Origin: an uncultured virus (IMG/VR IMGVR_UViG_3300029305_010146) | Lineage: Duplodnaviria; Heunggongvirae; Uroviricota; Caudoviricetes | Length of the DNA: 64,000 bases | Virus record (IMG/VR): IMGVR_UViG_3300029305_010146 | Direction: 5' to 3' (one strand) | Shown here: positions 1 through 64,000 of the stretch, one piece after another | How positions within the stretch are numbered: the first letter of the stretch is position 1 | Layout of the letters: each line of letters opens with the position of its first letter | Made by a program: the position numbers and the translations under genes | Notes under the pieces: generated by a model | Database searches by the model: none | What the model saw: only the letters and a program-made list of their open reading frames with translations | Told to the model about the DNA's origin: nothing

Positions 1-757
1 TCATACCTCTTTTAATGGTTTTTGGTAATACAATAGTACCATCGTGATGTCCGTCGTGACAAGTTTTGCAAAGTGTAACTAAATTATTTGGTGCATCGCC
101 ACCAGTTTTTCTGCTTTCAATATGATGTACTTCTAAAACTGGGTCTTTGCTTTTGCCTTTGCAACATTGGCATTTATGCCCATCACGAAATAATACATAT
201 TCCCTGACATTCCAATGGTCGAGCATTTCGCCCCACTGGTATTCAATTCCTTTAATGTCAGGATTCTTAATTTTCTGAATATCAAAAGATGCTATCTCCA
301 CAATAATTTTACTAATCGGTAAAATTTTATGTAGGCCAGAAATTACTTTTAAGTGAGTTTGGATTTTATTCTCAACGGATGGTGCTAACCATCCTTTGCT
401 TTTACTATGCACACGATTATTAAATCGTGGTGCTCTATATCTGGTTTTGCGTTTTCTTCTACTTGTGCGAAGTTCTCTTTTGGTAGAAAGTAATTCCACA
501 ATATCATTTCGTAGTTCAACTTCACCAGAATAAACTTCTTCACTTTCAGTAGAAGCAGATAATCCAATTACTTTGCTACCAGCATCTACCCCAAGTACGA
601 TATCTTGAGTATAGGATGTTGTATCATAAAGCAATTGAATAGTAAACGGACATCTTTTTACTACTTTCGCTTGATTGGAACGAAGTAGATGTTTTACTTT
701 ACCGTGCCTATTTGTAGGCATAAGCGGTTGCCCGTTATTGCTGATTACATATACCAA
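1..757 (-). CDS. iscB: IscB RNA-guided endonuclease (IS200/IS605 OMEGA), 3' part runs off window
   Basis: Manual translation from TTG at 757 after AGGAG: MVYVISNNGQPLMPT (PLMP), RuvC-I LGVDAGSK, Arg-rich helix RTSRRKRKTRYR, HNH region CQCC...HHIESRKTGGDAPNNLVTLCKTCH. Missing from the ORF track because it is open at the window edge. Confidence 0.92.
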   Translation of the reverse strand, partial: MVYVISNNGQPLMPTNRHGKVKHLLRSNQAKVVKRCPFTIQLLYDTTSYTQDIVLGVDAGSKVIGLSASTESEEVYSGEVELRNDIVELLSTKRELRTSRRKRKTRYRAPRFNNRVHSKSKGWLAPSVENKIQTHLKVISGLHKILPISKIIVEIASFDIQKIKNPDIKGIEYQWGEMLDHWNVREYVLFRDGHKCQCCKGKSKDPVLEVHHIESRKTGGDAPNNLVTLCKTCHDGHHDGTIVLPKTIKRGM

Positions 758-789
758 TATAGGCACTCCTTTCAATGTAATAAATACAT

Positions 790-1052
790 AATTCCGCATT
801 ACTACGGTTAGTTGACCATCGTCAATGTTATATACGGTTTGTTATTAGCAACACTGTGCCTACCCATCAGCACTGTTTAATCACTAACCGCAGAGTACGG
901 AACTTGGTCAAACATCCCGTAGTGCCTATATATTCGTATATAACGTAGTCTCTAAATAAATAGAGACAGAGACTATTCAACAAGGGATTATAGATAACTA
1001 CAATCCCCCACTTTAAATTTTAGTTACAAAATTAAGTGGTGGGTTGTTGAAT
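790..1052 (-). ncRNA. omega-RNA (HEARO-like) scaffold of the IscB element
   Basis: Minus strand starts TTCAACAACCCACCACTTAA...TTTAAAGTGGGGGATTG...AATCCCTTGTTGAATAG...GACTACGTT...CTCTGCGG...TTAAACAG...AACATTGACGATG directly upstream of iscB; boundaries approximate. Confidence 0.75.
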
Positions 1053-1276
1053 TTCTACTTTTATCTGAATATTAATAAAACCATTTTTGTCAACCAAAAC
1101 TTCCTTATCATTAACAAATATACTTGTTTTATTGCTTATATTTTTCCTCCTTTTCAGCATAGTGTTCTTACCTACTTATTATAACATATTTTTTTCAAAA
1201 AGTCAACTTTTGTAACAAAAAATAGGTTGACAAATGCAAAAGTTTATGATATGATGGCAACATAGGAGGCGATTAC

Positions 1277-2332
1277 ATGTCAAAAATTACAAACATTATA
1301 ATTATTATGCTTTTGTGTATTGTTTTTGTCTTTGGTCTACTTTCTAATGTAAATATTACAATTAATAATACACAAATTCCGCCAAATTCACAAATTGATA
1401 CATTTGCTCAATCTCAACCACAAACTTCTGTGAGTGTTGGCGAAAGTTATTCGGAAACCACAGGTGCGGATTTTGAGTCTCACACATCTTCCGAAGGAGT
1501 TTCTGTTGGAATCTCAACCATTGTTAGTGGCACGAATAGCATAACTAGTAACAGCATTACAGAGTCTTACTCAAGTGGAGTTTTGGAAAACAAATATCCA
1601 GAAATGGATATTACGAAGTGGTATAAAACTGGTGAAAAAATCAATCCCAAAAACAAAAATTCAATTGAATTCAATTTTAACGGTTTCAATAATAAAATAG
1701 AGAAAATTATCTTAAATATTTTTAAGGATATATCTGTTGCGGATGCAAATGGACAGCGAAAATACGAAGTTTCAGTACCGAAATTGGACAAAGAAGAAGT
1801 TAGGGAAATCAAATCTTTTTTCAAACTTTATTTTGGTACAATAGACAACCTTGACGACCTAATGACTATCGTTAATGATGACAAAAACTCTAAAATCGCA
1901 ATCAGCATCGATGTTTTTAACCTAATGTTAAAACAAAGAGACAAAATTTATAAAGAAATCGATACTGCACTTTCTCAAATGGAAGATGGCGAAGAAGAAT
2001 ATATTCTTTACCAAATTTCTATGTACATTAAAGATAAAATTAAATATACAGAAAACCATTACAATGTCAACGAAGCATTAGAGGATGGTGAAGGTGTATG
2101 CAATTCTTATGCATTATTGTTCAAAATGATGGCAGAAAGAGCAGGCATCATTACAGATGTTTGTCTTGGTTATGTTGAAGAAGGTTATCATGCTTGGAAT
2201 AGAGTACAACTTAAAAATGGTGTTTACAAATATTATGATGTAACTTTTTACGATGGCGGAAAAGATTTGTTATATATCGGTAATGCCGAAGGTCTGCATG
2301 ACTTAAAAGCAATCAATGTTTATTTATATTAA
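1277..2332 (+). CDS. Membrane-anchored transglutaminase-like domain protein
   Basis: N-terminal hydrophobic helix; Cys-His-Asp triad GVCNSYA...HAWN...YYDVT. Confidence 0.8.
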   Translation: MSKITNIIIIMLLCIVFVFGLLSNVNITINNTQIPPNSQIDTFAQSQPQTSVSVGESYSETTGADFESHTSSEGVSVGISTIVSGTNSITSNSITESYSSGVLENKYPEMDITKWYKTGEKINPKNKNSIEFNFNGFNNKIEKIILNIFKDISVADANGQRKYEVSVPKLDKEEVREIKSFFKLYFGTIDNLDDLMTIVNDDKNSKIAISIDVFNLMLKQRDKIYKEIDTALSQMEDGEEEYILYQISMYIKDKIKYTENHYNVNEALEDGEGVCNSYALLFKMMAERAGIITDVCLGYVEEGYHAWNRVQLKNGVYKYYDVTFYDGGKDLLYIGNAEGLHDLKAINVYLY

Positions 2333-2444
2333 TTTCACAAATAGGAAGTCTTTCGAGATTTCCTATTTTTTCATATAGAATATTGACAATGAATTTCTTT
2401 TGTGCTATAATAAAGAAAATATATTTTTGAAAGGAAAATGCAAC

Positions 2445-2570
2445 ATGTTTAAGGGAATTAGAGAAAAACTTAATAAAAAGGGTTCAGTCCCAGTTATTAT
2501 GCCAATGGTTTTCGGTATTATCTTTTTGGTAATTGGCATCGTATATGGTTTAATTGAACTTTTTGCATAA
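2445..2570 (+). CDS. 41-aa small membrane protein with prepilin-like N-terminus
   Basis: Promoter and AAGGA RBS; MFKGIREKLNKKG|SVPVIMPMVFGIIFLVIGIVYGLIELFA; below ORF-track cutoff. Confidence 0.55.
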   Translation: MFKGIREKLNKKGSVPVIMPMVFGIIFLVIGIVYGLIELFA

Positions 2571-2589
2571 TAGAAAGGGGTACAGAATA

Positions 2590-5220
2590 TTGTCTAATTA
2601 TAACGGTCTCACTTCTCGTGAAGCAGAAGAAAAGCTTATACAAAACGGTAAAAACTGTTTGAGAGAAGAAAAACCAAAATCCATTTTTAGAATGTTTTGT
2701 GAACAAATTTTTAATTTTACAAACTTCATTCTCGCCGCCGCTATTATAATTTCAATTGTTTTGGGCGACTACGGCGAAGCAGGAATTATTGGTTTTATTA
2801 TTTTACTCAATGCTATAATCGGTGTTGTACAAGAAGGCAGAGCACAGAAAGCATTGGAAGCATTAAAGAAGATGTCCATCGTAAAAGCAACCGTAATCAG
2901 GGATGGAGAAAAGAAGGAAATTTCTTCAGAAGATTTGGTTGTTGGCGACATTGTTCTTTTAGAAGCGGGTCAGCAAGTACCCGCCGACTTAAAACTTTTA
3001 GAAACATTCAACCTCAAAGTTGATGAAAAGGCACTTACTGGCGAATCTATCCCAATCGAAAAAGATGAAAACTTTATCCCAGCAGATGAAACTGTTGGTA
3101 TTAGTGACAGACTCGACCTTGCTTATATGAGCACCATTGTAACCTATGGTCGTGGTATCGGCGAAGTTCGTGCAACTGGAATGAGTACCGAAATCGGCAA
3201 AATTGCCGATATGGTAGGCAAAGAAAAGGATGAACCATCTCCTCTTCAAAAAGGTATGGCAGAGTTGAGCAAAACACTCGGAATTGTGGCAGTAGTTATT
3301 TGTGCCATTATGTTTGTTGTTGGTTTGCTTCAAGGACGAGATATACTCGACCTTTTGATGACTGCCGTCTCTCTTGCTGTTGCTGCTATTCCAGAGGGCA
3401 TTCCTACGATTGTCACAATTGTTATGGCACTTGGTATGCAAAGAATGGCAAAAGTTAATGCAATTGTTAAGACATTACCTGCCGTTGAAACACTTGGTGC
3501 TGTCGGAATTGTTTGCTCCGATAAAACTGGTACTCTCACTCAAAATAAAATGACTGTCGTACAAACTTATTGCGACGGAAAGTTCACAGACTTAACGGAT
3601 GTCCATCCAGAAGTAAAAGAACATTTTCTTAACGGTTTCGTTCTATGTAATGATGCATCTATTTCTTCCGACGGCAAAGAAATCGGTGACCCCACAGAAA
3701 CCGCACTCGTTGCCTTCGGTCTCAAACATAACATTATCAAGAGCGAACTGGAAAAAGAAATTCCTCGTTTTAATGAGAAAAGTTTCGATTCTGATAGAAA
3801 GTTGATGACCACCGTACATCGTACACACAATGATAATTGCATTTCTTACACGAAGGGTTCCACTGACGAACTTCTCAAAAGATGCGAATATATTTTAGAT
3901 AATAACAAAATTCGAGACATTCGTGATGCAGATATTCAGAATATTGAAAATGCAATGAAACAAATGTCTGACGAAGCACTTCGTGTTCTTTCTCTTGCAA
4001 TTCGCTTCGACAACGAAAATGCAGAAGAAGATGCCCTCATTTATGTTGGTATGCTTGGTATGATTGACCCAGAAAGACAGGAAGTAGTAGAATCCGTAAA
4101 GATATTCAAGCGTGCTGGTGTTAAAACCGTAATGATTACTGGTGACCACAAAGATACTGCTTTTGCTATTGCAAAAAGACTTGGTATCGCTGAAGATAAA
4201 TCCGAGTGCATTATGGGCCACGAAATTGATGAAATGACAGACGACGAACTTCGTGAAAGAGCAAAAACCTTGTCTATTTTTGCTCGTGTTTCACCAGAGC
4301 ATAAGGTTCGTATCGTAAAGGCATATAAAGACAACGGCAATGTTGTTTCTATGACAGGCGATGGTGTAAACGATGCACCTTCTTTAAAAGCGGCAGATGT
4401 AGGTGTTGCAATGGGCATCACTGGAACGGATGTTGCGAAAGGTGCCGCTGACATCATTCTGCAAGACGATTCGTTTACGACTATCGAGAAAGCGATTCGT
4501 GAAGGTAGAAACATTTATGAAAACATTAAAAAATCCATCGTTTTCTCGCTTTCCTCCAACATTGGCGAAATCTTGACAATGTTCACCGCAATTGCAGTTG
4601 GACTTGCCGCACCTTTAAAGGCAGTTCATATCTTGTGGATTAACCTTATTACAGACTCTTTGCCTTGTATTGCACTTGGTGTTGACCCCAACTCTTCTTC
4701 TGATGTAATGAACAAGAGACCAAGGAAAGAAGACGAAAGCATTTTTGCTGGTGGTGCTGTAAGACATATTGCTATCAATGCCGTTCTTATCGCACTCATT
4801 ACACTCAGTGGTTTTTTATTTCCTGCTTTCCAATATCTGTTAAGCAACAATATTCCATTATCATTAAGTGCCATTATTGATGCTTACAAAAATGCTAACA
4901 TTTTAGCATGTGGTCAAACCTATGCATTCTCTATCCTCGCAATTTCAGAACTTTTCCATGCAATTGGAGCAAGAGACGAATACAACACTATCTTTAAATT
5001 TAAGTGGTTTGATAACAAGATGATGATTATTGCTTGTGTTGTTGGCGTTTTAGGTCAAATAGCAGTTACAGAAATTCCATTCCTCACTCAAATTTTTGGA
5101 ACTGTTAGTTTAAGTTTTGTAGAGTGGCTCGCTATTTTTGGTGTTGCTTCTCTCTCACTCGTAATGCACGAGATTATGTATCTCGCACACAAAATCAAAC
5201 ATCGTAAAGGAGATAAATAA
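2590..5220 (+). CDS. Cation-transporting P-type ATPase (Ca2+-type, P2A-like)
   Basis: TGES, IPEG, DKTGTLT, TGD, GDGVND, WINL motifs; probable TTG start at 2590 after AAGGGG. Confidence 0.92.
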   Translation: MSNYNGLTSREAEEKLIQNGKNCLREEKPKSIFRMFCEQIFNFTNFILAAAIIISIVLGDYGEAGIIGFIILLNAIIGVVQEGRAQKALEALKKMSIVKATVIRDGEKKEISSEDLVVGDIVLLEAGQQVPADLKLLETFNLKVDEKALTGESIPIEKDENFIPADETVGISDRLDLAYMSTIVTYGRGIGEVRATGMSTEIGKIADMVGKEKDEPSPLQKGMAELSKTLGIVAVVICAIMFVVGLLQGRDILDLLMTAVSLAVAAIPEGIPTIVTIVMALGMQRMAKVNAIVKTLPAVETLGAVGIVCSDKTGTLTQNKMTVVQTYCDGKFTDLTDVHPEVKEHFLNGFVLCNDASISSDGKEIGDPTETALVAFGLKHNIIKSELEKEIPRFNEKSFDSDRKLMTTVHRTHNDNCISYTKGSTDELLKRCEYILDNNKIRDIRDADIQNIENAMKQMSDEALRVLSLAIRFDNENAEEDALIYVGMLGMIDPERQEVVESVKIFKRAGVKTVMITGDHKDTAFAIAKRLGIAEDKSECIMGHEIDEMTDDELRERAKTLSIFARVSPEHKVRIVKAYKDNGNVVSMTGDGVNDAPSLKAADVGVAMGITGTDVAKGAADIILQDDSFTTIEKAIREGRNIYENIKKSIVFSLSSNIGEILTMFTAIAVGLAAPLKAVHILWINLITDSLPCIALGVDPNSSSDVMNKRPRKEDESIFAGGAVRHIAINAVLIALITLSGFLFPAFQYLLSNNIPLSLSAIIDAYKNANILACGQTYAFSILAISELFHAIGARDEYNTIFKFKWFDNKMMIIACVVGVLGQIAVTEIPFLTQIFGTVSLSFVEWLAIFGVASLSLVMHEIMYLAHKIKHRKGDK

Positions 5221-5221
5221 T

Positions 5222-6127
5222 ATGTCAGTAAAACTTTTAGCACACACAAATGAACCCGAAAAATTGGTAGCATCTGCTGCTAAACTTTGCTATAGTGCTT
5301 CCGATATTGAAACACTTATGGATAATCTTACTGAAGAAAACGTAAATGCTTTCATTGAAAAACTCGCCTCTATGGGTCACGAAAGTCCTTTCGAGCATAT
5401 TACATTTACTTTTGGTATCGAAGGTGTTTCTCGTGCACTTTTGGCGCAAATCACAAGACACCGCATTGCTTCTTATTCTGTTCAAAGTCAACGCTATGTT
5501 GATATGACAGACTTTGAGTATGTCATCCCCCCTGTTATTGCAGAAGATTATCATCTTCTCAAAGAGTATGAGGAGATTATGGACAATCTTGCAGACAGTT
5601 ATGAGAAATTTAAGAATGACATTATCGCAAAGATTATTTTTGTTAAGCACAGAAAAGAAATGGAAGAAATTATCTATGATGTTGCTCACGATATTGAAGA
5701 TGATGAAAATATCGCAAGAGCAACAGCAAAAGAAGTTCTCGACTATTGGAACGATGTAGATAATGCTCCCCAAAATTATGCTGAAAAATTTGATTTTTGG
5801 CGCACACTTTTCCTCGAAAAGTTTGCTGAAAAGCACAAGAAGTTGTACAACCAGATTTCCAAAGATGCACAGGAAGACGCACGCTTTGTTCTTCCCAATG
5901 CTTGTACCACAAAAATGATGGTAACTATGAATGCAAGAAGTTTGTTCAACTTTTTCAAACTCCGTTGTTGCACAAGAGCACAGTGGGAAATTCGTTTCCT
6001 CGCAATCGAAATGCTTGCACTTGTTAAAGAGGTCGCTCCTCAAATTTTCAAGTATGCAGGACCTGGTTGTGTTCGTGGAAGATGTCCAGAAGGTGCTATG
6101 AGTTGTGGTATTCCTTTTAAGGCATAA
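5222..6127 (+). CDS. thyX: FAD-dependent thymidylate synthase
   Basis: GHESPFEH, RHRIASYSVQSQRY, ARFVLPNA, AQWEIR motifs. Confidence 0.95.
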   Translation: MSVKLLAHTNEPEKLVASAAKLCYSASDIETLMDNLTEENVNAFIEKLASMGHESPFEHITFTFGIEGVSRALLAQITRHRIASYSVQSQRYVDMTDFEYVIPPVIAEDYHLLKEYEEIMDNLADSYEKFKNDIIAKIIFVKHRKEMEEIIYDVAHDIEDDENIARATAKEVLDYWNDVDNAPQNYAEKFDFWRTLFLEKFAEKHKKLYNQISKDAQEDARFVLPNACTTKMMVTMNARSLFNFFKLRCCTRAQWEIRFLAIEMLALVKEVAPQIFKYAGPGCVRGRCPEGAMSCGIPFKA

Positions 6128-6387
6128 GTAGAAATTACACAACGAAGTATAATAACTTTTGTTTATATTGCATAAAAACAGGCGAATTTTCGCCTGTTTT
6201 TTGCTCGTAAAGTCATCGATTGTTACTATTTTGTAATTTTTCTCTTGACTTTTAGAATACTTTGTGTTAAAATAAACTATGTGGTTTTTACCACGATGTG
6301 TTTTGTAATAGTCAAAATCCCTATGTAAAAAATATGACATCTTTATATAAAGTATGTCAAAAGATATACAAAAAGGAGCGCGACTGT

Positions 6388-7353
6388 ATGAAAGAAATTT
6401 TAACAAAAATTAAAAAAATCGTAACCAATATAAAAAATAAGACAATGCCAATTGCATCAAAAGTAGCAATCAAGATAAAGTATTTTGCTACCGTCGCATT
6501 TAGTGCAACGAAAAAGTTCGTTCAAAATATCCCAGTATCGGACATCATTGATTTTAGCTATTTTAACGAAAACAAAAAAATGATTGTCACAAGAATGATT
6601 GCAATTGTTTTATTTGGAGTTATGATTATCCCAATGGCATTTCTACAAACAAGAGATAGTGCAGCAGAAGATGAACTTAATCTCAATGCAACCTATACAG
6701 GTGCACACGGCTCTTCATATGTTGTAACACTTTTATCCGAAGTAGAAGATGAATCTATCATCTCTAACGAGGTATTCTCCCTTTCGCAAGAATATATTGA
6801 CGGCAAAGCGGAGAAAGAACGATTAGCCAAAGAGGCAGAAGAAAAGCGTCTTGAGGAAGAAAGAAAAAAGAAGGAAGCAGAAGCCAAGAAGAATGGCACA
6901 TATACTGCTCCTCCTGCAACTCCCGCAAGCGGTTTTGTTCAATACGATGTTCCATTAAGTTACGAATGGCAAGTCTATACATATAACCTATGCAAAGAAT
7001 ACGGAGTTAGTTACGAAGTAATGCTTGGTCTTATGTATGCCGAAAGTACTTTCAGATTTAACGCATCTTCTGGTGTTGCTCACGGAATTTGTCAAATTCA
7101 CCAATGTCACGAATCTTATGCAAAAAGCATTGGTATCAGCAACTATAAAGAACCAGAAGGTAATATCAAACTTGGCGTTATGTTTATGAGTGGAAATCTA
7201 AAAGCACAAAATGGGGATTATCACAAAGCACTTATTTGTTACAACTATGGTTCTGGCGGTGCTCAAAAGCATTGTTTTAGTAAGGGCATCTATCAAACTG
7301 CATATTCGAGAAAAGTTATGGCATATGCTCATAACCTCAAACCAGTGTCTTAA
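6388..7353 (+). CDS. Membrane-anchored lytic transglycosylase (SLT-like)
   Basis: TM helix, charged linker, AESTF...GICQI...YNYG motifs; ATG 6388 follows AGGAG. Confidence 0.78.
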   Translation: MKEILTKIKKIVTNIKNKTMPIASKVAIKIKYFATVAFSATKKFVQNIPVSDIIDFSYFNENKKMIVTRMIAIVLFGVMIIPMAFLQTRDSAAEDELNLNATYTGAHGSSYVVTLLSEVEDESIISNEVFSLSQEYIDGKAEKERLAKEAEEKRLEEERKKKEAEAKKNGTYTAPPATPASGFVQYDVPLSYEWQVYTYNLCKEYGVSYEVMLGLMYAESTFRFNASSGVAHGICQIHQCHESYAKSIGISNYKEPEGNIKLGVMFMSGNLKAQNGDYHKALICYNYGSGGAQKHCFSKGIYQTAYSRKVMAYAHNLKPVS

Positions 7354-7483
7354 TTTTGTGGTTTGAATATCGATAACAAAAACACCTTTTATTCGAAAGG
7401 TGTTTTTATTTTTGATTTTTTGGTTGACTTTGTCGCTATTTTGTGATATAATAAATATACAAAAAAGAAAAGGAGATAATAAT

Positions 7484-8020
7484 ATGGGAACTAGACATTT
7501 AATCGGAGTTATTACAGGTGGAAGATACAAAGTAGCACAATATGGTCAATGGGATGGTTATATTAAAGGCGGACAAGGAGAAGCAGTTTTAGAATTTTTA
7601 AAAACTGTTGATTTAGATATTTTTAAGGAAAAAATCAAGAACTGTTATTTCGTTTTAGATAGTGAAATCAGGGAAATGTATGTTAGTGTTGGTGATTCCC
7701 CAGATAACCATTCTGGATTTGTTTCTCACGAAATTGCGGAAGCACTTAAACAAAAATATCCCAGTATGAGCAGAGATACTGGTGCAAAAATTCTAAATAT
7801 TATTTACGAAAGCAATGACAAAGTTCCACTACACAACAATAAATCTTTTTTGAGCGATTCGACATTCTGTGAATTTGCTTATGTTATTGATTTAGATAAG
7901 AATATTCTCATTTGCTATGCAAGCGGTAAAAAAGAATATGCAAAATATAATCTTGACAATTTGCCAAGTGTCGATGAGTTGGAAAATGCATATAATAAAT
8001 TTTTCGGTTATGACGAGTAA
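7484..8020 (+). CDS. Hypothetical protein (MGTR...QWDGY type)
   Basis: AGGAG RBS before ATG 7484, own promoter. Confidence 0.6.
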   Translation: MGTRHLIGVITGGRYKVAQYGQWDGYIKGGQGEAVLEFLKTVDLDIFKEKIKNCYFVLDSEIREMYVSVGDSPDNHSGFVSHEIAEALKQKYPSMSRDTGAKILNIIYESNDKVPLHNNKSFLSDSTFCEFAYVIDLDKNILICYASGKKEYAKYNLDNLPSVDELENAYNKFFGYDE

Positions 8021-8032
8021 GCAGGTGATATT

Positions 8033-8599
8033 ATGACAGATGTTGAATTGGGAAAGTTTATTTCCTATATTTTAAGACACCATCCAGAAGATGTTGGAAT
8101 TAAATTGGATAAGAATGGATATGCCAATGTTTCTGATTTAATCACTAATATTAATGCAACAAAAAAATATCATAACGAACTATCTGAAGAACGATTGCAA
8201 CGAATAGTAGATACGAATGATAAAAAACGCTATTCTTACGATGAAACAGGAACAAAAATTCGTGCCGTTCAAGGTCATAGCTTTCATGTTGATGTCGCAA
8301 AAAAATCAATTCCTCCAATCACCTTATATCATGGAACTTCAAAAAGTGCTTATGATATTATTAGGAAAAAGGGTATCAACAAAATGAATAGAGATTTCGT
8401 ACATCTCTCTTCTAATAAAGATACGGCAATTGCTGTTGGAATGCGACATGCAAAGAGAAAAGAAAACCTCGTTATTTTAGAAATTGATGTAAAGAAAATG
8501 TTTTCAGACGGATACGATTTTTATGTCGCAGAAAACGGCGTATGGTTGACCGACTTTGTTCCAGCAAAATACATTGACACAATCCACACTATTCGCTAA
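8033..8599 (+). CDS. kptA: RNA 2'-phosphotransferase Tpt1/KptA
   Basis: SYILRHHP, DKKRY, IRAVQGHS, LYHGT, VHLS, NGVWLT motifs. Confidence 0.93.
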   Translation: MTDVELGKFISYILRHHPEDVGIKLDKNGYANVSDLITNINATKKYHNELSEERLQRIVDTNDKKRYSYDETGTKIRAVQGHSFHVDVAKKSIPPITLYHGTSKSAYDIIRKKGINKMNRDFVHLSSNKDTAIAVGMRHAKRKENLVILEIDVKKMFSDGYDFYVAENGVWLTDFVPAKYIDTIHTIR

Positions 8600-8705
8600 A
8601 ATAGTATTTTTTACCCGCTATTCCATTTGAATAGCGGGTTTTCTTGATATATTTTAATACTTTTTTTATTATTTTGTTATATTTTTATTTTAAGGAGATG
8701 ACAGT

Positions 8706-10361
8706 ATGACAGACATTGAAATTGCTCAAAAAGCAAAACTGTTACACATTAACGAAATTATTAAGAAAGTAAATATCCCAGACGATTATGTTGAACATTA
8801 TGGAAAATATAAAGCAAAAATTGACTATGCTTATATGAATCAACTTACAGAAAAGGAAAACGGAGACCTCGTTTTGGTAACCGCCATCAATCCAACTCCT
8901 GCAGGAGAAGGAAAAACCACCACAACAATTGGTTTAGCAGATGCACTCAATCTTTTAGGCGAAGATGTTGTGATTGCCCTTCGTGAACCCTCATTGGGAC
9001 CAGTGTTCGGTGTAAAAGGCGGCGCTACTGGCGGAGGTTATGCACAAGTTGTACCAATGGAAGACATCAACCTTCACTTTACTGGTGACTTTCATGCAAT
9101 TGGCGCGGCAAATAATTTGCTTGCTGCAATGATTGATAATGCAATCTACCAAGGCAAGGACATTGCTACCGTAACTTGGCGTCGCGCTGTTGATATGAAC
9201 GATAGGCAATTACGAAATATTGTAAGTGGTCTTGGAAAGAAAACTGACGGAGTTACTAGACAAGATGGCTTTGATATTACAGTTGCTTCCGAAGTAATGG
9301 CAGCATTTTGTCTCGCATGCGATTTATTAGACCTAAAAAGAAGACTCGGCAACATTCTAATTGGTTATTCCAAAGATGGAAAACCAGTTTTCGCAAGAGA
9401 TATCAAAGCGGAAGGAGCAATGACTGCTCTTCTTAAAGATGCATTCAAACCGAATCTTGTTCAAACACTCGAAGGCACACCAACAATTATCCACGGAGGA
9501 CCATTTGCTAACATTGCTCACGGATGCAATAGTGTTATCGCAACTAAAATGGCACTCAAAATGGGAAAACTCGTTATAACAGAAGCAGGTTTCGGAGCAG
9601 ACCTTGGTGCCGAAAAATTCTTCGATATCAAATGCCGTGTTGCTGGATTCAAACCAAAGGCAGTTGTTTTAGTCGCCACAGTAAGAGCACTTAAATATAA
9701 TGGCGGAGTTCCTAAAAATGAACTCAATAAAGAAAATCTCGAAGCACTAGAAAGAGGATTGCCAAATCTTCTTAAACATATTGAAAATATCACGAATGTA
9801 TATAATATGCCTTGTGTTGTTGCTATAAATAAATTCCCCACCGACACCCAAAATGAGACAACTCTAATTTATAACAAGTGTAAAGAACTCGGAGTAAATG
9901 TTGTACTTTCCGAAGTTTGGGAAAAGGGCGGAAATGGTGGAATAGATTTAGCAAAAGAAGTTCTAAATTTAATTAAAGAAAATAGAGATTTACATTTTTC
10001 TTACGACATCAATGATACTATTGAGAATAAAATCATTGATATTGCACGAAATGTTTACGGTGCAGATGGTGTAGATTTTACACCAGAAGCAAAAAAACAA
10101 ATCAAAATTTTCACTGAAATGGGTTATGATAAAACACCAATCTGTATGGCAAAAACACAGTACTCTTTGAGCGATGACCCAACAAAATTAGGTCGTCCAA
10201 CAAACTTCAGAATTACTGTTCGTAACCTAACATTATCTGCTGGCGCAGAATTCATTGTAGCACTAACTGGCGAAATTCTTAAAATGCCAGGTTTACCAAA
10301 AGTCCCAGCAGCAGAAGGCATCGATGTTGATAAGAACGGTAAAATCACAGGATTGTTTTAG
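8706..10361 (+). CDS. fhs: Formate-tetrahydrofolate ligase
   Basis: [49 protein letters not shown]. Confidence 0.96.
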
Positions 10362-10414
10362 CCAATAGGGACTCCATCAAGGAGTCCTTATTTTGTGTTT
10401 ATAAAAATGAATAG

Positions 10415-10430
10415 ATACTATATATTGTGT
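10415..10430 (+). promoter_or_regulatory. Putative NrdR box
   Basis: ATACTATATATTGTGT resembles the NrdR consensus and lies upstream of the nrdD promoter. Confidence 0.5.
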
Positions 10431-10714
10431 TTTATTTTATAAAATACACAATTTTACACTTTTTTATTCTTGACTTAAGACGAAAATTATGCTACAATAT
10501 AGATGTAGTAAACAAGGAAAACAACATTCACTTTGGAATGATTTTTTGTTTTTCTTGAAAAGATTTTACTATTATTTTATAATAAAAATATCTCACTTAA
10601 AAAATGAGAAACCGTAAAAAAGCGCATAAACTTTTGTACTTCCGATATTTCAATCGTTGCAAAAGCAGTAAATTTTTTACATCAAATTTATTCTATTAAA
10701 GGAGTTGAACGTAT

Positions 10715-12925
10715 ATGACCATTATTAAAAGAAATGGGTCAGAAGTATCATTTGATATCTCGAAGATTCAAAATGCTATCAGAAAAGCCAGTTTAGAAGT
10801 TGAAGAGTCTCACCAATTATCCGAAGACGATATCATCTTTATTTCACAACAAGTAGAAAAGGTATGCGAAAAAAGACATCGTTCTCTCAATGTTGAAGAG
10901 ATTCAGGATATTGTTGAGGAAAAACTCATTCAATACAATTATGCCGAAGTTGCTCGTTGCTACATTAAGTATCGTTTCAAGCACGAACTTATCCGTAAAG
11001 GCAACACAACCGACGAACAAATTCTTTCCCTCATTGAGAATGCTAATGAAGAAATCAAACAAGAAAATGCTAACAAGAATCCCACGGTAAACAGTGTGCA
11101 ACGCGACTACATGGCAGGAGAAGTAAGTAAAGACATCACAAGAAGAATCCTTCTTCCTAACGATATCGTTACTGCTCACGACAAAGGAATTATTCACTTC
11201 CATGATGCAGACTATTTCGCACAACATATGCACAACTGTGACCTTGTTAACCTTGAAGATATGCTTCAAAACGGTACGGTTATTAGCGGTACAATGATTG
11301 AAAAACCACACAGTTTTTCTACCGCATGTAACATAACAACACAAATTGTAGCACAAGTTGCATCGTCACAATATGGCGGTCAAAGTTTTTCATTAACTCA
11401 CCTTGCCCCATTCGTTGATGTATCTCGTAAAAAGATTCGCAAACAAGTGGTCGAAGAAGTTAATAAAGGCATTGAATGTGGCGATTTACCACTCGAAGTT
11501 GACAGCGACAAATATAATAGATATATTACTCGTGTAGTCGAAAGTAGAGTAAGAGACGAAATTAAACGCGGTGTTCAAATGATTCAATATCAAGTAATCA
11601 CTTTGATGACTACAAATGGTCAAGCACCTTTTGTAACCGTATTTATGTATCTTGGCGAAACACAAGACAAGCAAACCAAAGACGACCTTGCTCTCATCAT
11701 TGAAGAAGTTCTTAAACAGAGATATGAGGGTGTGAAGAATGAAAAAGGTGTATGGATTACACCAGCATTCCCAAAACTCATCTATGTTCTTGAAGAAGAC
11801 AATATCCATGAGGACAGTCCATATTGGTATTTGTCCGAACTCGCTGCTAAATGCTCCGCAAAGCGACTTGTGCCAGACTACATTAGCGAAAAGAAAATGC
11901 TCGAACTAAAAATCGACAAGAATGGCGATGGACATTGCTACACCTGCATGGGATGTCGCTCGTTCCTCACACCTTTCGTTGATGAGAACGGTAAACCAAA
12001 ATACTATGGTCGTTTCAACCAAGGTGTCGTAACTATTAACTTACCTTATGTTGCATTAGCAGCAAAAGGTAATATGGATGAATTCTGGAAGATTTTCGAC
12101 GAAAAATTAGAACTTTGCCACAAGGCATTGCAATGCAGACACGAACGTCTTACAGGAACTCTTTCCGATGCTGCTCCAATTTTGTGGCAGTACGGTGCTC
12201 TCACTCGTCTCAAAAAAGGCGAAACCATTGATAAGTATCTCCACGGTGGTTATAGCACAATTTCCCTTGGTTATGCTGGTCTTTGGGAGTGTGTATATGC
12301 TCTTAATGGTCATAAGTTAACTGAACCCGAAGGCGAAGCATTAGGTTTGGAAATTATGCACAAACTCAATGAATATACTGGTAAATGGAAGAAAGCGGAG
12401 AATATCGACTACTCACTCTATGGTACACCAATGGAATCTACGACATATAAATTTGCAAAGGCACTGCAGAGAGATTTCGGTGTAATCAAGGGTGTTAGCG
12501 ATAGAAACTTCATCACCAATAGTTACCATGTTCATGTCGAAGAAGAAATCGATGCATTCTCAAAATTGGAATTCGAAGCAAAATTCCAGCAACTTTCCCC
12601 AGGTGGTGCAATCTCTTATGTTGAAACACCTAATATGCAGGACAATCCCAAAGCAGTTCTCGAAGTTATGAAATTCATCTATGACCACATTATGTATGCA
12701 GAGTTAAATACAAAATCTGACTATTGCCACGAATGCGGTTATGATGGTGAAATCAAAATTATCGAAGATGAAACAGGCAAACTTATTTGGGAATGCCCTA
12801 ACTGCGGTAATAGGAATTTCAGCAAAATGAATATCGCAAGACGTGTGTGCGGTTACATTGGTTCTAATGAAGTTAACCAAGGTCGCTTACAGGAATACGA
12901 TAAGAGAGTTATTCACTTAACCTAA
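10715..12925 (+). CDS. nrdD: Anaerobic (class III) ribonucleoside-triphosphate reductase
   Basis: N-terminal ATP cone, HNC, MGCRS, CxxC...CxxC, RVCGY glycyl-radical motif. Confidence 0.96.
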   Translation: MTIIKRNGSEVSFDISKIQNAIRKASLEVEESHQLSEDDIIFISQQVEKVCEKRHRSLNVEEIQDIVEEKLIQYNYAEVARCYIKYRFKHELIRKGNTTDEQILSLIENANEEIKQENANKNPTVNSVQRDYMAGEVSKDITRRILLPNDIVTAHDKGIIHFHDADYFAQHMHNCDLVNLEDMLQNGTVISGTMIEKPHSFSTACNITTQIVAQVASSQYGGQSFSLTHLAPFVDVSRKKIRKQVVEEVNKGIECGDLPLEVDSDKYNRYITRVVESRVRDEIKRGVQMIQYQVITLMTTNGQAPFVTVFMYLGETQDKQTKDDLALIIEEVLKQRYEGVKNEKGVWITPAFPKLIYVLEEDNIHEDSPYWYLSELAAKCSAKRLVPDYISEKKMLELKIDKNGDGHCYTCMGCRSFLTPFVDENGKPKYYGRFNQGVVTINLPYVALAAKGNMDEFWKIFDEKLELCHKALQCRHERLTGTLSDAAPILWQYGALTRLKKGETIDKYLHGGYSTISLGYAGLWECVYALNGHKLTEPEGEALGLEIMHKLNEYTGKWKKAENIDYSLYGTPMESTTYKFAKALQRDFGVIKGVSDRNFITNSYHVHVEEEIDAFSKLEFEAKFQQLSPGGAISYVETPNMQDNPKAVLEVMKFIYDHIMYAELNTKSDYCHECGYDGEIKIIEDETGKLIWECPNCGNRNFSKMNIARRVCGYIGSNEVNQGRLQEYDKRVIHLT

Positions 12926-12950
12926 TATAAAAACTAAAGGAGTACTGATT

Positions 12951-13271
12951 ATGTATATAGAGACAAGTAAAATGTATCAGAAACTATTAGATAAAGAAAC
13001 TGGTTTATTGATTCGTGATACAATCTCTCTATGCCTTTCAGTACTCCTTATCATATTAATTTTATTACTAAAACTAACACTAATTCCAATTATTCTATTG
13101 ATAATCTCTACTCTATATTTTACAATTTCTGTTTTTAGACTTGTTATGAGATTCAAATCTTACAAGAAATATAATGCTCTTTATAAAGAATCTTGTACAA
13201 AAGAGAAAGAGGTTTTGGACAAATGTCCATATTTTATCGATAGTGACGGAACACACTATTATCATTCATAG
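12951..13271 (+). CDS. Hypothetical membrane protein between nrdD and nrdG
   Basis: AGGAG RBS, two hydrophobic helices. Confidence 0.6.
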   Translation: MYIETSKMYQKLLDKETGLLIRDTISLCLSVLLIILILLLKLTLIPIILLIISTLYFTISVFRLVMRFKSYKKYNALYKESCTKEKEVLDKCPYFIDSDGTHYYHS

Positions 13272-13281
13272 GAGGAAGATT

Positions 13282-13797
13282 ATGTATTATACAGATATTT
13301 ATAAAACAGACACGACAAATGGTGTCGGTGTTAGAGTTGTTCTTTGGACATCTGGTTGTTCACACCATTGCAAGGATTGCCACAATCCGCAAACTTGGTC
13401 TCCGACAAACGGCAAACCTTATACCGAAGAAACAACAAAAGAAATTTTAACAGCACTTAACAAATCTTTTATTGACGGCATTACTCTTTCTGGCGGAGAC
13501 CCACTTTTTAGTGGAAATCTGCAGGAAATCAATAAGCTAATTAAAACCATTAGAGCAGAACTCCCCAATAGAACAATTTGGATTTACAGTGGTTTTACTT
13601 GGGAAGAAATTCACTCTTCCAATGAACCCGATATGATTTTAAGAAAAGAAATCGTAGAAAATTGTGATATTTTTGTTGACGGTCGTTTTGAACTTGCAAA
13701 GAAAAATATCAGATTAAAGTACTGTGGTTCAGAAAATCAAAAAGTCATTGATGTCAAAGAGACATTGAAAAATAACAAAATTATTTTATTTACATGA
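13282..13797 (+). CDS. nrdG: Anaerobic RNR activating radical-SAM protein
   Basis: NGVGVRVVLWTSGCSHHCKDCHN, SGGDP, DGRF, GSENQ; ATG 13282 after AGGAGG. Confidence 0.94.
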   Translation: MYYTDIYKTDTTNGVGVRVVLWTSGCSHHCKDCHNPQTWSPTNGKPYTEETTKEILTALNKSFIDGITLSGGDPLFSGNLQEINKLIKTIRAELPNRTIWIYSGFTWEEIHSSNEPDMILRKEIVENCDIFVDGRFELAKKNIRLKYCGSENQKVIDVKETLKNNKIILFT

Positions 13798-13811
13798 AAG
13801 GAGACATAGTT

Positions 13812-14258
13812 ATGTCCGAAAAAATGATGATTAATGTTAAAAAGGTTAAGAAAGATGCAAAATTGCCATTCCAAGGTTCCACAGGCGCCGCAGGTTGGGA
13901 CTTGTGTGCTTGTATTGCAGAAACAATTCTTATTCCTCCTCATTGCACAGTTAAAATCGGAACTGGTCTTGCTTTTGAGATTCCCGATGGTTACTTCGCA
14001 GCATTGTTTGCAAGAAGTGGTATTGCCACAAAACAAGGTTTAAGACCCGCTAATTGCACTGGTGTTTGCGACTCCGATTATCGTGGAGAATACATTGTTG
14101 CTATTCATAACGATAGCGACGAACAGCAGTTTGTTCATCCCGATGAAAGAATTGCACAGATGATTGTTATGCCTTATCTTCCAGTTACTTTTAACGAAGT
14201 TGAAGAACTCGATGAAACCGAACGTGGTGCTGGTGGATTTGGTTCAACAGGCAAATAA
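13812..14258 (+). CDS. dut: Trimeric dUTPase
   Basis: AGWDL, ARSG, DSDYRGE, ERIAQ, RGAGGFGSTG. Confidence 0.95.
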   Translation: MSEKMMINVKKVKKDAKLPFQGSTGAAGWDLCACIAETILIPPHCTVKIGTGLAFEIPDGYFAALFARSGIATKQGLRPANCTGVCDSDYRGEYIVAIHNDSDEQQFVHPDERIAQMIVMPYLPVTFNEVEELDETERGAGGFGSTGK

Positions 14259-14374
14259 ATACAATAATTAAACATAATCGTCCCGTATTTTCGGGACGAT
14301 TTTTATATTTTGTGGTTGACAATGGACAGAGATTGTGGTATAATAATATAAGAAAATACAAGGGAGAATAGTTT

Positions 14375-15358
14375 ATGAATATTAGAGAAAACATTGAAAA
14401 AAGAGAACATGAAATTTTAAGTCCTTATGCAGCAAAGTCTTCGGAAAGTCTCGGAAGGTATAAAAAAGATACAGTGCTTGACCCTGTAAGAACTTGTTAT
14501 GCAATTGACAGGGATAGAATTATTCATAGTTTCTCATTTAGAAAAGAAAAAGATAAAACACAAGTGTTTATTCTACCCACAAACGACCATTGTATGAATA
14601 GATTAACTCATACACTCGAAGTTGTGCAGGTTGCCAAAAGTATTGCTGTTGCTCTCAATCTTAACGAAACATTGGCAGAGGCAATTGCCCTTGGGCACGA
14701 CACAGCACACACTTGTTTTGGTCATGCAGGAGAAAGAGCACTTGATAAATTATGTAGTACTGGTTATATTCATGCAAATGAAACTTTCAGACGATTGAAT
14801 GTTATCGAAAATCTCAATCTCACAAAAGAGGTTATTGATGGTATGAAAAATCATTCTGGTCTTTCTAATAATCCTGCCGCACTAACACTTGAAGGACAGA
14901 TTGTTCCTTTCGCAGACAAAATTGCATATCTCACATCTGACTTCGAGAATGCGATTGATATGGGCATTATTGCCGATTTGCCAGATAGGGTGAAAATGAA
15001 GTTAGGTTCTACAAAGGGCAAAATTATCAACACCCTAATCACATCCATTATCAATGCTTCTTATGATAAAAAACAAATCAAGATGGAAGATAATATTTTC
15101 GAAGAAATGAAATATTTCAGAGAATTTGCATTCAACGAAATTTATTTCAGTAAAAAACTTGTTGAAGAAAATGAAAAAGCATGTCATATTATTGAACATC
15201 TATTTGAATATTATACCAAGCACCCTTGGGAAATGAGTGAGGTGTCTGACCCTGATAATGTAGAAAGAAGTGTTACTGACTACATTGCTGGAATGACAGA
15301 CACATTTGCTCTTAATGAATACGAAAAGCATTTTTCGATTACCAGACGATTTTATTAA
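14375..15358 (+). CDS. HD-domain dGTP triphosphohydrolase-like protein
   Basis: DRDRIIHS, KTQVF, RLTHTLEV, LGHD, FGHAGE, ADKIAY, DYIAGMTD. Confidence 0.88.
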   Translation: MNIRENIEKREHEILSPYAAKSSESLGRYKKDTVLDPVRTCYAIDRDRIIHSFSFRKEKDKTQVFILPTNDHCMNRLTHTLEVVQVAKSIAVALNLNETLAEAIALGHDTAHTCFGHAGERALDKLCSTGYIHANETFRRLNVIENLNLTKEVIDGMKNHSGLSNNPAALTLEGQIVPFADKIAYLTSDFENAIDMGIIADLPDRVKMKLGSTKGKIINTLITSIINASYDKKQIKMEDNIFEEMKYFREFAFNEIYFSKKLVEENEKACHIIEHLFEYYTKHPWEMSEVSDPDNVERSVTDYIAGMTDTFALNEYEKHFSITRRFY

Positions 15359-15372
15359 GGGAGGTCTCCCAC

Positions 15373-16635
15373 ATGGAGAATAACAAAAACAATATCAATG
15401 CAGAGGAAACGAAGGTTGAAGAAACCGTTGTTTCTCCCGAAAAAAAGAAAATTCCTTGGAAAGAAAAAACAAAGAAACAAAAATTTGATTCGGTTTGTAA
15501 TATTATTGGACCAATTCTTATGATTGTAGCATTTGTCTTGTGTTTTAGAACTGGTGTTCTTTACAAGGAAATGATGCATTATCAAAAAGAAGCAACGGAT
15601 TACGAATATGTTATGATGCTTCTTGAAAGTCAGTACACTGACGATTATGATAAAAATGTCGCAATGAATAATGCAATTAACGGTTATTTAAGTTCTATTG
15701 GAGATAAATATGCGTATTATCTTTCCCCAGAACAGCATGAAAAGCACGAAATGTCAAGCAATGGAGAAAAGATTGCATTAGGTATCACATTTGATGTCAA
15801 GGACGACCAGTTATATGTTTCCAATTTAGAAAAGGAAAGCGCTGCCGAAAACTCTGGCATCAAAATTGGCGACAGACTTATTTCTATTAAAGAAAAAAAT
15901 GTCGAAACTTATGCAGAGTATATTGCTTTCTTCATTAACAATTCTTTTAACGAAAACGAAGAAGTTAAAGTTGTAGTAGAAAGAGATAATGAAAATTTAG
16001 AATTCATTATTAAACCCAAAAAGACAATTGTAAAACTATCAAAGTCCGAAGTAATTGATAACATCCTCTACATTGAATTAAGTACATTTAGTGAAAAATC
16101 TTTCACAGAAATTGATGAAGTTATTAAATCCATCGAAACCAAATATGATGGCATTATCCTTGATTTGCGAGACAATGGTGGTGGTGCATTAGATTCGTTA
16201 GAGAAAATCGCTGGTATGTTTATGAAAGATAAACTTATTGCAGAATTCAGATACAAGAACGAAACCGAGAAATGTTATACAAAGGGCGGAAATGCATTTA
16301 CTGATTTACCCCTTGTTGTATTGGTAAACGGGAACAGTGCAAGTGCATCTGAATGCCTTACTGGTGCATTAAAGTGTCACGAAAGAGCAACAATTGTCGG
16401 AACTCAAACATTTGGCAAGGGAATTGGTCAATCTACATATCAATGTCCAAATGGAGGATATGTTACTTTTACCACTTCTAAATATTATTTACCAAATGGC
16501 GAATGTATCCACGAAGTAGGCATTACACCAGATATTATAGTTGAGTTACCAAAGGAAGTTGTCGATGGCGATGCAGAATTAACAAAAGATAATGATACCC
16601 AGTTACAAAAAGCAATTGAATTATTAAAAAAATAA
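15373..16635 (+). CDS. S41 carboxyl-terminal processing protease with PDZ domain
   Basis: TM anchor, DLRDNGGG, SASASE, TFGKG, GITPD. Confidence 0.9.
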   Translation: MENNKNNINAEETKVEETVVSPEKKKIPWKEKTKKQKFDSVCNIIGPILMIVAFVLCFRTGVLYKEMMHYQKEATDYEYVMMLLESQYTDDYDKNVAMNNAINGYLSSIGDKYAYYLSPEQHEKHEMSSNGEKIALGITFDVKDDQLYVSNLEKESAAENSGIKIGDRLISIKEKNVETYAEYIAFFINNSFNENEEVKVVVERDNENLEFIIKPKKTIVKLSKSEVIDNILYIELSTFSEKSFTEIDEVIKSIETKYDGIILDLRDNGGGALDSLEKIAGMFMKDKLIAEFRYKNETEKCYTKGGNAFTDLPLVVLVNGNSASASECLTGALKCHERATIVGTQTFGKGIGQSTYQCPNGGYVTFTTSKYYLPNGECIHEVGITPDIIVELPKEVVDGDAELTKDNDTQLQKAIELLKK

Positions 16636-16658
16636 TTTAAAACTTTTTAAAAAAACAC

Positions 16659-16687
16659 TTGACAAATGAAAATCAATGTGTTATAAT
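16659..16687 (+). promoter_or_regulatory. Sigma-A promoter of tRNA operon 1
   Basis: TTGACA-17-TATAAT with extended TG. Confidence 0.85.
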
Positions 16688-16728
16688 GAGTGTACAATAA
16701 AGAAATCAAGAGAAAGGGGTTCGCAATT

Positions 16729-16830
16729 ATGATGAATCTTCACAATTATGATTATAGACATCTTAATAACGATAACGAACGTAGTGCCGATTCATATTTG
16801 CGAGTCACTGCTTGTTTTTCTGCGGCCTAA
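16729..16830 (+). CDS. Leader peptide 1 (Asn/Asp-rich, 33 aa)
   Basis: AAGGGG RBS; MMNLHNYDYRHLNNDNERSADSYLRVTACFSAA. Confidence 0.75.
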   Translation: MMNLHNYDYRHLNNDNERSADSYLRVTACFSAA

Positions 16831-16856
16831 AGGCCAAAGAACTGATGCAAGATTAT

Positions 16857-16898
16857 TCCCAGTGACTGTGGCACATGCAGTTACTGGGATTTTTTATT
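16857..16898 (+). terminator. Attenuator terminator 1
   Basis: TCCCAGTGACTG/CAGTTACTGGGA stem plus T tract just before tRNA-Asp; 5' arm complementary to AGTCACTG at 16803-16810. Confidence 0.8.
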
Positions 16899-16905
16899 GA
16901 ATTAT

Positions 16906-16982
16906 GGCTCGGTAGTTCAGATGGTCAGAGCGCCAGCCTGTCACGCTGGAGGTCGTGGGTTCGAACCCCATCCGAGTCGCCA
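16906..16982 (+). tRNA. tRNA-Asp(GTC)
   Basis: Cloverleaf, CCAGC-CTGTCAC-GCTGG, CCA. Confidence 0.95.
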
Positions 16983-17115
16983 CAAATCCAAACTTAAAAA
17001 AGTCAGAACAAAGGGGATAGGAATAACCCTTCCAGAGACCTCGTGCCTGCACAGGACTTGTTTAGTGGTGTTTGGTCAATACATGTTAGTACTTTGCCAC
17101 TTTCCTATTTAATAC

Positions 17116-17192
17116 GGCTCGGTAGTTCAGATGGTTAGAGCACTGGTCTGTCACATCAGAGGTCACGGGTTCGAACCCCGTTCGAGTCGCCA
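17116..17192 (+). tRNA. tRNA-Asp(GTC)
   Basis: Cloverleaf, CTGGT-CTGTCAC-ATCAG, CCA. Confidence 0.94.
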
Positions 17193-17197
17193 TATAT

Positions 17198-17273
17198 GGG
17201 GCCATAGCTCAGTTGGGAGAGCACCAGCCTTGCAAGTTGGGGGTCGTGGGTTCAAGCCCCACTGGTTCCACCA
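17198..17273 (+). tRNA. tRNA-Ala(TGC)
   Basis: Cloverleaf with G3:U70, CCA. Confidence 0.95.
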
Positions 17274-17296
17274 CCCATTTTTATGGGATTATATAT

Positions 17297-17449
17297 TCCT
17301 CGTTAGCTCAGTAGGTAGAGCAAGCGGCTGTGGTAAATTAGCATAAGTAATGCATATTTATCTGGACGGATAAATAGGATATGAGTTCAAATCTTGTATT
17401 TACCTCCATAACCGCTGGGTCGCAGGTTCGAGTCCTGCACGGGGAGCCA
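17297..17449 (+). tRNA. tRNA-Asn(GTT) interrupted by a 77-nt insert (17332-17408) in the anticodon
   Basis: Joining 17297-17331 to 17409-17449 gives a canonical 76-nt tRNA with AGCGG-CTGTTAA-CCGCT, G discriminator and CCA. Confidence 0.85.
17332..17408 (+). ncRNA. tRNA-like cloverleaf nested inside tRNA-Asn
   Basis: GGTAAAT/ATTTACC acceptor, GCAT/ATGC D stem, 8-bp anticodon-position stem, TTCAAAT T loop, TCCA end. Confidence 0.8.
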
Positions 17450-17464
17450 TGAGATTTGGCCAAA

Positions 17465-17707
17465 AACATCTTTAATAAAAGTTAAAATATTTGCAAAAGC
17501 ACAAAAATATTGCATAATAAAATTATAATAGATAAACTTACAACCAATTAGGTAAGTTTTGCCAAGGGTAAGTTAAATAATATCTATTCCAAAATGTATC
17601 CCATTAGGGTAGAGGTAATGTGTCTTGCCTTAATGGTGGGTTATCCCATCATTAGAAGCACCCACTTCAGAAAAATCGTTAGAATTTTTAAGTGGTGTGT
17701 AGTTCAC
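17465..17707 (+). mobile_element. Possible non-autonomous IS200/IS605-type remnant
   Basis: 3' end GAAGCACCCACTT...AAGTGGTGTGTAGTTCAC resembles TnpB-element right ends; no ORF; left boundary uncertain. Confidence 0.4.
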
Positions 17708-17759
17708 AGGCCAAATTCTCAACCTATTAAATATAACTCCATAATAATGGAGTTTATAT

Positions 17760-17838
17760 CTCCCGATAACTCAGTCTGGTAGAGTGCTTAAATATTTTAT
17801 TTAAGAGGTCGTGGGTTCAAATCCCATAAAGGAGACCA
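17760..17838 (+). pseudogene. Degenerate tRNA gene, anticodon unassignable
   Basis: Good D arm, T arm and CCA, but three acceptor mismatches and an aberrant CTTAAAT-ATTTT-ATTTAAG arm. Confidence 0.65.
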
Positions 17839-18141
17839 AGTCCAAACGCCTCTGCCCAAGGTTGCAAGCGGACCACTTGGACTGCTTGAAAAAAAGTTAA
17901 AATCCTGCTTTTGTAGGACCGACTCTTTGGGATTGATTACCCCAAAAAGGGTTGCTCCAGTTTTGGTTGAACCGCATTTCCAACTCAACAGTCCTAATCA
18001 AACTTTTGTTTTGGAATACTTAATTTACAATATTGTAGCGGGAATATCGATTACATCAAAAAATTCTTTGTTATTTGGATTACAAAATTTTTTATTTTTT
18101 CATTAAATCGATTTCAATATTCGCAATATCGTATTTTATAT

Positions 18142-18226
18142 GCAAGATTGGTGGAATTGGCAGACACGCTGGTTTTAGGCACCAGTACCGTAAGGTTTGT
18201 GGGTTCAAGTCCCACATCTTGTACCA
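18142..18226 (+). tRNA. tRNA-Leu(TAG)
   Basis: Type II cloverleaf, CTGGT-TTTAGGC-ACCAG, CCA. Confidence 0.93.
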
Positions 18227-18348
18227 TGTGCTTCGGCACACCGACAACATAGTTGTCAGTCCAGTGTACACAAAGGACACCATCCAACAGACTTAATGAT
18301 GGAGAGGAGAAACCTCGTGAAACTTTTAGTCAGTTATACACTTCCGAC

Positions 18349-18415
18349 GGCACCGACACATTGATAGGTGAGGTTTTTCGGGAAAGTTTAACCGAGTTCG
18401 AGTCTCGGCGGTGCA
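18349..18415 (+). ncRNA. Short tRNA-like RNA without CCA
   Basis: GCACCG/CGGTGC stem stacked on CCGAG-TTCGAGT-CTCGG T arm; no canonical anticodon loop. Confidence 0.5.
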
Positions 18416-18458
18416 TTAGGGTAAAGAGTGTATGACAAAACTGCCCCCACAAAAATAT

Positions 18459-18536
18459 GTCCCGTTAGCTCAGTTGGAATAGAGCACCGCTCTTCTAAAG
18501 CGGGTGTCATTGGTTCGAGTCCAATACGGGATGCCA
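18459..18536 (+). tRNA. tRNA-Arg(TCT)
   Basis: CCGCT-CTTCTAA-AGCGG, CCA. Confidence 0.94.
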
Positions 18537-18572
18537 TGAAGAAAATATTTTTTCAAATTATAAAAAAAGTAG

Positions 18573-18601
18573 TTGACAAACCTCAAATTATGTGATATAA
18601 T
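18573..18601 (+). promoter_or_regulatory. Sigma-A promoter of tRNA operon 2
   Basis: TTGACA-17-TATAAT with extended TG. Confidence 0.85.
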
Positions 18602-18622
18602 CACAATGTAAATAAGACCTAT

Positions 18623-18709
18623 GCAGAATTGGTGGAATAGGCAGACACGCCGTCTTGAGGGGGCGGTGCCAGTAATGGCGTATGAGTTCAAGTCTCATAT
18701 TCTGCACCA
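18623..18709 (+). tRNA. tRNA-Leu(GAG)
   Basis: Type II cloverleaf, CCGTC-TTGAGGG-GGCGG, CCA; lies upstream of leader 2. Confidence 0.93.
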
Positions 18710-18758
18710 TAAACAAATTATTAAACTATCAAATTTTTTAGAAAAGGAGTAAATCAAA

Positions 18759-18872
18759 ATGAAGTTCAATATCACTTTTGTACATGAATATGAATATCGC
18801 TATGAACACAGGATTTCAAACATTGAGTCTGTGTCTATTCGTCGTGCAAAAAATGGCGATATTGACCACTAA
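18759..18872 (+). CDS. Leader peptide 2 (His/Glu/Tyr run, 37 aa)
   Basis: AAGGAG RBS; MKFNITFVHEYEYRYEHRISNIESVSIRRAKNGDIDH. Confidence 0.8.
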   Translation: MKFNITFVHEYEYRYEHRISNIESVSIRRAKNGDIDH

Positions 18873-18900
18873 AAAGGTTTACTTCAAAAAGTAGAAGTTC

Positions 18901-18945
18901 AATGCCTGATGACTCAATGTTAGAGTTGTCAGGCATTTTTATTTT
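18901..18945 (+). terminator. Attenuator terminator 2
   Basis: AATGCCTGATGACTC/GAGTTGTCAGGCATT stem plus T tract; 18911-18921 is the exact complement of 18819-18829. Confidence 0.85.
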
Positions 18946-18953
18946 ATCAATAT

Positions 18954-19065
18954 AGGGGAGTATGCAAGTGGCCAAAGCAAGGAGCGGTGAACTCCTGTTG
19001 TTTTAGACTTGGGTGCACATGTGGTCTTTACAACTTCGTTGGTTCAAATCCAACCTCCCCTACCA
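18954..19065 (+). tRNA. Atypical Tyr-body tRNA with GTG at anticodon position and about 40-nt variable arm
   Basis: AGGGGAG/CTCCCCT acceptor, loop CGGTGAA (G33), A discriminator, CCA. Confidence 0.6.
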
Positions 19066-19071
19066 ACATAT

Positions 19072-19159
19072 GGGGCAGTATGCATAGCGGCGATTGCAGC
19101 GGGCTGTAAACCCGTGACATTAAGAAACACCGTTGGTTCGAGTCCAACCTGCCTCACCA
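19072..19159 (+). tRNA. tRNA-Tyr(GTA)
   Basis: GCGGG-CTGTAAA-CCCGT, long variable arm, CCA. Confidence 0.9.
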
Positions 19160-19166
19160 TCAGCAT

Positions 19167-19242
19167 GGTGCTATCGACAAGTGGTTTAAGTCGTCGCCCT
19201 TTCAAGGCGGAGTCACGGGTTCGAATCCCGTTAGCATCACCA
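19167..19242 (+). tRNA. tRNA-Glu(TTC)
   Basis: TCGCC-CTTTCAA-GGCGG, CCA. Confidence 0.93.
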
Positions 19243-19246
19243 ATAT

Positions 19247-19330
19247 GGGAGAGTAGCAAATCGGCAACTGCGGCGGTCTGTAAAACCGTTCCTTATAGGG
19301 TAGTGGGGTCGGCACCCACCTCTCCCACCA
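19247..19330 (+). tRNA. tRNA-Tyr(GTA) with variant T loop GTCGGCA
   Basis: GCGGT-CTGTAAA-ACCGT, CCA. Confidence 0.85.
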
Positions 19331-19334
19331 ATAT

Positions 19335-19409
19335 GGCACTTTGGTCAAGCGGTTAAGACACTGCCCTTTCACGGCAGTAACACGGGTTCGAATCCCGTAA
19401 GTGTCACCA
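19335..19409 (+). tRNA. tRNA-Glu(TTC)
   Basis: CTGCC-CTTTCAC-GGCAG, CCA. Confidence 0.94.
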
Positions 19410-19487
19410 GGTAGACGTAGTTCAGTTGGTTAGAACGCCAGATTGTGGCTCTGGAGGTCGTGGGTTCGAATCCCATCGTCTACCCCA
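19410..19487 (+). tRNA. tRNA-His(GTG)
   Basis: G-1:C73, CCAGA-TTGTGGC-TCTGG, CCA. Confidence 0.94.
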
Positions 19488-19490
19488 TAT

Positions 19491-19566
19491 GGCACTTTCG
19501 TCTAAAGGTCAGGACACGGGACTTTCACTCCCGAAATGTTGGGTTCGAGACCCACAAGTGTCACCA
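19491..19566 (+). tRNA. tRNA-Glu(TTC)
   Basis: CGGGA-CTTTCAC-TCCCG, CCA; slightly irregular T stem. Confidence 0.88.
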
Positions 19567-19571
19567 TATAT

Positions 19572-19647
19572 GGTGTAGATGATGTAAAGGTTAGCATAAG
19601 GTGTTGTGACCACCTTTGCATGAGTTCAAGTCTCATTCTTCACCCCA
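19572..19647 (+). tRNA. tRNA-His(GTG)
   Basis: G-1:C73, AGGTG-TTGTGAC-CACCT, CCA; one acceptor mismatch. Confidence 0.85.
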
Positions 19648-19653
19648 TCATAT

Positions 19654-19738
19654 AGGCAGATATGCAAGCGGTCAAAGCGGGCGCACTGTAAATGCGTTAC
19701 TTTTTGTTTCGTGAGTTCGAATCTCACTCTGCCTACCA
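19654..19738 (+). tRNA. tRNA-Tyr(GTA)
   Basis: GCGCA-CTGTAAA-TGCGT, CCA. Confidence 0.9.
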
Positions 19739-19743
19739 AATAT

Positions 19744-19818
19744 GGCGCTATGGTCAAGTGGTTAAGACACCGCCCTTTCACGGCGGTATCACGGGTTCGA
19801 ATCCCGTTAGCGTCACCA
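19744..19818 (+). tRNA. tRNA-Glu(TTC)
   Basis: CCGCC-CTTTCAC-GGCGG, CCA. Confidence 0.94.
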
Positions 19819-19959
19819 TAACAAGTTCGCTTGTGATTTAAAAAGTGTATCCCATAACTTTTCAACTGGAGAAACGAAGCAAATGGGAATATGTCTTTGT
19901 TTCTGGTTTTAGTCGGCAGCGATTGGTTCCTTAACCAAAAACTGATTACTGCCATGCAT

Positions 19960-20036
19960 GGTGCTTTCGTCTAACTGGTCAAGGATGTAAGACTCTCAAT
20001 CTTACGATACGGGTTCAAGTCCCGTAAGCATCACCA
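19960..20036 (+). tRNA. tRNA-Glu(CTC)
   Basis: TAAGA-CTCTCAA-TCTTA, CCA. Confidence 0.9.
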
Positions 20037-20037
20037 A

Positions 20038-20150
20038 GTTGTCGTAGCGGCAATTATGATTTCATCGTATAACGGTTAATACAACAAACTTGAAATTTGT
20101 CCATATAGGTTCGAATCCTATTTATAATCATAATATTTATTCACGACAAC
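20038..20150 (+). ncRNA. tRNA-like RNA (TGA loop) with extended closing stem, no CCA
   Basis: D arm GTAT/ATAC, ACAAA-CTTGAAA-TTTGT, ATAGG-TTCGAAT-CCTAT, closed by ATTATGATT/AATCATAAT and GTTGTCGT/ACGACAAC. Confidence 0.6.
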
Positions 20151-20158
20151 TTTTATAT

Positions 20159-20235
20159 GTGCCAATAGCTCAATGGACGAGAGTGGACGGCTACGAACCG
20201 TCAGGTTGCAGGTTCGAGTCCTGCTTGGCATGCCA
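20159..20235 (+). tRNA. tRNA-Arg(ACG)
   Basis: GACGG-CTACGAA-CCGTC, CCA. Confidence 0.93.
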
Positions 20236-20333
20236 AAACAATGGAGACCAAAAATTAGTCTCCATTTTTTCATTGACAATAAAAGAAAAATCATCTATGC
20301 TATGTTTAACATAAATGAAAGGAATGATTTCTT

Positions 20334-21545
20334 ATGAAATTTAATTGCAAATCTCGCAAAGGTTTCACACTTATCGAACTTCTCGTGGTTATAGGCATCC
20401 TTGCTGTGTTGGCAGCAATTGCTATTCCAAGTGTTGCTGGACTTATTGATAGAGCGAATGTTTCTGCTGACAATACTAATGCCAATGAATATACAAACGC
20501 AATTGAAAGATTTACATCGGAGTATGAACTCTATTGCCAAGATGTAGCATCTGGCAAAATAAAGGATGCGGATAATGATGGTAAACCCGACAATATGGAT
20601 GCAGCACAAGGTCGAGTTTTTAATGTTACTAAAGTAGTTACTCGTGCAGATATTACCGCACTCGAAAGTACTGGACTTGGTGATGCAATGATTAGTAGAG
20701 ATACAAAATATCCTCTTAATGGCATTACTCTCAAATCCATTATTGAGAACTATACAAAAACTAGTTCTGTCACATTCGAACCCAAACAAAGCGATAAAGT
20801 TTATTGGTATTCTCCAGATTGTGGTTTAGTAGTCGTTGCTAATCCTAATTCATCTAAAGATGCTCTTAATAATCTTGTAATTTCGGGTAAAGATGCAAAA
20901 GGCAATACATTAGGTTCTGGAACCAATTGGGTTGATGTTACGAACTACAGTCTTATCAAGATTATATGTGGTAATGGTGCTGACGGTTTGCATTACCACA
21001 ATGACGAATTGTTCACAGGTATTTGCGATAGTGATGGCGAATGGTATGACAATGGCGTACAAGGACCAATTTGCTTCTTATCGGGCACAAAAATCACCAT
21101 GGCAAATGGAACACAAAAAAATATTGAAGATATTATTGTAGGCGATAAGGTAGTATCTTATAATGTAGAAACTAAAATTTTCTATATTACAACTGTCTGT
21201 AACACCTTTGTTAGAGAAACAGAAGTTTATTACACAATAAGATTCGATGATGGAACAGAACTCAATTTAACTGGATGCCATCCGCTATTAACACCAAAAG
21301 GATTCGAAAACATTACTGGTGTCCATGAAAGATTAAATATGGTTGATGCACTTGATGTTGGTGATGAAGTTATTTCTGTCAATGATACCAAAAAAATAGT
21401 TTCTATTGAAAAAATAATAGAAAAAACAACTGTATATAATTTCAATGTTATAGACGACGAAGAAATTATCATTGGTAAAGATAATGATTCTAATGACACA
21501 TATATTGCAAACGGAATTGTATCACACAATGCAGATTATTCTTGA
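20334..21545 (+). CDS. Type IV pilin-like protein with C-terminal Hint (BIL-type) domain
   Basis: KG|FTLIELLVV prepilin motif; Hint CFLSGTKITMANG...TGCHPLLT...VYNFNV...IVSHN at 21072-21530. Confidence 0.88.
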   Translation: MKFNCKSRKGFTLIELLVVIGILAVLAAIAIPSVAGLIDRANVSADNTNANEYTNAIERFTSEYELYCQDVASGKIKDADNDGKPDNMDAAQGRVFNVTKVVTRADITALESTGLGDAMISRDTKYPLNGITLKSIIENYTKTSSVTFEPKQSDKVYWYSPDCGLVVVANPNSSKDALNNLVISGKDAKGNTLGSGTNWVDVTNYSLIKIICGNGADGLHYHNDELFTGICDSDGEWYDNGVQGPICFLSGTKITMANGTQKNIEDIIVGDKVVSYNVETKIFYITTVCNTFVRETEVYYTIRFDDGTELNLTGCHPLLTPKGFENITGVHERLNMVDALDVGDEVISVNDTKKIVSIEKIIEKTTVYNFNVIDDEEIIIGKDNDSNDTYIANGIVSHNADYS

Positions 21546-21794
21546 TAAATACTATGTTTCTGACTTTTCGTTATTATAAACAAAACTATATCACATAATT
21601 ATAATACAATAGGTACTTATATACCAAAAACAACTCTTTATTTCTATAAAGAGTTGTTTTTTATTCTCGCTATATTTTTTGATTTATACTTTTCGTTTAT
21701 AATATTATTCAAAACCCCATTGACAAAATCCAACCTTGCAAAACCCCGCAAAATACCATATAATATATCTATCATACAAAAGAGGTGAAACATA

Positions 21795-22277
21795 ATGCTT
21801 TTTGGTAAAAAATCTAAAAATAAACTAATCAAAAAAGTAAAATATAACAAAGAATACGATTGGTACGAAGGCAAAGCACATCTTGATTTATTCGATACAG
21901 ACATTGATGTTATTATCCATAATGGTGTCGATGAGCAATATGCCGAAAATTGTATAGAGCATATAAATAATCTTTCTCCATCTCTTAAAAACTATCTTGC
22001 CGAAAGACTATATAAATATTATGACTTTATAAGAAGAGAGTGCGACGATGTGGAAGATATATCATTCGATGATATTCTAAAACATGTATATCCCCTTAAT
22101 GTATCCATAGAAAAACCAGAAGAATCACTTATCGCATATTCTATCGAATGCGGTTGTGACTGGGAAGAAGAACACGGAGCAGAAATAATCATCAAAGACA
22201 ATGAAATATTGTTTGTCGGAGAATTTGTGGGACTTGGTCCTTGGGCAGATAAAGAATGCTATGAAACTGTTTTCTAA
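21795..22277 (+). CDS. Hypothetical acidic protein (CDWEEEHG motif)
   Basis: GAGGTG RBS; 160 aa. Confidence 0.65.
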   Translation: MLFGKKSKNKLIKKVKYNKEYDWYEGKAHLDLFDTDIDVIIHNGVDEQYAENCIEHINNLSPSLKNYLAERLYKYYDFIRRECDDVEDISFDDILKHVYPLNVSIEKPEESLIAYSIECGCDWEEEHGAEIIIKDNEILFVGEFVGLGPWADKECYETVF

Positions 22278-22401
22278 TCAGCAAAGTCTCAATCAACCAA
22301 TAATCGGTAAAAATTAACTTCCCAAAATAACCATATCAACCATCGGTATGTTTACATTTTTTATTTTGTCTATTATATTGTAGGTAAAGGAGGCATCTTA
22401 T

Positions 22402-23013
22402 ATGAACCAAATAAAAATCGGAAAATTTATAGCAATCTGCAGAAAAGAACAAAAACTTACTCAAATGCAGTTAGCGGAAAAATTAGGAATTACTGACAGA
22501 GCAGTTTCTAAATGGGAAACAGGTAAATCATTGCCAGATGCCTCTATTATGCTTGAACTGTGTAGCATCCTAAAAATCACAGTTAACGATTTATTAAGTG
22601 GGGAGATGGTTAATATGAAAGATAGCAATAAAGAAATGGAAAATAAACTTATTGAATTTGTAAAGCAAAAGCAAGAAGCAGATAAAAGGTTGTTATCCAT
22701 GGAGATTTTTATCGGTGTAATGGTGTCTGTAATTCTCTTTACATTGGTTTTTCTCGCTTCCTTTGTGCAGATGGCAAACTGGTTGAGGATATTCCTGATT
22801 GCAGTGGGTTTTGTTCTGTTTGTCGTTGGATGTGCCTATGCATTGAAGATAGAACAAGTAGCGGGTTACTATGAATGTGCCAAGTGCGGACATAGATATA
22901 TTCCCACATACAACAGTGTTTTGTGGTCTGCACATACGGGCAGAACGAGATATATGAAATGTCCAAAATGCGAGAAGAAATCTTGGCAAAAGAAGGTTAT
23001 CTCAAATGAATAA
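22402..23013 (+). CDS. XRE-family HTH regulator with two TM helices and a C-terminal zinc ribbon
   Basis: LTQMQLAEKLGITDRAVSKWETG; CAKC...CPKC. Confidence 0.88.
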   Translation: MNQIKIGKFIAICRKEQKLTQMQLAEKLGITDRAVSKWETGKSLPDASIMLELCSILKITVNDLLSGEMVNMKDSNKEMENKLIEFVKQKQEADKRLLSMEIFIGVMVSVILFTLVFLASFVQMANWLRIFLIAVGFVLFVVGCAYALKIEQVAGYYECAKCGHRYIPTYNSVLWSAHTGRTRYMKCPKCEKKSWQKKVISNE

Positions 23014-23158
23014 CAAAAATAGGAGTTCTTTTTGAACTCCTATTTTTTATAATGCACTTTGTGTTCAAAAAGAAACAAACAAAACAATACAAATTTCATT
23101 GACAATAAAAGAAATATCGCCTATGCTATGTTTAACATAAATGAAAGGATGATTTTTT

Positions 23159-24145
23159 ATGAAATTTAATTACAAATCTCGCAAAGGTTTCACTCTTATT
23201 GAACTTCTTGTAGTCATTGGTATTTTAGCAGTTCTCGCTGCTATTGCTATTCCATCAGTTGCTGGTCTCATTGACAGAGCAAACGTTTCTGCTGACAATA
23301 CCAATGCGAGCGAGATGACGAATGCTATGGAGAGATTTGTATCTGAATATGAATTATTCAGACAAGATATTGCATCGGGCACATTTGATAAAGACAATAT
23401 GGATGCCACACAAAGCAGAGTGTACAATGTTACAAAAGCAGAAACTCGTACCGACATTGAGAAACTCGAAAGTAAAGAAGGTCTAAATGGTATTCGCATC
23501 GATATCGATAACAAATATGCACAAAACCACGAAACTGCAAAAGCAGTAATGCGGAATTATATGAAGACCAGTTCTTCCACTTTCGAACCAAAACAGAGCG
23601 ATATGACTTATTGGTATAATACAGTCACTGGTTATACTGTTGTTGCAGAAAAAGATACAGATACTTCAACCCTATATACTAAACTACCAACACAAGTAGA
23701 ATATGTGAACAACACTCCTGCATCAATTAATGAATGGATTGACTTATCTTCTACTGTTGTCATCCCAGATATTGCTTTAATTCATGTGCATAAATGGCCA
23801 ACTCTGGATGCAGAAGGCAAACATCAAATATGCATGCATTATTCTGGTGAAATTCCAGACGATTCGATTGGTGAATTATTCTTAATTTGGGATTTAGGCG
23901 AATATGAACAAGGTGAACTACCAACACTAAACTATACGAATTCTTATAGAGAACCATGGAAGATGACTGGCAGCAATCCGCCGTGCAATGGAGAATATAA
24001 TGTGAGGTTGCATGGATACAAACCAGAACAATTAGATAAAGTAGAATACTTTAGATGGTGTTACAAATACAACGAAAATGGTCAAACAAAGTTTGTGTAC
24101 TCACCAATTTATGCTTTTGCATTCAATGATTTACCAAACGAATAA
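23159..24145 (+). CDS. Type IV pilin-like protein
   Basis: Same KG|FTLIELLVVIGILAVLAAIAIPSV N-terminus; unrelated C-terminal domain. Confidence 0.88.
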   Translation: MKFNYKSRKGFTLIELLVVIGILAVLAAIAIPSVAGLIDRANVSADNTNASEMTNAMERFVSEYELFRQDIASGTFDKDNMDATQSRVYNVTKAETRTDIEKLESKEGLNGIRIDIDNKYAQNHETAKAVMRNYMKTSSSTFEPKQSDMTYWYNTVTGYTVVAEKDTDTSTLYTKLPTQVEYVNNTPASINEWIDLSSTVVIPDIALIHVHKWPTLDAEGKHQICMHYSGEIPDDSIGELFLIWDLGEYEQGELPTLNYTNSYREPWKMTGSNPPCNGEYNVRLHGYKPEQLDKVEYFRWCYKYNENGQTKFVYSPIYAFAFNDLPNE

Positions 24146-24252
24146 TTATGATGCACAAAAAGTCGTTTTTAGTTAAACGACTTTTTATTTTTCCCGCCCA
24201 CCCTCCTTTCTCAATCCTTAAAACAGCAAAATACACTTTCCAATAATCACCA

Positions 24253-24267
24253 CCCACCCACCCACCC
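24253..24267 (-). other. G-quadruplex motif GGGTGGGTGGGTGGG
   Basis: Plus strand reads CCCACCCACCCACCC. Confidence 0.7.
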
Positions 24268-24438
24268 ACCAATTCCTTTTTGTTCACGATTCCATAAAAT
24301 AGCAAAAGTATATATAATATAATAAAACCATAATAACGCCGAAACAATCTATACAACAATATACTATCATTAAAACAACTATAATCAAATATATAAACAA
24401 AAAACACCTACTGCCGAAACGACAATAGGTGTCATCTA

Positions 24439-25029
24439 TTATATAACCGTTATTTTACAATAAGAGTTAACACAATTCTTTAAGAAAACAAATATATCCG
24501 TATCATAACTATTAAGAAAATCAAATGCACTACAAGTATTATCTATTTTACTTCCATTATGATAGAACTCCTGTTTTACCTCTCCCCTAATAGTAATCAA
24601 TTTAAGTTTCTGATTATATTCTATTTCATTTATTTCTTCAATAGGTATCATCAATATATCTTTTATATAACCGTGATGGTCGTCTTCGTAAGTGTATAAC
24701 AAATGGTCTTGCACGATACTTAATGTATGATTTTTATGAAACTTATAAGGGTCTCCTATAGAACACACTACTACCATTCTTGGTAGGAATGATAATAAAA
24801 ATGGGAATAAAACAGTTATGATTAGTAATATCCAATCGTATGGACTATCGCTTATATTAAGATTATAATAAACAGATACTATTGCAGATAGTATAGTTCC
24901 GCATATCATAAACCAATATAGGAAGTTACAGAACTTAACAAATTTTCCTTTGGTTTTTAGTTCTGCTTTCATTCTGTTTTTCAATAGTTGTTTATAGGTA
25001 TTTTCTTGGAATAAGAACACTTGGTTCAT
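24439..25029 (-). CDS. Hypothetical membrane protein
   Basis: AGGAG RBS, two TM helices. Confidence 0.7.
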   Translation of the reverse strand: MNQVFLFQENTYKQLLKNRMKAELKTKGKFVKFCNFLYWFMICGTILSAIVSVYYNLNISDSPYDWILLIITVLFPFLLSFLPRMVVVCSIGDPYKFHKNHTLSIVQDHLLYTYEDDHHGYIKDILMIPIEEINEIEYNQKLKLITIRGEVKQEFYHNGSKIDNTCSAFDFLNSYDTDIFVFLKNCVNSYCKITVI

Positions 25030-25353
25030 TGTATCAACTCCTTTTATAGTATTATGATATATAATGGTATAAAAAGCAAATAAAGGGTCGTAGACAGGAG
25101 ATATTGTGGGGAGAGGGTTAGGGGGAAGTTGACTTTTTAGTGGGTTAGGAGAGGAGGGAGGGCGGGTGGAATTAACTTTTAAGAAGTTAATTTAGATAAG
25201 AACAAAAGAAAGTTAACTTTTTTGTGGGATTGGGTGTGGAGAAAGGACAGACAATAGTTTTGCAAATCTTTTCAAAAGATTTGCAAATATCTTTGACAAG
25301 AAAAGAAAAAACATTTATAATGATTTTATCTCAAAAGAAAGGAATGATTTCTT

Positions 25354-26838
25354 ATGAAATTTAATGCAAAATCTCGTAAAGGTTTCACCTTGATTGAACT
25401 CCTCGTGGTTATTGGCATTCTTGCCGTTCTCGCTGCAATCGCTATCCCTTCCGTTGCTGGTTTAATCGACAGAGCAAACCAGTCTTCCGATAACACAAAT
25501 GCAAAAGAGATGACAAATGCCATCGAGCGCTTCACTTCTGAATACGAACTATACTGTCAAGATGTAGCATCTGGCACATTAAATGTAACAGACCTCGATT
25601 CTGCACAAGGAAGGGTATTCAACGTAACGGAGATTGAAACTCGAAAAGGTGTAGAGATGACCGAAAACCTCGGTTATACACACGACATAGTAGCAGTTGA
25701 CAGAGATACAAAATATCCAGTTAACGAAGTTACTGCAAAAAAGGTTATCGAAAACTTTATGAAGACCAGTTCTTCCACCTTTGAACCAAAGCAGAGTGAC
25801 TGCAGTTATTACTATTCTCCACAGGTTGGTAAAGTAGTTGTTGCTAAAACTGGTAGTACCATTGCAGAATTAAATAAAATTGCTATGGAAGATGAAGCAG
25901 AGTATGCAACAATTAACAATGGCGAAATCATTGAATGGATTAACCTTTCCGTTAATGCAGGAAAAGAAGTAAATGACTGGACCTATGTTAATGCAGCAAC
26001 CCCAACGAACAATCAATATAAAGAATTAGGTACAAAAGCACCTACTTTTAATATTGAGTGGAGTGCAAAGAATGAAGCAACTGGTCAACCAGTTACGGTT
26101 GGTGTTTCTATTTCTAATTCAAATTATTCTGGTAATGGCACAACTCCTTGTACGATGACGAATGTCCCAATGGGCAAATATGCATTGGTAGCAACTTATG
26201 CTGGTAATGAGTACAAATTCAACTTGCTTGTTTACCAAGAAGGAATTCAAACATTCAAGTTAACAATTCCAGGAACTAATATTTCTGTTGGTTCTGATAA
26301 CGATACATATGTACCAAGTGGCGGTTCTACACCAAGCACCCCAAGTACTCCCGAACCACCAATTCAAAGTTGTCAACATACAAATACCAAAGTAATCAAT
26401 GCAAAAGAGGCAACCACTGATGAAAAAGGTTATACTGGCGATACTTGGTGCAACGACTGTAACACTAAAATTGCAAGTGGTACAGAAATTAATTTCTTAC
26501 ATACAGTAACGATTGATTTTACAAATGGTTATTCTGTTAATCAAGTTTCGCGTAGTGATTTGGTTTATTTTTCAATGGATGGCGGTAATACATGGGTTGA
26601 CCTTGCAACACTTCTACCACAAGAAATATCCCCTTATCAAAGAACAACTATAACAATCGAGTGTTCTCAAATTAAAGCAGATATACGATATATGAATGGC
26701 CCAGGATATCAATTTTTGTCTAATGATTTAGGTGTTAACTTTGTGTGTTTGGCAATGAATACCGTAACAGATAATTTGATATTAACAGAAGATATTGTAA
26801 TTACAATTTCATTTGACCACTCTGGTGGTGCCAATTAA
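25354..26838 (+). CDS. Type IV pilin-like protein
   Basis: Prepilin motif; Pro-rich linker and CQH...GYTGDTWCNDC module shared with 61381; ends HSGGAN. Confidence 0.88.
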   Translation: MKFNAKSRKGFTLIELLVVIGILAVLAAIAIPSVAGLIDRANQSSDNTNAKEMTNAIERFTSEYELYCQDVASGTLNVTDLDSAQGRVFNVTEIETRKGVEMTENLGYTHDIVAVDRDTKYPVNEVTAKKVIENFMKTSSSTFEPKQSDCSYYYSPQVGKVVVAKTGSTIAELNKIAMEDEAEYATINNGEIIEWINLSVNAGKEVNDWTYVNAATPTNNQYKELGTKAPTFNIEWSAKNEATGQPVTVGVSISNSNYSGNGTTPCTMTNVPMGKYALVATYAGNEYKFNLLVYQEGIQTFKLTIPGTNISVGSDNDTYVPSGGSTPSTPSTPEPPIQSCQHTNTKVINAKEATTDEKGYTGDTWCNDCNTKIASGTEINFLHTVTIDFTNGYSVNQVSRSDLVYFSMDGGNTWVDLATLLPQEISPYQRTTITIECSQIKADIRYMNGPGYQFLSNDLGVNFVCLAMNTVTDNLILTEDIVITISFDHSGGAN

Positions 26839-26948
26839 ATATCTTTATAAATAAATGCACCCATTGGGTGCATTTATTTTTTAGAATAATTTGACTTTGT
26901 AAAAAAAATAAATTATACTTTTTAAATAACGCAAATTGAGGTGATACG

Positions 26949-27896
26949 GTGAAAGCAGAAAGAAATAAAACTATTGACTTTTCCCTTGAAGAAGGTAAAA
27001 AATACATAGATAAATGTGTTACACTAACAACCCCTAAAGCCCTTTCTGATGTTTTAGATAAAACAATTTTAGGAGATACACTCGAAAGCATAAAATATAT
27101 TCCGCATAATTCAATCGATTTAATCATTGCAGACCCGCCTTATAATTTGGATAAAGATTTTGGTGGAAATAAATTTAAGAAAATGAGTTATGAAGAATAT
27201 GAAGAATATACAGAAAAATGGTTATTGGCAATTTTGCCGTTAATGAAAGAAAATGCATCTATTTATATTTGCTGTGATTGGCAATCAAGTGGACCAATTG
27301 AAAAAGTTTTAAGAAAATATCTCATTGTTAGAAATCGAATTACTTGGCAAAGAGAAAAGGGTCGTGGTGCTCAAACTAATTGGAAAAATGGTATGGAAGA
27401 TATTTGGTTTGCAACAAAATCCAACTACTACACATTTAACGTTGAAGATGTAAAAATCCGAAGAAAAGTTATTGCACCATATAAAACAGATGGAAAACCA
27501 AAAGATTGGGAAGAAACCGAAAATGGAAAGTTTAGAGATACATACCCATCTAACTTTTGGGACGATATTTCTATCCCATATTGGTCTATGCCAGAAAACA
27601 CTGCTCACCCAACTCAAAAACCAGAGAAACTATTAGCAAAACTCATCCTTGCCAGTTCTAACGAAGGCGATGTTGTATTTGACCCATTTTTAGGTTCAGG
27701 TTCAACATCTGTAACTGCTAAAAAATTAGGAAGAAGATATATCGGCATCGAGCAAAATCCACAATATTGTGCTTGGTGTGAAAAAAGATTAGAAATGGCA
27801 GAGGACAATAAAACTGTCCAAGGTTATGCTGACGGTATTTTCTGGGAAAGAAATACAAGTAATCTACAAAAATCATCTCGTAAGGAGGATAAATAA
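26949..27896 (+). CDS. DNA N6-adenine/N4-cytosine methyltransferase (beta class)
   Basis: DPPY precedes HPTQKP and DPFLGSGST. Confidence 0.92.
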   Translation: MKAERNKTIDFSLEEGKKYIDKCVTLTTPKALSDVLDKTILGDTLESIKYIPHNSIDLIIADPPYNLDKDFGGNKFKKMSYEEYEEYTEKWLLAILPLMKENASIYICCDWQSSGPIEKVLRKYLIVRNRITWQREKGRGAQTNWKNGMEDIWFATKSNYYTFNVEDVKIRRKVIAPYKTDGKPKDWEETENGKFRDTYPSNFWDDISIPYWSMPENTAHPTQKPEKLLAKLILASSNEGDVVFDPFLGSGSTSVTAKKLGRRYIGIEQNPQYCAWCEKRLEMAEDNKTVQGYADGIFWERNTSNLQKSSRKEDK

Positions 27897-28949
27897 ATGC
27901 TAAAAGCAATGTCTCTTTTCGCTGGCGGTGGTATTGGAGAAACATATTTGCACGACATTGATGTAGCAACCGTTATTGCCAATGAATTATTGCCAGAACG
28001 AGCCAAAATATATTCTTATCGCTTCCCATCAACTGATATGGTTGTTGGCGATATTAAAATCAAAAAGCCAGAACTCATTAAAAAAGCAAAAGAGAATGGA
28101 GTAAAACTTTTGATTGCTACTCCACCTTGTCAAGGAATGAGTCAGTTGGGACAAAGACGATACAACGAAGACGAAAGAAATTACTTAATTTTCGATGTCA
28201 TGGACATTATCGATGCAATCAATGTTGATTATGTATTTATCGAAAATGTTCCTCAATTCTTCTCCATGTATTATCCATACAAGGGCGAAGTTCATACTCT
28301 TGAAGAAATTTTAGACGATAAATATTCCGAAAAATACAACATCGTTGCTGGTGTATACAATGCAGCAGACTACGGTGTTCCCCAAAGGAGAAAGAGAGCA
28401 ATTATTCGCTTATTTAAGAAGCATCTCAACTGGGAAGACCCAGAAAAAACTTCAAAACATATTACTTTAAGAGAAGCAATCGGACATCTACCAAGCATCG
28501 AAGCAGGAGAAGATAGTGGTATTAGATACCATGTTGGCCCACCTTGCTCCGATAGACATATCGCTTTTCTCAAACATACACCATCTGGTAAAAGTGCTCA
28601 CGACAACCCAGTGCATTATCCAAAGAAACCAAATGGTGAAAAAATTAAAGGTTATCACAATACATATAAAAGATTAGATTGGGATTTAATTTGCCCAACA
28701 AGGACAATGTACTCCCATTCAGTAAGTGGTTCAAACAATTGCCACCCAGGTAGATTATTGCCAGATGGGACATACAGTGATGCAAGAACCCTTTCCTTAT
28801 TGGAATTACTTATTGTTTCGTCTCTTCCACAAGATATTGATTTACCAGAATGGGCAACAGAAAAAAGCATTAGAGAGATTATAGGTGAAGGAGTTCCCCC
28901 GTTGATGTCAAAAGCATTTTTGTCAAAAATTTCAGAAAATAAGAAATAA
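27897..28949 (+). CDS. DNA cytosine-5 methyltransferase
   Basis: SLFAGGG, PPCQ, ENV, PQRRKR, IGEGVPP. Confidence 0.92.
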   Translation: MLKAMSLFAGGGIGETYLHDIDVATVIANELLPERAKIYSYRFPSTDMVVGDIKIKKPELIKKAKENGVKLLIATPPCQGMSQLGQRRYNEDERNYLIFDVMDIIDAINVDYVFIENVPQFFSMYYPYKGEVHTLEEILDDKYSEKYNIVAGVYNAADYGVPQRRKRAIIRLFKKHLNWEDPEKTSKHITLREAIGHLPSIEAGEDSGIRYHVGPPCSDRHIAFLKHTPSGKSAHDNPVHYPKKPNGEKIKGYHNTYKRLDWDLICPTRTMYSHSVSGSNNCHPGRLLPDGTYSDARTLSLLELLIVSSLPQDIDLPEWATEKSIREIIGEGVPPLMSKAFLSKISENKK

Positions 28950-28989
28950 ACAAAATGCCCTTGTTTTTAAACAAGGGCATTTGCTTTTG

Positions 28990-29244
28990 TTAACCTTCTA
29001 CAGTTTTTTCTGTCTTCGGTTTTCTATTATAGGGCCTCTTCGGTTTCTGAACACTTGCAAACAATTGTTCAATGGTTACATTATTTTCCTTCATTGTCTT
29101 ATAGATATTTGCAATTTCGTTCATTTCTCTTTCTTTTTGAGTTTCTTCTCGCTCATCATAAAGAGAGCGAAGTTTTTGCTCGGTTGCTAAAATTTCTTTC
29201 TCAATGCTTTCCAGTTTTTCATTATAGTTTTTAGGTCTTGCCAT
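28990..29244 (-). CDS. Small coiled-coil protein with basic tail
   Basis: AAGGAG RBS; KPKRPYNRKPK tail. Confidence 0.65.
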   Translation of the reverse strand: MARPKNYNEKLESIEKEILATEQKLRSLYDEREETQKEREMNEIANIYKTMKENNVTIEQLFASVQKPKRPYNRKPKTEKTVEG

Positions 29245-29359
29245 AATCAATATCTCCTTTTTTAATTGGTGTACTTCTATTTTTAACGGAAATTGTATTT
29301 TTTATTCAATATAATTTGATTTTTTTAAAAAAATATTTTATAATATAGGAAATCATTTA

Positions 29360-29929
29360 TTGGAGGTTAATATTGTGAAAAATATTGTTTATGCAAAAGC
29401 AAAACTTCATAAGAATTGTAATTTGATTCATATTTTTTCTAAAAATGAGGAATTAAATATTGATATTCAAATGACAATGCCAGTTAATCTTGCGGACGAA
29501 AATAAAATTGTTTTTCTCTCGGCGCTTACTGTTTTAGAACCACTCTGCAGATGCAACAGAAAATTTAATTTAGTTTTTGAGTTTGATGTTGCAAAAATAC
29601 AAAACGATAACGAAAAAATTGACGAAAGCATAAAACTTTATACAAATTTGAAATGGGTTAAAGAAAATATTGAATTCTCACAAGAGCAAATCAATGTCGA
29701 AGAAAACATTTTTTACTTTGCCAACAAAAACACAATCGAAATTTACTCCGAAGAACTGGGTAAAAAATATGCTCTCGAAGTCAGTAAAACATTGCCATTT
29801 GCTATTTACGAAAGAATGAGAAGCGAATGCGATTATGCTTGGTTATGTAGCGAATGTCCAATGGGTCAATCTGGCGAATGTGAAGCAGTAATTTATGAAG
29901 AATATGCTTTGCTTCAAAATAAAAACTGA
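29360..29929 (+). CDS. Hypothetical protein
   Basis: ORF with Cys cluster at the C-terminus; start uncertain. Confidence 0.6.
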   Translation: MEVNIVKNIVYAKAKLHKNCNLIHIFSKNEELNIDIQMTMPVNLADENKIVFLSALTVLEPLCRCNRKFNLVFEFDVAKIQNDNEKIDESIKLYTNLKWVKENIEFSQEQINVEENIFYFANKNTIEIYSEELGKKYALEVSKTLPFAIYERMRSECDYAWLCSECPMGQSGECEAVIYEEYALLQNKN

Positions 29930-29944
29930 AAAGGAGATTTTTAA

Positions 29945-30508
29945 ATGCTAAATTTTTATACTGTATGTGTATTCGGTGCAGCATCTGACAAAATTGCACC
30001 TATTTACAAAGAAGAAGTTGAAAACCTTGGCAGAATGATTGCCAAGAATGATTGCTGTTTGGTATACGGTGCTGGTGCAACTGGTTGTATGGGTGCCGCA
30101 GCAAGAGGTGTTACTGCTGAAAACGGTTTTGTTTTCGGTGTTACTCCACATTTTATCGGTAAATTTGAAGAAGTTTATGATTGCAATAAACTCATTAAAA
30201 CAAGAACGATGAACGAACGTAAGACCATTATGGAAGAACATGCAGATTTCTTTGTAGTTGTTCCTGGTGGCATTGGCACTATGGATGAACTATTTGAAAT
30301 CATCACTTTGAAATATTTAGAGCAAGCAGAGAAACCAATCATTCTATTTAACATCAATGGTTTCTTTGATGATATTATCGCACTCTTAAATAGATTAGTT
30401 AAGGAAGGATTTGCTGGCGAAAGAGTCTTGACCAATTTTGAGGTTTGCAATACGGTTGAAGAAATTGAGAAAAGACTTTTAGAAGAGAAAGAGCATCATA
30501 ATGGATAA
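29945..30508 (+). CDS. LOG-family nucleotide phosphoribohydrolase
   Basis: LVYGAG..GCMG, MNERK, PGGIGTMDE. Confidence 0.9.
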   Translation: MLNFYTVCVFGAASDKIAPIYKEEVENLGRMIAKNDCCLVYGAGATGCMGAAARGVTAENGFVFGVTPHFIGKFEEVYDCNKLIKTRTMNERKTIMEEHADFFVVVPGGIGTMDELFEIITLKYLEQAEKPIILFNINGFFDDIIALLNRLVKEGFAGERVLTNFEVCNTVEEIEKRLLEEKEHHNG

Positions 30509-30770
30509 TAAATTTGATTTTGAACTTTTGGCAAGCGATTCTTTAAAAGTTCTAAAAATCCTTTATGATAAGGCAGAAGTACAACCAGATACACTGCTTT
30601 GTTGTAAAATGTCACAAGTTGATATTGTAAAAGCATCTCAATTCTGCAAAAGTAAAATAAACCAAATCATTATTAACCTTAAAAAAGAAGGTTATCTCGT
30701 TCAAAACAATTATTGCAAATACATTATTACCGAAAAAACCAAACAATTATTCGATTTACTTCAAAATTAA
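30501..30770 (+). CDS. Small winged-helix-like protein
   Basis: SQVDIVKAS...LKKEGYL...YIITEK pattern. Confidence 0.55.
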   Translation: MDNKFDFELLASDSLKVLKILYDKAEVQPDTLLCCKMSQVDIVKASQFCKSKINQIIINLKKEGYLVQNNYCKYIITEKTKQLFDLLQN

Positions 30771-30809
30771 TATAACAAAGACCCAATCTTTCGATTGGGC
30801 CTTTTTGTT

Positions 30810-31343
30810 TCACTTATTGAGGATGAGTTTTCCGTAAGATGTATCGTTTTCGTTTCTCTTGTAAATAATGGATGTGTATCCATCTTCATCAAGATAAGCG
30901 AAGAATGTATGTCCGAGCATTTCCATCTGCAAACCTGCTTCTTCATCAGTCATAGAACGAAGTTCTACCACTTTATTTCTCGCAAGGTCAAACTTTCCTT
31001 CTGTCTCATCAACATCTTCATCAAAATTCTCTACCATCGCATTATAATTCGCAAAATCATATCTGTCATGGAGTTTGGTTTTTAGTTTTCTCAACTTTCT
31101 CTTGAGGTCATCTACCGCAAAATCTACTGCAGGCAAAACCTCATCTGCAATTGCCTCGCCTCTTACGAAGGTACCGATGTGTCTCACCGTAATATCACAC
31201 TTAAATTGTTCATGCTTAAATGTGATGGTAACATCAAACTCTGCATTTTGAGGCAACATTTTTGTTACTCGTTTAAGTTCAGAATTTACCTTTTCCTTAA
31301 TTTCTTCTCGAAGTTTAAAACCTCTTGCGGTTATGTTCAACAT
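30810..31343 (-). CDS. hpf: Ribosome hibernation promoting factor (long HPF)
   Basis: NITARG, AVDFAVDDLKRKLRKLKTK, MTDEEAGLQMEMLGHTFF...IYKR...YG. Confidence 0.9.
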   Translation of the reverse strand: MLNITARGFKLREEIKEKVNSELKRVTKMLPQNAEFDVTITFKHEQFKCDITVRHIGTFVRGEAIADEVLPAVDFAVDDLKRKLRKLKTKLHDRYDFANYNAMVENFDEDVDETEGKFDLARNKVVELRSMTDEEAGLQMEMLGHTFFAYLDEDGYTSIIYKRNENDTSYGKLILNK

Positions 31344-31618
31344 AACTACACCTCCGTGTTTATTTTATTTCACAACCCTTTAGGTTGTGTTTATATTATA
31401 CACTATTTTTGCTCGTTTGTCAACCAAAGTTTTTCTTTTATAAAGTCTTTTTTCTTGATTATTTTTTTCGAAATGCTTAATATATACATGTTGTTTTTAT
31501 CATTTATGAAGGAGTTCTCGGCTTCTTCTTTGAATGATACACACATGCATGAGACTGTAAATTTTTTCTTAATGCAGTCTAATTCAAAACATGCACATAC
31601 ATAGAGGAGGATAAATCT

Positions 31619-32056
31619 ATGGAAAAAAACAAAAAATCTTTCAAACTTAACCGTCACATCATTCTTCCGATGATTGCTTTGGTTCTGTTTGGAGCTATCT
31701 TCTGCATGGGTACTTTCGGTCCTGAAGACGCTGTGACTTCTGACTTTGTTGGGTATTCTGAAGAAGATATCAATCGTTTCGCAGAGGAAGCAAAAGAGAG
31801 AGTTGAGCAGAAAGGTAATGAAAATGCCTCTCGTCTCGTTCCCGATGATGCTCCCGACCACATTTACGATATTGCTGGTTATAACGAGTACATGCGCAAC
31901 AAGATTGCTAATCGCACTCCTGAAGAGCGTGCTGCTATGGCCGATGCAAATCTAAATGCTATGCTTGATGCTTCCGAAAATAAAGAGACTGAAGTTTCTG
32001 ACGATGTGTCCGAGACTGATGTTTCTGAAGATTCCGAGGCTTCTGAAGCAAACTAA
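31619..32056 (+). CDS. Hypothetical membrane-anchored acidic protein
   Basis: GAGGAGG RBS, one TM helix. Confidence 0.7.
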   Translation: MEKNKKSFKLNRHIILPMIALVLFGAIFCMGTFGPEDAVTSDFVGYSEEDINRFAEEAKERVEQKGNENASRLVPDDAPDHIYDIAGYNEYMRNKIANRTPEERAAMADANLNAMLDASENKETEVSDDVSETDVSEDSEASEAN

Positions 32057-32168
32057 AAGGAAAGACCTACCTACCGAGAGGGTAGGTCTTTTTCTTTTTT
32101 AAAATACTTGAAAATAATAAAAAAATTAGTAATATTTAAAATATAATACCCGAAAGGAGCGATACTAT

Positions 32169-33449
32169 ATGAAAAAACTTTTATCAATCATGTTAGTTTC
32201 TGCTATAACTATTGCATCTTTGGTTTCTTTAAGTGCTTGCTCACAATTAGATGTTGCAGAACAACCAGACCCAGTTGTAGTATATGCTGAAAAAATTTAT
32301 CCAAGTGCAATCGGAAACTGTTTAACAGACCCTTCTGTTGATGTACCAGCAATCGATGCATATATGGAAGAATATAACAAAAATGCAGATGAGACTGCAG
32401 TAATTAACTATGATACAATTAAGTACAACAAAGATGCCGACTATTATTATGTAAATGATAATTCCACAAATGTCGGTATTAAATTTCGCCTTGACCAATC
32501 GAGAGCGATTGTTAGCGCATCAATTTACACTGGAACATTAGAGCAAACCACAAAGAATGTTTACAATATAGTTATTAATGCTATACAAACTTCTGGTTAT
32601 AAATCTTTAATGACTGCTGAAGATAAGGCCATTATTCAGCACACCGTAAATGGCTTTAACGGTGTATCTTCAAGCAAAAATGATGTACAACAAATTTTCA
32701 ACGGACAGGAAAATTTTGCAGCAAAGTGGCAAAATAATGTTGCTGAATTTGAAATTCCAGTAAAACCATCTGAATTGCCAAAACCAGATACATCACATAC
32801 TCTTGCAGACATTACAATGCCAACCGTTGATGTTCCTGGTATTACAATTGACACAACTATCACCGAAGGCACGCACCTTGACGGTGGAGAACCTGTTTCA
32901 CAAAAAGATATTGTTTCTGTTGTTGGAAAACTTGACACTGCAAATACACAAGTTGCTTCACTTAAGCAATATACTGAAAAAGAAAGCACAGAAGATAATG
33001 TGTTGTCCGATTTAATTGTTAATGCAACAGTGAGAGAAACTGGAAAATCTCTCACAACGGCAAATACAACAATTAGTAAGCTCGCATCTTCCGAAGCAAC
33101 CAAGGGTTTACCTTCGACAGAAACACTATCTCGTGAGATGGCAAACACTTATTCTGCATACAATGCAATGGTTAAAGTTAGTTCTGAAAGCACAATCGGT
33201 ACATCGCATTCAACCTCTGAATTAGTTAGCGGTTTGAATAAGTCTCAAAAAGCATCCGTATCAACTAGTTCTGCTTCCAGCATTTTTAACCAAATCGTTG
33301 CTGCTCAATCTCAAGTTCAAAAAACAGTCAATGGTCAATCTTCTTTGGATTATATTGAAACTCCAAATGGAACTGCAAATACAGGTTTGTCCTATAAAGA
33401 CGGAAGTTATACACAAGGTTTGAGAGCATCTGATTATGCAATTGGTTAA
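32169..33449 (+). CDS. Putative lipoprotein
   Basis: Signal peptide with LSAC lipobox; Ser/Thr-rich. Confidence 0.72.
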   Translation: MKKLLSIMLVSAITIASLVSLSACSQLDVAEQPDPVVVYAEKIYPSAIGNCLTDPSVDVPAIDAYMEEYNKNADETAVINYDTIKYNKDADYYYVNDNSTNVGIKFRLDQSRAIVSASIYTGTLEQTTKNVYNIVINAIQTSGYKSLMTAEDKAIIQHTVNGFNGVSSSKNDVQQIFNGQENFAAKWQNNVAEFEIPVKPSELPKPDTSHTLADITMPTVDVPGITIDTTITEGTHLDGGEPVSQKDIVSVVGKLDTANTQVASLKQYTEKESTEDNVLSDLIVNATVRETGKSLTTANTTISKLASSEATKGLPSTETLSREMANTYSAYNAMVKVSSESTIGTSHSTSELVSGLNKSQKASVSTSSASSIFNQIVAAQSQVQKTVNGQSSLDYIETPNGTANTGLSYKDGSYTQGLRASDYAIG

Positions 33450-33554
33450 TCTATAATAATATCTTAATGAAAACATCCAACATCTGTTGGATGTTTTTCT
33501 TTATCTATTGATTTTTTACTGTTTTTATGTTATAATGTTAAAAATAGTGAAAGG

Positions 33555-34049
33555 GTGGTTTTAGTGTATTTATCTGAAAAAGAATTTAAAAATCTATGCA
33601 AAAAAATGAATATTAAACCATCTGATTTAGATAGTAAAAAAAAGAAAAAGTCATCAAAAGCGAAAGATGAAGAATTTGATAGTTTAGCAGAAAAAAATTT
33701 TTACTATTATTATGTTCAAAAGTTTTTGCAAAATGGCTTTATTACTAAATGTGAACTACATAACGAATTTTGCATAATTGATGCAATCCCAGAATACAAA
33801 TTAAGAAAAAAAGTTTTTAAACCAGACTTTTTAATAACGACACAAAAAGAAGAAACTTTTATTATCGAAATGAAGGGAAAAGTTGTTAAAAAACTTCAAA
33901 GAGACTACGGTTTAAGAAAACATATTTTTATAGAGAAGTATTGCATTCCAAATAATTGGAAATTTATCGAATTAAAGAGTGAAGAGTGGACACAAGACCC
34001 TTTCACTGCTTCACAACAGAACATAATCAATGTTCCAAATATTAAATAA
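33555..34049 (+). CDS. PD-(D/E)XK nuclease-like protein (DUF1064-like)
   Basis: FDSLAE...KPDF...IIEMKG. Confidence 0.7.
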   Translation: MVLVYLSEKEFKNLCKKMNIKPSDLDSKKKKKSSKAKDEEFDSLAEKNFYYYYVQKFLQNGFITKCELHNEFCIIDAIPEYKLRKKVFKPDFLITTQKEETFIIEMKGKVVKKLQRDYGLRKHIFIEKYCIPNNWKFIELKSEEWTQDPFTASQQNIINVPNIK

Positions 34050-34064
34050 GGAGTGTTTGATTTA

Positions 34065-34607
34065 ATGAATAAAAAACTTTTATTTATCCTAATACCCATC
34101 GCTATTGTTCTTCTTATAGGAATAATTGTGTTAGTAATAGCATTAAATGACCAAACAGAAAAACCACAAGACACAACCAATCCTTCGGAAACAGTTATTG
34201 AGGAAATTCCAGATGATAATTTACCGCATATAGGAACAGAGGACATTACAATAAGTGGGAAAGAAATTGTAAAAATTAAAATTTCTCCAATTGGTCAAGA
34301 TGCATACAAAGAAAATTCTATTACTCTATATTCCAATGGACAGGTTTTGAGTACAATATTGTATGAAGATGGAACTAAAATTTATCAGAAAAACACAATA
34401 AAACAGGACGATATTGATGCGGTACTAAAATTATGTGACAACGCAGAATCCTTTAGTGCACCCGACGAACGCTGTTCGGAAGGTAATGAGTATATTGTTT
34501 CTTGCCCTGATTACAACTTATCAATTGAAAGCTGTGGTCTTTGCTCCCCCGAAGCAATTAACTTATTCTACAGCATTAAGAAAATACTTTTGTCAGAAGG
34601 AGTTTAA
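34065..34607 (+). CDS. Hypothetical membrane-anchored protein
   Basis: N-terminal TM helix. Confidence 0.65.
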   Translation: MNKKLLFILIPIAIVLLIGIIVLVIALNDQTEKPQDTTNPSETVIEEIPDDNLPHIGTEDITISGKEIVKIKISPIGQDAYKENSITLYSNGQVLSTILYEDGTKIYQKNTIKQDDIDAVLKLCDNAESFSAPDERCSEGNEYIVSCPDYNLSIESCGLCSPEAINLFYSIKKILLSEGV

Positions 34608-34612
34608 TAATT

Positions 34613-35746
34613 ATGATTTCAAAACTCACTAGAACTTCTTATTCAGTTGCAAAACTCACTGGTTCAACATGCAAAGGTGTAGTTACCAGTTTAAATGACG
34701 AAAGTGCTGGCATACGAATGATTACAGAAAGCACAGTTGGTGCAAACAAACTGGCGATTGTTTTAGATACTGCACAAAATAAACGAAACGGATTAGGTTT
34801 TTTTGCTTCTCTTGCTCTTTCTCTAATTTATTTAAATGGAGAATGCATTGGTAAAGTATTTTACCAAAAAGTATCCGATAGACCACAACCCAAAATGTGT
34901 ATAGAAATCGCCAATGCCCCATTGATTGATATTTATGATATTGGTATCGGAGATAGGTTTTTATTCTTTTACACAAATGGTGTCCCTATCGGTTGTGCAC
35001 ATCACGACAACTCACGAGAATTCAGCATTTTTTCTGACGATGAATGGTATACTCAAATAATTGCGACATATATTTGTACCGAATTACTCTATGGTGATAG
35101 CAAATATGCTATAAATTATGTTACACCGCAAGATGAAACATTGGAAATGTATGACGGTAATTACATTTCTGAATTATTGAAGACAGAACCGATTGAAATT
35201 CGTGAACACTACAAACATTTGATACACGAAAAGAAATCACAAGAGAAAGTTGTCGAGACTGCCAAAAAGCAATCACGCAAATCTCTTGTTGGAATTATGT
35301 TTTTTATCTTTTGCTTCTTTGCATTTGCTATCGGCATGTGTTTTGCGGTAGACTATGGAAATTATGCAGAAATTCGTGATGCAGAAGTATATCATGCCAT
35401 AAATATGGATTTGGACGGTTCTCATTTTGCGATGCAGAATAATAAACGCGGTCTTGATGTTAAATACGAAAAAGACGGTATAACAAAAGAAGAAACTATC
35501 TATGTTTCAAAGCGGACATACAACAAATATAAGAATGTTGAAGAATTTGACTTTAGAATTGTAAGAAAACTTGATGAAGACAGTCATGCTTACTATGAAT
35601 ATTATATTGGTGATATCACTTTTATGAATACCTTCAATTTTGGAACACCAATTTTCCTTTTTATTCTATTCTTATTGTTTGAAGGATTATTATTTATTCC
35701 AGTAGTCCAAAATGCCAAAAAAAAGAAAAAACTTGACAAAGCATAA
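34613..35746 (+). CDS. Hypothetical membrane protein
   Basis: AGGAG RBS, two TM helices in the C-terminal half. Confidence 0.68.
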   Translation: MISKLTRTSYSVAKLTGSTCKGVVTSLNDESAGIRMITESTVGANKLAIVLDTAQNKRNGLGFFASLALSLIYLNGECIGKVFYQKVSDRPQPKMCIEIANAPLIDIYDIGIGDRFLFFYTNGVPIGCAHHDNSREFSIFSDDEWYTQIIATYICTELLYGDSKYAINYVTPQDETLEMYDGNYISELLKTEPIEIREHYKHLIHEKKSQEKVVETAKKQSRKSLVGIMFFIFCFFAFAIGMCFAVDYGNYAEIRDAEVYHAINMDLDGSHFAMQNNKRGLDVKYEKDGITKEETIYVSKRTYNKYKNVEEFDFRIVRKLDEDSHAYYEYYIGDITFMNTFNFGTPIFLFILFLLFEGLLFIPVVQNAKKKKKLDKA

Positions 35747-35820
35747 AAATTGTGTTATTTTTTTAGTATTAACACACTTTAAGTGTTATAAAATATATTC
35801 TTTCGAAAGGATGCTAAAAT

Positions 35821-36531
35821 ATGAAATGTAATTCTTGTGGCACAGAAGTGTCAAACGGTCAGGCTTTCTGCCCTGCTTGCGGTGCACAGCAAGTTCAGCA
35901 AGCACAGCCTGTACAACAGCAGTATCAACCTGCTCAACAGCAAAATTATTATCAACCTGCTCAACAGCAGCAATATGGTGCACAGCAACCTTACGGCCAA
36001 CAGAGCCAGTACGGTGCACAGCAGCCCCAATACAATGCTCCACAAGGTCAACCATATGCTCCTCAAGGTCAGCAGTACGGTGCGCCGCAAGGTCAACCCT
36101 ACAACCCACAAGCACAGTACGGTGCGCCACAGGGACAATATGGTGCTCCACAGGACCAGTACGGCGGACAGTATCAGCAAAACAACTATGCACAACCAGT
36201 TAAACAGGAAACCCCTGCATTGATTGCTTTCTCCCATGTTCCTGTACTTTTCTGGCTCGGTCTTATTGATGGAACTCCTCGTGGTAAGAAAGCAGCAACA
36301 CAGGGTCTCTGGTTGCTCATTGCGAACATTGCAGTAAGCATTGGCATCGCTATTCTATCTGCAATTTTCACTGCTCTTGACCTTGGCATTATTTCGCTTC
36401 TTTTCTCCTTTGTTTCTTGGGGTTGGAGCATTGCAGTTCTTGTATTTTCCATCATGGGTATCGTTAAAGGATTTAACGGACAAGACTTTGAAGTGCCCCT
36501 TGTTGGTAAAATGAAGATTTTTGATAAGTAA
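35821..36531 (+). CDS. Zinc-ribbon, Q/P/Y/G-repeat, DUF4870-like membrane protein
   Basis: CNSC...FCPACG; QYGAPQG repeats; three TM helices ending VPLVG. Confidence 0.78.
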   Translation: MKCNSCGTEVSNGQAFCPACGAQQVQQAQPVQQQYQPAQQQNYYQPAQQQQYGAQQPYGQQSQYGAQQPQYNAPQGQPYAPQGQQYGAPQGQPYNPQAQYGAPQGQYGAPQDQYGGQYQQNNYAQPVKQETPALIAFSHVPVLFWLGLIDGTPRGKKAATQGLWLLIANIAVSIGIAILSAIFTALDLGIISLLFSFVSWGWSIAVLVFSIMGIVKGFNGQDFEVPLVGKMKIFDK

Positions 36532-36647
36532 GAAAAACTACTTATATAAAGCACATTGGATTTCCACTCCAATGTGCTTTTTTCTGTTGACATTCCTTTT
36601 GCTTTGTGGTATAATATATAATAGTGAAATAGAAAGGAGATGAATTT

Positions 36648-37487
36648 ATGTCTGTTTATATTACTGGCGATACTCACGGAGATTTAACCCGTATTGAAGA
36701 ATTTATCTTAAAATTTGGTTGTACCAAAGACGACATTATCGCAATTATGGGCGATGTTGGCATTAATTATTATGGTAAAGAAAATGAAAAATCCGCAAAG
36801 AAAAAATATAACGAATTTGGACCAACATTATTTTGTGTCCAAGGCAATCACGAGGAACGCCCCTACAATTTTGCATCTTATAAAATGAAAAAGTGGAATG
36901 GCGGAATCGTATATTACGAAGAAGAGTTCCCGAATTTAATTTTTGCGAAAGATGGAGAAGTTTATAATCTTAATGGTCAACAAGTTCTTGTATTAGGCGG
37001 CGCTTATTCTGTTGATAAGTGGTATCGCATTATTCGCACCTATATAAACTTCCGCTTTATCTTGTCTGAACAGTTAACTGAAACAGAATACGAAAATGCA
37101 CTTTTGTTTATTCGTGGACAAAAAACTGATACTAACGGTAAAATAAGAAAATCTCTGGAAAGGGTGTATGCTTCTTTTCCACAAGGTATTTGTAGTTGGT
37201 TTAAAGATGAGCAACCATCGGACGAAATAAAAGATTTCGTAGCAAAGCAACTCGACAAAATTAAGAGTGTAGATGCTGTATTTTCTCACACTTGCCCAAT
37301 AAAATATACTCCAACGGAAATGTTTTTAAGTTCTATTGACCAAGATAGTGTTGACCATTCAACAGAAAACTGGTTGGATGAAATTGAAAACAAACTCGAT
37401 TATAAAAAATGGTATTGCGGTCATTGGCATACGAATAAAAAAATCGACAAAATGGTATTTTTATTTGAAGATTTCGTAGAATTGTAA
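36648..37487 (+). CDS. Calcineurin-like metallophosphoesterase
   Basis: GDTHG, GD, GNHE, SHTCP, GHWH. Confidence 0.9.
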   Translation: MSVYITGDTHGDLTRIEEFILKFGCTKDDIIAIMGDVGINYYGKENEKSAKKKYNEFGPTLFCVQGNHEERPYNFASYKMKKWNGGIVYYEEEFPNLIFAKDGEVYNLNGQQVLVLGGAYSVDKWYRIIRTYINFRFILSEQLTETEYENALLFIRGQKTDTNGKIRKSLERVYASFPQGICSWFKDEQPSDEIKDFVAKQLDKIKSVDAVFSHTCPIKYTPTEMFLSSIDQDSVDHSTENWLDEIENKLDYKKWYCGHWHTNKKIDKMVFLFEDFVEL

Positions 37488-37600
37488 GGTTTTTTGCTTG
37501 ATTAATTTTCCCAAACAAGATATAATAAAAATGCAACAATAACATAGCAATTTTATTATGGTTTTTGTGCAACTCCAACAAAAAAAGGAGCGGATTTATC

Positions 37601-37873
37601 GTGCAGTGTAAAATTAAGAAAGTTAAATCTTTCAAACCAAACGAACAATGGTTTTTACCTCCTGACAACATACAGGTAATTAAACAAACTGTTGAAGCAG
37701 CACTTAAAAATGCCAAATATTCAGTTGACCCAGTAGAATATTTTCAAGCAATGAAGTCAAAATATGATGCAATTCTTGAATTAGAACGGGTCGAAAACGA
37801 TTGTACTTGCGGTGTTAAACTTAATGGGAAAGTCGTTTATATTCCTAACTTACCTAATGAAAGCGAACAGTAA
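37601..37873 (+). CDS. Hypothetical protein
   Basis: GTG start after AGGAG. Confidence 0.55.
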   Translation: MQCKIKKVKSFKPNEQWFLPPDNIQVIKQTVEAALKNAKYSVDPVEYFQAMKSKYDAILELERVENDCTCGVKLNGKVVYIPNLPNESEQ

Positions 37874-37954
37874 TTGTTCGCTTTCTTTTTTCTTCTATTG
37901 ACAAGTGCGCAAGTTTGTGATATAATATAGAAAAACATTTAAGGAGTTTTTGAT

Positions 37955-38164
37955 ATGAAATATGTGATTTTGTGCGATGAATTACCAGAAAAATGCGAAA
38001 AATGTATGTTTTTCGGAGACGGTTTCAACAAAACAGATATCCCCAATCATTTTGAACTTGTTCAGAAATGTATACTTGGTGCAACTGATAAGACCGCCTG
38101 TCCCCTCACTCCTATCAAAACAATGTTTGTAGATGATGAAGAAATGGATGTGATGAAAAAATGA
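37955..38164 (+). CDS. Small Cys-containing hypothetical protein
   Basis: Promoter, AGGAG RBS, PEKCEKCMF...CPL. Confidence 0.6.
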   Translation: MKYVILCDELPEKCEKCMFFGDGFNKTDIPNHFELVQKCILGATDKTACPLTPIKTMFVDDEEMDVMKK

Positions 38165-39060
38165 AGTTAAGCGATTTGCAATTCAAACTAAAACAAATTG
38201 CTGATTTTGTTATTGAAGAAACTTATTCTAATCTTGGCGAAAGAAAACTAAACAATTATAAAAATTTCAATCTTGTTTTATCTGAAAAGGAATACAAATC
38301 GAGATTAGGTATTTATAGAATTCAATCAAAAACAGTAGAAGTATCTTCTGTAAACAAAGTCTATTTCTATGACATAATCATCACACTGTTGCACGAATTA
38401 GCACATCATATCGAATATTGCGACAACAAAACCACTGGTCACAGTGCAAACTTTTACAAAATTCATACACAACTTTTATTCCGTGCATTGGATGCGGGTG
38501 TTATTTCTTACGAAGATGTAATGAAAACAACAGAGACTTCTCTGGCGAGGAACAAAGACAAATTCGCCAATATGGTATCTAAATATATTAAAAGAGATGC
38601 CAGAAATATTTCGTCTGTTTGCGATTTATCTTTTGTCAAAGAATATAACAAACTTTCTCCAATCAACGAAGTAATTAAAGTAAAGTGCCAATCCAAGGAT
38701 TCTAAACTCTTAAAAGATAGAGGATACTTGTGGTCTCCCGAAGAAAAAATTTGGCACAAAACATTTTATAAACAACCAGAGTATAACGCAGAAGTTAACT
38801 TTCTTATTGAAAACAAATTCTGCAACTTCAAATTAAACGGTTTTTCTTACTTTGTGAATGAAATAGTTTTTGTAGTTTACGGCAACACCTATCGTCATCG
38901 TGATAAGCTAAAAGAACTTAATTATAGTTTTATTGATAAGGAATGGAGAAAGATTGTTCCAGTTGCGAATCATCGTAGTGAATTGACAAAACTTTATAAA
39001 ATTAACGGAATTAGACTCAAATATGAGTTTGTTCAAAAAATGAAGCAGAAGACTAATTAA
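38161..39060 (+). CDS. HExxH zincin (SprT/WLM-like) domain protein
   Basis: LLHELAH...GHSANF. Confidence 0.7.
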   Translation: MKLSDLQFKLKQIADFVIEETYSNLGERKLNNYKNFNLVLSEKEYKSRLGIYRIQSKTVEVSSVNKVYFYDIIITLLHELAHHIEYCDNKTTGHSANFYKIHTQLLFRALDAGVISYEDVMKTTETSLARNKDKFANMVSKYIKRDARNISSVCDLSFVKEYNKLSPINEVIKVKCQSKDSKLLKDRGYLWSPEEKIWHKTFYKQPEYNAEVNFLIENKFCNFKLNGFSYFVNEIVFVVYGNTYRHRDKLKELNYSFIDKEWRKIVPVANHRSELTKLYKINGIRLKYEFVQKMKQKTN

Positions 39061-39074
39061 AGTCTTCTGCTTTT

Positions 39075-39611
39075 TCATTTTGTTTTAATGCAGATTTTTT
39101 TAGGTAACAATCTAAATTTCTTTTTTATAAATGGCAAGAACAGCGGAACACCCATAGGGTTTAGCATATCCATAAACAGATGACTAAAAATTCCGATACT
39201 TAATCCGACCATTCCCAAATCCAACCAAGGATTATTAAATACAAACAACATTAATAGAATTGGAATGGATAAAAACAGCAAAGAGTGTGTAATTCCTCTG
39301 TGTCCAACAAAATCCTTTGTATATTTGAATTTTCCAAAAATAAACTGCAAAATTCTATATGGTATTGATGCAAGGAAAAACTTTTTAGACATTGTAGATG
39401 TTGGGTGGTCAATATCGGGTAACAAAGAACCTAACCAAGAAGAACCAACAACTACGCCTGCATTTATCATATCTCCTTGTGTAATATCTCCATATATAAC
39501 ATTGCTGAAAGAATTTTCTACAAGCAAATTCGCTTCTGGGATTTTGTGTAAAACATACAATCCTGCCAAACCAAAAACAACACCTGCCATAGCATGTACT
39601 TTTCCGTTCAT
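39075..39611 (-). CDS. Inner-membrane metal-dependent hydrolase (YdjM-like)
   Basis: MNGKVH, GSLLPDIDHP, HRGITHS, SHLFMD...GVPLF. Confidence 0.88.
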   Translation of the reverse strand: MNGKVHAMAGVVFGLAGLYVLHKIPEANLLVENSFSNVIYGDITQGDMINAGVVVGSSWLGSLLPDIDHPTSTMSKKFFLASIPYRILQFIFGKFKYTKDFVGHRGITHSLLFLSIPILLMLFVFNNPWLDLGMVGLSIGIFSHLFMDMLNPMGVPLFLPFIKKKFRLLPKKICIKTK

Positions 39612-39710
39612 ATTTCGTTCTCCTTTTATTATTCTTTCCCTTATTATACCACATAATTTTCATAATGTCAACAGAAAAATCCCATTGTTTTTCAACAATG
39701 GGATTGTTCT

Positions 39711-40403
39711 TTACTTTTTACCGAAAAGTCTTTTCCACAAGGATGCCTTTTGAGGGGAACTCTCTTCGTTTTTCACTTCAATAGACTGTTTCTCCTCATT
39801 TTCTTCGACTTTCGAAGTCTCTTCCGATTCACGAACCTGTACCTCGCTTACTTGCGGTTCGCAGTTCTGCGAAACCTCTTGCTTTTGCTCTTGCTCTTGA
39901 CAAACTTCAGCGAAAAGTTTCAGTTGGTGTTCGAAATTTTCATCGGACATACAAAATTCGATAACATTCTCCGCATTACTGTCGCCAAACTGTCGCAAAG
40001 AATTCAGCATCTCTTTCATATTTTTAATCATAAGAGACTTCTTCACAGAATTCTGTACATTGCGCAACTGCGGACTGTTTTCTGGAACTCGATAACCATA
40101 CAAATCTTTCGTTGCCTGCTTCACAATAGCATTTTCTTTCTGAATAGCATTTTCATAAGAATAAATAAGCGGGTTCTTCGAAATCTTCACGATGGTTTTC
40201 TTTGCGATGTCAAAGCGCTTTACTTCTTCATCGTTTTCCTGTTTGTTTACCCGAAGTTCAAGGGACGCCAAAAGATAGATTACCTTTGTGTAAGTACTTG
40301 CAATAATATCGTACTTTTTGACAGATATGTTGTAGGAAGGTAAATCAACCTTCGTCATGTCTACCAAAGACAATACATTCTGCAAGTTTTCCCGACCATT
40401 CAT
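39711..40403 (-). CDS. Hypothetical protein with C-terminal amphipathic tail (SLWKRLFGKK)
   Basis: AGGAGG RBS before ATG 40403. Confidence 0.68.
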   Translation of the reverse strand: MNGRENLQNVLSLVDMTKVDLPSYNISVKKYDIIASTYTKVIYLLASLELRVNKQENDEEVKRFDIAKKTIVKISKNPLIYSYENAIQKENAIVKQATKDLYGYRVPENSPQLRNVQNSVKKSLMIKNMKEMLNSLRQFGDSNAENVIEFCMSDENFEHQLKLFAEVCQEQEQKQEVSQNCEPQVSEVQVRESEETSKVEENEEKQSIEVKNEESSPQKASLWKRLFGKK

Positions 40404-40493
40404 TTTTATATCCTCCTTTATATTTTTTAAAATGGTACTAATATAATAATATTCTTTCACCAAAATATTTTCAAAAAATATTTTAAAAACTAC

Positions 40494-40522
40494 TTGACAA
40501 AACAAATCCAATGTGCTATAAT
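40494..40522 (+). promoter_or_regulatory. Sigma-A promoter of tRNA operon 3
   Basis: TTGACA-17-TATAAT; shares AATGTG.TATAATGAGT with promoter 1. Confidence 0.85.
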
Positions 40523-40577
40523 GAGTACAACGAAAGTCGAAAACGACTAAAAATCTTACGAAAGGTAGTGCACAGTT

Positions 40578-40661
40578 ATGAAAAACTTCACCACATCAAC
40601 AAGTCCATACGGTACATCGTCCAGTGCTACAACAATTCATAATGTGTCACTGTCTTTTTGA
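40578..40661 (+). CDS. Leader peptide 3 (Thr/Ser-rich, 27 aa)
   Basis: AAAGGT RBS; MKNFTTSTSPYGTSSSATTIHNVSLSF. Confidence 0.8.
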   Translation: MKNFTTSTSPYGTSSSATTIHNVSLSF

Positions 40662-40693
40662 CATGCATTAAATGCATATGTGCAGATTAGATT

Positions 40694-40732
40694 GCCAGTG
40701 ACCACACTATGTGATTACTGGTTTATTTTTTT
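40694..40732 (+). terminator. Attenuator terminator 3
   Basis: GCCAGTGACCACA/TGTGATTACTGGT stem plus T tract abutting tRNA-Thr; 5' arm pairs with TGTGTCACTG in the leader. Confidence 0.8.
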
Positions 40733-40806
40733 GCAGATATAGTTTAATGGTAGAATAGTTGTTTCGTAATCATCAGATGTCAGTTCGATTCTGACTATCT
40801 GCTCCA
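40733..40806 (+). tRNA. tRNA-Thr(CGT), weak anticodon stem
   Basis: GCAGATA/TATCTGC, loop TTCGTAA, CCA; two T-T mismatches in the anticodon stem. Confidence 0.72.
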
Positions 40807-40810
40807 ATAT

Positions 40811-40886
40811 GCTGGTGTAGCTCAATAGGCAGAGCAATTGATTTGTAATCAATAGGTTGCAGGTTCAATTCCTGTCACCAGCTCCA
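40811..40886 (+). tRNA. tRNA-Thr(TGT)
   Basis: ATTGA-TTTGTAA-TCAAT, CCA. Confidence 0.94.
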
Positions 40887-41340
40887 GAGTGGTTCGACTA
40901 GTTAGATAGCACTTCCGCCCTTAAAGAAAGCCATCTAACAGGATGACAACCTTGCAGTTATCAATAAGCGAATGAGTAGTGGTATATTGAAAGTTCAAAC
41001 TGTTGGTAACAAAATAGTCAATATGCCTTAATGTGTTGTAGAAACTTGCGAAGACTACAACCACCTGCAAACTTCAGTGAGCAGGCGGATACATACATAA
41101 AAGACTTCCGACGGTGAACCCTTTTGAAGCACTGTGTTTTAGGCGGTCATTTATTATAGGGTATATGAGAGTGTTTGTTATAAGAGCATAGTGCTCTTGC
41201 ATGCAAGCAGATATTCCCATATATCACTAAATAAATGATGAACAGCCGAGTTAAGCAGGTAAGCATATTGGTTGCAAACGATATGGTTTTTGGTGGGCAG
41301 GATGAGAAAAGGGCTGGAAGAACGACATCTAACCGTTTTC
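40887..41340 (+). ncRNA. Candidate large structured ncRNA
   Basis: No ORF of 60 aa or more, several helices, 5' and 3' ends partly complementary. Confidence 0.45.
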
Positions 41341-41343
41341 TAT

Positions 41344-41419
41344 GCTGGTGTAGCTCAATAGGCAGAGCAATTGATTTGTAATCAATAGGTTGCAGGTTCG
41401 ATTCCTGTCACCAGCTCCA
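41344..41419 (+). tRNA. tRNA-Thr(TGT)
   Basis: One-nt variant of 40811-40886. Confidence 0.94.
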
Positions 41420-41812
41420 AGGGTTTGTAACAAATGTGGTTCCCTAACAAAAATAAACTTCATTTGTAGTCGCACGGACTTAACGTGCAATACCGATTAT
41501 AAACACTAATGTGTTTCTAATATCTGGTGAACTCTACCAACCTTTCTAAATGGGAGATAGTCCAAAAGCACACCCGTGTGAGGATGAGACAAGTGAGATA
41601 GTTTGTAACCCAGAAGACGAACAGAGAGTTACAAATGACACCTTGAGACAGTGGGGTTTGAAGAAACTGTCGGTTTCGTGAGTTTTCGAAGGCTTTCACA
41701 ATTCAAGTATCGAATACAATAATGTTGGCGAGAATAGGACGATATGGGTAGTTACTATGACATCGCAAAATTGTTTTTAATAACACTTCACTGGCATTTT
41801 CGAAGTGTATAT

Positions 41813-41930
41813 GACCGTAAGTGGAAGTAAGTAACGGAGTAATTAACCGTGAAAGCGAGAACACCGCCCTATGCTAGTTAAGGGGTAGAGAGTTGTACGA
41901 GAACGGGTTTGAGTCCTGACACGGTTGCCA
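41813..41930 (+). ncRNA. Expanded tRNA-like RNA ending in CCA
   Basis: GACCGT/ACGGTT+GCCA, CGGG-TTTGAGT-CCTG T arm, enlarged D and anticodon loops. Confidence 0.55.
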
Positions 41931-41939
41931 TATTTTTTC

Positions 41940-42070
41940 AGATGTGTGGTGTAAAAGTACGATACATAAAATAGCACACCCTGTAGTTGATAACCATAAT
42001 AACCTTTCTATGATACGGCAGAAAGGGGCAGGGAAATCCTACTTGGAGAATCGGGAGTGTAGGCACATCT
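41940..42070 (+). ncRNA. tRNA-geometry RNA with all three loops enlarged
   Basis: AGATGTG/CACATCT, GTGT/GCAC, CCCTG/CAGGG, CCTAC/GTAGG with canonical 2/1/4-nt junctions. Confidence 0.55.
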
Positions 42071-42077
42071 TTTTAAT

Positions 42078-42153
42078 GCAGGTATAGTATAGTTGGTTAG
42101 TATGCGACATTGCCAATGTTGCGGCGCGGGTTCGAGTCCCGCTACTTGCTCCA
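42078..42153 (+). tRNA. tRNA-Gly(GCC)
   Basis: CGACA-TTGCCAA-TGTTG, T discriminator, CCA. Confidence 0.9.
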
Positions 42154-42159
42154 TTATTT

Positions 42160-42247
42160 GGAGAGTTGTCCGAGCGGTTTATGGAGCACGACTTGAAATC
42201 GTGTGATACCTTTGCGGGTACCCAGGGTTCGAATCCCTGACTCTCCG
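42160..42247 (+). tRNA. tRNA-Ser(TGA), CCA not encoded
   Basis: Type II cloverleaf, CACGA-CTTGAAA-TCGTG. Confidence 0.93.
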
Positions 42248-42319
42248 ACCACACAAGATAAGAACCTTCACGTTGGTGTGTGGTGTTAAACCCGTCCTCG
42301 AACGGTAACTAATCTTATC
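42248..42319 (+). ncRNA. HDV-like (theta-type) ribozyme
   Basis: P1 ACCACAC/GTGTGGT, P2 GATAAGA/TCTTATC, P3 ACC/GGT, P4 CCGT/ACGG, J4/2 CTAA. Confidence 0.8.
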
Positions 42320-42332
42320 AAACTCCCAGCAT

Positions 42333-42421
42333 GGAGAAATGTCAGAGTTCGGTTGAATGAGCCCGCCTCGAAAGCGGGTAACCCTGAAAGGGGTTCGGGG
42401 GTTCAAATCCCTCTTTCTCCG
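42333..42421 (+). tRNA. tRNA-Ser(CGA), CCA not encoded
   Basis: CCCGC-CTCGAAA-GCGGG, long variable arm. Confidence 0.92.
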
Positions 42422-42459
42422 AAGATACTCCTCTTTTCCCAGAAGAGGTTTATATATAT

Positions 42460-42548
42460 GGAGTGGTCGCATAGTAGGTCTAGTGCAGCGGTTTGCTAAA
42501 CCGCCGACCGTTTATAGCGGTCCGAGAGTTCGAATCTCTCCCACTCCG
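42460..42548 (+). tRNA. tRNA-Ser(GCT), CCA not encoded
   Basis: GCGGT-TTGCTAA-ACCGC, long variable arm. Confidence 0.92.
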
Positions 42549-42620
42549 AGTGTACAAGATAAGAACCTTCACGTCGGTGTACACTGTTAAATCCGTCTTT
42601 GAACGGTAACTAATCTTATC
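42549..42620 (+). ncRNA. HDV-like (theta-type) ribozyme, second copy
   Basis: Same fold; P1 AGTGTAC/GTACACT shows compensatory changes relative to copy 1. Confidence 0.8.
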
Positions 42621-42633
42621 AACAACCGAACAT

Positions 42634-42726
42634 GGTAGCGTGTCCGAGTGGTTTATGGTGCTCGCCTGGAAAGCGGGTAGTCGTTGTTGAGACGGCTCGC
42701 AGATTCGAATTCTGCCGCTACCGCCA
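42634..42726 (+). tRNA. tRNA-Ser(GGA)
   Basis: CTCGC-CTGGAAA-GCGGG, CCA. Confidence 0.93.
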
Positions 42727-42732
42727 AAAAAC

Positions 42733-42765
42733 AAATCCCAAGCAATTAACTTGCTTGGGATTTTT
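42733..42765. terminator. Bidirectional terminator closing tRNA operon 3
   Basis: AAATCCCAAGCAA/TTGCTTGGGATTT. Confidence 0.8.
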
Positions 42766-43501
42766 CTATTTCTTCAATCTTTTCTAAAATGAACGAATAC
42801 CATTCTTGATATAAATATCCTTTTAAGTGCACTCCGTCACCAGTTTGTTCAAACAATAGCATATCACCAAAAAACTCACTGTTATCAATATAATACAAAC
42901 CCTGTTCGAAAGAAATCTCTTTCAACCATTTATTCATTTCTTTGACATTGTTGTTATTGATTCTGTCGCCAATACTGTCTCTGTATGCAGACACAGGTGG
43001 CGCACTCAATATAATAATTATAGCATCTTCATTTGCTTTGTAGATTTCTTTACAAAGAATAGATATTTCATTGAACATAGTCTGTTTGGTTACAGCACCA
43101 AGTTCGTTTGTTCCAAATCCAATAGCAACCACATCAAAATTTTTATTTTTAATCTCATTGTATTTGCCACTTTCTCTCATCGATTGTAAAGTAGCACCGC
43201 CAACTGCTATAAATTCAGAACCCTCTGTTGTCAACTGAATCCCGTTAATTAAGGAGTTTCCCACAAACAAAATATCATCTAATTTTTTGATTTGCTCTTT
43301 TTCAATAAGTGTAACACTTTCTGTCTTTTGTTCTTCCGTTGGTTTCTCAAACTTGTGCTCTTCTGACGGAAAAGTAGATGCTTGTGAATTATATGTAACA
43401 GGTTTGTTGTTAACCTTGTTTTCAGAAACACTTGTTGCATTCATTCCGTATATAACAAAAAATGATACAATTATTAAAAATACTATTACTAAACGTTTCA
43501 T
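42746..43501 (-). CDS. Secreted SGNH/GDSL hydrolase
   Basis: FVGNSL, GTNE, DGVH. Confidence 0.8.
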   Translation of the reverse strand: MKRLVIVFLIIVSFFVIYGMNATSVSENKVNNKPVTYNSQASTFPSEEHKFEKPTEEQKTESVTLIEKEQIKKLDDILFVGNSLINGIQLTTEGSEFIAVGGATLQSMRESGKYNEIKNKNFDVVAIGFGTNELGAVTKQTMFNEISILCKEIYKANEDAIIIILSAPPVSAYRDSIGDRINNNNVKEMNKWLKEISFEQGLYYIDNSEFFGDMLLFEQTGDGVHLKGYLYQEWYSFILEKIEEIEKSQAS

Positions 43502-43546
43502 ACGGCACCTCCATTATAGCAATTATACAACATTTCGTATTTTTTG

Positions 43547-44437
43547 TCAACTTTCACCAATTAACCACATAAATATATCAGATTTATTATCGTTATTTTC
43601 GTCTAAATTAAACACATCATACGGCAAACTGCCATGTGAACTATTCATAACAATTGTTTGTGCCTCGCCAAATTCTTTCTTAAAACGGTTCGTCATATAA
43701 CTATAACTTCCACTATCTTCTCCGTAATTAGGATGTCCGACAAAACCTATAATTGGAACTGTGATATCTTTAATATCGGCATTACACGGATATCCGCTCA
43801 ATACAACTGCTCTGGAAAACACATCTGGCATTTTAGCAACCATATATTGTGTCCCAAGTCCGCCAAGACTTGCACCTGTTATAGAAATATTGTTTTCATC
43901 AATACTATAATTTTCTTTCATATAGTTGATAATTGCCATAATTCTATTAGCATCTCGTTCACAATTCCAACTACCGCCCGAAGTCAAAATAGGACAAACT
44001 ACATAAGCATTAAATCCATCAAATTCCCAATTGTCAAGCATTTTGGGAATAAATTTCGAACGATAAGTTTTTTCCGATGCACCGCATTCTCCCGAACCAT
44101 GTAACCAAAATATAACTGGTATATCTTTTTCATATTCTGCACTTGAAGGAGTGAATAATAAAAATGTCAATAAACCATCTTCGTGAATAAATTCTCCACT
44201 AAAAGTGATTTCGCTCAATGCCTCATTTTCTTCAACAAAAATAACTTCCTCGATTTCAATTGGTTCTGTAATCTGAATAAATTCCTCATACATTTCCTCT
44301 CCAACTACCGTTGGTCTGTTTTCAACCGAATCCATACCTCTGCCATAAACAGTCACCGTTAGCATTGCTATTAAGGAAATAAATGTAATCATAAGAACCA
44401 CAAGACTTCCTTTTAAAAATTTGTACATATTATACAC
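43547..44437 (-). CDS. Secreted alpha/beta hydrolase
   Basis: WLHGSGE, GASLGG. Confidence 0.8.
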   Translation of the reverse strand: MYNMYKFLKGSLVVLMITFISLIAMLTVTVYGRGMDSVENRPTVVGEEMYEEFIQITEPIEIEEVIFVEENEALSEITFSGEFIHEDGLLTFLLFTPSSAEYEKDIPVIFWLHGSGECGASEKTYRSKFIPKMLDNWEFDGFNAYVVCPILTSGGSWNCERDANRIMAIINYMKENYSIDENNISITGASLGGLGTQYMVAKMPDVFSRAVVLSGYPCNADIKDITVPIIGFVGHPNYGEDSGSYSYMTNRFKKEFGEAQTIVMNSSHGSLPYDVFNLDENNDNKSDIFMWLIGES

Positions 44438-44533
44438 CTACCTAAATATAATGGTATAAGTAATTATAATCATTTTGTGTACTCTGTCAATAGAAAAAAC
44501 GGATGAATTTTACACATCCGTTTTGTCTTTTTT

Positions 44534-46732
44534 CTATGCTATTTTGTGCTTCTTGACGATAATAGAATCATCTTCCATAAAATACCCTGCATAAGGATTA
44601 GTGCAAGGACTTAATTTGTTTTTGTTCCACACAACATCTCTTGTTTTAACATTGAGTTTTTTATCTTCAATCCATCTCGTCAAGAACTCCAAAGTACTTT
44701 TTGAAGATACCATATAATTGTTTTTACACTTGACTTGATAGAGTGAACCATCTCTATTCATTTCGATAGTAACATATTCTTTATCTGGATTACTCTTCTT
44801 TCGAAGGAACATAATAATGGTAGAACCTTGCATAAAACTATCTACATAGGTACCAACACAGTGATTCATTCGACTACCTTCCATAATAATTTCATCTGTG
44901 CCACTCGGTAATCTAATGTCAAAGTTGTCATCAGAGTATTCCCACTTCTTATGCTTTTTGCAGATTTTATCAAATCTTTCTGCAGGATACTGCTTAAATT
45001 TTGCTAAACACATTAACTTATCGTGTGCTTCTTTGATACCGTCTGGTGTGCGAATATTAGATAGTAAACAAAGTTGACGATAATATTCATCATCTTCAAC
45101 ATATGAATTGTCACACATGGAATAAGAATCTCGCAAGTTATACCAAGCATAATACTCGTTTCGATAATTCTTTTCAATATCTAAATATTGCTTCCAAATT
45201 TTATCCGCAAGAATATTCATCTTTTTTGAATCTTCAATTCTCACAGCAATTCTGCTCAATATAGTAACATACTGATTAAGATGATTATTCATCAAATTAG
45301 CATTGATTGTGTTTGCGATTTTCTGTAAAATATCGATGCCCGAAAGTCCACATTGTGTAAACAGTCTCTTCATAACAGAAACATCTTCGCAATCTTTAAT
45401 ATAAGATTTAAATAAAGATAATCTTTTTAACTCTGGTTTTGTAAAGAAAGCATTTACTCCGTTTTTCTTGGTATCTTTTTTAAAAGATAAACCACATTCT
45501 GCAAACATTGCATGTAATTCTCGCTTGCCCGTAGTTCCTTGTAAACAGGTTTTAACAAATTTCCCATAACCCATTTTTTCCAATTGTTCCAAAACCAAAT
45601 ATTTTCTCGACATAAGAATACCATACACAACTTTTTCGCTTTTTTGTTTCTTAACGTGTGACATTCTTTGATTTAGAACCGTTCCTTTTATATCCAATTT
45701 AATTTTATTATCAGAAGTCCAAAAATCAGAATCAAGGTTATCACAGCGAGACACCGCGCCGTTACAATAATAGCAGGGATACACATCATTTTCGTCAGCA
45801 AAAAATCTTCCATACTCCAAAATGTTTTCTTTTGTTTTTGCAAACATTCTTACAACAAAACTGCTTTCAGACAATCTTTCATAATAAAAGTGCTTATATA
45901 CAACATCAGAAGAAACATTCTCAAACGGCAAATCTTCACTAACTGTATTCGGACTTGGAATATCAAAGATTTCGTTCGGAATATTCTTATCAACAAGCGA
46001 ATTCAATTCATTCACTTTCTTTTGAAAACGATTGTTTTGCTCATGCGTAGGGAAAAACTTAAACCAAGCACAATGATGTTCTGGAATAAAATACTGTGGA
46101 AAGTGTTTGCGGAGTAGCGACACAATATTATTTGCTTGGGATGCTATGTTAGCACGATTCATATACATCAATTGAGTTAATGCACTTTTGTAATGTTTCT
46201 CTTCCCAATAATATCTGTGTTCATTCGCTGGATATTCCGTCCAAACCTTGCCATTTTCTATATAAATTCTCTTAAATTCGCTATAACCGCCTGTTTCCCC
46301 AACATCGGGCATATGACATCTAAACTTGAAAAAACGAAACAAAATCGCTCCCTGATACTCTTCAATGCATATTCTCTCCAAATATTGAGAAAACTGAACT
46401 TTTCGTAAATAATTGAACTCTTTATCTGTCTGATAAAAGCAATTCACTTCACGAGAAACAGTATCTCCAATATACCGTTCTTTACCGTGTTTGTGATAAT
46501 ATTCAAGAGTTTCAGTTTGCTCTTTTGTATAATTTGCATGTGCTCCACTTCTAAAATCTCTTCTTTTCCACTTTGGACCAGTAATCGCCCATTCTCCTGT
46601 TACCCAAGAATGTGCAACAGTGAAGTATGCACTTTTTCCCTCTGCATATTCAATTTTCTTTGAATAAATAGTCTGAAAACCATTCATTAAATGTTCCGAA
46701 ACTGGAACATTCCAACTCATACTTTCTACCAT
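44534..46732 (-). CDS. PcfJ-like domain protein
   Basis: C-terminal AHDKL...EGSRMNHCVGTY...FLRK...TIE...QVK. Confidence 0.8.
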   Translation of the reverse strand: MVESMSWNVPVSEHLMNGFQTIYSKKIEYAEGKSAYFTVAHSWVTGEWAITGPKWKRRDFRSGAHANYTKEQTETLEYYHKHGKERYIGDTVSREVNCFYQTDKEFNYLRKVQFSQYLERICIEEYQGAILFRFFKFRCHMPDVGETGGYSEFKRIYIENGKVWTEYPANEHRYYWEEKHYKSALTQLMYMNRANIASQANNIVSLLRKHFPQYFIPEHHCAWFKFFPTHEQNNRFQKKVNELNSLVDKNIPNEIFDIPSPNTVSEDLPFENVSSDVVYKHFYYERLSESSFVVRMFAKTKENILEYGRFFADENDVYPCYYCNGAVSRCDNLDSDFWTSDNKIKLDIKGTVLNQRMSHVKKQKSEKVVYGILMSRKYLVLEQLEKMGYGKFVKTCLQGTTGKRELHAMFAECGLSFKKDTKKNGVNAFFTKPELKRLSLFKSYIKDCEDVSVMKRLFTQCGLSGIDILQKIANTINANLMNNHLNQYVTILSRIAVRIEDSKKMNILADKIWKQYLDIEKNYRNEYYAWYNLRDSYSMCDNSYVEDDEYYRQLCLLSNIRTPDGIKEAHDKLMCLAKFKQYPAERFDKICKKHKKWEYSDDNFDIRLPSGTDEIIMEGSRMNHCVGTYVDSFMQGSTIIMFLRKKSNPDKEYVTIEMNRDGSLYQVKCKNNYMVSSKSTLEFLTRWIEDKKLNVKTRDVVWNKNKLSPCTNPYAGYFMEDDSIIVKKHKIA

Positions 46733-46881
46733 TTTTTATTCCTCTTTTCCTTGTTTTACTATACTTATTATACCACAAAATGCTTGATTTGTAAAGTGTT
46801 TTTTATTTTTATTTTATGGTTGACATTCTAATTGATTTATTGTATAATATAGTAAAGACAAAAGGTTAAGGAGATGTTTTT

Positions 46882-48021
46882 ATGAATAAACTTTTATTTG
46901 TTGGTGGCAATTTTGACAGAGACGGTGGACGTCCATCTCGCCTAATTGAGAAAATCTATTTTGAGTTACTCAAATATCCTGATATTCAGACGACCTTTTA
47001 TAATGGCGGTAATGTAACCGACTTGCATGAAAAGATTCTTCCGTCTGTTATTGATTATAATATCGTTATTTGGTTTGCTAATGTTCCAAACGATGAAGTA
47101 AAGATTCGTGATGTGAAGGCAATTAATCCCAAGACTATTCTCATCACATCAAAAAGAAATGATGACAATAAATACACTTTTGCCGAACTTATCACAAAGG
47201 CACTTTCTATTAAGGCAAATCTCACAGTTGAATTTTCCAAAGGCGACAGAGCATTTAATATGATGGTGTTTGACCCTCTCGGAAATGTATTTTACGATGG
47301 TGTAGAGTTTGAGAAAATGGTATATGCACTTGTTACAAGAACAAAGAAACTCGTTGCACTTACTCGTGTTCCGTCCATTCAGGATACCGTTTCTGATGCC
47401 CCTGTTGTCCCCGTGGAAGCAGATTTCTTTAAGTTTGCACACGAATGCGCCGACATTTTTCATAATCTCATTCGTCCCGCAAAGGGTACAGAGAGATTTC
47501 TCGGCAACATGAGTTTTCGTTGCCAAAATGGTTTCCCGTCTTTCAGGGGCGAAAACGGAATTGTATTCGTAAGTAGAAGAAATGTTGATAAAAGCGATAT
47601 CAACGAAAAAAGTTTCGTTCCAACATACCTCGATGAAAACGAAACTGTTAAATATTTCGGTGATGCAAAACCCTCTGTTGACACACCTGTTCAGTTGAGA
47701 CTATATAATATCTTCCCTTGGGCAAATTACATGCTCCATGCACATTGCTTTACTGCAATCGATTGTAATACAGAAGGTTTCGCTATGTACAAGACGAAAC
47801 ACCCCGTTCCTTGCGGTGCAATTGAAGAAGTCGCAGAGATTTGCGATGCTATTGGTGATGTTGAAGAACTTAACTGCAGTAATCCAAGATTGGTTGCTAT
47901 CAATCTTGTCGGTCATGGTTGCATTCTTATGGCGAGTGATGTTTCTTCCCTTGAAGAACTCTCTTATGAAAAGGACAAATCTTTTGTGGCACGTAAAATG
48001 CCCGAAGTCTGTGAGGCATAA
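46882..48021 (+). CDS. Class II aldolase/adducin-like domain protein
   Basis: GNMSFR, KPSVD, LHAH, LVGHG. Confidence 0.65.
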   Translation: MNKLLFVGGNFDRDGGRPSRLIEKIYFELLKYPDIQTTFYNGGNVTDLHEKILPSVIDYNIVIWFANVPNDEVKIRDVKAINPKTILITSKRNDDNKYTFAELITKALSIKANLTVEFSKGDRAFNMMVFDPLGNVFYDGVEFEKMVYALVTRTKKLVALTRVPSIQDTVSDAPVVPVEADFFKFAHECADIFHNLIRPAKGTERFLGNMSFRCQNGFPSFRGENGIVFVSRRNVDKSDINEKSFVPTYLDENETVKYFGDAKPSVDTPVQLRLYNIFPWANYMLHAHCFTAIDCNTEGFAMYKTKHPVPCGAIEEVAEICDAIGDVEELNCSNPRLVAINLVGHGCILMASDVSSLEELSYEKDKSFVARKMPEVCEA

Positions 48022-48022
48022 T

Positions 48023-48337
48023 ATGAGAAAAGAAACAAAACTTGTGAAAGGAATCTTAAGGGAACTCTTCCCTAACAAGCGTTTCAGTATTCGTTTTATT
48101 CAAGCAAGACAATATTACGATACTTCCGATAAAATCAGAATTACTGTTGATGCAGAAGATTTTAATCAAATATGCTCAATTTTAAGTTCTCATACAAAAG
48201 GAATTCGCATTAGTGAAGTTGGCAAAACAACTTCGATTTCTGGTATTTGTGAACCCAAAATCTATAACTTCGAAACTCAAAAGTTTGAAGATGCGGATAT
48301 GGTAGAATTCATTGAATTAGAAAAGAAAAAGGAGTGA
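48023..48337 (+). CDS. Hypothetical protein
   Basis: ATG 48023 directly after the upstream stop; terminator follows. Confidence 0.6.
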   Translation: MRKETKLVKGILRELFPNKRFSIRFIQARQYYDTSDKIRITVDAEDFNQICSILSSHTKGIRISEVGKTTSISGICEPKIYNFETQKFEDADMVEFIELEKKKE

Positions 48338-48360
48338 ACCGTAGTTCACTCCTTTTTTTG

Positions 48361-48993
48361 TTATTCCAAAATAGGAACACAAATTTGCTCTCCATCTCTC
48401 AACACATGATTGCCACCATTGTATTCGTATAAAAGTTGAAGATAGTTACCGTCTTCAACAGAACCAAAGTTGGAAACATGCATATAGGAAGGGCAATATG
48501 TTTTTGCAATGCTCCACCAAGTATAGTACTCGCCTTCGTCAGAGCCAGCGGTAACATACTCAAATGTAACATTTGCAAGTCCCTGTTCCAAAGTTTCTCT
48601 TTCGATATTATTGCGAATGGCGATTCCTGCAATCAAAAAAGAAATACAAAGGACAGAAGCGATAGCGACAAGCACGCCACGGCGAAGTTTTGCCATATTG
48701 TACTCGCTCAAACTAAAGATGTAACCGTTTCTTGCCAACTTCTTGACACATCTGTCAAACCAAGCAGCAATACGCACCTTCAGTTTTTTCAATCCGTCCC
48801 ATGCCCACAGTGCACAGTAAACAACAGCGAGAATAGCAATCTCAACTGCAAACCATGCATACATAAAGATGGAAAGGATAATTCTCTCGAAGAGAGAGAG
48901 TCTTGCGATGAACCGTTTGTTCATCTTTTTTTCAGTGACGCCAAGGATTCTTTCAATAGTTTTTCTCATAAGTACCTCCAATTTTTCGTGCAT
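48361..48993 (-). CDS. Membrane protein with LysM-like C-terminus
   Basis: TWWSIAKTY...YN...LRDGEQICVP. Confidence 0.6.
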   Translation of the reverse strand: MHEKLEVLMRKTIERILGVTEKKMNKRFIARLSLFERIILSIFMYAWFAVEIAILAVVYCALWAWDGLKKLKVRIAAWFDRCVKKLARNGYIFSLSEYNMAKLRRGVLVAIASVLCISFLIAGIAIRNNIERETLEQGLANVTFEYVTAGSDEGEYYTWWSIAKTYCPSYMHVSNFGSVEDGNYLQLLYEYNGGNHVLRDGEQICVPILE

Positions 48994-49142
48994 AGCACAT
49001 ATTTTTCACACCTATAATTGCGCCAAATAATATGTAATATAGGATATAATAACTATAATTTTATATTGTTTTTTTATCAAGAAAATAAAAAAATGATTTT
49101 CTTGAGAAAAATGCCAAATTTATATAATATAAAATCAAAGGG

Positions 49143-49532
49143 GTGATTCGTATGACATTAGGCAGACTAATACGCAATTTAATATCTGTTTTTCTCGTAG
49201 TTGGTATATTTATGGGTCTATGCTTTATGGGTTTAGAATTTCTACTTAACGGTGAAGGTTATGCAACTTTTTATGGTTATCAAATAACGAGTTCTCACAA
49301 TGATGATGACGATAATTTCTGTCATGTCGGTAATGCAGTCATAATCAAAACTGCTAAAAAAGACGAAATTCACCACGATACACCAATTGCTATTTATGAT
49401 GAAAATAGTAAACTATATTATATTTACAGAGTAATCAGTAAAAGTGGCGACAAAATCACTGCTGTTGGAAAATGCGGTGAAATAATTTCAACAACTTATA
49501 AAGAGGTCGTCGGCAGAGTTCTCGAAACATAA
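49143..49532 (+). CDS. Hypothetical membrane-anchored protein (possible degenerate S26-like fold)
   Basis: TM helix; VGNAVII...YRVI...EVVGRV. Confidence 0.5.
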   Translation: MIRMTLGRLIRNLISVFLVVGIFMGLCFMGLEFLLNGEGYATFYGYQITSSHNDDDDNFCHVGNAVIIKTAKKDEIHHDTPIAIYDENSKLYYIYRVISKSGDKITAVGKCGEIISTTYKEVVGRVLET

Positions 49533-49774
49533 TATTTCTTTCATATATTTCTGCAAGAAGAAAGGACACTGTTATCAAACAATGTTCTTTCTTTTTTTAC
49601 CTCCCACCCCTCTCCCCCGACCCATAAAAAAATCAAACAAGACCCACTCCGCCAGTAAACACACTTTTACCCACCCAAGATTCTTTTCTGTATAAGAAAC
49701 TAATATATATCTAATATAACACTTCAATATACACAAAAAGACCATAAGAGAGTAAAATCTCCTATGGTCTATTT

Positions 49775-49999
49775 TTATATACCGAAAATATCTGACAAAT
49801 CTCCGATAAAGAATGTATACAGGAAATACAATATAAGTGGAAAGATAAGAAGACAGATAAAGATTCCGACTGGTCTTATTTTATCCATCATATGTGTTCC
49901 CTTTATAGCATCTCTTACGGTATGATACATACAAATACCGAGAAAACCCCATAATGCAAGGTTAAGTAATAATAGTGCAAAATCAAGCACTGCAACCAC
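49775..49999 (-). CDS. Small membrane protein
   Basis: Two hydrophobic helices; follows the 50003-50368 gene. Confidence 0.55.
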   Translation of the reverse strand: MVAVLDFALLLLNLALWGFLGICMYHTVRDAIKGTHMMDKIRPVGIFICLLIFPLILYFLYTFFIGDLSDIFGI

Positions 50000-50002
50000 T
50001 CC

Positions 50003-50368
50003 TTAATGAAAGAAAGTGAACCCCTGAAACCATTTATCGAGCATACAGTGATGATGCGAAACAAACCTTTTCTGTTCGTAATCCCACTTATATAACTTAC
50101 AGGACAAAAGGTGTGGATATAGTCCATAAGCATACTCTTCCACGAGAGCATACTCATAACAATCTTCACGAATGTCTGTAATATTTTTTTCAACTGTTTC
50201 GATGGCATCTTCTGCATTGGGATAAATAGCACAAGGCCAAATATCTCCAAAGTGGGTTCGGTAAAAACCGTCAATGTCTTTTAGATGTCTTTCTTCGATT
50301 TCTTCTTTGGTTATATTGTCAGGAAGGTCTAATTTATCAAAGACCACAACGGAATAATAATTTTCCAT
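50003..50368 (-). CDS. Hypothetical protein
   Basis: AGGAG RBS and promoter. Confidence 0.65.
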   Translation of the reverse strand: MENYYSVVVFDKLDLPDNITKEEIEERHLKDIDGFYRTHFGDIWPCAIYPNAEDAIETVEKNITDIREDCYEYALVEEYAYGLYPHLLSCKLYKWDYEQKRFVSHHHCMLDKWFQGFTFFH

Positions 50369-50605
50369 ATATATTATCAGTCTCCTTTATAGATATTTTT
50401 TAGTGTTGTTATTATATCATATTATATAGGAAAAGTCAACGGAAATTTTGAGATAGTGCGATTACTTTTTTAAGGGGTTGTGATAAGTAGGGTGGGTGGG
50501 AAACAAAATTTTTTTACACAAAATGAGAACTGTGCATTTTAATAGAATTACTTTTTCATATTTTTCATTAAAAAATAAGGTGTCTGAAATTCAGACACCT
50601 TATCT

Positions 50606-52192
50606 TTAGTCGCTTTCGCAACTTAACTCCACAAGAACGGGATTTGCTCCATTGTAAGAGTAAGTAAGTACAAAATGTTCAGAAATCATATCCAGTTCAT
50701 AGATATTGACTTCTACGGAAATCTGTGTACCAATAGGCATTTTCAAATCCGTACAAGTTTTCTCAATATCTCTTTGGACATCAAACTCCAAATCATCCAT
50801 ATCTTTACCGACTCTCTCAATGTGTCGCTTACCATACTCCTTTGCATCAACATCAGCAACTACCTTGAAGATATAATGAGTACGAACATAACCCAAAAGG
50901 TCATCCTTGTCGTTAGACAACTCGTCGCTCATTACCTTATCTAAAAGGTCTTTGAAAATGTCAGAAAACAAAGGAGAAGGCTGGAGACCCAAGTCCTTTA
51001 AGTCATTGCCCGTAATAGCAAGATGTTTTTTGTCCGTGCAGTCATTGCCCGCCAATACATCGTCCATCAAAAGACGAACATTGTAAATCTGGTCAAGAAC
51101 TCCGTGGTCGCAAACAACCTGTCTGTTCTGCGCGAGACAGTCTGCGCATCTTACCTTCAATAGATTGAAGGAAGCATCTGCACCAATCTGCGAGAACAAC
51201 TTACGAACCGCCTTTTTGGAAACGGGAACATTTCTGTCGTGGTGTTTAACGAGAGTAGATACCCTATCTATCGTGTCATTGTCAAACTTGAGTCTTCGCA
51301 TAATGTCAATACACATGCTGTAACTCTTGTCGCCATGACCGTAGAAATGACCAACACCGTCGTCATCCACCGTAAAGACAGAAGGTTTGCCGATGTCATG
51401 GAACAGCATTGCAAGTCTCAAGTCCTTATCAGCATCAATATTCTGAACGGAGTGAATGATGTGCTCATACACATCATATACATGCCAATTGTTCTTCTGG
51501 TCGAAGTCAAAGCACGCCTCAATTTCAGGAATAAAGACTGCGATAATATCTCTAAACTCGTGCAATACATCATAAACACCCTTTCCTACGAGCATCTTCT
51601 GTAACTCAACAGAGATTCTCTCACAAGAAACCTTGCGGATTAAGTCCTTATGTGCATGCATTGCCTGCTTCGTTGCATCGTCAATAACAAAACCAAGTTG
51701 GGAAGCGAAACGCATTGCTCGTAAAATTCGAAGAGCATCCTCCTGAAAACGAGCATTCGCATCGCCAACACAACGAATCGTCTTGTTATGTATATCCTCT
51801 GCACCGCCAAACAAATCGACATACTTGTCGCCGTCGAATGCAATAGCATTCATCGTAAAGTCTCTGCGAAGCAAATCATCACGGAGATTTCTTACGAAAC
51901 TCACACTGTCAGGATGACGACCATCGGAATAGTCACCATCTGCTCTGAAAGTCGTAATCTCGTAACTGTCGTTCGGAAATACCACTGTTACCGTACCGTG
52001 CTTTAAGCCCGTCTCGATAATACGATAATCCTTAAAGACATCCTCAACCTCCTGCGGTAAAGCGGATGTGCAGATATCGTAGTCGTGAACATCTCTGCTC
52101 ATCAACTTATCTCTTACACAACCACCTACGAGATATGCCTCATAACCCGCTTGATGAAGTCTCTGCAAAATCAATCTAACCTCACTATTCAT
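50606..52192 (-). CDS. cca: tRNA nucleotidyltransferase (CCA-adding) with HD domain
   Basis: VGGCVRD, DYDICT, RRDFTMNA, EDALRILRA, H...HDIGKP...GH; CCA vs CC/A specificity not determinable by eye. Confidence 0.9.
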   Translation of the reverse strand: MNSEVRLILQRLHQAGYEAYLVGGCVRDKLMSRDVHDYDICTSALPQEVEDVFKDYRIIETGLKHGTVTVVFPNDSYEITTFRADGDYSDGRHPDSVSFVRNLRDDLLRRDFTMNAIAFDGDKYVDLFGGAEDIHNKTIRCVGDANARFQEDALRILRAMRFASQLGFVIDDATKQAMHAHKDLIRKVSCERISVELQKMLVGKGVYDVLHEFRDIIAVFIPEIEACFDFDQKNNWHVYDVYEHIIHSVQNIDADKDLRLAMLFHDIGKPSVFTVDDDGVGHFYGHGDKSYSMCIDIMRRLKFDNDTIDRVSTLVKHHDRNVPVSKKAVRKLFSQIGADASFNLLKVRCADCLAQNRQVVCDHGVLDQIYNVRLLMDDVLAGNDCTDKKHLAITGNDLKDLGLQPSPLFSDIFKDLLDKVMSDELSNDKDDLLGYVRTHYIFKVVADVDAKEYGKRHIERVGKDMDDLEFDVQRDIEKTCTDLKMPIGTQISVEVNIYELDMISEHFVLTYSYNGANPVLVELSCESD

Positions 52193-52354
52193 ATCTCTAC
52201 CTCCTTTATGTGGTTAAATTATTATACCATTTCTATTTCACAATGTCAACCCCTCCAAGTAAAATAAAAAAGATAACTATTATATTATAAATTTTATATT
52301 AAAATCTCTCAAGAAATTGCTTGACAAATGACAATTATTGTGATACAATACAGA

Positions 52355-52712
52355 TACAATCGTTAGTTGTTAGTTATGCGCAAACACAATTAAACGATTA
52401 GGAGATTTGAAGATGCTTCACCTTCTGCTCTCATGCGATGCCCTGTGTGCCTTATACCGTTGTAAGGGAATTGAAGCAGAGAAAAAGAAAGTCGTTTCTC
52501 GAAGTAATTTGCCACCGCAAATCAGCTACTTAAAAGACTTTCACCACCGATTGCCATAGAGAGGAACTACCAAGAGCGGGTAGTCAATCGGATAATTGTA
52601 AACTATGGGCATATAGTTTGTTAAAACAATTATGAAACCTCGCCAGTAAACGGTCAATGCTGGTTTTTGTAATTAAAACGACAGATTTCTCGGAGGGAAT
52701 CTGTCGTTTTTC
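52355..52712 (+). ncRNA. Candidate stand-alone structured RNA (or 48-aa ORF)
   Basis: TTGACA-17-TACAAT at 52321-52349, consecutive hairpins, terminator at about 52675-52712. Confidence 0.45.
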
Positions 52713-52767
52713 TATTGACAGGGGCATTCTTTTATGTTATAATAAAAAGAAAAAAGGAGGGTGTGAA

Positions 52768-53484
52768 ATGCATACTTTTACTGATTATTTAGACTTAATC
52801 AAAGGAAACAAAAACATTACTTTTTTAACAGGAGCGGGTGTGTCCACACTCTCTGGGATTAAAGACTTTCGTTCGGCAAATGGTTTATATAATGAAGAAA
52901 ATGCCATTTCACCAGAAGAGATTTTAAGTTCTGACTATTTTTATGAACACACAAAAGAATTTTATGACTATTATCGAAGAGCATTTGATTTAAGAAAATA
53001 TGAACCTAATATTGTCCATAAACACATCGCAAAATTAGAGAATAAAGGAAAGAATATTTCAATCATCACGCAAAATGTGGATGGTTTGCATACAAAAGCA
53101 GGTTCTACCGATGTTATTGAGTTTCATGGCACAATTTTTAAGAATAAATGCCTTGCTTGTGGGAAGGAACACAGTGCTGATTTTGTTTTTGATTCAAATG
53201 GTATTCCAAAATGCGAATGTGGTGGGATTATCAAACCTGAAATCGTATTGTATGGCGAAATACCATCCGACACAAACAAAGCACTTCGTAAAGTACACAG
53301 AGCGGATGTTTTAGTTGCTATTGGAAGTTCTCTATTAGTTTCCCCAGCAAACTCATTTATTTATGATGCATTATATGACGGAACACCAGTAGTGATTATC
53401 AATAGAGAAGAAACTCCATTTGATAGGTATGCAACCGCACTTATTCACGATGATTTTAAGAATATTTTCAAAGAAGGTGAATAA
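52768..53484 (+). CDS. cobB: Sir2-family NAD-dependent deacylase
   Basis: GAGVS..SGI.DFRS, TQNVDGLH, HG, CxxC, KP.IVLYGE, GSSL.V.P. Confidence 0.92.
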   Translation: MHTFTDYLDLIKGNKNITFLTGAGVSTLSGIKDFRSANGLYNEENAISPEEILSSDYFYEHTKEFYDYYRRAFDLRKYEPNIVHKHIAKLENKGKNISIITQNVDGLHTKAGSTDVIEFHGTIFKNKCLACGKEHSADFVFDSNGIPKCECGGIIKPEIVLYGEIPSDTNKALRKVHRADVLVAIGSSLLVSPANSFIYDALYDGTPVVIINREETPFDRYATALIHDDFKNIFKEGE

Positions 53485-53835
53485 ATGCAAAATTTAGTTA
53501 TGTATATCGTCATTAACAAAGATTTAGGTATGTCTGCTGGAAAAACAGCAGCACAAGCAAGTCATGCTTGCACAGAATATTTAATAAATACTCTCTGCGG
53601 AGACAATGACTTGGAAAAGGAAAAATTGCACCAATGGCATAACGATTGCCAAAAGAAGATTGTTTTAGGTGCACATGAAAATATTATGCAAAAACTCTCT
53701 GAAAGAGAAAATGTTTATGTCGTTCACGACCTCGGTTTTACCGAAATTGCTCCTAATAGTTTAACTGCTATTTGTTTGGGTATTTTTGATAAAGCAGATG
53801 TGCCGAAAGAATATTCAAAATTAAGACTATTATAA
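53485..53835 (+). CDS. pth2: Peptidyl-tRNA hydrolase, Pth2 type
   Basis: DLGMSAGKTAAQASHA, KKIVL, DLGFTEI..NSLT, LRLL. Confidence 0.9.
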   Translation: MQNLVMYIVINKDLGMSAGKTAAQASHACTEYLINTLCGDNDLEKEKLHQWHNDCQKKIVLGAHENIMQKLSERENVYVVHDLGFTEIAPNSLTAICLGIFDKADVPKEYSKLRLL

Positions 53836-53847
53836 AGGAGATTTCAC

Positions 53848-54648
53848 ATGAAAAGAATTTTAAGTATCATTTTGTCTTTTGTACTTATTTTTTCGTTAGT
53901 TGCTTGTTCCGAACAAAATCAACCAACAGACAATTCACCAACAGAAATACATTTTGGTACAAAAGTAAGCGAGTTAAAGAAACTCGATGGCAAAGAAGTG
54001 GTTCTTATTGGATATATGTCCGCTTTAGAACCAATCGACGGTCGAATTGCTTATATCATGAATGCACCATTGCAAACATGCCCATTCTGCGTTTCACATG
54101 AAGAAACCCTTGTAGATACAATGGCAATATCTGGTACAGATGTTGGTTATACATCTGCACCTGTTAAAATCACAGGAACTCTTGTTTTTGGTTTTTTTGA
54201 AGATGCATATGGTTCGCAATATACCTACAGAATTCAAAATGCAAAAATCACGAAATTGACAACTGATGACGATATTCCAGAAAACATGAAAAAATTTATT
54301 CCCTTATCAATTGAAAACCTTTGTTTACAATCTTTTATTTTTATTGAAAACATAATGACCGTTGCATTTTATGATGAAGCAGGTATTGCACCAGAAGATA
54401 TTAATAAAGTATATGGAGAACTTCCAGAACTTGATATTGTAAATATCAAAAAGGTACTCAATGAGAATGGAGAAGAAAATGCATATGCTGACTTTTTAGA
54501 ACTTATTGATAAAGCAGAGGTTATTCGTGTTAAGTTAAACGAAGATATCAAAAACAACAACATCGAAGCATATAAAACTTATCAAGATGAACTCAATAAA
54601 ATTGCTGATGCCATGTCGCAATACTTTATGGAATTCACAATCAGATAA
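53848..54648 (+). CDS. Lipoprotein with CPFC motif
   Basis: LVAC lipobox. Confidence 0.7.
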   Translation: MKRILSIILSFVLIFSLVACSEQNQPTDNSPTEIHFGTKVSELKKLDGKEVVLIGYMSALEPIDGRIAYIMNAPLQTCPFCVSHEETLVDTMAISGTDVGYTSAPVKITGTLVFGFFEDAYGSQYTYRIQNAKITKLTTDDDIPENMKKFIPLSIENLCLQSFIFIENIMTVAFYDEAGIAPEDINKVYGELPELDIVNIKKVLNENGEENAYADFLELIDKAEVIRVKLNEDIKNNNIEAYKTYQDELNKIADAMSQYFMEFTIR

Positions 54649-54682
54649 AAAAAGAACCTTTCTTTTGAAAGGTTCTTTTTGT

Positions 54683-57600
54683 TTAACTATTTAATAGTGC
54701 CATCGCTCTTTTTTCTTCCATAATACCCATAAGTTCTATATTAGATGGTGGGTCAACGCCAAGTGGGTCGATATGGACAAGTGAAGGTTCTGTTTCTTTG
54801 AAATCGAAGTTTCTGGAAGAACGACATACGAACCAACCAATTGGAGAACGAGGGAACCATTTTAAGATGTCACGGTCATCATATCTTTCTTCACGAGCAA
54901 TCTTACGGATAACCAAGGTAACGTCGTCTGCTCTTGAAATCTTACCAGCGAAGATAAGACCAGAGTTAGCAACACAGGAACTTGGCATATCGGCAATCTT
55001 CTGCGTGATAGCAATGATAAATAGACCGAGACCAGCAGACTGGTCGAGAATCTTTTCGAACTCGGACTGTCCACCGATAGATGGCATACTACTACCCTTT
55101 GAACCAGCAGTATCAGAACCAGTAAGAACTTCGTTTGCTTCCTCAATAATCAATACAGTTTCGTATTGGTCAGGAGCAAGGAAACCGCCTTCGTGACCTT
55201 GTGCGTATTTGAAGAAACCACTTGTTACACAACCGAAGATAAAATTCTTGAAGGTTGTTTCAAGACCATAGGACTCAAGAACAACTACATCGTCTTTTCC
55301 AATAAGTTCATCAACAGCAATACCATCTTCATTTGCAAACAATCTTGCTTCAATTGAGAACTTACGACCAAATACTTGTAGTCTATCAAGTAGGCACATA
55401 TAACAGTCCATTGCTTCCGTACCCATTCTACCTTTCTTTGAAAGTTTAGGGTCATCAAGAGCAAGTTTAATTTTCTGCATTCTTTCATAGACCTTGGTCA
55501 TTGTAATTTTGCTCGAACGCTCTGGAACGAAGTCTCTCCAGTTTGGTGAGTCTTCAAAAACACCAGCATCTTCGTAAAGAGAATAGAATGTTTCTGCAAG
55601 AATTGCTTTACCACGTTCGAGAAGACCGTAAGAACGACAGAAAATTTCGATTACACCATCAACCCATACTTGTGGGTTAACATTGTGAGGAACCTTACAA
55701 ATATTAAGGTTAATAGGCAAGAACTCTGGGTTACCAAGAGAATAGAAGTGGAATCTCTCTGGTTCGACGAATTTGCCAAGAACACGCCAGTCTTGTTTTG
55801 GGTCAAGAGCAACGATTCTCAATCTCTTACCAGTTTTCTTTCTTCTAACCTTTGTAAGTTCTGCTACGAAACGAGTTGCAGCAACGGTCTTACCAGAGCG
55901 GGACTCACCAGTGAAGATACCGTGCATCAATTCGCTTTCGTCAAGTCTATATTCAAAAATAGACTCGTATTTATCGCCCATTGTCCATCTTTCGCCAGAA
56001 AGAATTTTACCCATATAGATATCGCCCTTCTTCATAGATGGAACTGCGAATTTAGGAACGTCGCCAACATCTGCATAAACACCACCGTCGGAGATACGAG
56101 GTAAGTGAGTATATGCCGTATATTCTAATGGCAACAAAATTGTCGAATATTTATAAGACTGCATTTGTCTTTTATCATTTACTTTTGTATTATCCGCACT
56201 AAATGCAGAGAAGTGATAGAGCAAATGCTTCTGTTCTTCATCTTTTAAGTTTAATACCTGTAGAGGACAAATCAAAGCACTTGCATCAGACCAAGCAGAT
56301 TTTGCAAGGATGGATGCCGCCTGTTGTGTTTGGAAGTCTGGGGTTGCAATGTAAACATCCGTAAAGAATGCACCATTGTTACCCTTCAAGGCATTCATCA
56401 ATCTTGTGTTTTGGAAGTCGAGCAAAGTTAAAATATTTTTAACTTCTTGGTCCATCCACTGATAATTGATACCAAACCCCACAGATGGTCCAACGCCGAT
56501 ACTGGAATTTGTACCTCTTGAAATATTGCCTGTTGAACCAAGCGATTCACCAGTTGAATGAGATTTACTTCTGCTCCAACTTTGAGATTGTCCGCCTCCA
56601 AGGTTTTCATTATAAGTTCTTCCGTGACTAGATGTAGCACTCTGGGTGTAGGAATCTGTTGCGGTTTGTCCATAAGAGGTGCTTCTGGATAATCCCCAAC
56701 TATTGTTTGTGCTTACACCAGAACTTCCTCCAATATTAGAACCCATATTAGCACTTTGATTCATGCCAATTGAAGAACCTTGACTATTGGACGATGTTTG
56801 TCCCCAGCTTTGAGCACTACCTCTTGTTGATGCATCTGTTGAACCAACGGAATTAGAGGTCGTAGTTGATGTTCCATAACCTTGTGTAACAACATCCGAT
56901 GTATTGTGACTCACACTGTGTGTCTGCGATGTTCCAGTTGTTGAATTTGTTCCATGTCCAACACTGGTTGAACCGTTTACTCCACTACTCCAACTTTGTG
57001 TGTTGGTTGTACCGTTACTTACACCAGTACTATGACTTTGAGATGTACCAGTTGTGGTGGTATTACTTGTTGTATGACTGTTGCTTGTTGCATCAGAAGT
57101 GCCTCTCGAAGTTGAAGTAGAAGTACCAGAATTAGTAGCTTCCGTTGTCGTTGTCGAATTAGATTCACTTTCAGACCATGTTGTAGTACGTGTATTATTG
57201 TATATACCAATATTAATACCAGTTGTTCTACTTCCGCCTCGTGTTTCTGTTGTTGCTTCCATCTCACTTGTGCTACTTTCCGTACTATTAGAACGCGTAT
57301 TTGCAGTATTTGATGTAACAGTATGGGTTGTGCCTCTGGTATCGCTTGTGCCATGACTTGTAGAGGAATTGCTACCAGTCGTATCGGTTTCGGTTATTGT
57401 TTGCGACCGTGATACAGAACCACCAGTTGTTGAACTCCAACCCTGTGTTTCGCTTGTGCTGTCGCCAACGGTTGTACTTTGCATGTGAGTTACACTATCA
57501 GAAGTTCCAGAGTTAACTCCGTGAGATGTGCTGTTACTTGTACTTGTTCCCTCTGAAAAACTTGATGTTATAGAGTCCGAATGACCAGTAGAATTATTAG

Positions 57601-58711
57601 CAGATTCATTATAAGAATTTCCAGTTGAAGCATTTTCTGAAAAGTTTACAGATGTTCCTTGACTCAAAGAATTGCCTTCTCCCCAACTTGTACCTTGGGA
57701 AGTACCAAACCCAGTACTATAATTTTGACCAGTGCTTTCACTAAAAGATTGACCGTAACTGTGGCCAACACTTTCGCCAAAAGACTGATTGATGGATTCC
57801 CCAACTGATGTAGAAAAGTTTGATTGTAAAGATTCTGATATTGTCACAGAATCCACATTGCTTTCTGTGTAAGAGTGACTCCAGCCTTCGGATGCACCTA
57901 GGTTAGCCATATACATCATAGGAACACTTAAGTTAAATCCTATATTACTTGACCCATTCAACTGACTATTGAAGTGTGTCATTTCTTCTGCTGTTTGAGC
58001 AAGCCATCTTTCAAGGTGTTCTGCTTTAACTGGGGTCGAAAGAATTTGAACAACATATTCCTTATCGCTCATACCAGCGATAAATTCTTCTGTTGTTTGG
58101 TCTTCATCGGGAGTTACTTTCATTCCTTTACCTGCGCCAGGGTCATTAGGGTTAGTACCCTTTCGGCCACTTTCTTTTGCTTTCGGAATACCTCTCACAA
58201 CAGCAAGATTTTTCATTGAAAACATTTTATCTCTCAACCATTCCAATTCTTGATATGATAATGGTTTATATTCGAGAACACGATAAGTACCTTGCAATAA
58301 CGAAATCATTGCATGATAATCCATTGCGGCAACTTCTTTTGCTTCTTCTTCTGAAGTACCAACACCTTGTATTCCGTATAAATACATTAAACCAAAAGGC
58401 ACTGGTGTTAATATATTCGCAATAACAGTAACAAATTTGATGTTTTGACTCCACAAACCCTGTAACATACGAGCATGAATTCTCATCATCGTTGTAGATT
58501 CCTTCGCGCCTTTTGGCAATCTTACGATTCTAACGAGCTTCACACACTTGAAAAAGTGCATAACATTACCAGATTCGTCTTCCATTTCAAGTTCATACAT
58601 TAAACTTTCAGCAATTTGTCTATCACTAGAATATTCTACCCAAGTGCGCAAGATTTTCAAATCATCTTCCACACCACCATTTTTTGTTACTGACTTTGAT
58701 AACTCGAACAT
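54683..58711 (-). CDS. VirB4/HerA-like P-loop ATPase with long Ser/Thr/Gly-rich insert
   Basis: GESRSGKT Walker A, LDPK, IIEEANE Walker B, ITQ; probable start 58711 after AGGGGG. Confidence 0.8.
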   Translation of the reverse strand: MFELSKSVTKNGGVEDDLKILRTWVEYSSDRQIAESLMYELEMEDESGNVMHFFKCVKLVRIVRLPKGAKESTTMMRIHARMLQGLWSQNIKFVTVIANILTPVPFGLMYLYGIQGVGTSEEEAKEVAAMDYHAMISLLQGTYRVLEYKPLSYQELEWLRDKMFSMKNLAVVRGIPKAKESGRKGTNPNDPGAGKGMKVTPDEDQTTEEFIAGMSDKEYVVQILSTPVKAEHLERWLAQTAEEMTHFNSQLNGSSNIGFNLSVPMMYMANLGASEGWSHSYTESNVDSVTISESLQSNFSTSVGESINQSFGESVGHSYGQSFSESTGQNYSTGFGTSQGTSWGEGNSLSQGTSVNFSENASTGNSYNESANNSTGHSDSITSSFSEGTSTSNSTSHGVNSGTSDSVTHMQSTTVGDSTSETQGWSSTTGGSVSRSQTITETDTTGSNSSTSHGTSDTRGTTHTVTSNTANTRSNSTESSTSEMEATTETRGGSRTTGINIGIYNNTRTTTWSESESNSTTTTEATNSGTSTSTSRGTSDATSNSHTTSNTTTTGTSQSHSTGVSNGTTNTQSWSSGVNGSTSVGHGTNSTTGTSQTHSVSHNTSDVVTQGYGTSTTTSNSVGSTDASTRGSAQSWGQTSSNSQGSSIGMNQSANMGSNIGGSSGVSTNNSWGLSRSTSYGQTATDSYTQSATSSHGRTYNENLGGGQSQSWSRSKSHSTGESLGSTGNISRGTNSSIGVGPSVGFGINYQWMDQEVKNILTLLDFQNTRLMNALKGNNGAFFTDVYIATPDFQTQQAASILAKSAWSDASALICPLQVLNLKDEEQKHLLYHFSAFSADNTKVNDKRQMQSYKYSTILLPLEYTAYTHLPRISDGGVYADVGDVPKFAVPSMKKGDIYMGKILSGERWTMGDKYESIFEYRLDESELMHGIFTGESRSGKTVAATRFVAELTKVRRKKTGKRLRIVALDPKQDWRVLGKFVEPERFHFYSLGNPEFLPINLNICKVPHNVNPQVWVDGVIEIFCRSYGLLERGKAILAETFYSLYEDAGVFEDSPNWRDFVPERSSKITMTKVYERMQKIKLALDDPKLSKKGRMGTEAMDCYMCLLDRLQVFGRKFSIEARLFANEDGIAVDELIGKDDVVVLESYGLETTFKNFIFGCVTSGFFKYAQGHEGGFLAPDQYETVLIIEEANEVLTGSDTAGSKGSSMPSIGGQSEFEKILDQSAGLGLFIIAITQKIADMPSSCVANSGLIFAGKISRADDVTLVIRKIAREERYDDRDILKWFPRSPIGWFVCRSSRNFDFKETEPSLVHIDPLGVDPPSNIELMGIMEEKRAMALLNS

Positions 58712-58925
58712 ATAACTTCCCCCTTTCGACATATTTTTTTAATAAGATATTTGTTATAGTTTATTGTACTTTTCTAACTTTATCAAGAAAATATACTATG
58801 TGTTTTTAGCAAGATATATATTTAATGTTAAACAATAATTTTGTTTTTTTCAAATTTTTCTTTATTGACTTTCATTGTTTTTTCTTTTATAATTACATCA
58901 ATATCATTTTAAGGAGTTAAAAATT

Positions 58926-59642
58926 ATGAGCAATAAGAATATTCTATCAATTGATATGGACTATATTTTGGGTCCTTGTATAAATATCTATAATGACCTT
59001 GTTTGCGCCAGCAATCCACCAGAAAACATTTGGGATACTGTAAACAAAGTTAGAAATGCTGATAAACATATTACATATGACAAAGAAAGCCTTGCTTATA
59101 TTTTTAATGTTTTTTCAAGTGCTTTATCTAAACTTAAAGACAAGAACAATGTAAGTTTTGCTCTAAATCATGATGCAATACTTTTTGATTTAGCATCAGA
59201 AAAATATAAAAGCGACACCTTTACGATTTACAATATTGACCACCATCATGATATTTTTTACTCTGAAAAAGGTCGCATCGAAGTTGACCAATATGATGTT
59301 GCAAATGTATCAAATTGGATATGGTATTTAGACAAAAACAACAAAATTTCTCAATACAATTGGATTTGTAACAAAAATTCTGTTTTCCCGCAGGACAACC
59401 TTCAAACAAATGGTCAAATGAATGCTTTTGTTGCCGAAGACAAGAAAGATATTTTTGATGTCAATGAATGGGATTACATCTTCGTCTGCAATTCTCCACA
59501 TTGGTTTCCAAGAGATTACGATGTATTTTTTGAAATGCTGAAAAATATTTATGAAAATATTACAGGAAATAAAAAAGAAATTAATGTGAACACATTTTCT
59601 CCAAACGGTTTAGCAAGACCTTATCCAATTAAAAATCAATAA
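58926..59642 (+). CDS. Hypothetical arginase/UPF0489-like metalloprotein
   Basis: ILSIDMDY, NHD, NIDHHHD, SPHW. Confidence 0.55.
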   Translation: MSNKNILSIDMDYILGPCINIYNDLVCASNPPENIWDTVNKVRNADKHITYDKESLAYIFNVFSSALSKLKDKNNVSFALNHDAILFDLASEKYKSDTFTIYNIDHHHDIFYSEKGRIEVDQYDVANVSNWIWYLDKNNKISQYNWICNKNSVFPQDNLQTNGQMNAFVAEDKKDIFDVNEWDYIFVCNSPHWFPRDYDVFFEMLKNIYENITGNKKEINVNTFSPNGLARPYPIKNQ

Positions 59643-59815
59643 CAACAAAGACTTGCTCTTGCAAGTCTTTTTCTTTTTTAAAATGAATAGGAGGGGTGGT
59701 TTTACCACCCCTCCAGCGGAAAAGTATAACATTCGTAAGACAGAATAAGTAGTTGTAGTGCGACCTACACAAAAACCTATTTTTTAATGCCCATTTGTTG
59801 AAGATATGCATCTCT

Positions 59816-59971
59816 TCAAACACGAATAATTGCTGTTGTTGGCTGTTGCTGTTTTGTTTTTTTATTTTCAGAAAAAGTTGCGCTTTCGCATGTTTCACAA
59901 CAATCTAACTGAGCAATCACCTCCGTGTGTTTTTTGTCTTTGTTGAATGTTGAAAACTTTTCCATTTTCAT
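59816..59971 (-). CDS. 51-aa hypothetical peptide
   Basis: GGAGG RBS; MKMEKFSTFNKDKKHTEVIAQLDCCETCES...IIRV. Confidence 0.45.
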   Translation of the reverse strand: MKMEKFSTFNKDKKHTEVIAQLDCCETCESATFSENKKTKQQQPTTAIIRV

Positions 59972-60092
59972 ATCCTCCGTTTGAAAATGTTTATCTTTAT
60001 CAGATGCAATTATAATATAAAATATTTCGAAAAAATTTTCAAGAAATAAAAATAAATGGTGAGAAAGTTCTCACCATTTATAAAAATATTTT

Positions 60093-60647
60093 TTAATACC
60101 ATTCGTGGTAGAACAAACTACCAACGTCTTCATCGGAAAGTTGTCTATCATACGGGTCATTCCGCTTAATCATAGCAAGCTGTGCCTTTGTTAAACGGTA
60201 ATAACCACAGTTCTCAATAGGCTTTCTTTTAAAGGCATTATGAATCTTGCTTTGTAGATTGTATGCCTTTCTCCAATAAGCAACTTCATCAACAAATGTT
60301 GTCCAAAATTCAGTTTCTTTTTCAAAAATAAACTGCTTACTTTCTTCATCGGAAATGGCAATGTGGTCAATGCCATAATAACCAAAATAGTTACCATCAG
60401 GTCCACAACCACACCAATGAGGTCGCTCTTTAAGATTGTAATGTTTTTGAATTTTTTCAGTGTCCCAATACGGTGTTTGTGCCTTTATAAGCACACAGAA
60501 CTTTTTCAAGTCTGACAACATTGGAGTATCGATATCGTCCTTATCAAAAAGACTATATCCATCTTCTCTCAACTTATCATAATTATGAACAATACTGGTG
60601 TCCAAATTTGGTTTTTCTGCCTTAAAAATATACATATCAAGTCCCAT
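60093..60647 (-). CDS. Hypothetical protein (MGLDMY...YWRK type)
   Basis: AGGAG RBS, own promoter and terminator. Confidence 0.7.
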   Translation of the reverse strand: MGLDMYIFKAEKPNLDTSIVHNYDKLREDGYSLFDKDDIDTPMLSDLKKFCVLIKAQTPYWDTEKIQKHYNLKERPHWCGCGPDGNYFGYYGIDHIAISDEESKQFIFEKETEFWTTFVDEVAYWRKAYNLQSKIHNAFKRKPIENCGYYRLTKAQLAMIKRNDPYDRQLSDEDVGSLFYHEWY

Positions 60648-60759
60648 ATTTATTCTCCTTTATTATGTGTTTTCTATAACAATTATATCATACCGAACCC
60701 CAAATGTCAACTGTTTTTTGTAAAATAAACTCCACGAAATTTCTTTCGTGGAGTTTTAA

Positions 60760-61224
60760 TTAGTAATACATTTTTATATACTTTTTCATATATTCAGTAT
60801 ACAGTGTATCATCGTTAAAGAATTTTTCTTGTGCCTCACCATAAGCATCTTCATCATCTTCTGATACACCAATTTCTTCGCAATATAATTTGAATATTTC
60901 CCAGTTATCCGTACAACCGTCTGTAGCAAATAATGTTTCAACCTCGAAGTCATCTTCGTCAAAAATAGGCATAAGAAATTCTTTAATTTCTTCATCAGAA
61001 CCGTGTTCATCCAAATAAAGTAATTCTTCATACTCTTTCGCAGTAAGAATAACTTTTTGCAATTGGAAAGAATGACAGTCATCAGGACCATAATCCAAGA
61101 AATCTGGCAAATATTCTTCTAAAAACTTTTTAATTGCTCGTCTCTTATTAGTCTCTACACCATAAAGAGAATACCACTCGTCCCTTTCATATCTGTCGTA
61201 AGTAATATAAACATTCATGTACAA
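60760..61224 (-). CDS. Hypothetical acidic protein
   Basis: AGGAG RBS, own promoter and terminator. Confidence 0.7.
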   Translation of the reverse strand: MYMNVYITYDRYERDEWYSLYGVETNKRRAIKKFLEEYLPDFLDYGPDDCHSFQLQKVILTAKEYEELLYLDEHGSDEEIKEFLMPIFDEDDFEVETLFATDGCTDNWEIFKLYCEEIGVSEDDEDAYGEAQEKFFNDDTLYTEYMKKYIKMYY

Positions 61225-61380
61225 AAACTCCTTTATTTTATTTGGTTACGATTATTATACAACATTTATAATACTTTTGTCAATAGTTATTGGAGATATT
61301 GCATTTTTAATAACATTAATTTACAAAAATAATATTTCTGTTTTATAATGATGAAAAACGAAAGAAAGGACTGATTTCAT

Positions 61381-63321
61381 ATGAAATTCAATATCAAATC
61401 CCGTAAAGGTTTTACTTTGATTGAATTACTCGTAGTCATTGGCATTTTAGCAGTGCTTGCAGCGATTGCTATTCCATCAGTTGCTGGTCTTATTGACCGT
61501 GCTAATGTTTCTGCTGACAAGACAAATGCTAATGAAATGACAAATGCTATCGAGCGTTTTACATCAGAGTACGAACTCTATTGCCAAGATGTAGCATCTG
61601 GCAACATCAATACTGCAGAATTTGATAGTATGCAAGGTAGAGTGTACAATGTTACTGGCATTCGTAACCGTACAGGTGTCGAGGCAATCGAAAGCATTGG
61701 TTACACCAACTATGTTACTGGTTTAGATAGAGACACTAAATACCCAGTTAATGAAGCAACTGTTAAAAAGGTTATCGAAAACTATATGAAGACTTCGTCT
61801 TCCACCTTCGAACCAAAGCAGTCTGACTGCTCTTATTACTACTCTCCACAGATTGGTAAAGTAGTAGTTGCTCCAACTGGTAGTACAGCATCCGAAATTG
61901 ATGCAATTGCCAAAGCAAACGGTGCAGATTATGCTTCTGTAAACAATGGTGAACTCATTGAATGGATTAATCTCTCCATCAATGCAGGCGAAGAACAAAA
62001 AGATTGGAACTATAACACTTTTGCAAGTGATACAAAGAATGTATACACTGGTTATACTACAAACGCTAAATACTTTAATGTAAATTGGACTACCGAAGAC
62101 CAGAACGGCAATCCATTACCAGGTGTTAGTCACCACATTAAAATCAGTAATAGTTATCATGAAGCAGAATGCGATACTCCTGGTACTATGAGCATGGTAC
62201 CTGCTGGTAACTATGCATTAAGAATTGAAGATGGTACTTGGTATTACGATTATAATATTCTTATTTACCGTGAAGGTGTGCAAAAGTTCACATTAGACAC
62301 ACCAAGCGGTAAAATTACAATTGGTACTGATTCTGACGAAAAACCTGCTGGTAGCACACCAACCCCAGAACCTCCAGTGGAAGAACCGCCAATTCAACAG
62401 TGTACACACCAAAATACAGAGATTAGAGACCGTGTAGAAGCAACAACTTCTGCCAACGGTTATACTGGTGATACTTGGTGTAAAGATTGCAATACAAAAA
62501 TTGCAACTGGTACAACAATAGATAAAATTGCAACACAGCAATACCCTATTGCTGGCGAGTGGATACTCAATTATGATTTAAGTTATCCAACAAAAGTTTT
62601 GCACCAAGACATTGATTTTACAATGAACGGAACACGATACGATGGTTTTAGACTCACAGGAAATGCCGTCATGGGTACAAAAAATGGCGATATTGCTGGA
62701 ATGTTTGTGCAATGCCAATCCGAATTTTTGGGCAATGAATGGAGCTGTCCTCAATATGTATATTTTGGTCCTGAACCACAAATGGTTTCCGAAGATTTTT
62801 ACAATTGGTTTATTGCCAATGCAGAAGTTTATTACACTTGCTTTGTTGGTGGTTCGCAAGTCTCTATGGCAGACGGAACGACAAAGAACATCGAAGATGT
62901 TATTGTTGGCGACAGAGTTCTTTCTTACAATAGAAACACGAATAGTTTCTATGTCACAAATGTAATTGCTACCAATACAAAGGACGCACTTTGTTATTTT
63001 ACAATCACATTAGATGATGGAACAGAAATCAATACAACTGGCAGTCACCCATTTTTAACTGATAAAGGCTTTGAAAATGTTGCTGGCCACAGCAAAGAAA
63101 CCACTATTGTCGATATACTTACGGTTGGCGATAAGTTAATAACAACAGAAGGTTACAAAACTATTGTTTCTATTGATGTTATTAATAAAAAGACAAAAGT
63201 TTACAACCTTAATGTTGCAGACGACGATGAAGTTAATAAAGGCGAGGATGACGACGAGGAAGATACTTTTGTAGTAGAAGGTGTGGTTAACCACAACCAC
63301 TCTGGCGGTGCTAATGATTAA
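61381..63321 (+). CDS. Type IV pilin-like protein with C-terminal Hint (BIL-type) domain
   Basis: Prepilin motif; Hint CFVGGSQVSMADG...TGSHPFLT...VYNLNV...VNHN at 62839-63297, then HSGGAND. Confidence 0.88.
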   Translation: MKFNIKSRKGFTLIELLVVIGILAVLAAIAIPSVAGLIDRANVSADKTNANEMTNAIERFTSEYELYCQDVASGNINTAEFDSMQGRVYNVTGIRNRTGVEAIESIGYTNYVTGLDRDTKYPVNEATVKKVIENYMKTSSSTFEPKQSDCSYYYSPQIGKVVVAPTGSTASEIDAIAKANGADYASVNNGELIEWINLSINAGEEQKDWNYNTFASDTKNVYTGYTTNAKYFNVNWTTEDQNGNPLPGVSHHIKISNSYHEAECDTPGTMSMVPAGNYALRIEDGTWYYDYNILIYREGVQKFTLDTPSGKITIGTDSDEKPAGSTPTPEPPVEEPPIQQCTHQNTEIRDRVEATTSANGYTGDTWCKDCNTKIATGTTIDKIATQQYPIAGEWILNYDLSYPTKVLHQDIDFTMNGTRYDGFRLTGNAVMGTKNGDIAGMFVQCQSEFLGNEWSCPQYVYFGPEPQMVSEDFYNWFIANAEVYYTCFVGGSQVSMADGTTKNIEDVIVGDRVLSYNRNTNSFYVTNVIATNTKDALCYFTITLDDGTEINTTGSHPFLTDKGFENVAGHSKETTIVDILTVGDKLITTEGYKTIVSIDVINKKTKVYNLNVADDDEVNKGEDDDEEDTFVVEGVVNHNHSGGAND

Positions 63322-63418
63322 ACATTTATAATATTGAAAATAAAAAAATGAGAGAAGATATTGCATTTTCTCTCATTTTTTGTTATACTATACCCAATAT
63401 TGTTATTGGAGGTATCGC

Positions 63419-64000
63419 ATGCTATCGCTTTTTAGGAAACCCAAAATATCTTTTGTAGTTATTGCTTATAATCGAGAACCCTATATTAAAGAGTGTCTTG
63501 ATTCTATTTTATCACAAAACATTGACAAAGAAATTATCTGCATTGATGATTGCTCGACAGATAATACATATAATATTCTACAACAATATAAAAAAGAGCA
63601 TAAAGAAATAAGATTATTTCAAAATGAACAAAATTCAGGAACAGTAATTACAAGGTGTAACGGTTTAATGCACTGCAAGGGCGAATATATGCTTTTTGTA
63701 GATGCTGATGATAAATTATTACCCAATTCTATGGAAAAAATTTATTTGGAAGCAAAAACACAAGATTTAGATATGTTAGAGTTTAGTAGCAATACTGATT
63801 CCGATTATGAACATTTTGCAAAAGCATTACAAAGAAGCAAGCAATTCATAACAGACAATATTATAGATGCTTACCAAGAAAAAAGAATTTCCAATCAATT
63901 ATGGAACAAACTTGTTTCTGAAAGTGTCTATAAAAAAGTTGTGAAAAAATTAAACACAGAAATTAAACAGGCAAATTTTTCCGATGTTGTTTATTTTATA
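63419..64000 (+). CDS. Glycosyltransferase family 2 (partial)
   Basis: ISFVVIAYN, IDDCSTD, FVDADD; open at the window end. Confidence 0.88.
   Translation, partial: MLSLFRKPKISFVVIAYNREPYIKECLDSILSQNIDKEIICIDDCSTDNTYNILQQYKKEHKEIRLFQNEQNSGTVITRCNGLMHCKGEYMLFVDADDKLLPNSMEKIYLEAKTQDLDMLEFSSNTDSDYEHFAKALQRSKQFITDNIIDAYQEKRISNQLWNKLVSESVYKKVVKKLNTEIKQANFSDVVYFI

What the first reader, a model, noticed from the sequence alone, without database searches (positions are those of the whole stretch)
18759..20235. Attenuator 2: HEYEYRYEH leader ahead of a Glu/Tyr/His/Arg tRNA array
Codons 9-17 are CAT GAA TAT GAA TAT CGC TAT GAA CAC. Downstream lie Glu(TTC) x4, Glu(CTC), Tyr x3, His x2 and Arg(ACG), with no canonical tRNA for any other amino acid. 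AACATTGAGTC (18819-18829) is a perfect 11-nt complement of GACTCAATGTT (18911-18921) in the terminator. ACACAGG/TCTGTGT forms the competing hairpin over the last control codons. This is the cleanest of the three examples.
Basis: partly seen in the sequence, partly recalled or inferred. Interest (0 to 1): 0.9.

Follow-up and report, generated by a model that had tools for sequence, protein, structure and literature searches.

The report
Leader-peptide attenuator gating a tRNA array
A tiny translated test gene spelled in His, Glu, Tyr and Arg codons sits with a switchable transcription stop in front of a block of His, Glu, Tyr and Arg tRNA genes, so this giant gut mobile element probably makes those spare tRNAs only when ribosomes read their codons slowly.

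Summary
An SD-led 37-codon ORF lies at 18759-18872 and carries nine consecutive His/Glu/Tyr/Arg codons. A 15-bp terminator follows at 18901-18937. With no promoter-like site in between, an array follows whose tRNAs decode exactly those codons (Tyr, Glu, His, Arg), plus one odd UGA-anticodon tRNA.

- **Chance:** a run of nine arose in 5 of 2,000,000 random ORFs. An 11-nt antiterminator complement arose in 3 of 3,000 shuffles.
- **Folding:** masking a ribosome footprint codon by codon gives three states. With no ribosome, or a ribosome at the stop codon, the antiterminator is absent. With a ribosome on codons 1-16 it forms with probability about 0.98.
- **Paralogs:** two other leaders in the window share the promoter and terminator scaffold but carry the codons of their own arrays.
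- **Natural variants:** 17 versions of the peptide, down to 62% identity, keep the frame. In them 145 of 150 control-region residues stay within H/E/Y/R.

Best reading (0.7): a leader-peptide transcription attenuator that switches on a spare tRNA array when its codons are read slowly. All evidence is computational. The terminator wins at equilibrium, so control must be kinetic.

Eight literature searches found no published account. This scan has noted the same architecture before on other DNA.

The parts
18573..18601 (+). Promoter P2: TTGACA, 17 nt, TATAAT, with TG extension.
   Evidence: 12 of 12 consensus matches. It is one of only 3 exact copies in the window of TTGACAAA-N9-ATGTG-N-TATAAT, and all three sit ahead of tRNA arrays. 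It has 1 difference from L082 across 18537-18622.
18623..18709 (+). tRNA-Leu(GAG), lying between the promoter and the leader and therefore upstream of the attenuator.
   Evidence: Called by ARAGORN and by Rfam at 45.8 bits. It is 100% identical in L082. The leader ORF contains no Leu codon.
18743..18749 (+). Shine-Dalgarno sequence AAAGGAG, 9 nt before the ATG.
   Evidence: Read directly from the sequence. A1, A3 and L083 have the same kind of site at similar spacing.
18759..18872 (+). Leader ORF of 37 codons plus TAA: MKFNITFVHEYEYRYEHRISNIESVSIRRAKNGDIDH.
   Evidence: It has 0 differences in 114 nt from L082, while the adjacent 5' UTR (18710-18758) is 75% identical. 17 distinct natural variants keep the frame.
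18783..18809 (+). Control codons 9-17: His Glu Tyr Glu Tyr Arg Tyr Glu His.
   Evidence: All 9 are decodable by array tRNAs. A run of this length arose in 5 of 2,000,000 random ORFs. 145 of 150 residues in these columns across 17 variants are H, E, Y or R.
18806..18834 (+). Hairpin 1:2 (anti-antiterminator). ACACAGG pairs with TCTGTGT, plus 5 inner pairs, and the hairpin sequesters region 2.
   Evidence: Free energy is -8.7 kcal/mol. It is present in the full-leader MFE structure.
18819..18829 (+). Region 2, the 5' strand of the antiterminator: AACATTGAGTC.
   Evidence: The 2:3 duplex has -17.2 kcal/mol.
18911..18921 (+). Region 3, the 3' strand of the antiterminator: GACTCAATGTT. It consists of the top 5 nt of the terminator's 5' arm plus the loop.
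   Evidence: A complement of 11 nt or more arose in 3 of 3,000 shuffles.
18901..18947 (+). Intrinsic terminator (the attenuator): a 15-pair stem at 18901-18937, then TTTATTTTAT.
   Evidence: Found by the terminator scan. Free energy is -21.5 kcal/mol.
18955..19066 (+). Uncalled tRNA look-alike with a Tyr-like body, a long extra arm and anticodon loop CGGTGAA. It is the first gene after the attenuator.
   Evidence: Read from the sequence. Not called by ARAGORN or Rfam. It has 2 differences from L082. Its role is unknown.
19072..20235 (+). Regulated tRNA array: Tyr, Glu, Tyr, Glu, His, Glu, His, Tyr, Glu(TTC), a 141-nt gap, Glu(CTC), a UGA-anticodon tRNA, and Arg(ACG).
   Evidence: Called by ARAGORN. 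Rfam confirms all but the Tyr gene at 19247-19330. There is no + strand promoter-like site between 18601 and 20273.
20241..20271 (+). End-of-operon hairpin: ATGGAGAC, a 9-nt loop, GTCTCCAT, then TTTTTT.
   Evidence: Read by eye. The loop is too long for the scan used.
16659..16889 (+). Paralog A1: promoter 16659-16687, leader ORF 16729-16830 (MMNLHNYDYRHLNNDNERSADSYLRVTACFSAA) and terminator 16857-16889. It lies ahead of Asp, Asp, Ala, a split Asn, Leu and Arg(TCT).
40494..40722 (+). Paralog A3: promoter 40494-40522, leader ORF 40578-40661 (MKNFTTSTSPYGTSSSATTIHNVSLSF) and terminator 40694-40722. It lies ahead of Thr x3, Gly and Ser x4.

Best explanation
This is a ribosome-mediated (leader-peptide) transcription attenuator that gates a block of spare tRNA genes.

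**Proposed sequence of events**
1. RNA polymerase starts at the consensus promoter P2 and first makes tRNA-Leu(GAG), which is not gated.
2. It then transcribes a 37-codon leader, which a ribosome begins to translate.
3. If His, Glu, Tyr and Arg codons are decoded quickly, the ribosome runs over region 2 and on to the stop codon. Behind it, region 2 refolds into the 1:2 hairpin and the long leader helix. The 15-pair terminator then forms and transcription stops at about 18945, before the array.
4. If the matching charged tRNAs are scarce, the ribosome lingers on codons 9-16. It melts the leader helix and region 1 and leaves region 2 free. Region 2 pairs with region 3 as soon as region 3 emerges, which blocks nucleation of the terminator, and polymerase reads into the Tyr/Glu/His/Arg array.

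The output (more of exactly those tRNAs) removes the stall, so the circuit is a negative-feedback supply loop.

**Shown here:** the anatomy, the codon-anticodon match, the alternative pairings, conservation, and the paralogous design.

**Inferred:** translation of the ORF, kinetic competition between the structures, and the physiological signal.
For: 1. **Anatomy.** A 12-of-12 promoter, an SD sequence 9 nt before the ATG, a 37-codon ORF and a 15-pair terminator with a T run are present. There is no promoter-like site between the terminator and the end of the array.
2. **Codon match.** All 9 control codons are decodable by array tRNAs. A run of 9 or more arose in 5 of 2,000,000 random ORFs, and the longest run in 39 real genes is 7. 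The cross-matrix of matched codons (array 1 / array 2 / array 3) is diagonal: A1 10/9/3 of 33, A2 7/14/4 of 37, A3 3/5/13 of 27.
3. **Structure.** The leader folds far better than shuffles (-62.6 kcal/mol, z -5.98, 0 of 200 shuffles as good). An 11-nt complement arose in 3 of 3,000 shuffles. Element energies are 1:2 -8.7, 2:3 -17.2 and 3:4 -21.5 kcal/mol.
4. **Ribosome-footprint scan.** On the transcript cut before the 3' arm of the terminator, the probability of the antiterminator is 0.01 with no ribosome. It is 0.97-0.98 with the A site on codons 1-16, 0.20 on codon 17, at most 0.07 on codons 18-29, and 0.00 at the stop codon. The same pattern held in 5 of 5 alternative footprint and end settings.
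5. **Paralogs.** A1, A2 and A3 share the promoter motif and the 3' half of the leader and terminator but differ in their control codons. Codons 3-18 of A1 (16 in a row) are all decodable by array 1, Leu(GAG) and array 2 together. A run of that length arose in 5 of 2,000,000 random ORFs, and the longest in real genes is 10. That comparison was chosen post hoc.
6. **Relatives.** In L082 the flanking genes are 86-96% identical, yet the A2 ORF has 0 differences in 114 nt and the stretch from ORF to terminator (18759-18954) has 1 in 196. The 5' UTR just upstream is 75% identical and has a 7-nt deletion. L083, whose neighbouring protease is 59% identical, keeps a 33-codon ORF of the A1 type with in-frame changes, the same region 2, and a terminator with changed but still paired positions.
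7. **Peptide variants.** 17 distinct natural peptide variants, down to 62% identity, keep the start, the frame and the stop. In control columns 9-17, 145 of 150 residues are H, E, Y or R. The changes seen are H>Y, Y>H, R>H, R>Y, H>R and R>W. Columns 2-8 are only 57% identical to the reference.
8. **Array membership.** The array is rearranged in L082, and one contig of run X10 skips 19245-19335. The isotype set stays Tyr/Glu/His/Arg.
Against: - There is no experimental or transcript evidence.
- With the whole terminator present, the terminator pairs have probability 0.96-0.97 at every one of 38 ribosome positions. Antitermination can therefore only be kinetic.
- The antiterminator occupies only the top 5 pairs and the loop. 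The lower 10 pairs of the terminator are not sequestered and could form as a pseudoknot or by strand displacement.
- The ORF runs 41 nt past region 2, unlike classical leaders.
- The scan also predicts a transient antiterminator-permissive state at codons 30-31 or 30-32.
- The paralogs behave less cleanly. With no ribosome the antiterminator probability is 0.96 for A1 and L083 and 0.47 for A3. With a ribosome at the stop codon it is 0.79 for A1 and 0.95 for L083.
- No DNA-level covariation could be tested for the A2 helices, because the only DNA relative is identical there.
- The fixed order HEYEY.YEH could reflect selection on the peptide or on the RNA rather than on codon class.
- Five variants carry Trp at position 14, and no tRNA-Trp lies in this window's array.
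- A real gene in the window reaches the A3 score (11 of 15 codons), so A3's codon match alone is weak. A1 against array 1 alone gives only p about 0.018 (36,192 of 2,000,000).
- From recall: transcription and translation are reported to be poorly coupled in Bacillus subtilis. That would argue against this mechanism in a Firmicute host.
Confidence: 0.7

Rival explanations
1. This is a translation-dependent attenuator that senses general translation capacity, such as ribosome-targeting antibiotics or global slowdown, rather than supply of these particular tRNAs. On this view the H/E/Y/R run is incidental, or it serves as a nascent-peptide or RNA-structure element.
For: The footprint scan shows that a ribosome anywhere on codons 1-16, not only on codons 9-17, permits the antiterminator. 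Accessory tRNA arrays are known to be induced by general translational stress in Anabaena (PMC8421152, passages read). The order of the control residues is strongly conserved.
Against: The three leaders in the window each carry the codons of their own array (diagonal matrix). A run of 9 arose in 5 of 2,000,000 random ORFs. Substitutions among the variants stay inside the H/E/Y/R class in 145 of 150 cells.
Confidence: 0.1
2. The hairpin is a plain, partly leaky terminator or insulator that ends the tRNA-Leu plus small-ORF transcript. The array is then expressed by constitutive read-through or from an unrecognised promoter, and the small ORF is a separate small protein or is not translated.
For: The terminator is strong and wins at equilibrium at all 38 ribosome positions. 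Promoter scanning covers only sigma-70-type sites. There are no expression data.
Against: It does not explain the codon match or the 11-nt complement. It also does not explain the repeat of the whole design at three arrays with different codon sets, or the perfect conservation of the ORF next to a variable 5' UTR.
Confidence: 0.1
3. The structured leader is an RNA processing or stability element for the polycistronic tRNA precursor, for example an RNase entry site or a protective hairpin. Alternatively it is a direct tRNA- or protein-binding riboswitch of the T-box kind.
For: The region is highly structured (z -5.98). It lies between tRNA genes that must be cut apart.
Against: No Rfam family, T-box included, matches the leader even at E<=1. 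A processing signal needs no SD, ATG, conserved frame or codon run. In-frame indels among the variants point to translation.
Confidence: 0.05

Closest known systems
Multivalent leader-peptide transcription attenuators of enterobacterial amino-acid operons (trp, his, thr, ilvGMEDA, pheA). The mechanism is recalled. The abstract of PMC1183508 was seen in the listing.
   Same: An SD-led short ORF carries a run of regulatory codons. There are 1:2, 2:3 and 3:4 alternative hairpins and an intrinsic terminator ahead of the regulated genes. Untranslated and fully translated leaders terminate, while stalled leaders read through. More than one amino acid is sensed.
   Different: The regulated genes are tRNAs, not biosynthetic enzymes, so the loop corrects tRNA supply rather than amino-acid supply. 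The element is AT-rich and looks Firmicute-associated. The ORF extends 41 nt beyond region 2. The antiterminator overlaps only the top of the terminator. A tRNA gene lies between the promoter and the leader. No Rfam leader family matches.
Ribosome-stalling leader attenuators of Firmicutes (bmrCD, vmlR, yxjB). Only the listings and abstracts of PMC4191407, PMC9226507 and PMC6851288 were seen.
   Same: In low-GC Gram-positives, ribosome position on a leader ORF decides between terminator and antiterminator.
   Different: Those leaders respond to antibiotics that stall the ribosome and control resistance genes. This one has a codon-class run that matches its downstream tRNAs.
T-box riboswitches
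   Same: They sense tRNA status and act through a choice between terminator and antiterminator.
   Different: T-boxes bind uncharged tRNA directly and need no ORF. Here there is no Rfam T-box match, and an ORF is conserved.
Inducible long tRNA array (trn operon) of Anabaena sp. PCC 7120 (PMC8421152 and PMC10272220; passages and word counts read).
   Same: An accessory, horizontally mobile tRNA array is kept off and switched on when translation is impaired.
   Different: Control there is at the promoter, through direct repeats and the repressor TrcR. The words leader, attenuat and terminator occur 0 times in either text.
Codon-matched leader-peptide attenuators ahead of phage tRNA arrays, noted earlier by this scan on other genomes (unpublished AI notes).
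   Same: The architecture is the same: promoter, short ORF spelled in the array's amino acids, terminator, then array, with one leader per array.
   Different: Those notes concern other DNA. No sequence look-alike of this leader is on record in the scan. Features specific to this case are three paralogous leaders on one scaffold, a two-tier arrangement of A1 over A2, and an ungated tRNA-Leu ahead of the leader.

Membership tests
Ribosome-mediated (leader-peptide) transcription attenuators | A short ORF with a ribosome-binding site and start codon lies in the 5' leader. | tested here: met
   AAAGGAG lies 9 nt before the ATG at 18759, and the ORF has 37 codons. The frame is kept in 17 variants.
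Ribosome-mediated (leader-peptide) transcription attenuators | A cluster of regulatory codons is cognate to what the operon supplies. | tested here: met
   9 consecutive H/E/Y/R codons face a Tyr/Glu/His/Arg array. A run this long arose in 5 of 2,000,000 random ORFs.
Ribosome-mediated (leader-peptide) transcription attenuators | An intrinsic terminator lies between the leader ORF and the regulated genes. | tested here: met
   A 15-pair stem with a T run at 18901-18947, -21.5 kcal/mol. No promoter-like site lies behind it.
Ribosome-mediated (leader-peptide) transcription attenuators | An antiterminator is mutually exclusive with the terminator. | tested here: inconclusive
   An 11-bp helix (-17.2 kcal/mol as a duplex) shares 5 stem nt and the loop with the terminator. 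The lower 10 pairs stay free, and the terminator wins at equilibrium.
Ribosome-mediated (leader-peptide) transcription attenuators | Ribosome position selects the structure: a stall on the control codons frees the antiterminator strand, and full translation or no translation does not. | tested here: met
   Tested in silico only. The antiterminator probability is 0.01 with no ribosome, 0.97-0.98 on codons 1-16 and 0.00 at the stop codon. The pattern was robust in 5 of 5 settings.
Ribosome-mediated (leader-peptide) transcription attenuators | The regulated genes encode amino-acid biosynthesis, transport or aminoacyl-tRNA synthetase functions. | tested here: not met
   The downstream genes are tRNAs only.
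Ribosome-mediated (leader-peptide) transcription attenuators | Read-through rises when the cognate charged tRNA is limiting. | not testable with these tools
   This needs a reporter or an in vitro transcription-translation assay.
Rfam leader families (His, Leu, Thr and Trp leaders and the like; family names recalled) | A covariance-model match to the leader. | tested here: not met
   No non-tRNA family matches 18537-18954 at the gathering threshold. (E<=1) shows no such match in that range either.
T-box riboswitch | A covariance-model match, with specifier loop and T-box antiterminator bulge. | tested here: not met
   No T-box match at E<=1.
Codon-matched leader attenuators of mobile-element tRNA arrays (a class noted by this scan, unpublished) | Promoter, short ORF and terminator lie directly ahead of a tRNA array; the leader's codons match the array's isotypes; several arrays each have their own leader. 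| tested here: met
   Three arrays each have their own leader on this plan. The matched-codon matrix is diagonal.

The most novel reading that the evidence does not exclude
The leaders form a two-tier damage sensor.

A1 lists the codons of both downstream arrays: 16 consecutive codons are decodable by array 1, Leu(GAG) and array 2 together. A2 re-checks only His/Glu/Tyr/Arg.

The sensed set is dominated by the NAY-codon tRNAs (His, Asn, Asp, Tyr), plus Glu and Arg. From recall, these are the classes cut by known anticodon nucleases of bacterial defence and colicin systems. On this reading the element would hold its spare tRNAs in reserve and release them only when the host or a competitor destroys those particular tRNAs. 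The output would be proportioned by codon count: H2 E3 Y3 R1 in the leader against His 2, Glu 5, Tyr 3, Arg 1 genes in the array.
Probability: 0.2. Interest if true: 0.9.

Novelty: new variant of a known kind. Interest (0 to 1): 0.8.

Why it matters
Why large phages and other mobile elements carry dozens of tRNA genes, and when they use them, is an open question. A leader peptide written in the array's own codons would be a self-contained gauge of decoding speed. It applies trp-operon logic to the tRNAs themselves rather than to amino-acid synthesis.

It gives a concrete and cheap test: a reporter fusion or a defined in vitro translation system with single tRNAs withheld. It also gives a way to predict, from sequence alone, which tRNAs an element considers limiting in its host. 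And it supplies a compact natural part that turns 'this codon is read slowly' into transcription.

This window adds three things to the class:
- three paralogous leaders on one scaffold, which isolates the control-codon cassette as the part that changes;
- a set of 17 natural peptide variants whose substitutions stay within the sensed class;
- an apparent hierarchy of one attenuator over another.

Tried and rejected
**Genome and database relatives**
- No whole genome is held for this window.
- All 8 IMG/VR scans found no relative:
  - S41 protease: 0 confirmed.
  - Antiterminator/terminator pattern: 1 chance hit inside a coding region, with 0 tRNAs.
  - Exact control-codon 27-mer: 0.
  - NrdD: 80 loci, none with more than 1 tRNA, so none is syntenic.
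  - Promoter motif: 0.
  - Region-2 motif: 32 hits, 0 of 32 with a tRNA within 1.5 kb.
  - Two back-translated control-region patterns: 0 each.
- The GenBank phage collection gave only tRNA-level or trivial matches.
- PLSDB plasmids gave none.
- GTDB genomes gave only distant Clostridia-type S41 homologues, at most 38% identical.

**Reads and contigs**
- One 155-nt RNA-library contig of run X20, at depth 2, covers 18806-18958. Contigs show no ends or levels, and DNA can contaminate such libraries, so it says nothing about termination.
- The variant table lists none in 18526-18978, but 241 variants were not shown, so no conservation claim is drawn from it.

**Folding**
- Equilibrium folding with the full terminator gave no ribosome dependence. 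It was replaced by the cut-transcript scan.

**Recalled precedent**
- I recalled that the E. coli tRNA-Phe genes pheU and pheV have an attenuator-like leader.
- The K-12 sequence shows a promoter directly ahead of each tRNA and no leader ORF.
- The two old papers I had in mind could not be fetched by DOI or found by phrase.
- The precedent is dropped.

**Peptide look-ups**
- The A1, A3 and L083 leader peptides are not in the protein collection.
- In the representative search, hit P0002, a 2,039-aa repetitive protein at 35% identity, was dropped as low complexity.

**Scripts**
- The A3 row used a frame off by one. It is superseded.
Full report
**What is there**

The window carries 26 ARAGORN tRNA genes in three same-strand blocks. 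The finding concerns the middle block.

- A promoter matching TTGACA-17-TATAAT in 12 of 12 positions, with a TG extension, lies at 18573-18601.
- It is followed by tRNA-Leu(GAG) at 18623-18709.
- Next come a Shine-Dalgarno sequence AAAGGAG at 18743-18749 and, 9 nt later, an ATG at 18759. The ATG opens a 37-codon frame that ends with TAA at 18870-18872.
- A 15-pair hairpin at 18901-18937 followed by TTTATTTTAT is the strongest terminator-like site in the region (-21.5 kcal/mol).
- Seventeen bases later the tRNA genes begin. First is an uncalled Tyr-like look-alike (18955-19066). Then come Tyr, Glu, Tyr, Glu, His, Glu, His, Tyr, Glu(TTC), a 141-nt gap, Glu(CTC), a 73-nt tRNA with anticodon UGA, and Arg(ACG).
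- A further hairpin and T run at 20241-20271 closes the unit.
- The promoter scan found no + strand site between 18601 and 20273. By that test, the array can only be reached through the terminator.

- Rfam does not support the second Tyr gene, even at E<=1.
- The UGA-anticodon tRNA is called by both programs.
- The leader is not directly behind its promoter. It lies behind an ungated tRNA-Leu.

**Is it more than chance?**

I took as decodable the codons read by the array's anticodons under standard wobble. These make up 16.5% of 14,470 codons in 39 window genes.

- A run of nine or more arose in 5 of 2,000,000 random 37-codon ORFs.
- The longest run in the 39 real genes is seven.
- The perfect 11-nt complement between 18819-18829 and 18911-18921 was reached or exceeded in 3 of 3,000 dinucleotide-preserving shuffles of the ORF.
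- The whole leader folds at -62.6 kcal/mol, z = -5.98, with 0 of 200 shuffles as good.

**How the structures behave**

The parts have these free energies:
- hairpin 1:2 (18806-18834, ACACAGG with TCTGTGT plus five inner pairs): -8.7 kcal/mol;
- duplex 2:3: -17.2 kcal/mol;
- terminator 3:4: -21.5 kcal/mol.

With the complete terminator in the transcript, its pairs have probability 0.96-0.97 wherever a 30-nt ribosome footprint is placed (38 of 38 positions). Any antitermination therefore has to be kinetic. From recall, the same holds for the trp attenuator.

I then cut the transcript at 18922. At that point region 3 has been made but the 3' arm of the terminator has not. I asked whether 2:3 is formed.

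| Ribosome A site | Probability of the antiterminator |
|---|---|
| no ribosome | 0.01 |
| codons 1-16 | 0.97-0.98 |
| codon 17 | 0.20 |
| codons 18-29 | at most 0.07 |
| codons 30-31 | 0.98 and 0.88, a brief rise |
| codon 32 | 0.37 |
| codons 33-37 and stop | 0.00-0.10 |

With no ribosome, a long helix (18765-18790 with 18836-18866) and the 1:2 hairpin lock region 2 away. The same pattern came back in 5 of 5 other settings of footprint size, 5' end and 3' end.

This is the three-state behaviour of a classical attenuator. Untranslated and fully translated leaders terminate, and a ribosome held in the first half of the ORF reads through. The control codons fill the last eight positions of the permissive zone.

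Weak points:
- The antiterminator shares only the top five pairs and the loop with the terminator, so the lower ten pairs are never sequestered.
- The ORF runs 41 nt beyond region 2.

**Paralogs inside the window**

The other two arrays have the same build.

- A1 has promoter 16659-16687, ORF 16729-16830 and terminator 16857-16889. It lies ahead of Asp, Asp, Ala, Asn, Leu and Arg(TCT).
- A3 has promoter 40494-40522, ORF 40578-40661 and terminator 40694-40722. It lies ahead of Thr x3, Gly and Ser x4.

The three promoters are the only exact copies of TTGACAAA-N9-ATGTG-N-TATAAT in the window. There are 10 matches at up to 2 mismatches, against 0.02 expected.

An alignment shows that the 3' halves of the leaders and the terminators are homologous, while the control regions differ.

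Matched codons, counted against array 1 / array 2 / array 3:

| Leader | Array 1 | Array 2 | Array 3 | Codons in leader |
|---|---|---|---|---|
| A1 | 10 | 9 | 3 | 33 |
| A2 | 7 | 14 | 4 | 37 |
| A3 | 3 | 5 | 13 | 27 |

- A3's best 15-codon window holds 11 matched codons, which arose in 6 of 2,000,000 random ORFs. One real gene reaches 11 as well, so that figure alone is weak.
- A1 against its own array alone is modest (36,192 of 2,000,000).
- Codons 3-18 of A1, sixteen in a row, are all decodable by array 1, Leu(GAG) and array 2 together. That arose in 5 of 2,000,000 random ORFs, and the longest run in real genes is 10.
- This last comparison was chosen after seeing the data. It fits the layout, though: nothing but attenuator 2 separates array 1 from array 2.
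- The footprint scans of A1 and A3 agree that a stall in the control region permits the antiterminator and that a ribosome over the last ten codons blocks it. They are less clean with no ribosome (0.96 and 0.47). For A1 the stop-codon value is 0.79, while for A3 it is 0.00.

**Relatives**

No whole genome is held. IMG/VR, the GenBank phages, PLSDB and the GTDB genomes hold no relative (see Tried and rejected). The single metagenome scan gave two relatives.

L082:
- Its flanking genes are 86-96% identical in DNA, and it has both arrays.
- The A1 and A2 leader ORFs show 0 differences in 102 and 114 nt. The stretch 18759-18954 shows 1 difference in 196 nt.
- The 5' UTR just upstream (18710-18758) is 75% identical with a 7-nt deletion. 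Several tRNA genes are 83-92% identical.
- Its array 2 is rearranged but keeps the isotype set.

L083:
- Its neighbouring protease is 59% identical.
- It keeps an A1-type unit: promoter, SD, a 33-codon ORF (MMFPTNTYRHLDNIAIVGSDTSFMRVTACFSVA), an identical region 2, and a terminator with changed but still paired positions. tRNA-Asp and tRNA-Gly follow.
- The ORF length is preserved through in-frame changes.
- The contig ends inside the array, so the codon match cannot be judged.

**Peptide variants**

A search of 1.84 billion representative proteins with the 37-aa peptide gave 5 hits at E<=0.001. One, a 2,039-aa repetitive protein, was dropped. With cluster members this makes 17 distinct sequences, down to 62% identity.

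- All keep the start, the frame and the C-terminal DIDH.
- Lengths of 35, 36 and 37 residues differ by whole codons. Two longer calls (56 and 87 aa) use an upstream start.
- In control columns 9-17, 145 of 150 residues are H, E, Y or R. The other five are Trp at position 14.
- Position 14 reads R in 9 variants, W in 5, H in 2 and Y in 1. Positions 9, 11 and 17 swap H, Y and R among themselves.
- Columns 2-8 are only 57% identical to the reference.
- Ascertainment caveat: a protein collection can only hold variants that still have an open frame.
- The Trp variants give a sharp prediction that I could not test: a tRNA-Trp in their arrays.

**What the element is**

- The window is 33-41% G+C.
- It encodes ThyX, NrdD/NrdG, dUTPase, a dGTPase-like HD protein, formate-tetrahydrofolate ligase, an RNA 2'-phosphotransferase, a CCA-adding enzyme, DNA methylases, pilin-like proteins with Hint domains and a PcfJ-like protein. 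Many ORFs have no family. No virion gene is in the window.
- The exact leader peptide is on record on 35 contigs, the longest of 678,911 bp.
- The DNA occurs in animal gut and faeces runs of 16 studies.

I therefore call it a very large phage-like or plasmid-like element, or possibly a small genome, of the animal gut. The question is left open.

**Comparison with what is known**

- By mechanism it works like the multivalent leader-peptide attenuators of enterobacterial amino-acid operons.
- As for membership, it meets the structural features but not the one about cargo, since the regulated genes are tRNAs. It also matches no Rfam leader or T-box family, even at E<=1.
- The one published inducible accessory tRNA array I could read about, in Anabaena, is controlled by a repressor at the promoter. 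Neither text contains the words leader, attenuat or terminator.
- Eight full-text searches found no paper describing leader-peptide control of tRNA genes. Supplements and subscription journals were not searched.
- A precedent I recalled for E. coli pheU and pheV did not stand up to the sequence.
- This scan's own notebook holds 306 notes from at least 259 genomes with the same words. Several follow-up reports describe the same architecture in other phages. These are unchecked AI notes on other DNA, and none resembles this leader in sequence.
- In passing I saw the same plan in a cultured phage, Stenotrophomonas phage Ps15. A 27-codon ORF with Cys, Trp and Cys codons has a 3' end that forms one arm of a long hairpin. 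That hairpin competes with an annotated terminator, and tRNA-Trp and tRNA-Cys follow directly.

**Verdict**

The attenuator reading is the best supported one (0.7). It is a new variant of a known kind: trp-style attenuation applied to tRNA supply on a mobile element. Nothing here is experimental.

Noticed in passing
window 17297-17449 (insert 17332-17408); L082 7893-7968: The tRNA-Asn(GTT) gene is split inside its anticodon, after base 35, by a 77-nt insert. Rfam scores the insert itself as a tRNA at 39.9 bits. The relative L082 has the intact tRNA-Asn without the insert. The window also encodes an RNA 2'-phosphotransferase (8033-8599) and a CCA-adding enzyme (50606-52192, minus strand), which could serve tRNA splicing or repair.
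   Followed up: partly
window 18955-19066: A tRNA look-alike lies directly after the attenuator. It has a Tyr-like acceptor, D and T arms, an extra arm of about 41 nt, and anticodon loop CGGTGAA with G at position 33. Neither ARAGORN nor Rfam calls it, and it differs from L082 at only 2 positions.
   Followed up: partly
window 20058-20130 and 17760-17835: Two odd tRNAs. One is 73 nt with anticodon UGA but without the long arm of tRNA-Ser. The other scores 35.3 bits in Rfam, and its anticodon arm folds as an 8-pair stem with a 3-nt loop. Which amino acids they carry is unknown.
   Followed up: partly
window 17450-17759, 17836-18141, 18227-18458, 19819-19959, 40887-41343, 41420-42077: Long spacers lie inside the tRNA arrays. 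They match no Rfam family at E<=1 and have no repeat elsewhere in the window. Those of arrays 1 and 2 are 96-97% identical to L082. In run X10 the stretch 17519-17708 also lies on three other long contigs, so it may be a repeated or mobile RNA element.
   Followed up: partly
window 807-1051 (-) and 2-799 (-): A HEARO RNA (130 bits) lies next to an HNH-endonuclease-type ORF that runs off the window. This looks like an IscB/OMEGA-type pair.
   Followed up: no
window 20334-21545, 23159-24145, 25354-26838, 61381-63321: Four paralogous proteins have a prepilin N-terminal methylation motif. Two of them (20334 and 61381) also carry Hint or pretoxin-HINT domains.
   Followed up: no
window, 10 sites (e.g. 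2383, 14316, 37898, 43550-, 52321): A shared promoter type, TTGACAAA-N9-ATGTG-N-TATAAT, occurs 10 times at up to 2 mismatches, against 0.02 expected. The three exact copies are those of the tRNA arrays.
   Followed up: yes
protein collection, cluster of P0006: The exact A2 leader peptide is on record on 35 contigs, the longest 678,911 bp. The element or genome that carries it is therefore at least 0.68 Mb.
   Followed up: no
L144 2333-2470 (Stenotrophomonas phage vB_SmaM_Ps15, NC_070951.1, about 135532-135669): In this cultured phage a 27-codon ORF (MNNMYSQNQFCKWSVEDAGHRSVFESC) has a 3' end that forms one arm of a 12-pair hairpin. The hairpin overlaps the annotated terminator, and tRNA-Trp and tRNA-Cys follow at once. 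This is the same plan as the window's leaders and a possible laboratory model. The codon match rests on only 3 Cys/Trp codons.
   Followed up: partly
window 19245-19335 and 19412-19487, run X10: One contig of another sample lacks the second Tyr gene and shows a second skip across the first His gene. Array membership therefore varies between strains, while the isotype set stays the same.
   Followed up: no

Follow-up and report, generated by a model that had tools for sequence, protein, structure and literature searches.

At positions 40494 to 42763 of the window, by which we mean the whole stretch of 64,000 nucleotides analysed from an uncultured virus (IMG/VR record IMGVR_UViG_3300029305_010146; Caudoviricetes), a promoter, a short open reading frame and an intrinsic terminator stand in front of tRNA genes for threonine, glycine and serine. 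The window has 35.5% GC and carries many nucleotide-metabolism, methylase, PcfJ and orphan genes; no match to a capsid, portal or terminase family was obtained among the 36 ORFs scanned. The unit is referred to here as attenuator 3 and its reading frame as leader 3, two similar units of the window being numbered 1 and 2. The locus comprises the following features.

40494-40522, + strand: sigma-70-type promoter (TTGACA, 17 nt, TATAAT, and a TG preceding the -10 box; 12/12 matches)
40560-40570, + strand: SD-like sequence GAAAGGTAGTG, which doubles as the 5' partner in the helix predicted to sequester the switch strand (anti-antiterminator)
40578-40661, + strand: 27-codon leader ORF MKNFTTSTSPYGTSSSATTIHNVSLSF, ATG at 40578, TGA at 40659-40661
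40590-40634, + strand: regulatory codon window, codons 5-19, reading T T S T S P Y G T S S S A T T
40643-40654, + strand: switch strand (region 2, UGUGUCACUGUC), whose alternative partners are the terminator 5' arm and the SD/start region
40663-40677, + strand: small hairpin AUGCAU-UAA-AUGCAU, separating the switch strand from the terminator
40694-40732, + strand: intrinsic terminator, hairpin 40694-40722 (-13.3 kcal/mol) and a 10-nt U-rich tract 40723-40732
40733-40806, + strand: tRNA-Thr(CGT) (ARAGORN, Rfam)
40811-40886, + strand: tRNA-Thr(TGT), copy 1 (ARAGORN, Rfam)
40887-41343, + strand: spacer 1, non-coding, 457 nt
41344-41419, + strand: tRNA-Thr(TGT), copy 2, at 99% identity with copy 1
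41420-42077, + strand: spacer 2, non-coding, 658 nt, with two promoter-like matches
42078-42153, + strand: tRNA-Gly(GCC) (ARAGORN)
42159-42251, + strand: tRNA-Ser(TGA) (ARAGORN, Rfam)
42332-42422, + strand: tRNA-Ser(CGA) (ARAGORN, Rfam)
42459-42549, + strand: tRNA-Ser(GCT) (ARAGORN, Rfam)
42634-42726, + strand: tRNA-Ser(GGA) (ARAGORN, Rfam)
42733-42763, + strand: bidirectional terminator hairpin at the end of the tRNA array

The leader ORF starts close to the promoter, 56 nt after the -10 box, and is preceded by the SD-like GAAAGG, the AAGG of which lies 12 nt from the ATG, compared with a spacing of 6-10 nt in 23 of the 33 long ORFs. The terminator abuts the first tRNA gene, its U-tract ending at 40732 and tRNA-Thr(CGT) beginning at 40733. 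Downstream of leader 3 are eight tRNA genes and two non-coding spacers, with no plausible coding ORF. This layout is probably that of a leader-peptide attenuator, in which a Thr/Ser-rich ORF, presumably translated, is followed by a switchable terminator immediately ahead of a Thr/Gly/Ser tRNA block; the block would then probably be turned on when the ribosomes lack these tRNAs.

The codon content of the leader was compared with the decoding range of the array. The preliminary description of this DNA had listed 27 residues, six Thr codons of which five are ACA, seven Ser codons and one GGT, and had assigned to the array Thr(TGT) twice, Thr(CGT), Gly(GCC) and Ser TGA, CGA, GCT and GGA; the first list was confirmed on the sequence and the second was recovered by ARAGORN and Rfam. 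The Thr codons are ACC once and ACA five times, the Ser codons TCA (2), AGT (2), TCG, TCC and TCT, and a single GGT encodes Gly. ACG is absent despite the presence of Thr(CGT) in the array, as had been pointed out, and if wobble rules are applied strictly the array does not read ACC. Thr, Ser or Gly occupies 12 of the 15 positions in codons 5-19. Altogether, the tRNAs of the array can decode 13 of 26 codons, against 3.9 expected from the codon usage of the 33 long ORFs (binomial P=3.2e-5). This share is the highest among the 347 ATG ORFs of 20-45 codons in the window, leader 3 alone reaching 13/26. The further claim, that the match extends to the level of isoacceptors, is compatible with chance (P about 0.09-0.2): all four Ser isoacceptor classes would be covered at random with a probability of 0.09 for five draws and 0.20 for seven, and at least five ACA among six Thr codons have a P of 0.07. 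Nor are all Ser codons placed to act as sensors; five of the seven lie upstream of the switch strand, but TCA at 40647 and TCT at 40653 sit in or after it, where a stall would lead to termination and not to read-through.

The three sequence elements on which the proposed switch had been built, CAGTG (40622-40626), GTCACTG (40646-40652) and CAGTGAC (40696-40702), are all present. GTCACTG had been suggested to alternate between upstream CAGTG and the terminator. In masked folds the switch strand can form an antiterminator of 11 pairs, 40643-40654 with 40694-40706. Its thermodynamically preferred upstream partner, however, is the SD/start region, as positions 40560-40582 pair with 40636-40658 in the MFE structure in a helix of about 23 bp. 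The hairpin formed with CAGTG has 5 bp (-7.3 kcal/mol) and was absent from the masked-fold MFE structures examined, which comprised all those of attenuator 3 and, in part, those of attenuator 2.

The reading that we consider likely, judged from the sequence, is ribosome-mediated (leader-peptide) attenuation in the manner of trp, applied to tRNA genes and sensing decoding capacity. Transcription would start at about 40530, and a ribosome on the 27-codon leader would trail the RNA polymerase closely. With fast decoding of Thr, Ser and Gly, the ribosome would stand at codons 20-27 or at the stop and mask the switch strand; the terminator would then fold, and the polymerase would stop one base short of tRNA-Thr(CGT). 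Slow decoding of the same amino acids in codons 5-19 would stall the ribosome upstream of the switch strand, which would then pair with the terminator 5' arm, so that no terminator forms and transcription reads through into the array. If the leader is not translated, the SD/start region would bind the switch strand and the terminator would form. Since such a circuit yields tRNA instead of an amino acid, it would be a feedback sensor of the decoding capacity of its own tRNA set, and we infer that its trigger is a shortage of the tRNAs of the array or damage to them. The attenuator as originally sketched is supported in silico by the promoter, the SD-like sequence, leader codons enriched for its own array only, a terminator adjoining tRNA-Thr(CGT), and two paralogous or analogous units in the window. 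Its antiterminator depends on the position of the ribosome in masked folds, but the pairing by itself does not exceed that of shuffles. Some details of the sketch are not supported as given.

Folding with a ribosome mask was carried out on a transcript that ends before the 3' arm of the terminator. When one ribosome stalls at codons 2-11 or 17-19, the antiterminator of attenuator 3 has a probability of 0.46-0.88. The value drops to 0.11-0.25 over codons 12-16, where the 5'UTR competes, and is 0.00 from codon 21 onward. Queuing of ribosomes gives 0.46-0.89 throughout codons 2-19 and no more than 0.18 later. For attenuator 2 the corresponding values are 0.03 without a ribosome, 0.88-0.99 at codons 2-17, and 0.02 just beyond. 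All three leaders are more stable than their shuffles (z -3.7, -4.0 and -6.4). The energy of the antiterminator duplex is equalled in 143 of 1000 dinucleotide shuffles for attenuator 3, and in 66/1000 and 43/1000 for attenuators 1 and 2, respectively. In equilibrium folds of the full-length transcript the terminator is retained for all ribosome positions but codons 2-4, and the attenuation model therefore requires kinetic, co-transcriptional folding.

The arrangement of ORF and terminator before a tRNA array is common to all three arrays of the window. The two further units are located as follows.

16658-16897, + strand: attenuator 1, a paralogue of attenuator 3 with the same promoter and switch scaffold
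18574-18946, + strand: attenuator 2, with promoter, tRNA-Leu(GAG), leader and terminator, then a Tyr/Glu/His/Arg/Ser array

Leader 1 (33 codons, 16729-16830) is rich in Asn, Asp and Ala, and its array begins Asp, Asp, Ala, Asn. The match is 18/32 at the amino-acid level (P=1.1e-3) and marginal at the codon level (10/32; P=0.06). Leader 2 (37 codons, 18759-18872) contains the run HEYEYRYEH, which falls within the codons 2-17 mentioned above, and 14 of its 36 codons match its own array (P=1.1e-3); it has no Leu codon, and the tRNA-Leu(GAG) gene lies upstream of it. Leader 3 matches array 1 at 3/26 codons and array 2 at 5/26, neither being significant, and the same applies to all six off-diagonal comparisons of leaders with arrays. 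Attenuators 1 and 3 have in common the promoter, ATTCATA, GTCACTG, a T-run, the small hairpin, CCAGTGAC...TTACTGG and the U-tract, the counterpart of the small hairpin in attenuator 1 being the region GCGGCC-UAAA-GGCC.... The codon cassettes that lie between these elements cannot be aligned. Moreover, in both units the SD/start region pairs with the switch strand, by different sequences. As far as sequence comparison can tell, the two units are one promoter/switch scaffold carrying unrelated codon cassettes.

A leader of this kind might also respond to the rate of translation in general, any slowing of the ribosome (by ribosome-targeting antibiotics, general starvation or infection-induced shutdown) opening the terminator and the Thr/Ser richness being secondary. 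The folding model does depend on the position of the ribosome and not on codon identity, and the isoacceptor match of leader 3 is not significant. On the other hand, each of the three leaders is enriched for the amino acids of its own array only, as the uniformly non-significant cross-comparisons show, and HEYEYRYEH in leader 2 directly precedes the point from which stalls no longer antiterminate; we consider a general sensor unlikely.

An equally improbable alternative is that the ORF is untranslated and the codon match coincidental, the region acting as a leaky terminator or as a processing or stability element of the 5' leader that sets a low constitutive level. The complementarity of the attenuator 3 antiterminator within the range of its shuffles, the atypical SD spacing, and a comparison limited to copies from the same species could be taken in its favour. 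It would nevertheless have to account for an ATG ORF of 27-37 codons with an SD-like sequence before all three arrays, in DNA of 35.5% GC where, by arithmetic from the base composition, about 7% of random codons are stops; for codon-match P values of 3e-5, 1e-3 and 1e-3 (leader 1 at the amino-acid level); and for a switch scaffold that is kept in attenuators 1 and 3 though the cassettes differ.

Very unlikely is a third alternative, in which the ORF simply encodes a small protein and has a terminator of its own, while transcription of the tRNAs comes from promoters elsewhere or from read-through that has nothing to do with the codons of the peptide. Promoter-like 10/12 matches do occur at 40987, 41695 and 41987, but the one-base distance from U-tract to tRNA-Thr(CGT) leaves no space for a promoter, the peptide is of low complexity, and the arrangement is present three times with an array-specific composition. 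The matches at 41695 and 41987 lie inside spacer 2, and the Gly and Ser tRNAs may thus start from a promoter of their own; in the attenuation reading, by contrast, the distal Gly tRNA and the Ser tRNAs, the latter 1.5-2 kb downstream, would belong to the same transcription unit and be controlled by attenuator 3. A T-box-like leader that binds uncharged tRNA directly and independently of protein would suit the position upstream of translation-apparatus genes, the probable Firmicute-type context and the terminator/antiterminator layout, but is scarcely credible for a leader of only about 160 nt from start to terminator that is filled by an ORF and in which 40400-40732 gave no Rfam match at E<=1 (4227 families including T-box), nor any at gathering threshold.

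Returning to leader-peptide attenuation, several known systems offer a comparison. Multivalent attenuators are known from enterobacteria, namely the thr leader (Thr and Ile codons) and the ilvGMEDA leader, in addition to the his and trp leaders. Attenuator 3 resembles these in its short promoter-proximal ORF rich in regulatory codons, in its intrinsic terminator, in a predicted, mutually exclusive antiterminator whose upstream strand would be masked by a ribosome finishing the ORF, and in an upstream strand that would enforce termination without translation. It differs in that tRNAs would be regulated instead of biosynthetic enzymes, that the SD/start-codon region, and not a stretch within the ORF, serves as anti-antiterminator, that the regulatory codons are interspersed (12/15) without a pure run, and that the terminator abuts the tRNA 5' end in an AT-rich, Firmicute-like context. 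In E. coli, the phenylalanyl-tRNA synthetase operon pheST is attenuated via the pheM leader peptide. There too, control falls on a part of the translation machinery dedicated to the amino acid that is sensed, although that product is a synthetase which restores charging, whereas here it would be the tRNA itself and several amino acids would be sensed. The T-box riboswitches of Firmicutes likewise key a terminator/antiterminator decision to the state of a particular tRNA, but bind the uncharged tRNA directly and free of translation.

The conventional view places the control of bacterial tRNA genes mainly at the promoter, via growth rate and stringent control, and leader-peptide attenuation has been described for amino-acid operons and a few synthetases. 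Our literature search returned no description of a codon-matched leader-peptide attenuator ahead of tRNA genes. If the proposed attenuation is correct, the ribosome would gauge the supply of particular tRNAs and correct a shortfall, which would account for the silence of redundant or accessory tRNA arrays until they are needed and bears on what phages and mobile elements gain from additional tRNA arrays. Such an element could also find use as a natural biosensor that reports how chosen codons are decoded and, being short and modular, it can be tested directly with reporter fusions. More tentatively, and with somewhat less than even confidence, we propose a modular family of sensors in which a constant promoter/switch scaffold carries an exchangeable codon cassette and each array is turned on when its own tRNAs are limiting, possible triggers being attack by an anticodon nuclease or a mismatch in codon usage, upon infection or while a large mobile element is being transferred. 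The supply of tRNA would then be a feedback-controlled quantity read by the ribosome, with a built-in countermeasure against tRNA-targeting toxins.

Relatives of the unit were sought in several collections, and the copies found were of the same species only: L047, which holds attenuators 1 and 2 in identical form, and strain X9 (a DNA run), which holds attenuator 3. Between X9 and the window there are 12 differences over 40300-40837; of the 10 listed, nine lie upstream of the -35 box and one in the leader, where 40605 C>T changes CCA (Pro) to TCA (Ser). No diverged homologue was found in 401 Bacillota genomes, five viral-contig scans or the phage collection. The match in the Bacillota genomes was only to the tRNA-Thr part, at no more than 90%. 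The scaffold pattern GTCACTG..CCAGTGAC..TTACTGG had two matches in genome contigs, both without tRNAs and the one inspected (L001) lying within a coding sequence, one match in viral contigs, also without tRNAs, and 54 loci in metagenome contigs, 53 of which had no adjacent array and the other being L047. The promoter-family pattern had no match in viral contigs, where relatives of the flanking proteins (the product of 39711-40403 and an S41 peptidase) were not found either. No tRNA gene lies within 15 kb of the best NrdD relatives in the phage collection (62-72% identity), which come from human-gut contigs that are unverified, and the blastn match to Phage Phass-1 is limited to the promoter.

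Within the array, tRNA-Thr(CGT) had been described as having a damaged anticodon stem. Only three of five pairs do form, with two U-U mismatches, but the gene is still recognised as a tRNA, at 62 bits. In acceptor and T-arm it is identical to tRNA-Gly(TCC) genes on two viral contigs, in whose sequence no leader unit was seen. The two spacers gave no Rfam family at E<=1 and no match in the phage collection; against shuffles, the folding of spacer 1 has z=-3.35 and that of spacer 2 z=+0.49. Spacer 1 was found as RNA contigs in two metatranscriptome studies. The RNA contigs of three metatranscriptome runs leave 40561-40734 uncovered and, being contigs, are silent on expression of the leader. In the Ser part of the array, units of tRNA plus spacer are duplicated, 42221-42348 and 42522-42649 being 77% identical.

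The third putative attenuator of the window, i.e., the promoter, leader reading frame and terminator before the Thr/Gly/Ser tRNA array, forms together with that array a single compact block on the + strand at 40494-42763, with the following layout.

40494-40522, +: promoter, a perfect TTGACA-17-TATAAT with an extended -10 box (12/12 matches)
Upstream of the leader ORF, +: SD-like GAAAGG
ATG 40578 to TGA 40661, +: leader ORF of 27 codons, MKNFTTSTSPYGTSSSATTIHNVSLSF
40694-40722, +: terminator hairpin, followed by UUAUUUUUUU to 40732
Directly after 40732, +: first base of tRNA-Thr(CGT)
Then, +: Thr(TGT), a 457-nt spacer, a second Thr(TGT), a 658-nt spacer, Gly(GCC)
After Gly(GCC), +: Ser(TGA), Ser(CGA), Ser(GCT), Ser(GGA)
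42733-42763: terminator closing the array, 3' of Ser(GGA)

The leader is enriched in codons that the array can decode. Under strict wobble rules, with codon usage taken from the 33 ORFs of the window of at least 200 codons, 13 of the leader's 26 sense codons (ATG excluded) are matched by array tRNAs (expected 3.9; P=3.2e-5), a fraction attained by no other member of the 347 ATG ORFs of 20-45 codons in six frames. The codon counts of the preliminary description are correct: six Thr codons, five of them ACA (P=0.07 for this bias), seven Ser codons (TCA and AGT twice each, TCG, TCC, and TCT), a single GGT and no ACG. The further claim that every Ser isoacceptor of the array is sampled is true but weak, as the chance of covering all four classes is 0.09 given five Ser codons and 0.20 given seven. 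In a contig from a DNA run of a related strain, 12 differences were found over 40300-40837; among the 10 listed, nine are upstream of the -35 box and one is in the leader, where 40605 C>T converts a Pro codon (CCA) to Ser (TCA), so that one Ser codon is gained. The AAGG of the SD precedes the ATG by 12 nt, as against 6-10 nt in 23 of the 33 long ORFs, and the extended match GAAAGGUAGUG may compensate for this spacing. Promoter-like matches (10/12) are present inside the 658-nt spacer. We therefore only infer that the attenuator governs the Gly and Ser tRNAs, given the codon match and the lack of any strong terminator in between.

The window contains this design three times, the two other units being the following.

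Attenuator 1: promoter 16658; ORF 16729-16830 (MMNLHNYDYRHLNNDNERSADSYLRVTACFSAA); terminator end near 16897; then Asp, Asp, Ala, Asn, ..., Leu, and Arg tRNAs
Attenuator 2: promoter 18574; tRNA-Leu(GAG); ORF 18759-18872 (MKFNITFVHEYEYRYEHRISNIESVSIRRAKNGDIDH); terminator; then Tyr, Glu, His, Arg, and Ser tRNAs

Each of these leaders was also compared with its own array. The leader of attenuator 1 matches at 18/32 positions at the amino-acid level (P=1.1e-3) and 10/32 at the codon level (P=0.06), and that of attenuator 2 at 14/36 at the codon level (P=1.1e-3), while all six comparisons of a leader with the arrays of the other units were non-significant. Leu codons are absent from the attenuator 2 leader, and the only tRNA upstream of that attenuator is tRNA-Leu(GAG). 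To judge from their sequences, attenuators 1 and 3 are paralogous: the promoter, ATTCATA..GTCACTG, T-run, small hairpin, CCAGTGAC...TTACTGG, and U-tract can be aligned, whereas the codon-bearing middle cannot. The arrangement looks like a constant switch combined with an exchangeable sensor cassette.

All three leaders are more stable than their shuffles (z of -3.7, -4.0, and -6.4) and each has a strong terminal hairpin. In the predicted fold of the full attenuator 3 transcript, the SD/start region (40560-40582) is paired with 40636-40658 and the terminator is formed; an SD-to-switch helix, of different sequence, is also predicted for attenuator 1. In equilibrium folds of the complete attenuator 3 transcript the terminator is kept at all ribosome positions except codons 2-4, so any switch must be kinetic; switching is kinetic in classical attenuators. 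For masked folding, the transcript was truncated immediately 5' of the terminator's 3' arm, and 28 nt around the A-site were masked. It had been proposed that GTCACTG pairs either with an upstream CAGTG or with the terminator. The latter pairing appears in the masked folds as an 11-pair antiterminator (40643-40654 with 40694-40706), but its complementarity by itself is not beyond chance, being matched by 143/1000 dinucleotide shuffles (66/1000 and 43/1000 in attenuators 1 and 2). The upstream partner found no support: its hairpin has just -7.3 kcal/mol and is absent from all masked-fold MFE structures of attenuator 3, as well as from those listed for attenuator 2.

With a single ribosome in attenuator 3, a stall at codons 2-11 gives a predicted antiterminator probability of 0.46-0.88. 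Stalls at codons 12-16 leave the 5'UTR free to compete for the switch strand, and the probability is then 0.11-0.25; it is 0.62-0.88 at codons 17-19 and 0.00 from codon 21 through the stop. With queued ribosomes, all positions in codons 2-19 give 0.46-0.89, and later ones 0.18 or less. These probabilities point to a regulatory window at codons 2-19, which include the Gly codon, all six Thr codons and five of the seven Ser codons; the final two Ser codons, in or after the switch strand, would be unable to signal. Attenuator 2 would behave like a textbook attenuator, with a masked-fold probability of 0.03 without a ribosome, 0.88-0.99 through His17, the end of HEYEYRYEH, and 0.02 past it. Attenuator 1 is predicted to switch off from codon 23.

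Attenuator 3 is not a T-box, as the leader (40400-40732) gave no Rfam match even at E<=1, and would work like a multivalent attenuator of the trp/thr/ilv type. Those attenuators are, however, defined by the regulation of biosynthetic genes, which are lacking here. In a full-text literature search, at the level of listings and abstracts, no description of tRNA genes or arrays under leader-peptide attenuation was found; one abstract (PMC10264068) deals with phage tRNAs and anticodon nucleases. The stretch is present in metagenomes of animal faeces and bovine gut from 15 studies. The only further copy found in collections, a metagenome contig (L047), is of the same species, with attenuators 1 and 2 unchanged, and no leader homologues were found in scans of viral contigs, a phage collection and 401 Bacillota genomes.

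The window also encodes proteins of nucleotide metabolism (NrdD/NrdG, ThyX, dUTPase, and dNTP triphosphohydrolase), two DNA methylases, a Holliday-junction resolvase, DprA-like, PcfJ-like and SprT-like proteins, several pilin-signal proteins with Hint domains, many orphan ORFs, and two tRNA-related enzymes.

8033-8599: Tpt1/KptA RNA 2'-phosphotransferase
50606-52192, -: CCA-adding enzyme

No match to capsid, portal or terminase was found in the 36 ORFs scanned. The window could plausibly belong to a huge phage or other large mobile element of a Firmicute. If so, the natural reading would be that the spare sets of tRNAs come on once decoding of their codons slows, e.g., after a tRNA-targeting attack. 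Phage tRNAs have been linked to anticodon nucleases.

The occurrence of both tRNA-related enzymes together with tRNA arrays suggests a theme of tRNA repair or maintenance. Four paralogues (20334-21545, 23159-24145, 25354-26838, and 61381-63321) have the type IV pilin N-terminal methylation motif, in two of them with a Hint/intein-like C-terminal domain, an unusual combination. At the window edge, a HEARO RNA (807-1051, -; 130 bits) is beside an HNH-endonuclease (IscB-like) ORF (2-799, -).

The anticodon stem of tRNA-Thr(CGT) (40733-40806) is indeed damaged, as had been stated (3/5 pairs by hand reading, with two U-U mismatches), although the gene reaches a tRNA score of 62 bits. In its T-arm and 3' acceptor strand it has a 22-nt exact match to tRNA-Gly(TCC) of two viral contigs (L004:2452-2524 and L005:2499-2571), and it could be a tRNA of Gly type whose anticodon has switched. 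Both long spacers of the array (40887-41343 and 41420-42077) are non-coding and matched neither Rfam nor phages. In two metatranscriptome studies, whole RNA contigs (40912-41323 and 40901-41314) lie inside the first spacer and stop just short of the tRNAs on either side, which hints weakly at a discrete RNA of ~410 nt freed by tRNA processing; some RNA contigs omit about 92-95 nt around 41142-41240, corresponding to a long hairpin.

In array 1, tRNA-Asn(GTT) (17305-17449) has a 77-nt insertion (17332-17408) within the anticodon loop, which is itself tRNA-like (Rfam tRNA, 39.9 bits, 17332-17405) and could represent an unusual intron or a mobile tRNA-like element. The gene is intact in L047 (3097-3172), and the insertion is therefore polymorphic. 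Two tRNA-like genes received no ARAGORN call: in 17760-17838 (Rfam 35.3 bits) the anticodon arm consists of A and T only and has an oversized loop, and 18963-19065, directly 3' of terminator 2, combines a very long variable region with a CCA end. The tRNA-Ser(TGA) call at 20058-20130 has only 73 nt and lacks the long variable arm expected in bacterial tRNA-Ser.
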